Shown here: positions 1 through 35,495 of the stretch, one piece after another
Layout of the letters: every line of letters starts with the position of its first letter
Position numbering within the stretch: position 1 is the first letter of the stretch
Assembly (NCBI GenBank): GCA_045863395.1
Contig: BTVJ01000075.1
Location: 1-35,495 of the forward strand
DNA from: Myxococcales bacterium
GTDB lineage: Bacteria > Myxococcota_A > UBA9042 > JABWCM01 > BTVJ01
DNA length: 35,495 bases
Direction: 5' to 3'
Position numbers and translations under genes: made by a program
Notes under the pieces: model-generated
What the model was told of the DNA's origin: nothing
The model's input: only the letters and a program-made list of their open reading frames with translations
The model's database searches: none

Positions 1-1241
1 CACGCGCCTGGGCAAGAGCCGCAGTCCTTGGGGCAGCTCTGGCATGACTCGCTGAAGGGATCGCACTTGCCGTCACCGCAGGCCCCCGCTCCGCACCCGC
101 CGCAGTCGAGCTTGCACTCGTCGGCGCAGAGGGAGTCCCACTGCGTGTCGCAACAGAAGGGATCGAGCTTGCAGACACACGCCTCGCAGGAGCACCCGGC
201 GCATCCGGGGCCGTCGGAGGGGACGCAGCCATCCTGCCCGCAGGGGCCGCAGTCCGTCGGGCAGCTCTCGCAGCTCTCTCCTGCTCCGCACTGTCCGTCG
301 CCGCACCCTGGCTCGCAGATGCTCTCGCCGACGCAGGCGCCATCGACGCAGGCGTCCTTGGCGGTGCAGGGATCTCCGTCGTCGCAGGGGCCGACCCGGG
401 CTGTGTGGACGCAGGTCACGCCCTCCGTACACTCGTCATCGGTGCAGGGGTTGCCGTCGTCGCAGCTCGTCGGGGAGGGCGCGCACTCTCCGGCGAGGCA
501 GCTGCCCAAGCCGCAGCCCCCGTCCGCGTTGCAGGCGGCTCCGTCAGCGGCGGCGGCGGTGGTGCAGCTCCCCGTTCCGGCGTCACAGCTTGCGACCACA
601 CAGGGCCCGACGGCGTTGCAGGTGACCACGCTCCCTGCCAGCGTCTGACACGTGCCCTCGACGCAGCTCAGCGTGCCATTGCAGAGGTCACCGTCCTCGA
701 ACGGCGCGCAGTCGGCGTCGGCTGAGCAGGAACATGCACTTGGATCTCCCGAGCAGGCGCCAAGGTGGCACGTGTCGCCGACGGTGCAGTCGAGGCCGTC
801 GTCGCAGGCGCCGGCCTGGGGGGTGTGGACACAGCCGCTCTCAGGGCTGCACGAATCGGCAGTGCACGGATTCCCGTCGTCGCAGCTCGTCGCGGCTCCG
901 CCCGTGCAGCTCCCCGCCTTGCAGACGGTCCCGCTCGTGCACGGGTCTCCGTCATCGCACGCGACGTAGTCCTTCTGATGCGTCACGGCGCACGTCCCCG
1001 TGGTCGTGTCGCACAGCGCGACCTTGCACAGCGCGGCACTCGTCGAGGCGCAGTCGGCGTTCGTCGAGCACGCCGGTCCCGAAGTGAGCGTATCGCTCCC
1101 GCCGCCTCCCTGACCGTCGCTGATCGCGACGTCGATGAAGGGCTCTCCGAACAGGTCGCCCGTCCCCGAGTCGGGGCAGCCAGTGAGCACCGAGGTCCAC
1201 AGCAACAGCGCTGCGAGCGTGCGAGCGTGGGAGAGGTTCAT
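1..1241 (-). CDS. Cys-rich repeat lipoprotein (CDDGNPCT 'Dictyostelium/myxobacterial' repeats, then CGDGxC repeats); runs off the left edge
   Basis: Not in the ORF track because there is no stop in the window. ATG at 1241 follows AGGAGG. Translates MNLSHARTLAALLLWTSVLTGC (lipobox LTGC), then CDDGDPCT, CDDGNPCTADSC, CDDGNPCTDDEC, CGDGQC...CESCPTDCG and CGDGKC...CQSCPKDCG. Confidence 0.85.
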   Translation of the reverse strand, partial: MNLSHARTLAALLLWTSVLTGCPDSGTGDLFGEPFIDVAISDGQGGGGSDTLTSGPACSTNADCASTSAALCKVALCDTTTGTCAVTHQKDYVACDDGDPCTSGTVCKAGSCTGGAATSCDDGNPCTADSCSPESGCVHTPQAGACDDGLDCTVGDTCHLGACSGDPSACSCSADADCAPFEDGDLCNGTLSCVEGTCQTLAGSVVTCNAVGPCVVASCDAGTGSCTTAAAADGAACNADGGCGLGSCLAGECAPSPTSCDDGNPCTDDECTEGVTCVHTARVGPCDDGDPCTAKDACVDGACVGESICEPGCGDGQCGAGESCESCPTDCGPCGQDGCVPSDGPGCAGCSCEACVCKLDPFCCDTQWDSLCADECKLDCGGCGAGACGDGKCDPFSESCQSCPKDCGSCPGA

Positions 1242-1701
1242 GCCGCTGGTCCTCCTGTGTAGCGGGGCGTCCCGGTCGCAAGAGGGCCAGCCCTCAGCGG
1301 AACGTGATCGTCGGGGGTGAGCTCCCCGCCCCCGGCGGGCTCCTGCTCCCGGGTCGGGGTTCTGGCATGGCAGCGTGTTCCGGGGGCAGCTCTCTGAGGT
1401 CGCCGGTGTCATCGGGAGGGTCATGGTTATTGGAAGCTCCATGGCGCCGTGTGAGGACGATGGACCACTCACCCAACGGCGCCATCGGCGCGCGTCGGGC
1501 CGGGGGTACTTGACGACTCGCTCGACCATCGAAGAGGGTAGCGGTAGCCCACGCAGGGATCAATGGAGATGTCCCGACCCGAGGTCTCCGGGGTCCCGGC
1601 CGCAGCCTACGGGGCCGACGTCTCCGCTCTGATCCCTGGGCCCCGCGTCGGTCCTGCGCTGCCGTCACGGGTGCCGCGAACTCCGCCCGAGAGAGGCCCC
1701 C

Positions 1702-4008
1702 CTACCTGAGTGAGTCGATCTCCGCGCGGCTCAGGGCCTCCTTGCCGGTGGCATCGATCTCGAGAGCGCGGGAGCCCCGGACAAGGGTCACGCGATCACC
1801 GAGGGCCAGGTACTGGCCGAGGTCCGGGATCTCCTTGAGCAGCTCGAAGTAGGCGGCGCTCAGGTACTTGACCTTGATGGTCTGAAGGGACGACGACCAC
1901 GCCTTGTCCACCCAGCGCCCGCTCTTCCACTGGAAGGTTCGCCCGCCGACGTAGCGGATGCCGGCGCCGTCGTCCTCGGAGACCGTCGTCGACGTCTTCA
2001 TGCCCTGCACGGCCTTGGCGCTGGATACGGCCGCCTTGCCCTCCTTGGCCCGGAAGCTGCGCTCGTCGGCGAGCGCGTCCATGGGGGCGTCCTCTGCCTC
2101 CGCCGCGGGCCGGGGTGCGGCGCTTGGTGCGCGGCTCGCGGACTCTCCGGGCCCGCTCGCATCGCCGTCGCGGCTCGGGAGGCCGCCCACGGTCCTGCCT
2201 CCCGCCCCCCAGGGCTGCTCCATGCGCACGGGCCGGTTGGCATCCGGCCGAGCGACGGGCGTGGTGGGCTCCACGACGAGGTACGAGGTATAGGGCGTCA
2301 CGATGCCAAAGCGCGTGGCGAGCTGGATCACCTCGTCGCGCAGCTCCGACGTCTCCCCCCGCAGCCGGATCTCGTCCAGGAGGTACCCCACCTGCCGCTG
2401 TGCCCAGAGCCGGGCGATGAATGCGTTCTTCTTCGACTCCCCAGGGAAGGTCCCCTCGAAGTCGAAGTGCACCGTCTGGCGGTCCAGCTGGCCGGTCAGG
2501 CGAACGAGCGAGTCGCCGGCGTCCCGGTAGCGCCCGACCACCAGGAGCTGCCCGCCGTGGAACAGGTCCGGGAGGCGCTTGGGCAGCACCGCGTAGGTCT
2601 TGACGCCCCCGATCTCCAGGCCCACGTCGGTGAGGGCAGGGTGGCTCACCTTGTCGTAGAAACGGGAGATGCGAGTCTCGATCTCCTTGTCCTCCCGCAC
2701 GTAGGAGGTGACCCCCCCATTCTGGTCGGTGAGGAGGTCCAGGAGGTGCGTGTTCAGGTCGTCGCCCACCCCGAAGGCGAACACCCGGGCGGACTTCTCG
2801 TTGCGCTTGCGCACCTCCTCGAGGATCTGGGCCGGGTCGGTCTCACCGACGGTCGGGCGCCCGTCCGTGATGAACAGCACCATGTGGGGTCCAGCGGGCG
2901 TGGTGGAGAGCGCGGCCGTCAGCGCCTCGTGGATGGCGGTGCCGCCCGCGGGTTCGAGCTGGTCGACGAAGGCCAGCGCGGCCCCGACGTTGTCGCTGCT
3001 GGCCCTCTGCAGGCTGGCGCGCCACGGCTCCACGTCGCTGGAGAAGCGGATGACGTTGAACTCGTCGCGCGGGTCCAGGTGCTTCAGGCAGTACCGCAGG
3101 GCCGCCTTGGAGTAGTCCATCTTCGCGCCTGCCATGCTGCCGCTCGTGTCGACGACGAAGGTCACGCTCTTTCCGAGGATCTCCTTCGACTCGTAGGTGG
3201 CCTTCGGCGACGCCATGAGCAGGAAGTACCCGGGCTCCCCCTTCTCGCGGTAGGTGAGCAGGTTGAGCCCCACGTCCTTCTGGCTCACGCTGTAGTACAT
3301 CACGAAGTCACGGTCGAGCACGGCCCGCTCCTGCTCGAAGCCGACGGTGGCGAGGTGGTCATCCTTCTTGCGGGCGTAGATCTCGTGGCTCGGCGAGAAG
3401 ACCGTGCGGATCGGCGCCTTCGAGTGCAGCTTCAGCGTCAGCGTGAAGTCGTTGCGCGTCTGGACCGCCGCCCGCGGGGTCTTGAGGGGGTACGTGTACT
3501 TGTACATGCCCGCGTCGTGCTCCAGCACCTGGCTGAACGCGATCTCGACGCGCTGGTCGCCGTGGGCCGGGACGGGGAACACCCGCGCCTGGAACAGGTC
3601 GTTGCCTAGCCACTCGACCAGGCCCGGGTCCTTCATGCGCCTGACGATGTCCTCATAGATCCCTCGCGCCTTGTTGCGCTCCAGGACCTCCCCGGGGGTG
3701 CGCTTGCCGTTGATGTAGAGCGCGAAGCCGTCGAGCGCCGCGCCGGGAGGCACTGGGAACACGTAGGTCGCCTCGAGCTGGCGCCCCGTGTTGTTCCTGA
3801 ACGACTGCTCCACCTTCGTGACGGAGGTGCCGTCCTGGACGTCCACCTCCACCCGGTGCCAGGTCACCTCGAGGGGAGCAAGGCCCTGATCTTTCGGTAT
3901 GAGCATGCCGCTGGCTCGGGCCAGCGGAGTGGAGCCGGTCGTCGCGGCGACGGCGAGCGCCAGGGTCGCAATGCGCAGCAGGGTGCGGTGAACAGTTCGG
4001 GGAGCCAT
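1702..4008 (-). CDS. Secreted VIT + von Willebrand factor A domain protein (inter-alpha-trypsin inhibitor heavy-chain-like)
   Basis: ATG at 4008 follows AAGGAGG, then a signal peptide. VIT motifs VEQSFRN...LEATYVFPVP and ARGIYE...DPGLVE. vWA MIDAS DTSGS...GGT...FITDG. C-terminal IVTPYTSYLV. Confidence 0.9.
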   Translation of the reverse strand: MAPRTVHRTLLRIATLALAVAATTGSTPLARASGMLIPKDQGLAPLEVTWHRVEVDVQDGTSVTKVEQSFRNNTGRQLEATYVFPVPPGAALDGFALYINGKRTPGEVLERNKARGIYEDIVRRMKDPGLVEWLGNDLFQARVFPVPAHGDQRVEIAFSQVLEHDAGMYKYTYPLKTPRAAVQTRNDFTLTLKLHSKAPIRTVFSPSHEIYARKKDDHLATVGFEQERAVLDRDFVMYYSVSQKDVGLNLLTYREKGEPGYFLLMASPKATYESKEILGKSVTFVVDTSGSMAGAKMDYSKAALRYCLKHLDPRDEFNVIRFSSDVEPWRASLQRASSDNVGAALAFVDQLEPAGGTAIHEALTAALSTTPAGPHMVLFITDGRPTVGETDPAQILEEVRKRNEKSARVFAFGVGDDLNTHLLDLLTDQNGGVTSYVREDKEIETRISRFYDKVSHPALTDVGLEIGGVKTYAVLPKRLPDLFHGGQLLVVGRYRDAGDSLVRLTGQLDRQTVHFDFEGTFPGESKKNAFIARLWAQRQVGYLLDEIRLRGETSELRDEVIQLATRFGIVTPYTSYLVVEPTTPVARPDANRPVRMEQPWGAGGRTVGGLPSRDGDASGPGESASRAPSAAPRPAAEAEDAPMDALADERSFRAKEGKAAVSSAKAVQGMKTSTTVSEDDGAGIRYVGGRTFQWKSGRWVDKAWSSSLQTIKVKYLSAAYFELLKEIPDLGQYLALGDRVTLVRGSRALEIDATGKEALSRAEIDSLR

Positions 4009-4249
4009 GAGACCTCCTTGAGGCGTTCGTCGACAGCAGCGCCTGTGACGTGCGTCGGCGGCAAAGGATCTCGCCATCGTCGGGTCGCGGGGGCTGCCCG
4101 TCCAGACCGGAGCGTCGTGAGGCGCCAGTGCGCGAGCGCTTCCTTGCGCACCCGGGCCCTCGCGGGCACTCCACAGTGCGTGATTTGCGCAGCCGCAAGG
4201 CGGCATGGTACTCAACGACCCGACTACGCTGGTCGCTCCAAGGGGTCGC

Positions 4250-4768
4250 ATGGGCGCTTCCACCTCCGCTGTCTCCCTCTGCGCCAATGACCGGGTCCGG
4301 CGACGCGCTCCGCTGCCCCGGCCACATGCCGGGGGTCCTGGCTCCTGGCGACGCCTGCGGTGGCGCCAACCCTGGGCCACGCTACCCGTTGCTCTCTCGC
4401 TCATCGTCTGTTTGGCCGCTTGCGCGCCCGACGACGGCGGGACCGTGGATGGGCCCGTCGCCGTTCCATCCTGCGCCTCGGTGCAGACCTTCGGCAACGG
4501 GGCGTCCTGTGACGTAGCGGGCGCCGTCGATCTGAAGGTCTGCGGCGATCTCTCCCTGGCCGCCTGCAGCCCGGGGCGTCTCTGCTACTCCGGCGCGCAG
4601 GCCCTCGCCTGTACGTGCGCGGCCGACGCGGACTGCGCGGGGCGCACGTCCTACGTCAACACCGCGCGCGCCGCTGCCGGACAGCCTCCGCTGACCTCGC
4701 GCTGCGTCGCCGGCCTGTGTGCGGGGGATCTCGACCTCGCCGAGCCCGCGCCGCCCGTCGAGCAGTGA
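4250..4768 (+). CDS. Small Cys-rich lipoprotein, hypothetical (start codon uncertain)
   Basis: Hydrophobic stretch and lipobox LSLIVCLAAC, followed by about 10 Cys (CASV...SC...C...ACSPGRLC...CTCAADADC...RCVAGLC). GC3-rich codons from about 4400. Confidence 0.6.
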   Translation: MGASTSAVSLCANDRVRRRAPLPRPHAGGPGSWRRLRWRQPWATLPVALSLIVCLAACAPDDGGTVDGPVAVPSCASVQTFGNGASCDVAGAVDLKVCGDLSLAACSPGRLCYSGAQALACTCAADADCAGRTSYVNTARAAAGQPPLTSRCVAGLCAGDLDLAEPAPPVEQ

Positions 4769-4863
4769 GGTCCGCGCGCTGAGCGGTGCCCTCGGGTCCA
4801 CGCGCCGTCCCCGGCGCGAGAGACGGCTCCATGCGTCGGAGCCATGCAGGAGCCCCCTGCGCA

Positions 4864-4893
4864 TTGACGCCCGAGGTGGGCAGACGCTATCCT
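4864..4893 (+). promoter_or_regulatory. Putative sigma70 promoter of the DsbA-family gene
   Basis: TTGACG-N18-TATCCT, about 40 nt upstream of the GGAGG-ATG. Confidence 0.5.
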
Positions 4894-4934
4894 TTGCCGC
4901 CCGGCAGACGGGCCGGAACCACGGAGGATTCGCG

Positions 4935-5996
4935 ATGCAGACGCACTCGCTCGTTTCGGCCCTGCTCATCCTTGGGGCTGTCGGCTTTGGCCTGGGTCGC
5001 CTCATCGCGGTATCCACCGGGTCCTCGGAGGCACCCGCCGCGACGTCCACCGCGCCGCAGGCGGTGGCGCTCCCGCAGCCGCCCCCGATGATCGCGCCGC
5101 CGTCACCGCAGGCCGCCCCCCAGGTCCAGGCCCCGCAGGCCGCCCCCCAGGTCCAGGCCCCGCAGGTGCCGGCGCCCGCCCAGCCGGCCGCTGCCGCCCA
5201 GCTCGGGGCGCCGCCCCAGGTGGCAGCCGCCCAGCCGCCCCCCCCGCGCGTAGAGGCGCCGCCCGCCATCTCGGCCTTCCCCAAGGAGCCCGGGGTCCCC
5301 GACCTGCCGGCCGGGCCGCTGCCCAACGCCAAGCCGCACCCACTACCCGGCGCGCCGAAGGGGTGGCTCCCGTCGCCGGCGCTGGGTTCCGACGAAGGCA
5401 AGGTCACGGTGGTCGTCGCGTCCGACTTCCAGTGCCCCGTGTGCCGCCGCGTCGTGGAGCCCGTCGAGGCGCTGGTCCACGAGGTGCCCGAGGTCCGCAT
5501 CGAGTTCAAGCAGCACCCCCTGTCGTCCCACCGCCGCGCCGAGCCGGCCGCCGTGGCGTCCATGGCTGCCCACAAGCAGGGGCGGTTCTGGGAGTACCAC
5601 AACCTCCTGTTCCAGAACCAAGCGGCCCTGGAGGACGCCGATCTGGAGCGCTATGCCCAGCAGCTCTCCCTGGACATGGACCGCTTCCGCAAGGACCTCC
5701 AGGACCCCGCCCTGCTGGCTCAGGCGCGCGCCGAGAGCAAGGCGTCGGAGCTCCTTGGTGCCCGCGGAACGCCGGCCTTTTTCATCAACGGCAAGCTGCA
5801 GGTCGGGTGGGGCTCGTACTTCGGCTTCAAGCAGATGGTCGTCGATGAGCTGGCCGCCGCCAACGCCGCCGTCAAGGCCGGCACCCCCCCGACCAAGGCC
5901 TACGAGGCGCGCGTGCTGGCGAACCACGAGAGCGGCCCGGACTACGTGAAGTACTTCATCCAAGGGACGCCCCCCGCCGAGGCAGCTTCTCCCTAG
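4935..5996 (+). CDS. Membrane-anchored DsbA/thioredoxin-fold protein with a Pro/Ala/Gln linker
   Basis: GGAGG RBS and N-terminal TM helix. SDFQCPVC active site, FKQHPL, QGRFWEYH and the cis-Pro loop GTPAFFING. Confidence 0.9.
   Translation: MQTHSLVSALLILGAVGFGLGRLIAVSTGSSEAPAATSTAPQAVALPQPPPMIAPPSPQAAPQVQAPQAAPQVQAPQVPAPAQPAAAAQLGAPPQVAAAQPPPPRVEAPPAISAFPKEPGVPDLPAGPLPNAKPHPLPGAPKGWLPSPALGSDEGKVTVVVASDFQCPVCRRVVEPVEALVHEVPEVRIEFKQHPLSSHRRAEPAAVASMAAHKQGRFWEYHNLLFQNQAALEDADLERYAQQLSLDMDRFRKDLQDPALLAQARAESKASELLGARGTPAFFINGKLQVGWGSYFGFKQMVVDELAAANAAVKAGTPPTKAYEARVLANHESGPDYVKYFIQGTPPAEAASP
5106..5166 (+). repeat. 27-nt perfect tandem repeat (~2.3 copies) encoding PQAAPQVQA in the DsbA linker
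   Basis: ccgcaggccgccccccaggtccaggcc at 5106-5132 and 5133-5159, plus a partial third copy. Confidence 0.9.
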
Positions 5997-6303
5997 ACCC
6001 CTCCGCGGCGACCAGTCGAAGCGCAGGCTTGAGCGACTGCCCCAGGATCTCCGCAGGGCCCCCCACCTTGGGCCGTAGCTGCCCCTCCACCAGCACCCTG
6101 ATCCCGCTCCTCAGGGCCTCGCGCCAGGACTCCGCCAGCTCGGAGGCGAGCAGTACTCTCAGGTGACTTGGCTGCATCTCCGGGCGGCAGGGCCCCTCAT
6201 GGATGCAGAGGAGGAAAGCGATCATCGGCACCCCCCTGGCGGTGTATCCGAAGGGGCTGACCCGGCCGACGAGCCCCTCGAAGCGAACGTGGTTCACCAT
6301 CAT
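5956..6303 (-). CDS. Short SSB/PriB-like OB-fold protein
   Basis: GGAGG RBS. Pattern N-x-V-x-x-x-G-x-V...YTARG...F-x-L...LAE...LRSG-x-x-V-x-VEGQLR. No acidic C-terminal tail. Confidence 0.7.
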   Translation of the reverse strand: MMVNHVRFEGLVGRVSPFGYTARGVPMIAFLLCIHEGPCRPEMQPSHLRVLLASELAESWREALRSGIRVLVEGQLRPKVGGPAEILGQSLKPALRLVAAEGSREKLPRRGASLG

Positions 6304-6463
6304 GCACCTCCCGCCGGTCCTCGCCGGCCGGCGTCCAAGGTGCAGCGCCCGTGCCAGGTGCGCTCGCTCACAGTTTATTGAAATTGAAGTGGATTTCCGC
6401 CCAGGTTGCCTTGAGACCCGAGCGCTTGGTCTCGGCACGTCTCTGCGGGGGACGGTCGTGGGA

Positions 6464-6745
6464 CTACTTCGGGACGCCGGCCTCGTCGTAGCAGCTCAGG
6501 AGGGTCTTGTCCTCGACCTCCTCCAGCTTGCAGCCGCCGGGGCACTCCTGGCTCACCTCGAAGCGGCTGTCGGTGCACACGAGCTCCCGATCCACGTCGC
6601 CCGAGTTGTCGCAGGCGTACTTGCCCTCCTCCTTGCACGGGTCGTCCTGGCGGGCCTTCCCGATGGCGCCCGGGACCTCCTCAACGGAGCACGCGACGAG
6701 GGACAGCAGGGAACACACAGCCAACAGCGAGGACAGCTTCTTCAT
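6464..6745 (-). CDS. Small Cys-rich lipoprotein, hypothetical
   Basis: AGGAG RBS. MKKLSSLLAVCSLLSLVAC lipoprotein signal. Six further Cys in the mature part. Confidence 0.8.
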   Translation of the reverse strand: MKKLSSLLAVCSLLSLVACSVEEVPGAIGKARQDDPCKEEGKYACDNSGDVDRELVCTDSRFEVSQECPGGCKLEEVEDKTLLSCYDEAGVPK

Positions 6746-6775
6746 GGGGGGCTCCTGGGTCGAACGGCGCGGTCG

Positions 6776-6805
6776 ATCCTATGCGCCGTCGCGGGAGCCT
6801 GTCAA
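6776..6805 (-). promoter_or_regulatory. Putative sigma70 promoter for the small lipoprotein gene
   Basis: Minus strand reads TTGACA-N18-TAGGAT in the gap after the caspase stop. Confidence 0.55.
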
Positions 6806-6816
6806 AAAAGCGCCGC

Positions 6817-8406
6817 TCAGAAGTTCACCTGCATGCGGATGAGCCAGTTCATGGTCAGGAGGTCCAGCTCGTCTCCGTCGGCCTCGAAGTGGAGCCAGGA
6901 CGCCGAGATGTTCGCGCCGACGGTCAGCTCGGGGATGATGCGATACCCCACCTCGACCGCGGCCCCAGGCGTGAACGTGTTGTAGAACTGGACGGGATCG
7001 GCCGCTGGGGCGACCTCCGCGCTCGGCGGATCCACCCGCCGCCTGAACATCACCCAGGCAACGCGGGGCCCCAGCGCGACGTGAAAGTCCTGGATCTGGA
7101 AGCGATAGAAGAGCGTGGCACCCACCATCGCCTCGAAGAGGCTCTGGTCCGTGGGCCCCGTGGCGAGGGTGATCGTCTGGTCCGACACGGTGAAGAGACC
7201 CTCGATGCCCAGGTCGAGGCCGGGAACGCCCAGGTTGTGCAGGCGCACGTCTACCCCGTAGAGCAGCGTGTCGTTGACGTAGCCCGACGTGAACGCCTCG
7301 TCGTAGAAGGTCTGGGCTCCGAACCCTGCCGCCACGGAGACGGCGAACCCGGGGCGGCGCAGCGCATAGTCGGCGCGGGCGATGTCCTCCAGCGCGTCCG
7401 GCTGGATCACGACCTCCTCGTTGGTGCCCACGTCCACCCGCACGTGCCTGAGGCGGTCGTCGCTCCGCTCGTACACGTCGAGCTCGCTCGCCCGCACCGC
7501 GATGGACCGGCGGGTGCCCCGCTTCTTGAGCACCTCGGCCAGCACGGTGTCGCTCGATGGATCCCAGATCAGGTAGCTCCCCTCCGACTCCTCCGGCAGG
7601 GTCAGCAACGCCGGGGCCCGCTCCAGGTGGGACAGCACGACGTCTCCATTCTGCGCCGACTCGAAGTGCGGGTGCTGGCGCCCCCCGACGGTCGCCTCCG
7701 AGCGCTTGAGGGTGGCGTGATAGGCGTATTGGTACAGCTCGCCGAGGGTCACTCGCCGGTCGCCAGTGTAGTCCGCGTCCCCGCGCAGGCCGCTCACCAG
7801 GGTGCTGGTGAAGAAGGCGCCCCGCAGCTCATCGGACTCCTGGGACGCCTCGCTCGCAGCGCTGGACGTCAGGATGGCGTAGCCGGTCGAGCCGGAAGTG
7901 TCCTCGACTCCCAGGGGGAACGTGTCCGTGCGCCGTCCCCCCTTTTCGCGCAGGATGGCTCCCGAGTGGCATGCGTCCAGAATGCCGAGCCGCATGTCCG
8001 CCCCGGAGCTCTGCAGCCGAGCCCGAAGCTCGGCCATGGGGAACCGCGAGGCGCCCAGCTCCAGGTGGGTGGGCTCCGCGTGGCCGGAGTAGTAGAACAG
8101 CAGCATGGTGTGATCGACCCCCGAGGCCTTCAGTGCCTCGATGCGGGTCTCCACCGTGTCGAAGGCGCCCCGGAGCACGTCCCCGCCGTCGCCGGTCAGG
8201 AGGATGATGTCCTCCGCCGCGAAGCCTCCGAGATCCACGAGCACGTCGTAGACCTTCTCCGCGTCGCTCTCGGCGTGGCGAAGCGTCTCGGTGGCCCCTG
8301 ACCCGACGTTGTTGCCCACGATGATCGCGACGCGCCGGGTCGCGCCCTCCGCGGCGCGCGGGAGCACCGACACCAGCAGGACCACAGCCAGGAGTCGCCA
8401 GGTCAT
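6817..8406 (-). CDS. Exported caspase-family (peptidase C14) protein with a C-terminal outer-membrane beta-barrel-like domain
   Basis: Signal peptide and RVAIIVGNN...LRHAESDA. Catalytic dyad FYYSGHA and LDACHSG, then SQESDELRGAFFT. The C-terminus has amphipathic beta strands and ends in Phe (RMQVNF). Confidence 0.9.
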   Translation of the reverse strand: MTWRLLAVVLLVSVLPRAAEGATRRVAIIVGNNVGSGATETLRHAESDAEKVYDVLVDLGGFAAEDIILLTGDGGDVLRGAFDTVETRIEALKASGVDHTMLLFYYSGHAEPTHLELGASRFPMAELRARLQSSGADMRLGILDACHSGAILREKGGRRTDTFPLGVEDTSGSTGYAILTSSAASEASQESDELRGAFFTSTLVSGLRGDADYTGDRRVTLGELYQYAYHATLKRSEATVGGRQHPHFESAQNGDVVLSHLERAPALLTLPEESEGSYLIWDPSSDTVLAEVLKKRGTRRSIAVRASELDVYERSDDRLRHVRVDVGTNEEVVIQPDALEDIARADYALRRPGFAVSVAAGFGAQTFYDEAFTSGYVNDTLLYGVDVRLHNLGVPGLDLGIEGLFTVSDQTITLATGPTDQSLFEAMVGATLFYRFQIQDFHVALGPRVAWVMFRRRVDPPSAEVAPAADPVQFYNTFTPGAAVEVGYRIIPELTVGANISASWLHFEADGDELDLLTMNWLIRMQVNF

Positions 8407-8410
8407 CGGC

Positions 8411-9226
8411 TCAGTCTGCCACCTTGCGGATCACGAGGGAAGCCTGGGCCGTCCCGTCCAGGGGGAGGCGCCCCATCTTCTGAATGGAGGCGCTCGCCCG
8501 CAGCGCGTTGGCGGCGGCGCGTTGCACGGCGCTGGTGTCGAGGGGCGCCTCGCTGAAGACGGCGAGCAGGCGCTCGGGACCAACGTACCCATCCAGGGTG
8601 ACCGCCCCGGGGAGCGGGATGCCGCGGCCCGGGACGATGGCGATGCTCTGGCCGCCGCCGTCCGGATACCACGCGCTGACGGTGCCCGATCCGTCGATGC
8701 TCCCGAGCCAGAGCCAGCGCAGGTCCCCCGAGTCGTAGCGGAACGTGAGCTGCTCACCCGGGCGGCAGTCGGACCCGTCGAGCAGGGGAACAGCACCGCC
8801 CGGCGACCACACGAGCACGTCGATGGCCACGTCGGCGTCACGGGGCGCCATGGCTCGCTCGCCGGTCACCGTCCCCTTGGAGCGAGTGACGGGCTCGGAC
8901 GACCTGCGTGACGCCTCAGGCTCCAGCGCGGCGCTCGCGATGATCAGGGCGACCGATGCGGCCAGCGCACCCCAGACGCCCAAGGCCGGGCGCGAGCGCA
9001 GGGCCGCCCACCAAGCTCCGAAGCGCCCCGCGCGCCGGAGGCCGTGCACGAAGGCCGCGGGTGGCTTTGCCGCGTAGAAGGCGCGGCGCTCCGCCATCAG
9101 GGCGGGGTCCTCCTGGCCGGGGGTCGGGCGCCCCGTCCCTCCCTGGCGGACGAACCGCTCGTCCCAGCTCTCAGGTCCCCGGGCCCGGTCGATGAGTGCA
9201 TCCAGTTGCTCGTGATCTGCGGTCAT
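8411..9226 (-). CDS. Single-pass DUF4384/ActD-like putative anti-sigma factor
   Basis: Directly downstream of the ECF sigma gene. Central TM helix, 'TRSKG' motif, then PGEQLTFRY...SIDGSGTVSAWYP...LDGYVGPERLLAVFSEAPL. Confidence 0.75.
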   Translation of the reverse strand: MTADHEQLDALIDRARGPESWDERFVRQGGTGRPTPGQEDPALMAERRAFYAAKPPAAFVHGLRRAGRFGAWWAALRSRPALGVWGALAASVALIIASAALEPEASRRSSEPVTRSKGTVTGERAMAPRDADVAIDVLVWSPGGAVPLLDGSDCRPGEQLTFRYDSGDLRWLWLGSIDGSGTVSAWYPDGGGQSIAIVPGRGIPLPGAVTLDGYVGPERLLAVFSEAPLDTSAVQRAAANALRASASIQKMGRLPLDGTAQASLVIRKVAD

Positions 9227-9257
9227 GGCCTCATCCTCGCCCCCAAGAGGGGGCGCT

Positions 9258-9782
9258 TCATGCGCGGCTCCGGTCCGGAACGACCGGCACCCGCTTCGCT
9301 CGCTCACGCTCGATGAGCGCGCGGGACTCGGTGAGGAACTCCTTGATCCTCCGCCGCACGGTCGGCACCGAGACTCCCAGGCCGTCCGCGATGCGCTCCA
9401 CGCTCAGCTCGTCGAAGAAGTACCCCACGATCACCGCCTCGGTCTGCGTCGTGGACCTGGCGAGCAGCCGCGCCACCAGGTCTCGGCGCTCGATCAGCGT
9501 GTGCAGCCACCGGCCGTCATCGGCGGGGACCGAGTCCAGCTCCTCGGAGACCTCCGTCCGCCGGGAGCGACGGTTGCGGAGCTGGTTCAGGCAGTAGTTG
9601 GTAGTCACGCGGTTCAGCCACGGCAGGAGATCCTGGTCGTCGGCCAGGGTGTCGGCGCTGCGCAGCAGTCGCACGAACACCTCGTGCATGGCGTCCTGTG
9701 CTTCGTCTTCGCGCCCGAGCAGATCCCTGCATCGCTTGTAGATATAGAAGCCGTAGTCCGCGTAGAGCCGTTCGACATCCAA
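9258..9782 (-). CDS. ECF-family RNA polymerase sigma-70 factor
   Basis: Probable TTG start after AAGGGA. Region 2 reads EAQDAMHEVFVRL...WLNRVTTNYCLNQLR. Region 4 reads IADGLGVSVPTVRRRI. Confidence 0.9.
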   Translation of the reverse strand: MDVERLYADYGFYIYKRCRDLLGREDEAQDAMHEVFVRLLRSADTLADDQDLLPWLNRVTTNYCLNQLRNRRSRRTEVSEELDSVPADDGRWLHTLIERRDLVARLLARSTTQTEAVIVGYFFDELSVERIADGLGVSVPTVRRRIKEFLTESRALIERERAKRVPVVPDRSRA

Positions 9783-9912
9783 CCGCGTGCGTCCCTTCGT
9801 CGAGCCGGGCCAGCGTCCCCGGTGGCCCAGGGAAGCTCCACGAGTGTAGAACCCGCGGTCGCAGCCGACTTGATCAATAATTGTGTCGGGGGGACGGGAG
9901 CCAGGGCCGCGG

Positions 9913-11034
9913 TCAGGCCTCGTGGTAGGTGAAGGTGCGCTGCTGGAAGTTGCGGAGTGTCCAGGTCTTGCCGTCATGCGAGACCACGTAGCTCGGCGCG
10001 ACGGGGATCTTGCCCCCACCCCCCGGCGCGTCCACGACGAAGGTCGGGACGCCGAGGCCGCTCATGTGCCCCCGGAGCCCCTCCATGATCTCGATGCCCT
10101 TCGACACGGGCGTGCGGAAGTGGCTGATGCCCTCGCTCAGGTCGCACTGGTAGATGTAGTACGGCTTGACGCGCATGCGCAGCAGCTTCCGGTTGAGCTC
10201 GCGCACGGTCTCCACGTCGTCGTTGACCCCCTTGAGCAGCACCATCTGGTTCTGGATGGGCGTGCCCGTCTCCGCGACGCGGTCACACGCCTCCCACGCC
10301 TCGTCCGTGATCTCTCGCGGGTGGTTGAAGTGCGTGTTGAAGTAGATGGCCAGGGAGTGGCTCTGGAACTCGCGGATCACGCCGCACAGCTCCGGCGTGA
10401 TGCGCTGCGGCAGGGTCACCAGGTTCCGGCTGCCGATGCGGCACATGACCACGTTGTCGGCGTCATTCAGGCGCTTCAGGATGTAGGCGAGGCGCTCGTC
10501 GGACAGGGAGAGCGGGTCGCCACCCGAGATCACCACGTCCTTCACCGCCGGGTTGCCCGTGATGTAGGCGAGGCCCTGCTCCAGCGCGGCCTTGGCCTGG
10601 GCGCTGGTCGGGTCGCTCACCTTGCGCTTGCGGGTACAGAAGCGGCAGTACATGGCGCAGTTGTGGTTCGTGTAGAGCAGGACGCGGTCCGGGTAGCGGT
10701 GGGTCACCCCCGGCGCGACCATGTCGCCCTCTTCGTTGAGCGGGTCCTTCAGGTCCGTCGGCAGGGTCAAGAGCTCGCCGAGCTTCGGCACGGCCTGGAG
10801 GCGGATGGGGCAGTCCGGGTCGTCCGGGTCCATCAGGCTGGCGTAGTAGGGCGTGATGCCCATGTGGAACAGCTCGTCGGATGCGGCGAAGGCGTCGCGC
10901 TCCTCGTCGGTGACGCGGATGACCTTCTCGAGCTCGTCCATCCTGGTGATGCGGCTGCGCTGCTGCCACCGCCAGTCGGTCCACTGGTCGTCGGTGACAC
11001 TCGCGTAGCAGGCGCTCTTCACGATCTTTGCCAT
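9913..11034 (-). CDS. kamA: KamA-family radical SAM enzyme, probable L-lysine 2,3-aminomutase
   Basis: W-x-DW-x-WQ, HRYPDRVL, CAMYCRFCTRKR, SGGDPL, HFNHPRE, PYYIYQCD and the PLP lysine in VVDAPGGGGKIP. Confidence 0.9.
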   Translation of the reverse strand: MAKIVKSACYASVTDDQWTDWRWQQRSRITRMDELEKVIRVTDEERDAFAASDELFHMGITPYYASLMDPDDPDCPIRLQAVPKLGELLTLPTDLKDPLNEEGDMVAPGVTHRYPDRVLLYTNHNCAMYCRFCTRKRKVSDPTSAQAKAALEQGLAYITGNPAVKDVVISGGDPLSLSDERLAYILKRLNDADNVVMCRIGSRNLVTLPQRITPELCGVIREFQSHSLAIYFNTHFNHPREITDEAWEACDRVAETGTPIQNQMVLLKGVNDDVETVRELNRKLLRMRVKPYYIYQCDLSEGISHFRTPVSKGIEIMEGLRGHMSGLGVPTFVVDAPGGGGKIPVAPSYVVSHDGKTWTLRNFQQRTFTYHEA

Positions 11035-11053
11035 GTAAACCTCGGTGCGCGTC

Positions 11054-11458
11054 TCACGAGCGCTGGTCGCCGTCGTCCGCGACCTGGTCGCCGCACGCCT
11101 CGCAGGGGCACATGTCCCGGAGGTAGCGGAAGGAGTAGATGCCCTCGTCGTGGCCGTCGACCCACGTGAACGCGATGGCGTAGCTGCCGACCGGGGCGAC
11201 GGCCTTCACCTTGGCCGGCGCGGGGGTCGCCATGGCGACCTGCTTGTCGGTCAGGATGTTGAACCGCTTCGCAGGCGGCTGGCTGAGCGGAGGCGCGTCG
11301 TGGGAGCCTCGGCACACGGCGCAGGGGCAGATGCGCCGCAGGTAGGGGAGGCCATAGACGCTCTCATGACCGTCCCGCCACGTGATGCCGACCTTGGAAC
11401 CGTCCTCGAGCCACTTCAGGTCGCGGGGCTCGATCTCCGCCTGGGGGCGCTCCATCAT
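11054..11458 (-). CDS. DUF971 (GBBH N-terminal-like) metal-binding protein
   Basis: ITWRDGHES-x-Y...LRRICPCAVC and VGSYAI...DGH...GIYSFRYLR. Confidence 0.85.
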   Translation of the reverse strand: MMERPQAEIEPRDLKWLEDGSKVGITWRDGHESVYGLPYLRRICPCAVCRGSHDAPPLSQPPAKRFNILTDKQVAMATPAPAKVKAVAPVGSYAIAFTWVDGHDEGIYSFRYLRDMCPCEACGDQVADDGDQRS

Positions 11459-11466
11459 GGGGCGGG

Positions 11467-11495
11467 AACGTAGTGCGAAGCGATCAGGGAGTCAA
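11467..11495 (-). promoter_or_regulatory. Putative sigma70 promoter immediately before the DUF971 start (likely leaderless transcript)
   Basis: TTGACT-N17-TACGTT, then 8 nt (CCCGCCCC) to the ATG. No Shine-Dalgarno sequence. Confidence 0.6.
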
Positions 11496-11524
11496 CAGGG
11501 GCGCGCCCCTGCCCGTGACAGGCG

Positions 11525-12376
11525 TCAGGGGTAGAGCAGGCGGCTGACCGTGTCGGCGAGGGTGCCGATGGCGTCACCGTCACCGATGAGCTGCTCGGAC
11601 AGGCTCCCGAGCGTCTCGGAGGTCTGGCGTGCGCGACGGCCCACACGCTTCAGGTCGACGGACGCCTGGGCGATGCGCGCCGCGCCCACCTGCCAGAAGG
11701 GGTCGAGGCGGTCGGCGGCAGCGCCCATGTCACCGGACGCCCGCGCGACGACACGCGCCATGATCTCCGCGCGTGCGGCACCCTCGCGCACGGTCCCCGC
11801 GGCCTTGCGGAGCGCGTCCTGGAGGGCCCGTGACGCGGAGACGAGCTGCCGGATCTCCGCTGGGTCCAGATCGTTGGCCCGGTCGACGAGCGCGAGGACG
11901 CGCGTCACGGAGGCCGTCGAGGTGGTGAGGGTCTCGTGGGCCGGGCCGTCGAGCCACTGGAGGGATGGCTCCAGGTAGACGTACAGCGGGGACACGCCGA
12001 TGCCCTCGAGGAAGTCGGTCGTCGTCATGATCGCGAGCGGCGGCAGGTCGGGGCGGAGGACCTTCATGCCCACGCTGCACTCGGTGAGCGTCTCGCACCA
12101 GGCGGCGAGCTCCTTCAGGCGCTTGCGCGTCTCCTGGAGCTCCCCGAGCCAGGAGAGCTGCCAGCGCAGGTCTGCCTCCAGATCGGCTGCGGCCCGGAGG
12201 CGCTCGTGCAGCCCGAGCTCTGCGATGCTGCGCACGGATGCCGCCCGGATCGCCTCGACGGTCGCCGGCACACGGCGGCGCTCTACCTGATCGAGCTTCT
12301 GCTCTCCCCCACAGGCCGCGAGGAGGAGCGCCAGCGCTGCCCCGCGCCTAAAGCAGGTGGTCGAGCGAGGTGGCAT
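11525..12376 (-). CDS. Hypothetical alpha-helical lipoprotein
   Basis: AALALLLAAC lipobox and Ala/Leu-rich heptad-like helices. The start overlaps the argH 3' end. Confidence 0.7.
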   Translation of the reverse strand: MPPRSTTCFRRGAALALLLAACGGEQKLDQVERRRVPATVEAIRAASVRSIAELGLHERLRAAADLEADLRWQLSWLGELQETRKRLKELAAWCETLTECSVGMKVLRPDLPPLAIMTTTDFLEGIGVSPLYVYLEPSLQWLDGPAHETLTTSTASVTRVLALVDRANDLDPAEIRQLVSASRALQDALRKAAGTVREGAARAEIMARVVARASGDMGAAADRLDPFWQVGAARIAQASVDLKRVGRRARQTSETLGSLSEQLIGDGDAIGTLADTVSRLLYP

Positions 12377-13784
12377 CCCGCAGCTCTCCGATGCGTCCGC
12401 GGCGCTTCTCCAGCCGGGCCGCCGCAGCGTCCAGGGCTGCCGCGACGCGCCCGGGCGCGGGCCCTCCCAGCACGTCGCGGCGGGCGACGCTCCGGGCGGG
12501 GTCCAGGGCGTCGACCAGGGAGGGGTCGTCGATGCCCGTGAGGGCGGCCAGCTCGGCTGAGCCCAGCGACTCGATGCTGCGCCCCTGGTCGGAGCACGCA
12601 GCCACCACGCTCCCGACGACGTGGTGCGCCTCACGGAAGGGCATGCCGCGCTCGACGAGGGCGTCCGCCAGGTCCGTCGCGGTGAGGTGCCCCGCCGCGA
12701 GGGCGGCGCGCATCCGGTCCTCTCGCAGCCGCGCCCGCTCCAGCATCCGCGCGGTCACCGTCAGGCAGGCGAGCACCGTGTCCGCCGCGTCGAAGAGCGG
12801 CTCCTTGTCCTCCTGCATGTCCTTGTTGTATGCGAGCGGCAGGCCCTTCATCACCGTGAGCAGCGCGACGAGGTCCCCGGTGACCCGCCCCGTCTTGCCC
12901 CGCACCAGCTCCGGGATGTCCGGGTTCTTCTTCTGGGGCATGATGCTCGACCCGGTGCAGAACGCGTCCGGCAGCTCGATGAACCCGAACTCCTGGCTCG
13001 TCCAGAGGACCAGCTCCTCGCTGAGCCGAGAGAGGTGCACCTGGCAGATGGCCGCCACCGCGCAGAACTCCAGGGCAAAGTCCCGGTCGCTGACGCCGTC
13101 CAGGCTGTTTCGGGTGATGCCGTCGAAGCGCAGGTCGCGGGCGACCATCTCCCGGTCGATGGGGAAGGGGGTCGCGGCCAGCGCCCCCGACCCGAGCGGC
13201 AGCACGTTGGTGCGCCCGAAGGAATCGAGCAGGCGATCACCGTCACGCTCCAGCATCTCCACGTAGGCCAGGAAGTGGTGCGCCGCGGTGACCGGCTGCG
13301 CCCGCTGGAGGTGGGTGTACCCCGGCATCAAGACGCCGTGGCCTGCCCGGGCAAGCGCTATCAGGGACCCTTGCAGCTCGGTGGCTGCCTCGGCGACGTC
13401 CAGAATGGCCCGCCGCAGCCACAGCCGCACGTCGAGGGCCACCTGGTCGTTGCGGCTGCGGGCGGTGTGCAGGCGGCCGGCCGGCTCCCCGATGCGCTCC
13501 GCCAGGGCGGCCTCCACGTTCATGTGGACATCCTCACGGTCGGTCCGCCACGTGAACCGCCCCTCCTCGATGTCATCGAGCACCGAACGCAGGCCACCGA
13601 CGATGGCGTCGCGGTCCGCCACGGTGATCACTCCGACGGCGGCCAGCATACGGGCATGGGCCACGCTTCCGAGGACGTCCTCCCGAGCGAGGCGCTGGTC
13701 GAAGGCTACCGACGCGTTCAGCTCCTCCACCAGGCGATCCGTCGCCTCGCGGAAGCGTCCGCCCCAAAGCTTCTTCTCTGTCAT
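12348..13784 (-). CDS. argH: Argininosuccinate lyase
   Basis: KLWGGRF, HTARSRNDQV, MPGYTHLQRAQP, signature GSSIMPQKKNPD and AYNKDMQEDKE. Confidence 0.97.
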   Translation of the reverse strand: MTEKKLWGGRFREATDRLVEELNASVAFDQRLAREDVLGSVAHARMLAAVGVITVADRDAIVGGLRSVLDDIEEGRFTWRTDREDVHMNVEAALAERIGEPAGRLHTARSRNDQVALDVRLWLRRAILDVAEAATELQGSLIALARAGHGVLMPGYTHLQRAQPVTAAHHFLAYVEMLERDGDRLLDSFGRTNVLPLGSGALAATPFPIDREMVARDLRFDGITRNSLDGVSDRDFALEFCAVAAICQVHLSRLSEELVLWTSQEFGFIELPDAFCTGSSIMPQKKNPDIPELVRGKTGRVTGDLVALLTVMKGLPLAYNKDMQEDKEPLFDAADTVLACLTVTARMLERARLREDRMRAALAAGHLTATDLADALVERGMPFREAHHVVGSVVAACSDQGRSIESLGSAELAALTGIDDPSLVDALDPARSVARRDVLGGPAPGRVAAALDAAAARLEKRRGRIGELRDATSLDHLL

Positions 13785-13801
13785 GGTGTCTCTTGCGCGC
13801 G

Positions 13802-15772
13802 CTAGAACATCAGGAAGATGCGGCCCTGCAGCGTCATGGCGAACTCGGCGCCGATGGCGTTGGTCGCGCCGTTGAAGCCGCTGACCAGATCGAAGGCGCC
13901 GCCGGGGACGAAGGTGCCCCACGCCAGGTCGGCGCGGAACTTGTTCTTCTCTTCATAGAAGAGGGAGGCGTCGAACTCGATGCCATACCAGGCCTCGTTG
14001 CCCGGAGTGGCCTCCTTCTCCATGGCGAAGGCGGTGATGATGTCGATGCGGCCGCCCAGGGCGTCGTCGGCGCTGTCGAACAGGTCGTACTGGACGGACG
14101 GCTTCACGTAGTAGGCGTTGGTCACCGCCCCGATGAGCTCGCGGAAGAGGATCAGGTCCACGGTGTAGTTCTTGTCGAACTTGAAGTTGGTGATCTTCTC
14201 GTTCGTGACCTTTCCGCCGCCGCCGGCCGAGGCGTCCTTGCCCGCCGCGAAGTTCACCCGGTCGAGAACACCGAAGTACTCGGCGTCGTCGCCGCTGGCG
14301 ACGCCGAACTCGAGCCCGACCTGGAGACCGCCGTGGTCGTAGCTGGAGCGCAGCACACCGCCCCACTGGGTGATCGTCTTCTTCTTGGCGTCCTCGACGT
14401 TGTCGACCGTCTGGGCGACCTCCCCGTAGATGAACGCTGCCTCCAGCTCGATGAGCAGGCGCTGCCCGAAGGTGGGCTGCCACTCGAACTTCATCCAGAC
14501 GTCGGGGATCACCGCCCAGCCGTCCCGCTTGACGAACTTGAACTTGTCGAACGTGGCCGGAGTGACCGTGTTGGACGTGGGGAAGCCCGTCGCCCCCGTC
14601 ACGGTGGGCGCGAAGGTGGGCTGGTTGTCGCTCACCAGGTCGAAGCTCTGCTGGCGATAGACCGTGTAGACGCCCCAGTCGAAGGCGGGCTTGCGGTCCA
14701 CGGTCAGGAGCTGCTGCCGCTGGTCCTTCTCTTCGTCCGTCATCGGGCGCTGGAACACGGTCGCCACAACCTCCAGCACGTCGTCCTGTTGGTCCGCGTC
14801 GTGGGGCTGGCCGAAGTACTGGTTCGGGTCCTGCGCGATGAGCCCCTCGCCCACGAAGTCCCACATGACGCCGATGTAGATGCCATAGAGCCGCGTGACC
14901 AGGAGCACACGGTCCACGTAGTCGCCGTAGTCGCTGTCGAGGGAGGTGCCCCCGTTGGCGAGGATTCCGAGGCCCCAGTCGCTCGCCATGCGCCCCGCTC
15001 GGAACAGTCCGAAGATCGCGTTGATCTCGGCGTAGGCCTCCTTCACCCGCACCGCGTCGACCAGCGCGTTGCGGCCCGCCTCCGGCGACGCCTGGCCGCC
15101 GGCGAACAGCACGAGCGGGGCGTCAGGCCGCAGGTAGCCGTAGTCCGGCGTGCTGCCGAGCACGATGTTGTCGAGGACGTCGAAGGTCGCCTTGATGCGG
15201 AGCCACTCGGCCACGTGCACCGTGGGCGAGTACCGGAACCGGATGTTCGCGCCGGCGATCGTGTTCTCGTCCCGCGTGTCACCGTCGAGCTGGCTCTTCG
15301 GGTCGGCGTTGATCTTGTTCCGCGTGAGCGGCGGGTAGAACCCCGTCGTGGTGATGGTCTCCCCATTGAGCCCGGCGCCGATGGTGCCCAGGTGGAGGCG
15401 GTAGAACATATCTGCCCGGAAGCGGAAGTAGCCGTGGTGCTCCAGGTAGGGGTAGGTCTTGGGCTGCTCCTCCTCGAGCACGCTCCAGCCCTCGTCGCTG
15501 CCTTCCTCGTCCAGCTCCTCCGTCAGCTCGTCGAGGAGCGACTTGGAGCCGCTGCTGCCCGCGTCCTCCTCCTCTTCCTCATCGGCCTCGACGGCGACCT
15601 CGGCCTTGGGCGGGTCCGGGAGCTTGACCGGCTCGGCGGGCGGCGTTGGAGAGTCGTCGGAGGCGCCCTCGGCAGCCGGAGCTGGCTCATCGCCTGCGGG
15701 CTCCTGCGCCTGGGCGGTGGCCAGCAGGCCGAAGAGGAGGGCGCCGATGCACCCGGCTCGGAAGATGCGCAT
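13802..15772 (-). CDS. TIGR04551-like myxobacterial outer-membrane beta-barrel protein (copy 1)
   Basis: AAGGAGG RBS, signal peptide and acidic linker. HGYFRFR, ANIRFR, DVLDNIVLGSTP, GRMASDWGLG, VDLILFRELIGAVTNAYYVKP. Ends in Phe. Confidence 0.8.
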   Translation of the reverse strand: MRIFRAGCIGALLFGLLATAQAQEPAGDEPAPAAEGASDDSPTPPAEPVKLPDPPKAEVAVEADEEEEEDAGSSGSKSLLDELTEELDEEGSDEGWSVLEEEQPKTYPYLEHHGYFRFRADMFYRLHLGTIGAGLNGETITTTGFYPPLTRNKINADPKSQLDGDTRDENTIAGANIRFRYSPTVHVAEWLRIKATFDVLDNIVLGSTPDYGYLRPDAPLVLFAGGQASPEAGRNALVDAVRVKEAYAEINAIFGLFRAGRMASDWGLGILANGGTSLDSDYGDYVDRVLLVTRLYGIYIGVMWDFVGEGLIAQDPNQYFGQPHDADQQDDVLEVVATVFQRPMTDEEKDQRQQLLTVDRKPAFDWGVYTVYRQQSFDLVSDNQPTFAPTVTGATGFPTSNTVTPATFDKFKFVKRDGWAVIPDVWMKFEWQPTFGQRLLIELEAAFIYGEVAQTVDNVEDAKKKTITQWGGVLRSSYDHGGLQVGLEFGVASGDDAEYFGVLDRVNFAAGKDASAGGGGKVTNEKITNFKFDKNYTVDLILFRELIGAVTNAYYVKPSVQYDLFDSADDALGGRIDIITAFAMEKEATPGNEAWYGIEFDASLFYEEKNKFRADLAWGTFVPGGAFDLVSGFNGATNAIGAEFAMTLQGRIFLMF

Positions 15773-15863
15773 GATCCAGGTGCCTCCTTCGGGACGCCGT
15801 GGGGACGCCGGGACCACGGGGGGTCGAACGGCCGCCCGATTCAATCGAATGCCCTCGCAGATG

Positions 15864-16277
15864 TCAAGGCGCTGGCGCGCTCTCCAGGAGCTCTGCCAGC
15901 ACCCCGTTGCAGCTTCTCGGGTGCATGAAGGCCACGGGCAGGCCCTCGGCGCCGATGGACGGCTCCGGCGACACCATCCGGACCCCCTTGGACTGGACGT
16001 CGGCGATCTTGGCGCGGATGTCGTCCACCTCGAAGCACACGTGGTGGATGCCCTCGCCCCGCTTGTCCAGGAACGTCGAGATCTCGCTGCGCTCATGCAG
16101 CGGCTCGAGCAGCTCGACCAGCGTCTCGCCCGCCCGCAGGAAGGCGACACGCAGGCCACGCTCGGGCAGCTCCTTCGTCGACTCGTGCTCGAGGCCGAGC
16201 GCGTCCCTCCAGAATGACAGCGCCGCGTCGATGTTGTGTACGGCGATGCCCAGGTGCGCGATCCCCTTTGGCTTCAT
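15864..16277 (-). CDS. mce: Methylmalonyl-CoA epimerase (VOC family)
   Basis: HLGIAV, VELLEP, FLDKRGEGIHHVCFEV and AFMHPRSCNGVL-x-EL. Confidence 0.9.
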   Translation of the reverse strand: MKPKGIAHLGIAVHNIDAALSFWRDALGLEHESTKELPERGLRVAFLRAGETLVELLEPLHERSEISTFLDKRGEGIHHVCFEVDDIRAKIADVQSKGVRMVSPEPSIGAEGLPVAFMHPRSCNGVLAELLESAPAP

Positions 16278-16296
16278 TTGGCATCCTCCAGATACG

Positions 16297-16330
16297 CCGA
16301 AGCCCCGGACCGCGAGGTCCGGGGCTCCGA
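16297..16330 (-). terminator. Strong hairpin after groEL (terminator or mRNA-stabilising stem)
   Basis: Perfect 11-bp stem AGCCCCGGACC-gcga-GGTCCGGGGCT at 16301-16326, extendable with G-U pairs. The U-tract is weak. Confidence 0.6.
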
Positions 16331-16355
16331 CTGGCTCGCCAGGTGCTGGCGACGG

Positions 16356-18080
<1,725 letters not shown>

Positions 18081-18178
18081 TCAGGTCTTCTTCAGGCACT
18101 CTCAGTCAATCCGGGGTCCCCGGGCCTCTATGACAGCCCCAGGGTTGACCTCTCGACATGGGCGTTTCGGGGATGCGC

Positions 18179-18469
18179 TCAGCCCTCGATGATGCCGAGG
18201 ATGTCGTCCTCGCGCATGATCAGGTGCTCGTCGCCATCGATCTTGATCTCGGTGCCGGCGTACTTGCCGAAGAGGATCTTGTCCCCCTCCTTCACCGTGA
18301 GCTTGCGGCGCGTCCCGTCCTCGAGGACCTTGCCCTGGCCGGCAGCGATCACGCGCCCCTCGATGGGCTTCTCCTTCGCCGTGTCGGGGATGATGATGCC
18401 GCCCTTGGAGACCTGCTCCGAGTCCAGGCGCTTGACGATGACGCGATCATGGAGCGGTGTGATCTTCAT
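18179..18469 (-). CDS. groS: Co-chaperonin GroES
   Basis: [14 protein letters not shown]...[13 protein letters not shown]...[11 protein letters not shown], 96 aa. Confidence 0.98.
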
Positions 18470-18530
18470 GCTCTGCCTCTCTGCGTGTCGACGATGAATC
18501 GAAAGATTTCGGGGCTTTTTGGACTTCATT

Positions 18531-18557
18531 CTGGCACTCGCCCCTAGGGAGTGCCAA
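18531..18557. promoter_or_regulatory. CIRCE element (HrcA operator)
   Basis: CTGGCACTC-N9-GAGTGCCAA against the consensus TTAGCACTC-N9-GAGTGCTAA, about 60 nt upstream of groES. Confidence 0.92.
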
Positions 18558-18663
18558 AGCGCACGGCGCAATATATTCGAGCAGCAGCGGTTTGCAACCC
18601 ACATGACGGCACATTTTCGGGGTGCCCGCTGGACTGGTGGCTCGGACCGCCAACGCCGGGGCG

Positions 18664-18691
18664 AATGTATGGGGGGGGGCAGGTTTGTCAA
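18664..18691 (-). promoter_or_regulatory. Putative groESL promoter
   Basis: Minus strand reads TTGACA-N16-TACATT. It also contains a sigma32-like CCCCAT. Confidence 0.55.
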
Positions 18692-18788
18692 CCCCCACAA
18701 GCGCCACTATACTGCGCAGCATTCACGGCGGCGGAGGGTGACGGCGCGTGCGGAGCGCCCCCGAGCCGGCCCAACCCCTGGGGTCCCC

Positions 18789-21700
18789 ATGGCGCGAGTC
18801 CGGTCCGTTCAGCGCGCGCTCCTGCTCGCGCTCCTGCTCTCGACGGTGGTAGCCGCGGCGCAGAGCTGCAAGGAGGAGATCGTCTACGACACGATCTACC
18901 TCGAGATTCGCAGCGGCGTGGTGGTCGATGAGCTGCATGTGAGGGTGAGATCGGCCAGCGACGCCGGACGCACCGTCATCGGGGCGACCGCAGCGCTGGG
19001 CACCCTCGTCAAGGTCCCCTCCGGTCGCTCGCTGGCCTCGGATCCGTTCGTCATCCGCGTGGAGCCGGGCAGTGCCGTCAGCGGGCTCGTCGATCTTCAG
19101 GTCAGCGGTCTCGCCGGTGGCGCGCTGGTCGCCGCGTGGGGCGGGCGCGTCGACCTCACCATCGAGGCGGCCATCCCCGTGAACCTCACGCCGCTGCCCG
19201 CCGGTTGTGACGCGGACGGGGACGGCGCCGTGGGCTGCGACAAGGGCTCCTGCTGCCCCGGCTCCCTCGCGGAGCTCGCCGACTGCGACGACACCAACGC
19301 CGAGGTCTCGCCGTTCGCGGCGGCGCTGCCCGAGTGCATCCCGTGCGCCGGCGCCCTGGATTGGCTCTGCACCGGCGCCGCGCCCCCCTGCGCCGACACG
19401 GACGGCGACGGCGTCGCCGACTGCGAGGACTGCGCCCCCAGCGACAAGACGGTAGGCCCCGGCCTCGTGGAGATCTGCGGCAACGGCAAGGACGACAACT
19501 GTGACGGCCAGCAGGATGAGGGCTGGACGTGGAACGACGCCGGCACGCCCCGGAAGGTGGGCGACGCGTGCGGAGTGGGCGCCTGCGCGGGCGGCGTCGT
19601 GAGCTGCGACAACGACCTCCGGGTGCCGGTGTGCACGACCGCGGCGAAGGGCACGGTCGAGGTGTGCGGCAACGCCATCGACGACGACTGCGACGGCGCC
19701 ACCGACGAGGGGTGCACGGTCGGCGACTGGGACGGCGACGGGTACGTGGAGGGCGACTGTCGCCCCTACGATTCGGCCTTCCACCCGGGCGCGTTCGAGC
19801 CATGCTGCGACAAGAGCCTGGGCGACAAGGCGCTGGCGATCTGCGACCGGGACTGCGACGGCGAGGTGGGCCTGTGCAGCCCCGACGACAAGGACGCGGA
19901 CGGCTTCGCGCCGCCGGCCGACTGCGACGACGGGGACGCGACCGTACACCCCGGGGCGCCCGAGAAGTGCGACGACGGGGTGGACCAGGACTGCGACGGT
20001 CGTGACACGGCCTGCGGCGATCCGGGTGTCGTCGACGGCGATGGCGATCAGTGGGTCGTCCCCGGCGACTGCGACGACACCAACCCGGCCATCCACCCCC
20101 TCGCGGCCGAGGTCTGCGACAACAAGGACAACGACTGCGACGGCATCGTCGACGAGGGCAACCCCGGCGGCGGGGACCCCTGCGAGCCGAGCCTGGAGTT
20201 CGGCGTCTGTGCCCCAGGTACCCTGGTCTGTGCCCACCTGGGCAGCTCGGGCGGCACCGTGGGCGCGAAGGTGACCTGCGTGGACTACGTGGCCGGCCAG
20301 GCCGAGCTCTGCAACGGGCTCGACGACGACTGCGACGGCCAGGCGGACGAGGGCTTCGACTGGGACGGCGCGCCCGTCGGCGCCGCGTGCGAGGGCACCG
20401 GCGCCTGTGGGCTCGGGACCGTGGAGTGTGCCATGGTCGAGGGCACCGCGGTCGCCCTGTGCTCCACCAACCCGGGCGGGTCGGCGTCGGAGGCGCAGCC
20501 CGAGGTGTGTGACCTGGCTGACAACGACTGCGACGGCGTGACGGACGAGGGGCTCACGGGAGGCCTCCTGGAGGGATGCCTGACGGCCGGCGTGTGCGCC
20601 GCCGGAGTCCCCGCGGCGTGCGTCGAGGGCCAGGTCGAGTGCGGCTACGGCGAGGTCCCCGGCTTCGAGGATCCCGAGGTGACCTGCGACGGCAAGGACA
20701 ACGACTGCAGCGGCGAGGCGGACGAGCCCTTCACCTACGGTGGCGCCAAGGTAGGCGCGCCCTGCGATGGCGTGGGCGAGTGCGGCGCGGGCGCAGTCGA
20801 GTGCGCCGCTGGCGGCGCGTCGGCCACCTGCTCCACGAACCCGGGGGCGAGCGCCTCGCAGGCGAAGCCGGAGGTCTGCAACGCCAAGGACGACGACTGC
20901 GACGGCGAGACGGACGAGGGCTTCGACTACGCTGGCGTTGCCCTCGGGGGGGCCTGCGACGGCGTGGGTGAGTGCGGCACCGGAACAGTGGAGTGCGCCC
21001 CGGGCGGCGGCAAGGCGACGTGCTCGACCAACCCGGATGGCAGCGGCTTCGTGCTGGTGCCCGAGATCTGCAATGGCAAGGACGACGACTGCGACGGCCA
21101 GACGGACGAGCCCTTCGACTACGGCGGCGTGGCGCTGGGAGCCCCCTGCGTCGGCGTGGGCGCGTGTGGGCCGGGCACGGTGGAGTGTGTCGCCGGCGGG
21201 CTCAAGGCGACGTGCTCGACCAACCCGGACGGCAGCGCCCCCGGGGCCACGGGCGAGGCGTGCAACGGCAAGGACGACGACTGCGACGGGCAGACGGACG
21301 AGGGCTACACGTGGAACGGCCTCGGCCTCGGCGCGACGTGTGACGGCGTCGGCGAGTGCGGTCTCGGCAAGGTGGAGTGTCGCGGGGACGGCGCAGCGGC
21401 GACCTGCTCGACCAACCCAGACGGGAGCGCCCCCGGTGACAAGCCGGAGACCTGCGACGGCAAGGACGAGGACTGCTCGGGTGCGGCGGACGACAACCTC
21501 CCGACGGGCGAGGCGGCCATCGCTGCCGCCAAGTGCAACACCCAGGGCGTCTGCGCGGACCCGGCCATCGCGCCGACGTGCGGCAGCGCCAAATGGGCCT
21601 GCCACTACGACAAGGCCGCTGGCTGGGAGGTGGCAGAGGTGTCCTGCGACGGGCTGGACAACGACTGCGATGGCCAGACGGACGAGGGCTTCCAGTGGAG

Positions 21701-23489
21701 CGGCGTCGGGCTCGGGAAGGCCTGCGACGGGACGGGCGAGTGCGGCGCAGGCACCGTCGAGTGCACGCCCGACAAGAAGACGGCCACCTGCTCGACCAAC
21801 GCCAACGGCACGCAGAAGCAGGACACCTCAGAGGTCTGCAACGGGAAGGACGACGACTGCGACGGGCAGACCGACGAGGGCCTCCCCACTGGGGTCGCGG
21901 CGGTCACGGCGGCCGGCTGCAAGACCGCGGGCGTCTGCGTCGCGAACCTGGTGCAGGCGGTGTGCACCACCGGCGCCTGGGTGTGTGGCTACGGCGCCAT
22001 CAGCGACTACGAGGCTGGCGCGGAGCTCTCCTGCGACGGCAAGGACAATGACTGCGATGGCTTCACCGATGAGGAGTTCACCTGGCTGGGGCTCTCCAAG
22101 GGGACGGCCTGCGACGGGACGGGTGAGTGCGGCCAGGGCGTGGTGGTGTGTGACGCCACCGGCAAGGCGGCCACGTGCTCGACCAACCCCAACGCGTCCG
22201 GCGGGTCCCAGGCAAAGGTGGAGGACTGCAACGGCAAGGACGACGACTGCGACGGCGTGACGGACAACAACCTGCCGACGGGTGGTGCGGCAATCGGCGC
22301 GGCGAAGTGCAACACGAAGGGCGTGTGCGCTTCACCGCAGATCGCTCCGACCTGCACCAACGGATCGTGGACCTGCCACTACGAGCTGGCGACCGGCTAC
22401 GAGGGCGCGACGGAGGCGTCCTGCGACGGCCAGGACAACGACTGTGATGGCGCGACGGACGAGGAGTTCACGTGGAGCGGCCTCGTGGTCGGGGCGGTCT
22501 GCGACGGCGTCGGGGAGTGCGGGGTGGGCGTCGTCCAGTGCAAGGGGGTGTCGTCGGCGACCTGCTCCACGAACCCGGACGGCACCAGCCCGGGGGGCGC
22601 CGAGGAGAGCTGCAACGGCAAGGACGACGACTGTGACGGCCAGACCGACGAGACGTGGACCCTCGGCGTCCCCTGCGACGGCCCTGACGCGGACTCGTGT
22701 GAGGAGGGCGTGACCATCTGCTCCGCGGACGGGACGACCACGGCCTGCAGCGACGCCACGGGCGACACCGTCGAGGTGTGCAACGGCCTCGACGACGACT
22801 GCGACGGGTCCACCGACGAGCACTGGCCGAACCTGAAGGACGTCTGTGACGGCGTGGACGACGACTTCTGCGACAACGGCCTGATCACCTGCACGGCAGA
22901 TGGCAGCGGCGTCACGTGCGTCGAGGACGGCCCGGGCGAGGTGGAGGTGTGCGACGGCCAGGACAACGACTGCGACGGCCAGACGGACGAGGGCTACGCC
23001 GTTGGTGAGCCGTGCTCCGTCCCTGACGAGCTGGGCGACGCCGACTCCTGCTCCGAGTCGGGCACGTGGGCCTGTGACCCCGCGCTGCAGACGGCTGTGT
23101 GCTCCAACGTCCAGCTCAGCGCCAAGGTGGAGCTGTGCAACGGCGTAGACGACACCTGCGACGGGTCCGTGGACGAGGCGTTCCCGACCAAGGGGCAGAA
23201 GTGCGATGGCGCGGACGGTGACTCGTGCGCAACGGGCACCCTCCAATGCTCCGTAGACGGGACGACGCTCGTGTGCGGGGGTGACGTCGCGTGCGCGCCT
23301 GGCACGAGCTGCTTCGCGGGGGAGGGACAGGCCCTCGACGTGTGCTTGTGTGGCACCGCGCCATGCAACGTCAACCAGGGGGACGCCTGTGCACCGGCAA
23401 CCAACGACTGCACGTGCGGCGGGCTGGATGACGGGTGTGACGGGGTGGTCCTCGTCTGCAAGGAGGGCCAGTGCAAGGTGCCTGAGTAG
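18789..23489 (+). CDS. Giant Cys/Asp-rich repeat surface (lipo)protein with MopE-related putative metal-binding motifs, ~1566 aa
   Basis: Signal peptide ending AAQS-C, then an N-terminal beta-rich domain. About 21 copies of E-x-C-(N/D)G-x-D(D/N)DCDG-x-x-DE, plus D-x-DGDG motifs. Confidence 0.9.
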   Translation: MARVRSVQRALLLALLLSTVVAAAQSCKEEIVYDTIYLEIRSGVVVDELHVRVRSASDAGRTVIGATAALGTLVKVPSGRSLASDPFVIRVEPGSAVSGLVDLQVSGLAGGALVAAWGGRVDLTIEAAIPVNLTPLPAGCDADGDGAVGCDKGSCCPGSLAELADCDDTNAEVSPFAAALPECIPCAGALDWLCTGAAPPCADTDGDGVADCEDCAPSDKTVGPGLVEICGNGKDDNCDGQQDEGWTWNDAGTPRKVGDACGVGACAGGVVSCDNDLRVPVCTTAAKGTVEVCGNAIDDDCDGATDEGCTVGDWDGDGYVEGDCRPYDSAFHPGAFEPCCDKSLGDKALAICDRDCDGEVGLCSPDDKDADGFAPPADCDDGDATVHPGAPEKCDDGVDQDCDGRDTACGDPGVVDGDGDQWVVPGDCDDTNPAIHPLAAEVCDNKDNDCDGIVDEGNPGGGDPCEPSLEFGVCAPGTLVCAHLGSSGGTVGAKVTCVDYVAGQAELCNGLDDDCDGQADEGFDWDGAPVGAACEGTGACGLGTVECAMVEGTAVALCSTNPGGSASEAQPEVCDLADNDCDGVTDEGLTGGLLEGCLTAGVCAAGVPAACVEGQVECGYGEVPGFEDPEVTCDGKDNDCSGEADEPFTYGGAKVGAPCDGVGECGAGAVECAAGGASATCSTNPGASASQAKPEVCNAKDDDCDGETDEGFDYAGVALGGACDGVGECGTGTVECAPGGGKATCSTNPDGSGFVLVPEICNGKDDDCDGQTDEPFDYGGVALGAPCVGVGACGPGTVECVAGGLKATCSTNPDGSAPGATGEACNGKDDDCDGQTDEGYTWNGLGLGATCDGVGECGLGKVECRGDGAAATCSTNPDGSAPGDKPETCDGKDEDCSGAADDNLPTGEAAIAAAKCNTQGVCADPAIAPTCGSAKWACHYDKAAGWEVAEVSCDGLDNDCDGQTDEGFQWSGVGLGKACDGTGECGAGTVECTPDKKTATCSTNANGTQKQDTSEVCNGKDDDCDGQTDEGLPTGVAAVTAAGCKTAGVCVANLVQAVCTTGAWVCGYGAISDYEAGAELSCDGKDNDCDGFTDEEFTWLGLSKGTACDGTGECGQGVVVCDATGKAATCSTNPNASGGSQAKVEDCNGKDDDCDGVTDNNLPTGGAAIGAAKCNTKGVCASPQIAPTCTNGSWTCHYELATGYEGATEASCDGQDNDCDGATDEEFTWSGLVVGAVCDGVGECGVGVVQCKGVSSATCSTNPDGTSPGGAEESCNGKDDDCDGQTDETWTLGVPCDGPDADSCEEGVTICSADGTTTACSDATGDTVEVCNGLDDDCDGSTDEHWPNLKDVCDGVDDDFCDNGLITCTADGSGVTCVEDGPGEVEVCDGQDNDCDGQTDEGYAVGEPCSVPDELGDADSCSESGTWACDPALQTAVCSNVQLSAKVELCNGVDDTCDGSVDEAFPTKGQKCDGADGDSCATGTLQCSVDGTTLVCGGDVACAPGTSCFAGEGQALDVCLCGTAPCNVNQGDACAPATNDCTCGGLDDGCDGVVLVCKEGQCKVPE

Positions 23490-23553
23490 GTGCGCAGGGA
23501 CCCGCTTCACCGCGGGGGGGAGCCACGGAGCCGCAGGGGTGGCGGGTGCCCCC

Positions 23554-24975
23554 CTACTCGCTGCCGCCGGCGATCTCGTACTTCTTCATGAGCTTCCGGA
23601 AGTACTTGCGGTCGATGTCGGCCTCACGCGCCGCGTGGCTGATGTTCATGTTGTTCTTCTTGAGCAGCGCCGCGATGTAGTCGCGTTCGAAGTTCGAGAC
23701 CCACTCCTCCTTGGCGTCCTTGAAGCTCTTGTCGGCGGCCGACGGGAGCTGCCGCTTCTCCATGGTCGTGGCGTCCGGCTCTGCGCGGCGCCGCACGATG
23801 CCGATGCCCGAGATGTGCTCCGGGAGGTCCTCGGGCTGGATGTACTCCTCGTCGGCGAAGGAGCACGCCCGCTCCATCACGTTGACCAGCTCGCGGATGT
23901 TCCCCGGCCAGTGGTAGTTCATCAGGCAGTCGAGCGCGTCCCGGGTGATGCCCTTGATCTTCATCTGGCCCTTGGGGTCCTTGTTGTAGGACCCGCTGCG
24001 CAGGAAGTGCTTGGTCAGCAGAGGGATGTCCTCCTTCCTGTCGCGGAGCGGCGGCAGGATGATGCGCACCACGCTCAGCCGGTAGAACAGGTCCTCACGG
24101 AAGCGCCCGGCCTTGACCTCCTCCTCCAGGTTCCGGTTGGTCGCGGCGACCACCCGCACGTCCACCTTGATGGGCTTGTTGGACCCGACGCGCCGGATCT
24201 CCCGCTGCTCCAAGGCGCGCAGCAGCTTGGGCTGCAGGTCGAGGTTCAGCTCGCCGAGCTCGTCGAGGAAGATGGTCCCCTTCTGCGCCATCTCGAAGAG
24301 ACCCTGGCGGGTCATGACGGCGCCGGTGAACGACCCCTTCACGTGGCCGAACAGCTCGCTCTCGATGAGGTTCTCGGGTACCGCGCCGCAGTCGAACACG
24401 ATGAAGGGGTTGTTGGCACGCGGGCTGAACATATGGAGGGTCTTGGCGACCACCTCCTTGCCGGTCCCCGTCTCTCCCTCGATGATCACGGTCACGTCCG
24501 TGGGCGCGATCTTCTCCAGGATCCCGAAGATCTCGCGCATGCGGATGCTCTTGCCTACGATGTCGCCAAATGCCTCGCGCTTGGTTGGTGTGATGTCCAC
24601 ACGCTCGTCCAGGCTCTGAAATCTGAGATCCGTCTTGCCCAGGGTCACCAGGCAGCCGGGCTTGAGGTACGCCTCCCGAATGCGCACACGGTTGACGAAG
24701 GTCCCGTTGGTGCTGCCCAGGTCTTCGATGACGTAGCTGTTGTCGTTCTGGAGGATGCGGCAGTGGTACCGGGACACCGTGTCGTCGTCGAGGACCATGT
24801 CGTTGTCCTCCATGGCGCCCAGGTTGATGACCGACTGGTCGAAGATGTATTCCGACGTCTTCCCATCCTCGCCCTCGCGGACCAGCTTGCACTTGCGGAG
24901 GTGCAGCGTGGCCGGGCGACCCGAGATGTACGCGATCTTGGTCGGGGGGATGAAGTCGGGGAACTTGTTGGACAT
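23554..24975 (-). CDS. FHA-domain sigma54-dependent enhancer-binding protein (FHA-AAA+-Fis HTH)
   Basis: FHA motifs VSRYHC...DLGSTNGTFVN. Walker A GETGTGKE, ESELFGHVKGSFTGA, Walker B FLDE, FREDLFYRL, WPGNIREL and HTH NISHAAREA. Confidence 0.95.
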   Translation of the reverse strand: MSNKFPDFIPPTKIAYISGRPATLHLRKCKLVREGEDGKTSEYIFDQSVINLGAMEDNDMVLDDDTVSRYHCRILQNDNSYVIEDLGSTNGTFVNRVRIREAYLKPGCLVTLGKTDLRFQSLDERVDITPTKREAFGDIVGKSIRMREIFGILEKIAPTDVTVIIEGETGTGKEVVAKTLHMFSPRANNPFIVFDCGAVPENLIESELFGHVKGSFTGAVMTRQGLFEMAQKGTIFLDELGELNLDLQPKLLRALEQREIRRVGSNKPIKVDVRVVAATNRNLEEEVKAGRFREDLFYRLSVVRIILPPLRDRKEDIPLLTKHFLRSGSYNKDPKGQMKIKGITRDALDCLMNYHWPGNIRELVNVMERACSFADEEYIQPEDLPEHISGIGIVRRRAEPDATTMEKRQLPSAADKSFKDAKEEWVSNFERDYIAALLKKNNMNISHAAREADIDRKYFRKLMKKYEIAGGSE

Positions 24976-25038
24976 GCCGTCGCTGCTCGCTGCCGGCCAT
25001 CGAGCCGGAGTGGGTTGCACCAGGGTGACGCGAGATCA

Positions 25039-25068
25039 GGTATAAGCGGGGGTGGGTGCTGGGGTCAA
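25039..25068 (-). promoter_or_regulatory. Putative sigma70 promoter of the FHA-EBP gene; the -35 box lies in a short inverted repeat
   Basis: TTGACC-N18-TATACC on the minus strand. TGGGGTC-aaga-GACCCCA at 25060-25077. Confidence 0.4.
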
Positions 25069-25179
25069 GAGACCCCACTCGGCTGACGGTTGCGAAGGGG
25101 GGCGGCGCGCACAGGTGCGGCCCGTACCGTGCGACTCCGGGCGGAGGCCTGGGGGCGCCGAGCGGGCCTGATGGCGACG

Positions 25180-25602
25180 TCAGATCTCGAAGTCGAACCG
25201 GTAGGGCCGCTTCTTCTCGTACATCTTCTCCACCTTCTCCTGCTCTTCCTTGCAGTCGATGCACATGGTGGTCTCGGGGCGAGCGAGCAGGCGCTTCTTC
25301 GAGATGCCGTTGCCGCAGTTCTCGCACTCGTCGTACTCGCCCTCGGTGATCCTGACCAGGGCCCGGTCGATCTTCTTGAGCAGGTACTTCTCACGGTCGC
25401 GCAGGCGGTACTCGAAGGCTGCTTCGTACTCAGCGCTCGCCAGGTCCACCTCGTCGCTCATGCGAAGGAGCTCCTCCTCCGTCGAGTTCAGGGCGGACTT
25501 GGCCTGATCCAGGATCTTCGCCTTCTTGTCCTCGAGGATCAGCCGGAACTCCGCCAGCTCTTCTGGGGTGAGCCGCGCCTCGCTCTCTTCGCTTCGTGCC
25601 AT
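25180..25602 (-). CDS. dksA: DksA/TraR family RNA polymerase-binding C4 zinc-finger protein
   Basis: Coiled-coil tip DEVDLA (DxxDxA), KIDRAL-x-RI-x-EG-x-Y, CENC...RLLARP...CIDC. Confidence 0.9.
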   Translation of the reverse strand: MARSEESEARLTPEELAEFRLILEDKKAKILDQAKSALNSTEEELLRMSDEVDLASAEYEAAFEYRLRDREKYLLKKIDRALVRITEGEYDECENCGNGISKKRLLARPETTMCIDCKEEQEKVEKMYEKKRPYRFDFEI

Positions 25603-25668
25603 TGTCACGTCCTTGGTGGTGCGGGTCCGTGGACCCCTTGCTCCCGCGTGCCCAAATCGAGCGAAGGA

Positions 25669-25697
25669 ATTGTGTGGAGGTCGCCCCGGGCGGTCAA
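25669..25697 (-). promoter_or_regulatory. Putative sigma70 promoter of dksA
   Basis: TTGACC-N17-CACAAT on the minus strand. Confidence 0.5.
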
Positions 25698-25870
25698 GCG
25701 AAATCGGGCCGACGGCTCCTCCCGCGCTTGCCGCGGGCCGCGAAGCCTCTGTAGCAGGTGGAGCGGATGAATATGACCTTGGAGGTCCCGTCGCTGCCCC
25801 TCGCCGGCGCCGTTCGACCGACGCTCGAACCGCGCGCATCCACTCCAGAGGAATCGTGAAGAGGTAGACC

Positions 25871-26653
25871 ATGAGAACCCCGCTGCTCGCCACGACGTTC
25901 CTGCTGGCGGCCTCCCTGGCGGCGCCGGCCAGCGCGCACCCGTACCCCACCCCACACCGACACTACTACCCGCCGCCCCCGCCCGTGGTCGTGTACCAGC
26001 CACCGCCGCCGCCGCCGCGCGTGATGCACGTCTACTCCCCGCCGCCGCCCCCGCCCGTCGTCGTCGCGCCTGCGCCCCAGACGAGCTACGCCCCGTTCGG
26101 CATCGGCATCCGGGTGGGAGGTGCTGCGCTCGAGGGGCACAAGCTCTTCCTGTCCGACCTGGAGAACCCGGCCATGGGAGGCGTCGGCATCGCTCTGCGG
26201 AGCCGGCTGGACGAGCACTTCGGCATCGAGCTGGCCGCGGACTGGCTCGGAGGGTCCAATGAGGACTTCTTCCAGAGCAGCATCCCCATCACCTTCGGGG
26301 TCTTGTTCTACCTGTTCCCCGAGTCGCGGTTCCAGCCGTATGGGCTCGCCTCCATCGGCGTGCAGTTCACGGAGCTCGAGTACGCCAACGGCGCGTTCAG
26401 CCACCAGCTCACCGAGGGAATCGGTGCCCTGGGCCTCGGCGTGGAGATCGCCCTGAGCGACCACTTCAAGCTCAACGCGGACGTGAGGTTCCTGACGGTG
26501 TTCCGCGGGCTTGGGTCCCGCGTCGAGGTCCAGGACGCCTGCTTCGGCGCTGGCGCCGCCCCGTCGCTGTGCTCGGGGGTGTCGAGCTTCGACCCCGAGG
26601 ATCGCTTCAACCTCGGGATCCAGTTCCTGGCCGCCGCCAACTACTTCTTCTAG
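25871..26653 (+). CDS. Small outer-membrane beta-barrel protein (OmpA/OmpW-like) with a Pro/Tyr-rich N-terminal extension
   Basis: GAGG RBS and signal peptide ending ASA. Polyproline tracts, then amphipathic strands with FQPYG and GLGVEI. Ends NYFF. Confidence 0.8.
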   Translation: MRTPLLATTFLLAASLAAPASAHPYPTPHRHYYPPPPPVVVYQPPPPPPRVMHVYSPPPPPPVVVAPAPQTSYAPFGIGIRVGGAALEGHKLFLSDLENPAMGGVGIALRSRLDEHFGIELAADWLGGSNEDFFQSSIPITFGVLFYLFPESRFQPYGLASIGVQFTELEYANGAFSHQLTEGIGALGLGVEIALSDHFKLNADVRFLTVFRGLGSRVEVQDACFGAGAAPSLCSGVSSFDPEDRFNLGIQFLAAANYFF

Positions 26654-28479
26654 CCGGCCTCGTCTCCCGCTTGGTCGTCCGCTTGGCTGCGGCCCGCAAA
26701 CCCCAGGTACCGCTCCGCCATCTCCGCCACACCGTCGGGGCTGACGGGCTTCGCGTAGAACCCGTCCGCCGCCGTCACCCGCAGGATCTCGTGGACTCGA
26801 ACGCCGGAGGGCGGATCGCTGACGATCACGATGCGCACGCCGGGGCGTGAGCTGCGCACGGACTGGAGGAACGTGGAGATGGGGCGGGCATCGCTCACGC
26901 GGAGCTCCGTGATGAGCAGCGAGATCTGCTGATCCTGAAGGATCCTGCCTGCCTCGGCCGCGGTCCTGGCGCTGTGGGTGATGCCCCCCAAGCGCTCCAG
27001 CCCGGCCCGCAGCGCGCTCGCTGCCTCCGGGTTCGGATCCAGCACCAGGACGCCATGGCCGTGCCCGTCCTCCTCCTGGGCCTGGCTCAGCGGCAGGCGT
27101 ACCACGAAGCGCGCGCCGCCGGTGGGGGCGTCCGCTACACCGATGCGGCCACGGTGGCGGCGGACGATTTCGGTGCAGATGGCGAGCCCGAGCCCCGTGC
27201 CCACGCCCGCCGGCTTGGTGGTGTAGAAGGAGCCAAAGATCGCCGCCTTCATCTTGTCGGGGATGCCCGGCCCGTTGTCGCTGACCGACAGCTCTACCTC
27301 GTCGCGCACGAGGCGGGTCGTGACCGTCACGCGGGGGGTCCGACCCTCCGGCGGGCTCTCCGCCAGGGCGTCACAGGCGTTGCCGACCAGGTTGATCAGC
27401 ACCTGCTGGAGGGCGCTCGGGTCCCCGTCGATGAGCGGCAGGTCCTTGGCGAGCTCCGTCGCGGGCTCGATGCCCGCGTCCGTGAAGCGGCGCTTGAGGA
27501 ACAGGAGGCTCGTCTCCACGACCTCGTTGAGCATCATGCTCTGGAGGTTGGACGGGGCGCGGCGGGAGAACGTGCGCAGGTTGTTGATGATCTTCGCCAT
27601 CCGCTCCACGGCATTGCGCACGAAGCTGAGCGCCTCCAGGGTGTCCGCGTGGCGCTCGGGCTCCTCCTCGAGGGTTGAGATCGCCTCTTCCGTGAAGCCC
27701 ATCGCCACGGTCAGCGGGTTGTTCAGCTCGTGGGCGATGCAGGAGGACAGCTCACCGATGCTCGCGAGCTTCTCGTTCTGGATGAGCTGCTCCTGGAGCT
27801 TGTCGATGTGGCGCTGCCTTCGCTCTACGTGCGCCTTCAGGCCGTCCGCGCGCTCTCGGATGCTGGTCTCCACCTGCTTCTGGCTGCGCAGGGAGTGCCC
27901 TGCGTCGCGGAGGGCGGCGATGCGGAGCTGGTAGGCGCGGAACTGATCGCGGCCGAGCAGCACGAAGAGGGCTGCGGCCGCGAAGGGCAGCGCCACGGAT
28001 GCCGGCGTCTCGTGGGTCCAGTCGGCGCCGAAGGCCACCCCCCCCAGGTGCGCGAGCAGCAGGATCGTCGAGAGCGCGATGTTGTCTCTCTGGGGCTTCG
28101 GCAGCCCAAGGCAGAACGCTCCGAGCAGGAGCACGGTCACCGCCGACCCGGCGAGCGCCACGCGCCCGGCGATCAGGCCCAGGGAGGCCACGGCGACCGC
28201 GCTGGTGAGGACGTAGAGGTAGAGGAGCGCGCGAGGGTGTCGCCAGTCGACGGCAGCGCGGCCGGCGTAGTGGAGCAGGGCAAAGGCAGCCGAGAACCCC
28301 GCCCCGACCAGGAGCAGCTCCGGGTGGTCGGACGGGGCGGCGGCCCACGTCGCGAGCGCGATGACCATCACCGAGACGCCGCACAGGATCGAGAGGACGG
28401 CGGAGGTCCCGGCGACGGAGACCCAGAGGTCGTGCTCCTCCGAGCGGGTCAGGTGAGCTCGGTGCTGGGTGCTCTGCAT
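26650..28479 (-). CDS. Membrane hybrid sensor histidine kinase with an atypical C-terminal receiver domain
   Basis: About 6 hydrophobic helices and a coiled coil. H-box AHELNNPL, N-box QVLINLVGNA, G1 DNGPGI, F/G2 FYTTKPAGVGTGLGL and a receiver-like tail. Confidence 0.9.
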   Translation of the reverse strand: MQSTQHRAHLTRSEEHDLWVSVAGTSAVLSILCGVSVMVIALATWAAAPSDHPELLLVGAGFSAAFALLHYAGRAAVDWRHPRALLYLYVLTSAVAVASLGLIAGRVALAGSAVTVLLLGAFCLGLPKPQRDNIALSTILLLAHLGGVAFGADWTHETPASVALPFAAAALFVLLGRDQFRAYQLRIAALRDAGHSLRSQKQVETSIRERADGLKAHVERRQRHIDKLQEQLIQNEKLASIGELSSCIAHELNNPLTVAMGFTEEAISTLEEEPERHADTLEALSFVRNAVERMAKIINNLRTFSRRAPSNLQSMMLNEVVETSLLFLKRRFTDAGIEPATELAKDLPLIDGDPSALQQVLINLVGNACDALAESPPEGRTPRVTVTTRLVRDEVELSVSDNGPGIPDKMKAAIFGSFYTTKPAGVGTGLGLAICTEIVRRHRGRIGVADAPTGGARFVVRLPLSQAQEEDGHGHGVLVLDPNPEAASALRAGLERLGGITHSARTAAEAGRILQDQQISLLITELRVSDARPISTFLQSVRSSRPGVRIVIVSDPPSGVRVHEILRVTAADGFYAKPVSPDGVAEMAERYLGFAGRSQADDQAGDEAG

Positions 28480-28696
28480 CGGTGTCCTTGGGGGGGCGCT
28501 CGACCAACCATGCCTACTATGCGATGGCCCTGGCCCTGCGGGCAAGGGTGGTGTTGGACCAGTGGACGCAAGCCGGGTTTCACCCGGACCAGGTCTTGGA
28601 GCGGCCGGTGCACGCTTGGACGTGGGAGCCCCGGAGGCGCGCTACGGCTGTGATCGAGGGCTCACCGGAGGCCAGACGTGAGGGGTCGGGGCTCGA

Positions 28697-28725
28697 TTGA
28701 CAGCCTGGGGTTGGTCACCTAGTAT
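28697..28725 (+). promoter_or_regulatory. Putative sigma70 promoter of the second TIGR04551-like gene (possibly of the operon running through hutH)
   Basis: TTGACA-N17-TAGTAT, 42 nt before the ATG at 28768. Confidence 0.65.
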
Positions 28726-28767
28726 CCCCCGGCGCTTCGTCCTGCAGACGGCCGCAGAAGGACCTCC

Positions 28768-30591
28768 ATGTGCGCTCGCCGGTGGCTACAAATAGGTGCG
28801 ACAGGGTGCTTGGCCCTGGCCCTGGCGGCGCCAGCGCATGCGCAGGTCGCGAGCGAAGCCGATGGCGAGGCCCAGGTCCAGGCGAGCCCGGCACCCAGGT
28901 CCGCGGGCCCGTCGGCGGAGGGGCACTCAGCGACCGCCGCGGTTCGTCCCTTCGTCGATTTCGGCCTCCACGGGAGCTTCCGCTTCCGTGCGGACATGTT
29001 TGGAAATGCCGATCTGGGGCTTCCAGTGGTCGGCACCGCCGTCGGCAGCGCGCTCGCGTGGGGCAGCGGGTTCCTGCCGCCGCTCGCCGAGCGGAACCTG
29101 CCGGGTGAGGACACCTCGGACCTCGTGGCCGGAGCCAACATCAGGCTGCGCCTGGAGCCTTGGGTCAGCGTCGGGGAGTCGGTCACGGTCCACGCGCAGA
29201 TCGACGTCTTCGACAACCTGGTGCTGGGGAGCACCCCCGACTACGCCCCGGGCAGGGCGGACGCCCCGCTGGTCTTCTTCTCCGAGGGGCAGGCGCCGCC
29301 CGTGGGGGGCGTCAACAGCCTCTCCGACGCGCTCCGCGTGAAGCGGATCTGGACGGAGATCAACCTGTTCCACTTGCTGAACTTCGAGGTCGGGCGCATG
29401 GCGCACCATTGGGGCATGGGGATGCTCCACCATGGCGGCGACTGTGACGACTGCGACTACGGCGACTCCGTGGACCGGGCGGCGGTGCGCATCGACCTGC
29501 CCATCGGGTTCTTCGTGCGCTTCGCCTGGGACTTCCCGGGGGAGGGCGCCCTGTTCAACGATCCGCGCGACTTCTACGGGCAGCCCTACGACGCGTCGCA
29601 GGTCGATGACGTGGATCAGTGGGTCCTGGAGCTCTTCGACCGCCCGGTGACGCTGGAGCAGCGACAGCAGCGGCTGAGGGACCTGCACGAGCGCCGTGTT
29701 CCGGTGCTGGACTGGGGCTTCTACAACGCCTTCAGGAAGGAGCGGTACTCGAGCCTGCTCCTGGACCTTCCGTCGGAGTGCAAGAACCAGAGTGGTCCGG
29801 TGCTGACCGACAGCGGCCTCGGGGGCGTCGCTTCCGTCACGTCCACGCCCTTCGACTGCGTCCAGATCACGGGGCGAGACGCCTTCTTCTGGATCCCGGA
29901 CCTGTGGTTCCGGGTGGAGTGGCGCCCCAGCTTCACCCAGCGGTTCCTGTTCGAGGTGGAGCTGGCCGGAGTGCTGCTCAGCGACGCGGGGCAGGTGCAG
30001 GGCGACCCGACCGTCGACAGCAGCCGCGTCTTCTGGTCGGGGGCTGGCGTTGCGCGGGCCGAGTACCAGGACCAGGCGTTGACCGGCGGGCTCGAGCTCG
30101 GGACGGCCACCGGCGATGACGTCGGCTTCTTCGGCGTGAAGGATCGATCCACCATCGTGGTGTCGGAGAGCGGGCTGCGTGACAAGGCGAACGCCGCCGT
30201 GCGTGGCAACGAGAACGTCACGAGCTTCATGTTCAACCGCGACTATCACGTGGACCTGCTCCTGTTCCGCGAGGTGATCGGGGCGGTGACCAACACGGTG
30301 TACGCGAAGCCCTGGGTGCGCTACGACATCGTGGACGCGGGATCCTGGAACCTCGGCGTGCGCCTGGACCTGCTCTATGCCGCCGCAATGTTCGCCGACG
30401 GTACCCCTGGCAGGGACTCGCACCTGGGCGTGGAGGGTGACCTCAAGCTGCTCCTCAACGTGGGCGACACGCTGACCGGGGTCCTGGAGACCGGGCTCCT
30501 GCTGCCCCTGAGGGGCCTGGACGACGCAGTTACGGGGACCGAGGCCAGCCCCGCCTGGACGCTCCAGGGGCGCCTTCACGTCCGGTTCTGA
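28768..30591 (+). CDS. TIGR04551-like outer-membrane beta-barrel protein (copy 2)
   Basis: Collinear with 13802-15772: HGSFRFRADMF, ANIRLR, DVFDNLVLGSTPDY, GRMAHHWGMG, VDLLLFREVIGAVTNTVYAKP. Ends TLQGRLHVRF. Confidence 0.8.
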   Translation: MCARRWLQIGATGCLALALAAPAHAQVASEADGEAQVQASPAPRSAGPSAEGHSATAAVRPFVDFGLHGSFRFRADMFGNADLGLPVVGTAVGSALAWGSGFLPPLAERNLPGEDTSDLVAGANIRLRLEPWVSVGESVTVHAQIDVFDNLVLGSTPDYAPGRADAPLVFFSEGQAPPVGGVNSLSDALRVKRIWTEINLFHLLNFEVGRMAHHWGMGMLHHGGDCDDCDYGDSVDRAAVRIDLPIGFFVRFAWDFPGEGALFNDPRDFYGQPYDASQVDDVDQWVLELFDRPVTLEQRQQRLRDLHERRVPVLDWGFYNAFRKERYSSLLLDLPSECKNQSGPVLTDSGLGGVASVTSTPFDCVQITGRDAFFWIPDLWFRVEWRPSFTQRFLFEVELAGVLLSDAGQVQGDPTVDSSRVFWSGAGVARAEYQDQALTGGLELGTATGDDVGFFGVKDRSTIVVSESGLRDKANAAVRGNENVTSFMFNRDYHVDLLLFREVIGAVTNTVYAKPWVRYDIVDAGSWNLGVRLDLLYAAAMFADGTPGRDSHLGVEGDLKLLLNVGDTLTGVLETGLLLPLRGLDDAVTGTEASPAWTLQGRLHVRF

Positions 30592-30676
30592 CGCTGGCTC
30601 CCCGGCTGGCGCCGGCGAGGTCCACCACGCGCAGTGAGGGCTCGGGCTTCTTCGACCCGCGGACGACCCCCCGGAG

Positions 30677-32137
30677 GTGACGATGGACCAGCCGACGCGC
30701 CCGCGCGGCACCAGGGACTGGCGGGGACCCGATCTGGAGGCCCACCTGCTCGTCGAGCAGACCTGTGGGCATGTCTTCGAGCGCTTCGGGTGCGAGCGGG
30801 TGCGCCCTCCGAGCTTCGAGGACTTCGCGCTGCTCGAGAGCCGCTACGGCGCCGCCATCCGGGAGCGGCTGTTCACCTTCCACGCGGACAGGGAGTACGC
30901 GCTGCGGCCCGACCTGACGGGGCCGGTCGCTCGCATGGTTGCGTCGGGGGCCCTGGACGGCGCGCCGCTGCCCTACCGACTGTCGTACGTCGGCGCGTGC
31001 TGGCGATACGAGAGGTCCCAGGACCTCCGGTGGCGCGAGTTCCGCCAGGCCGGCGTGGAGTTCGTCGGGGCGCCCGAGGGCGCGGCCGACGACGAGCTGC
31101 TCGACTGCGCGCTGGCGGTGCTGGAGGCGCTCGGGGTGACGGATGTGCGGGTGCGCCTGGGTCACGCGGGGCTCCTGGCCGGGTGGCTCGGAGCTCGGGA
31201 GGACACGGCGCCCCACGTGGCCAGGGTGCTGGCCGACCTGGACGCCCTGGACAGGGTTCGGGTGCGCGCCGCCGACGCGGATCCGCAGTGGCTGGCAGCC
31301 ACGCACGCTGCGCTCGCCGCGCGGCAGCGGGCGGCCCTGCGGTTCGGGCCGGAGGCGGTGCCGCGCGCCCTGCGCATGGACGCCGAGTCCGTCGGCACGG
31401 TGGGCGGTGCTGCGAAGGTGCTGGACGTGGCCCGCGCGACCACCCGCGCGCTCTGGGTGCTCGAGCTGGGGTTGCCCGAGGCGCTGGCGGACCGCCTGCT
31501 CGCTGTCCTCGCTGCGACGGCGCCGGACATGGAGGCGGTGCTCTCCGAGGCCCTGGAGGTGCCTTGCGTGCGGGTCGCCAACGCAGAGCTGGCGAGGGCC
31601 TGGGGGCGCATGGCTCCCTCGTGGCGCGCGAAGGCCGAGCTCGCTCCGGGGTCGGTGAGGGGGCTGGCGTACTACACGGGCCTCACCTTCGAGTTGGACG
31701 CCCCCGCGTTCGGCGGCCAGAAGCAGCTCTGCGGCGGCGGTCGCTTCGACCGGATGATCGGGGACCTGGGAGGGGTAGCGCACCCCGCCGCGGGCTTCGC
31801 CTTCGGCGTCGAGCGCCTGGCGGCGGCCATGGTGCGGGAGCGAGCGCTCCCAGCGCGACCGAGAGCGGTGTGGGTCGCGGCGGCGGATGACCGCTCGCGG
31901 GATGGGGCGGCCGACGAGGCGGCGCGGCTTCGGCGCGCCGGAGTCCCGGTGGTGACGGACCTGCTCGGCCGCACGTTGGCGGAGCAGATCGGCCAGGCGT
32001 CCTCCATGGGCGCCAGGGCCGTGGTGATCGTCGGGCCCGGCGAGGGGCGCGCAATCCGCTGGCTCGACGAACGGCGCCAGGAGGCGGTGGGGGCCGACGA
32101 GCTGGCCGTGAGGCTCGGCGCAGGAGGCGACGCATGA
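30677..32137 (+). CDS. Divergent HisS/HisZ-family (class II histidyl-tRNA synthetase-like) protein
   Basis: PRGTRD, ALRPDLT, motif 2 WRYER...RWREFRQAGVE, His loops RGLAYYTG and GGGRFD, motif 3 AGFAFGVERL, and a C-terminal anticodon-binding-like domain. The start may be the ATG at 30683. Confidence 0.85.
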   Translation: MTMDQPTRPRGTRDWRGPDLEAHLLVEQTCGHVFERFGCERVRPPSFEDFALLESRYGAAIRERLFTFHADREYALRPDLTGPVARMVASGALDGAPLPYRLSYVGACWRYERSQDLRWREFRQAGVEFVGAPEGAADDELLDCALAVLEALGVTDVRVRLGHAGLLAGWLGAREDTAPHVARVLADLDALDRVRVRAADADPQWLAATHAALAARQRAALRFGPEAVPRALRMDAESVGTVGGAAKVLDVARATTRALWVLELGLPEALADRLLAVLAATAPDMEAVLSEALEVPCVRVANAELARAWGRMAPSWRAKAELAPGSVRGLAYYTGLTFELDAPAFGGQKQLCGGGRFDRMIGDLGGVAHPAAGFAFGVERLAAAMVRERALPARPRAVWVAAADDRSRDGAADEAARLRRAGVPVVTDLLGRTLAEQIGQASSMGARAVVIVGPGEGRAIRWLDERRQEAVGADELAVRLGAGGDA

Positions 32138-34179
32138 CCGGAGTGCGCGAGGTGGTGCTCGATGGCCGCACCTTGACCATCGAACAGGTGGTCGACGTCG
32201 CGCGGCACCGGTGCCCCGTGCGTCTGTCCGACGAAGCGGCCCTCCGCATCCAGCGCGGGCGGGCGGTGGTCGACGTGCTCGTGGAGCGGGGCGTCAAGGT
32301 GTACGGCCTGACCACGGGCTTCGGGTCCAAGAGGGACGTGGTCATCGACGGGGGCGATGTCCGCCGGCTCCAGATGAACCTCATCGTCTCGCACGCGTGC
32401 GCCGTGGGTCCCCCCCTGCCCGAGGACCAGGCGCGGGCGACCATGTTGCTTCGGGCCAACACCCTGGCGCGCGGCGTCAGCGGCGTCAGGGTGGACGTCG
32501 TCGAGCGCCTCATCGCGCTCCTCAACCGCGGTGTCTACCCGTGGATCCCCTGCAAAGGGTCGCTCGGGGCATCCGGTGACCTGGCCCCGCTGTCCCACCT
32601 GGCCCTGGTCGTCGCCGGGCACCCCGCTGGGCGAGTGTACCGAGGCGACGAGCGGCGGCCGAACCGGCGTGGGGAGCTGACGGTCGACGGGTCGACCGAC
32701 GACGACTTCGTGGCCTCGACGAGTGAGCTCCTGCGGGCGCGCTTCGGGCTCGATCTCATCGCCCTGGAGGCGAAGGAGGGCCTCGCGCTCAACAACGGCA
32801 CGCAGATGATGGCTGCCATCGGTGTGCTGGGGCTCTACGACGCCGAGCAGCTCGTGCGGACCGCGGAGGTCGTGTGTGCGGCGTCCATCGAGGCGATCAA
32901 GGGCATGACGGGGGCGCTGGATCCGCGCCTCCACGATGCGCGCCCCTTCCCCGGACAGGTGAAGAGCGCCGCAAACCTGCGCCGGCTGCTGGAGGGGAGC
33001 CGGATCCTGACCCTGCCCCTGAACATGGCGCGGGTCGGCTCGGCGCGGCGCAGCGTGGAGGACGCCATGGCGGCGCTCGAGGCGGAACACTCCGTGCGGG
33101 CGGAGGAGGTCACGGAGGGGCTCCGCAGCGTGCTGTCTCGCATCGACGTGGTGCGCGCGGACCCAGACGCGGCCCTCGCAGCACAGCTCACTGCAATGCC
33201 CGCGGCCCGCCGCGATCAGCTCGCTGAGGCGCAGGCACAGCACGCGGCATTCCGGGCGGCGCTGGCGCCGGTGCTCGCCGAGCTTCAGGGGGTCTACCAG
33301 GCACTGCTCACGCCGGCGATCAGCGAAGAGGCGCTCCCCGCCCGCGATCACGTCATGGAGGCCATGGCTGCGCTGGAGCGGGCTGTGCCGAAGCAGCAAC
33401 GCGTGCAGGACAACTACTCGTTCCGCTGCATGCCCCAGGTGGCCGGAGCGGTCCGGGAGGTGCTGGAGCACGTGCGGCGGGGCTTGGAGATCGAGATCAA
33501 CGCTGCCACGGACAACCCGCTGATCTTTCCTCCAGATGCGCCGGGGGTCGCAGACGACGACCTGGAGGGCTACCGGGCGTCTCTCACCGTGCCGGCATGC
33601 GTCGACGCGGTCGTCTCGGGCGGCAACTTCCACGGTGAGCCGGTCGGGTTCCTGATGGACTACCTGGCCATGGGCATCGCCGAGCTGGGGAGCATCGCGG
33701 AGCGCCGGACCGCGCAGCTCACCGACGGGCACCTCAACAACGGGCTGCCGAGCCTGCTCGTGTGGCGCTCAGGGCTCAACAGCGGGCTGATGATCCCCCA
33801 GTACACGGCGGCCTCGCTGGTCAGCGAGAGCAAGATCCTCACGCACCCCGCGACCACGGACAGCATCCCGAGCTGCGAGAACACGGAGGACCACGTCAGC
33901 ATGGGGACCATTGCGGCGCGCAAGGCGCTGCAGGTCTTGGAGAACGTGGAGTCGGTGATCGGGATCGAGCTCCTGACTGCGTACCAGGCCCTGAGCTTCC
34001 GGCGCCCGCTGCTGCCCGGGGCGGCGACGCAGGCGGCCCTCGCCGCAGTAGAGGACGCCGGCGGGTCTGTGATCACTGAGGACCGGCCCATGTACCCCGA
34101 GATGGAGCGTGCGACGCAGCTCGTGCGCAGCGGTGCCCTCCTTCAGGCCGTGGAGGCTGCTACCGGGCGCCTCGCCTGA
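32134..34179 (+). CDS. hutH: MIO-dependent aromatic amino-acid ammonia-lyase with histidine ammonia-lyase signature, enlarged by insertions (681 aa)
   Basis: VYGLTTGFG, LIVSHAC (the HAL-type SH), MIO triad in GSLGASGDLAPL (ASG at 32569-32577), KEGLALNNGT, RVQDNYSFRC-x-PQV, DNP, SGGNFHG and EDHVSMG. Confidence 0.85.
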   Translation: MTGVREVVLDGRTLTIEQVVDVARHRCPVRLSDEAALRIQRGRAVVDVLVERGVKVYGLTTGFGSKRDVVIDGGDVRRLQMNLIVSHACAVGPPLPEDQARATMLLRANTLARGVSGVRVDVVERLIALLNRGVYPWIPCKGSLGASGDLAPLSHLALVVAGHPAGRVYRGDERRPNRRGELTVDGSTDDDFVASTSELLRARFGLDLIALEAKEGLALNNGTQMMAAIGVLGLYDAEQLVRTAEVVCAASIEAIKGMTGALDPRLHDARPFPGQVKSAANLRRLLEGSRILTLPLNMARVGSARRSVEDAMAALEAEHSVRAEEVTEGLRSVLSRIDVVRADPDAALAAQLTAMPAARRDQLAEAQAQHAAFRAALAPVLAELQGVYQALLTPAISEEALPARDHVMEAMAALERAVPKQQRVQDNYSFRCMPQVAGAVREVLEHVRRGLEIEINAATDNPLIFPPDAPGVADDDLEGYRASLTVPACVDAVVSGGNFHGEPVGFLMDYLAMGIAELGSIAERRTAQLTDGHLNNGLPSLLVWRSGLNSGLMIPQYTAASLVSESKILTHPATTDSIPSCENTEDHVSMGTIAARKALQVLENVESVIGIELLTAYQALSFRRPLLPGAATQAALAAVEDAGGSVITEDRPMYPEMERATQLVRSGALLQAVEAATGRLA

Positions 34180-34294
34180 TCTGGCGGAGTGCTGCCCGAA
34201 GGGCTCGATTTGTTCAGGCGCGCGCGCTACTGTACGGCCGCTCCGGTTGGCTGCCGCCCGGTGCGTCGCGTGGGCGCAGGCTTGAGGTGAAGCG

Positions 34295-35495
34295 GTGCAG
34301 GACGTGCAAGAGCGGGAGTCGGCGCGGAGCGACTCCGACCAGAAGCTGGAGTGGGTGTTGCGATGCGCCACCACGGACCTGGGCCTCGCCATGCGGGAGG
34401 CGCTGAGGGGGCTGGGGCCCCGGGTCTTGAGGGACCGGGCGCTCGCCCTGCGGAGTGGCGCCGAGGTCCCGGGACGCGAGGAGGCGGCGCAGGTGCTGGC
34501 TGCCATCGCCGTCGAGAACCTGGGGGCGCCCCTCGAGGATCCGGAGGCGACGGTCGAGCGGTGCCTGAACCCGGTGTGGTTGCGTGCGGCCGGCGTGTGC
34601 ATCCAGTCGGTCTACGTCAGGCCAGGGGCGCCGGTCACGGCGGCGCAGCGGGCCATGACGGCCGACCTGCCCGTCGAGGACCTGGGCGGTGGAGGCCCCT
34701 TCCTTGTCTGGGACTCCTTCGCGACCGTGTCTCGCGCACTGAACCTGGGGTGGGTGTATACGGACAGCCCCCTTCGCACCAGGACCGTCACCGAGTCAGA
34801 GATTGGGCTCTTGCGGAGCGTCCCCGCCGCGGATCTGGAGGAGGGCGTGCCGACGCTCGACGCGCGGGAGGCGCTGCGCGTGCGCATCGACGCCGCCATG
34901 GCGATCCTGTCGGGGGACGAGGTCGAGATGTCCGATGGCGCGCCTCCGTCGAAGGGGGCGGGTGTGGCGCCGCGGGTCAATCTGCTCGGCTCCACGGTGG
35001 GGACGCCGTGGTCCCATGCCGTCGAAGACCAGAGCGAGGAGCCCGCGGGGCTTGGCGGGCGCAGGGCCGTGCTCTGGGGGGGCGTCGCCGCCGTCGTCGT
35101 GCTCGTCGTCGCCGCCGTGTGGCTTGGATGGAAGGCCCTCACCGCGACGAGGGGCAAGCCAGGCGGTGATGCCGTCGTTGCCTCGGGAGATGCGACGCCT
35201 GGGGCCAGACCGGGCGGTGCGGAGGGCGCGCCGAAGCACGAGCCGGCAGGGAGCCCGGGTGGGGGCGCCGGTGAGCCCGAGAGCGTCGTGGCGGCTCCCG
35301 GAGAGTCTCCCTCGGCGGCCGGCCGTCCGGCGGCGGTCCCTGGAGGAGCCGAAGAGGGGACGGAGGCCGCACGGGCTGCGGAGGCGGCGGCCGCGGGGGC
35401 GGCGCGGGTCGCCGAGGCGGAGGCGGAGGCCGCGAAGGCTGCGGAGGCGGAGGCCGCGAAGGCTGCGGAGGCGGAGGCCGCGAAGGCTGCGGAGG
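34295..35495 (+). CDS. Hypothetical single-pass membrane protein with a TolA-like Ala/Glu/Lys repeat stalk; runs off the right edge
   Basis: Not in the ORF track because there is no stop. GTG follows GAGGTG and the frame is open to the edge. It encodes a ~250-aa cytoplasmic part, TM helix VLWGGVAAVVVLVVAAVWLGW, a Gly/Pro linker and (AEAEAAKA)n. Confidence 0.7.
   Translation, partial: MQDVQERESARSDSDQKLEWVLRCATTDLGLAMREALRGLGPRVLRDRALALRSGAEVPGREEAAQVLAAIAVENLGAPLEDPEATVERCLNPVWLRAAGVCIQSVYVRPGAPVTAAQRAMTADLPVEDLGGGGPFLVWDSFATVSRALNLGWVYTDSPLRTRTVTESEIGLLRSVPAADLEEGVPTLDAREALRVRIDAAMAILSGDEVEMSDGAPPSKGAGVAPRVNLLGSTVGTPWSHAVEDQSEEPAGLGGRRAVLWGGVAAVVVLVVAAVWLGWKALTATRGKPGGDAVVASGDATPGARPGGAEGAPKHEPAGSPGGGAGEPESVVAAPGESPSAAGRPAAVPGGAEEGTEAARAAEAAAAGAARVAEAEAEAAKAAEAEAAKAAEAEAAKAAE
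35417..35495 (+). repeat. 24-nt perfect tandem repeat (at least 3.3 copies, truncated by the window edge)
   Basis: gcggaggcggaggccgcgaaggct at 35417, 35441 and 35465, with a partial copy at 35489. Encodes AEAEAAKA. Confidence 0.95.

Follow-up and report, generated by a model that had tools for sequence, protein, structure and literature searches.

A histidyl-tRNA synthetase-like paralog preceding an enlarged histidine ammonia-lyase: a candidate histidine sensor of histidine breakdown in a Myxococcales bacterium

The window analysed here, a stretch of 35,495 nucleotides from a Myxococcales bacterium, contains a gene for a paralog with the fold of histidyl-tRNA synthetase (HisRS) and, directly downstream, a gene for an enlarged histidine ammonia-lyase (HAL). 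The features of the locus are as follows:

28697..28725, + strand: sigma-70-like promoter match, the sole one in 28400-34500 (consensus match only)
28768..30591, + strand: TIGR04551 gene, upstream of the paralog
30673..30677, + strand: Shine-Dalgarno-like GGAGG ahead of ATG 30683
30683..32137, + strand: HisRS-fold paralog, 484 aa (P0003), of a distinct HAL-linked subfamily
31004..31060, + strand: class II motif 2 (R108-E126), with histidine-pocket residues Q122 and E126 retained
31166..31627, + strand: enlarged helical insertion domain of the paralog, about residues 162-315
31658..31675, + strand: histidine-binding loop RGLAYY (E. coli R259-Y264)
31892..32107, + strand: weak anticodon-binding domain, residues 404-475
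32123..32137, + strand: GGAGG and ATGA stop/start overlap (overlap at 32134-32137)
32134..34179, + strand: enlarged HAL, 681 aa (P0002)
32389..32394, + strand: Ser86-His87, the histidine-type specificity pair as described in PMC11432326
32569..32577, + strand: Ala-Ser-Gly 146-148, the MIO tripeptide
33007..33393, + strand: helical bundle of about 130 residues in place of a short loop, directly before catalytic Q425/Y428/R431

As the original prediction had it, the stop codon of the HisRS-like gene overlaps the start codon of the lyase gene, with both reading frames on the + strand; together with the GGAGG this arrangement suggests that the two are translationally coupled. ATG 30683 is the more likely start of the paralog, because the GGAGG overlaps the alternative GTG 30677 and the matching methionine is the first residue of five orthologs. 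The paralog-lyase junction is bridged by contigs of two other runs (records 11 and 26) and is therefore not a misassembly. The TIGR04551 gene also lies ahead of the lyase in two relatives with the same gene order, and it falls outside the wider paralog-lyase module. The sigma-70-like match (one in the scanned interval, 0.1 expected) may drive all three genes, and no Rfam element was found in the window. Contigs of an RNA run cover the paralog and lyase genes and their flanks equally; their source may be DNA.

By its residues and profile score the lyase is a HAL, enlarged as originally described: it passes the hutH model TIGR01225 (565.4 bits, cut-off 539.15), stays below the aminomutase cut-offs (TIGR03832, 371 of 501; TIGR04475, 321 of 800; TIGR04473, 166 of 1250) and is the only HAL, and only MIO lyase, of its genome. 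The Ser86-His87 pair is present in 103 of 103 aligned lyase relatives. The fold is common with HutH of P. putida (1eb4/1b8f) and T. cruzi (6v6h), with a TM-score by target of 0.92, and all eight active-site positions named for G. kaustophilus HutH are found (Y57, H87, N221, Q425, Y428, R431, F499 and E585). It differs from these enzymes in the helical insert before Q425 and in two smaller inserts; in addition, the enlarged lyases mostly reside outside hut clusters, loci L308 and L388 being cases within them. The S289-Q425 span measures 136-161 aa in 15 paired lyases versus 11-17 aa in 83 standard HALs taken from a generic-motif scan, and the motif of the enlarged lyases, QD[DN]YSxRC, occurs at none of 155 other HAL loci. 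The insert matches no named family and shows no convincing similarity to the insert of the paralog (best E 0.015).

The closest folds to the paralog are HisRS, and its scores are below cut-off for both hisS (TIGR00442, 247 bits, cut-off 286.75) and hisZ (TIGR00443, 183 bits, cut-off 271.65). Its anticodon-binding domain is a marginal Pfam match (22.6 bits, cut-off 21); such a domain is detected in eight of 24 subfamily members and undetected in the other 16, and four of 20 HAL-linked paralogs terminate at most 11 residues after motif 3. Histidine-pocket positions D/E77, T79, Q122, E126, Y331 and R354 are retained throughout (24/24). Eroded positions are E115 (9/24), P117 (8/24), G120 (3/24) and R123 (12/24), a pattern that matches 17 HisZ-type controls and contrasts with 47 HisS proteins; in the window paralog the motif-2 loop reads ERSQDLR instead of ERPQKGR. 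Judged by these residues, the paralogs keep the histidine pocket and erode ATP- and tRNA-related features as HisZ does, and tRNA charging has probably been lost. The window protein itself has all catalytic and histidine-binding residues, which are partly lost in other members: it retains the nine HisRS-conserved charged positions of PMC8558854 (with Asp for Glu83) as well as R121, R123, F125 and R311. Across the subfamily, R259 (22/24 versus 12/17 in HisZ) and R121 (20/24 versus 4/17) are better kept than in HisZ, so that the paralog may still adenylate. No DNA-binding domain was found in the paralog or its subfamily members.

A search of the genome for a separate canonical hisS, which the original prediction had proposed, found one at 394.7 bits, over the cut-off, together with one tRNA-His. 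HisG, hutU and hutI, whose genes had been reported missing from the window, all lie on other contigs; HisG is of the long form, and hutU and hutI score over cut-off. In place of the sole hisS, or the sole hisZ serving a short HisG, that had been named as counter-evidence, the genome thus holds a separate hisS and a long-form HisG, and the paralog is hence not the housekeeping HisRS, nor a HisZ that the genome needs. In the 14 other genomes with the pair, a separate hisS is over cut-off in 13, and HisG is long-form in five (every one found), with none found in nine.

HisS/HisZ and HAL trees, as had been proposed, were built for both partners, those of the paralog from the catalytic core. The enlarged HALs form a clade of their own (support 0.998, 46 rows). 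The 20 HAL-linked paralog rows make up one side of a single branch (support 97/99), and paralog and lyase distances correlate over 18 pairs (Mantel rho 0.67, p 0.0002). The protein at L388 lies outside the HAL-linked branch, though it is counted among the 18 pairs and among the 20 proteins compared for their length beyond motif 3. On the 97/99 branch, the HAL-linked paralogs are a subfamily of their own. In a faster tree their monophyly was only weakly supported and they fell near HisZ (91 SH-aLRT), and in an earlier tree rows of three HisZ clusters were nested among them. Co-divergence of paralog and lyase would also arise from joint transfer.

Several candidates for the subfamily were rejected: the L343 protein was reclassified as a canonical hisS, a match in genome G452 is a different long-insert HisZ type, and L388, P0224, P0009, P0010 and their kin fall outside the HAL-linked branch. 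Alignment A5 included P0010 along with P0234, P0239 and P0250. Searching another 400 genomes from the phylum of L388 yielded no additional match to its protein.

Conservation of the pair, a further expectation, is borne out: among 54 loci that carry the enlarged-HAL motif, the paralog is directly upstream of the lyase at 15 (13, plus two across contig breaks), and at seven of the 54 a canonical hisS, of several subtypes, adjoins the lyase instead. On the same strand, a HisRS-fold gene adjoins the lyase at 22 of 55 enlarged-motif loci versus one of 155 other HAL loci, kin among them not being independent, and chance adjacency is unlikely on these counts. In 30 of the 55 enlarged-motif genomes, which are MAGs with some loci cut by contig ends, no subfamily member was detected and no hisS was seen beside the lyase; the lyase insert therefore does not require the paralog. 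Among 401 genomes of the phylum, 16 have an enlarged HAL and 11 the paralog (eight of these 11 matches belonged to the search alignment); all 11 carry the enlarged HAL, and no paralog occurs without it. In the remaining three, G122, G152 and G410, from two genera, the lyase is on a different contig from the paralog, hence the co-occurrence is not a matter of linkage alone. The pair has a scattered distribution, both over the lyase tree and among phyla. None of the 80 loci from a metagenome scan has the pair. Around the pair loci there is no recurring acceptor or carrier family. No bacterial HisRS-HAL fusion was found among the best 120 lyase matches (615-752 aa) or in a second search confined to proteins of 1051-3000 aa; one candidate, P0360, is actually HisS-AspS.

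The reading we favour, at roughly even odds, is that HAL is gated by the paralog, acting as a HisZ-like subunit that senses histidine. The lyase would be the cell's working histidase, converting histidine to urocanate and feeding HutU and HutI. The paralog would be a non-charging partner whose retained pocket binds histidine and which docks on the lyase, most likely at the inserted helical bundle beside the catalytic Gln-Tyr-Arg segment, and switches it such that histidine is destroyed only in surplus, leaving the pool available to the real HisRS. Of the original proposal that a histidine- or tRNA-sensing subunit gates catabolism, the histidine version fits residue pattern, distribution and trees; the tRNA version is weakened because most subfamily members have no detectable anticodon domain. 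HisZ itself is described as a non-catalytic, histidine-sensing regulator (PMC9734150, PMC9437257), and the parallel with HisZ and short HisG is close: a HisRS paralog stands beside an intact hisS, with the pocket kept and the motif-2 loop and tRNA features eroded. Unlike HisZ, however, the paralog has no short HisG to serve and is coupled to a catabolic enzyme; in the tree with 97/99 support its branch is separate from ordinary and long-insert HisZ alike, it keeps R259 and R121 more often, and some members keep the anticodon domain. The HisRS-like domain of GCN2 likewise uses the fold as a sensor controlling another enzyme (PMC4335047), but there the signal is uncharged tRNA and the domain is fused to a kinase, whereas the tRNA-binding parts are often lost here.

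A functional link without a complex is rather unlikely yet deserves weight. Here the paralog would respond to histidine or uncharged tRNA by influencing how the lyase is expressed or by acting on some other target; alternatively, the two genes would simply be a co-transferred module. In favour of this reading, everything that speaks for the pair comes from genomes, the distribution of the pair is scattered, and at seven loci hisS takes the adjacent position. The reading sits poorly with the lack of a detectable DNA-binding domain or Rfam element, with the frequent loss of the anticodon domain, and with a paralog never seen without the enlarged lyase in 401 genomes, unlinked cases included. An ordinary HisZ serving HisG and beside hutH by accident is very improbable. 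Its HisZ-like residue pattern would fit, and at L388 a look-alike long-insert protein precedes a short HisG inside a hut operon, while genome G520 has the same protein type with a 261-aa HisG and no HAL; but both proteins are outside the HAL-linked branch, which places G520 in a non-HAL-linked long-insert group and removes it as a counter-example. Moreover, the pair genomes have a long HisG or none found, and in G462 a short HisG has a HisZ-like gene of its own next to it, in addition to the paralog.

That the paralog activates a substrate of its own is doubtful in either form. If it were an additional functional histidyl-tRNA synthetase expressed together with the lyase, the HisRS-like fold, the catalytic residues and the anticodon domain of the window protein would be accounted for, but the score below the hisS cut-off, the altered motif-2 loop, the truncated or anticodon-less relatives, and a genome with one tRNA-His and an intact hisS make this quite improbable. 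Scarcely more probable is the broader version of the second original model, in which histidine, beta-histidine or urocanate is adenylated and passed to a non-tRNA acceptor, possibly the lyase; the beta-histidine ligase proper is unlikely. Equivalents of R113, R259 and R311 are mostly retained (22, 22 and 20 of 24). EpmA (PoxA/GenX) with EpmB also joins a class II synthetase paralog to an amino-acid-converting enzyme. PoxA/GenX offers a precedent (PMC9437257). The parent family differs, however, and the partner here is an ammonia-lyase by its invariant Ser-His pair and sub-aminomutase scores, the sole HAL of a hutU/hutI genome, with relatives inside hut clusters. With no acceptor or carrier family recurring nearby, and F125, R121 or R311 lost in some members, the model is not supported.

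More tentatively, the histidine-sensor reading might be one case of a wider arrangement in which HisRS-fold proteins dock on the enlarged HAL insert, either a dedicated pseudo-synthetase or, where hisS adjoins, the housekeeping HisRS, so that histidine breakdown would be coupled directly to translation's histidine status. If so, HisZ-HisG would have its mirror image in catabolism. Control of the first step of catabolism by a synthetase-like subunit would itself employ the HisRS fold in a new way and add a new level of regulation: the hut regulators HutC and HutP act on gene expression, and HisZ is the sole HisRS entry in the table of synthetase paralogs of a 2022 review (PMC9437257). The docking arrangement could also correspond in bacteria to the plant HisRS-HAL fusion, and may even be its source. 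The originally noted N-terminal HAL-like domain of plant cytosolic HisRS (At3g02760) is confirmed in print (PMC7564348), where its role is stated as unknown. There too a HisRS fold is tied to a HAL fold, but the plant protein is the cytosolic synthetase and its HAL-like part is described as lacking Ala-Ser-Gly, whereas the bacterial pair has two separate genes, an intact lyase and a synthetase that is the eroded partner. The pair also offers a two-protein bacterial system in which to study what purpose the dead HAL domain serves in plant cytosolic HisRS.

The gene pair belongs to an 8.77-Mb genome (97% complete, 71% GC) in which the window makes up one entire contig (C75). Two TIGR04551 genes in the window, taken with related loci, suggest a member of Myxococcota. 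Two reading frames are concerned:

30683 (ATG) to 32137, + strand: HisRS-fold ORF, 484 aa (the paralog)
32134-34179, + strand: MIO lyase ORF, 681 aa (the lyase)

The overlap of the HisRS-like stop with the lyase start, on which the original prediction of a coupled pair was built, is present as ATGA at 32134-32137; GGAGG precedes each of the two starts, and the paralog-lyase junction is bridged by contigs of two other runs. The genome carries a separate canonical hisS on contig C81 (394.7 bits, above cut-off; 31% identity to the paralog), and its HisG, encoded by the first gene of the his cluster on C2, is of the long form (293 aa as listed). The paralog is therefore neither the only hisS nor the sole hisZ of a short hisG, but an additional HisRS-fold gene for which the genome offers no short HisG. 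The hut genes sought elsewhere are represented by hutU (C12) and hutI (C63), both above their cut-offs; the lyase of the window, being the genome's one PF00221 gene, is the sole HutH candidate. There is a single tRNA-His gene, and a tRNA-Sec gene is also present.

The lyase scores above the hutH cut-off and below those of three aminomutase models, which speaks against the suggestion that it is an aminomutase making beta-histidine for the paralog to ligate. In the structure model (pLDDT 93.7) its fold matches HAL of P. putida and T. cruzi, and model and alignment place a roughly six-helix bundle (residues ~292-420) where other enzymes have a loop of 11-17 aa, directly before Q425/Y428/R431. The replaced loop presumably lines the HAL active-site entrance. 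Among the matches listed, the best 120 homologs are 615-752 aa long. Y57, S86, H87, S147, G148, N221, Q425, Y428, R431 and E585 do not vary among 103 aligned relatives, of which 101 have A146 and 102 have F499; these residues correspond to those that PMC11432326 reports to matter in G. kaustophilus HAL. Enlarged HALs form one clade (support 0.998, 46 rows), 17 of 18 carrying the motif QD[DN]YSxRC, which occurs at 0 of 155 other HAL loci. Their tree neighbours are three Ignavibacteria enzymes whose span measures 42 aa; of the Ignavibacteria HALs with a shorter insertion at this position (L315, L338, L348), two of three have hisS directly upstream. At L302:3068-5316, L306:856-3170 and L334:3202-5291 enlarged HAL genes are broken into two or three frames, through sequencing error or decay.

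The paralog-lyase feature is real and conserved. When DNA of one genome per species was scanned for QD[DN]YSxRC, 54 loci matched, and each of them encodes the lyase. The paralog lies directly upstream on the same strand at 13 of these (L299, L302, L304, L312, L321, L323, L324, L328, L329, L330, L331, L340, L349), at many of which stop and start overlap or abut, and two further pairs are divided by contig ends (G016, joined by ~120 identical bases; G448, by frame match). Two close orthologs of the paralog match the two closest lyases listed in the length of the longest contig and may lie next to them. Canonical hisS of several subtypes takes the paralog's place beside the enlarged lyase at seven loci (L305, L315, L322, L333, L335, L338, L343) and also flanks four of the paralog-lyase loci (L302, L304, L312, L321). 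Counting L046, a HisRS-fold gene adjoins HAL at 22 of 55 enlarged-motif loci compared with 1 of 155 other HAL loci; at six more of the 155, hisS lies at a distance of 1.5-4.3 kb. Around enlarged-HAL loci, no further notable gene family recurs from lineage to lineage. The exception among the 155, L189:3480-6905 (Rhodanobacter), has hisS 30 bp upstream of a HAL that falls outside the enlarged clade and has its own insert of ~55 aa in the corresponding loop. The HisRS-like ORF at L293:8600-10195, highly degenerate and of a different type, stands head to head with an enlarged HAL and may have been recruited independently.

Across 401 genomes of the host phylum the paralog occurs in 11, from eight families. 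The enlarged lyase is found in 14 at E<=1e-110; two more genomes missed this threshold (G247 and G152, by coordinate match to L299 and L306), so that 16 is a lower bound. All 11 paralog genomes fall within the 16, although the Fisher p of 5e-18 is overstated: related genomes do not count as independent, and the query alignment already included 8 of the 11 hits. Free of this circularity are the three new hits from two genera (G122, G152, G410), which all belong to the 8 enlarged-lyase genomes left among 393; in each, paralog and lyase lie on different contigs. The reverse relationship is incomplete: 55 enlarged-motif genomes comprise 18 with a subfamily member, 7 with an adjacent hisS only and 30 with neither. 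Separate hisS genes occur in 13 of 14 pair genomes.

In a tree of 231 core columns, insertion and anticodon domains excluded (LG+C20+F+G4; 53 of 134 rows after near-copies were dropped), the 20 HAL-linked rows are divided by one branch (97/99) from HisS, ordinary HisZ, long-insert HisZ and the L388/P0224 group; faster trees are less clear on this point. The paralog did not arise by recent duplication of the hisS in this genome. Paralog and lyase distances are correlated (rho 0.67, 18 pairs), the paralogs diverging faster (mean identity 31% versus 50%).

Residues were compared, in E. coli numbering via a 1htt alignment, between 24 subfamily members, 47 HisS and 17 HisZ-type controls (3 named, 2 above cut-off, 12 assigned from tree position and length). 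We take T85, Y263 and Y264 to be pocket residues, and E115, R121, F125 and R311 to have ATP/tRNA roles. The histidine pocket (E83(D), T85, Q127, E131, Y264, R287) is retained in 24/24 members and 17/17 controls. Compared with HisS, E115 remains in 9/24 (47/47 HisS have E or D here), G120 in 3/24 (44/47) and R123 in 12/24 (47/47); an anticodon domain is detectable in 8/24, and four proteins end just past motif 3. A clean loss of catalysis is nevertheless argued against by R259 and R121, better retained in the family than in HisZ, and by the window paralog, which keeps the nine conserved charged positions described in PMC8558854 (Asp for Glu83).

By anatomy the paralog is HisZ-like in its working, yet it is not classed as HisZ because it falls below the hisZ cut-off and has no short HisG. 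In the open, non-subscription literature covered, and as far as the available text goes, the HisRS fold is tied to the HAL fold only in PMC7564348, which links the two in plants; 'lyase' is absent from the main text of two synthetase-paralog surveys (PMC5388404, PMC9437257), whose supplements could list such proteins. Within that literature, there is no description of a separate HisRS-paralog subfamily linked to an enlarged-HAL clade of its own.

HisZ is a subunit without catalytic function, which activates its partner and holds the allosteric histidine site (PMC9734150). Across the paralog family, the core that forms the dimer, the histidine pocket and the enlarged helical insertion persist, and tRNA-handling parts are the dispensable ones; the lyase, for its part, has acquired a surface domain next to the catalytic segment. 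The simplest reading of the pair would be HisZ logic moved to catabolism, close to the sensor gating originally proposed: the paralog may bind the lyase and would then allow it to run when histidine is plentiful. If so, gating would matter most in cells unable to make histidine; HisG was found in 5 of 14 pair genomes, all long form, and went undetected in the other nine, which, these being MAGs, does not imply gene loss.

A related arrangement at L388:1082-13562 (G481) runs in the order long-insert HisRS-like gene, 264-aa HisG, EF-1alpha-like GTPase (390 bits, under cut-off), hutU, hutI, hutG-like gene and enlarged hutH, facing egtD and hisS; it brings the entry step of histidine synthesis, histidine breakdown and a gene resembling a translation factor into one operon. 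G520 (L397:8736-10238, L431:1429-2214) has an L388-type HisRS-like protein and a 261-aa HisG of the same kind, with no HAL found in that genome. Both HisRS-like proteins lie outside the HAL-linked branch and are probably true HisZ of an unusual short HisG; an L388-type operon, joining HisZ-like gene, HisG and enlarged lyase, is a plausible setting for a partner switch. A group of ~500-aa HisRS-like proteins that have both the insert and the anticodon domain (P0009 and part of P0218-P0235; one member above the hisS cut-off) may be an unrecognised HisZ type for atypical short HisG. P0360 is a 1029-aa HisS-AspS, by fusion or read-through.

Downstream of the pair, an ORF at 34295-35495 (+) without family match leaves the contig end within EAEAAKAA-type repeats. 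About 20 kb away, the minus strand (9913-18700) carries groES, groEL, a TIGR04551 gene, argH and a KamA-family radical SAM gene, the last above the TIGR00238 cut-off and under those for lysine aminomutase and EpmB. The window holds two TIGR04551-family genes above cut-off, at 13802-16159 (-) and 28768-30591 (+), and a large protein with 10 PF11617 repeats (MopE-type metal-binding) at 18519-23489 (+).
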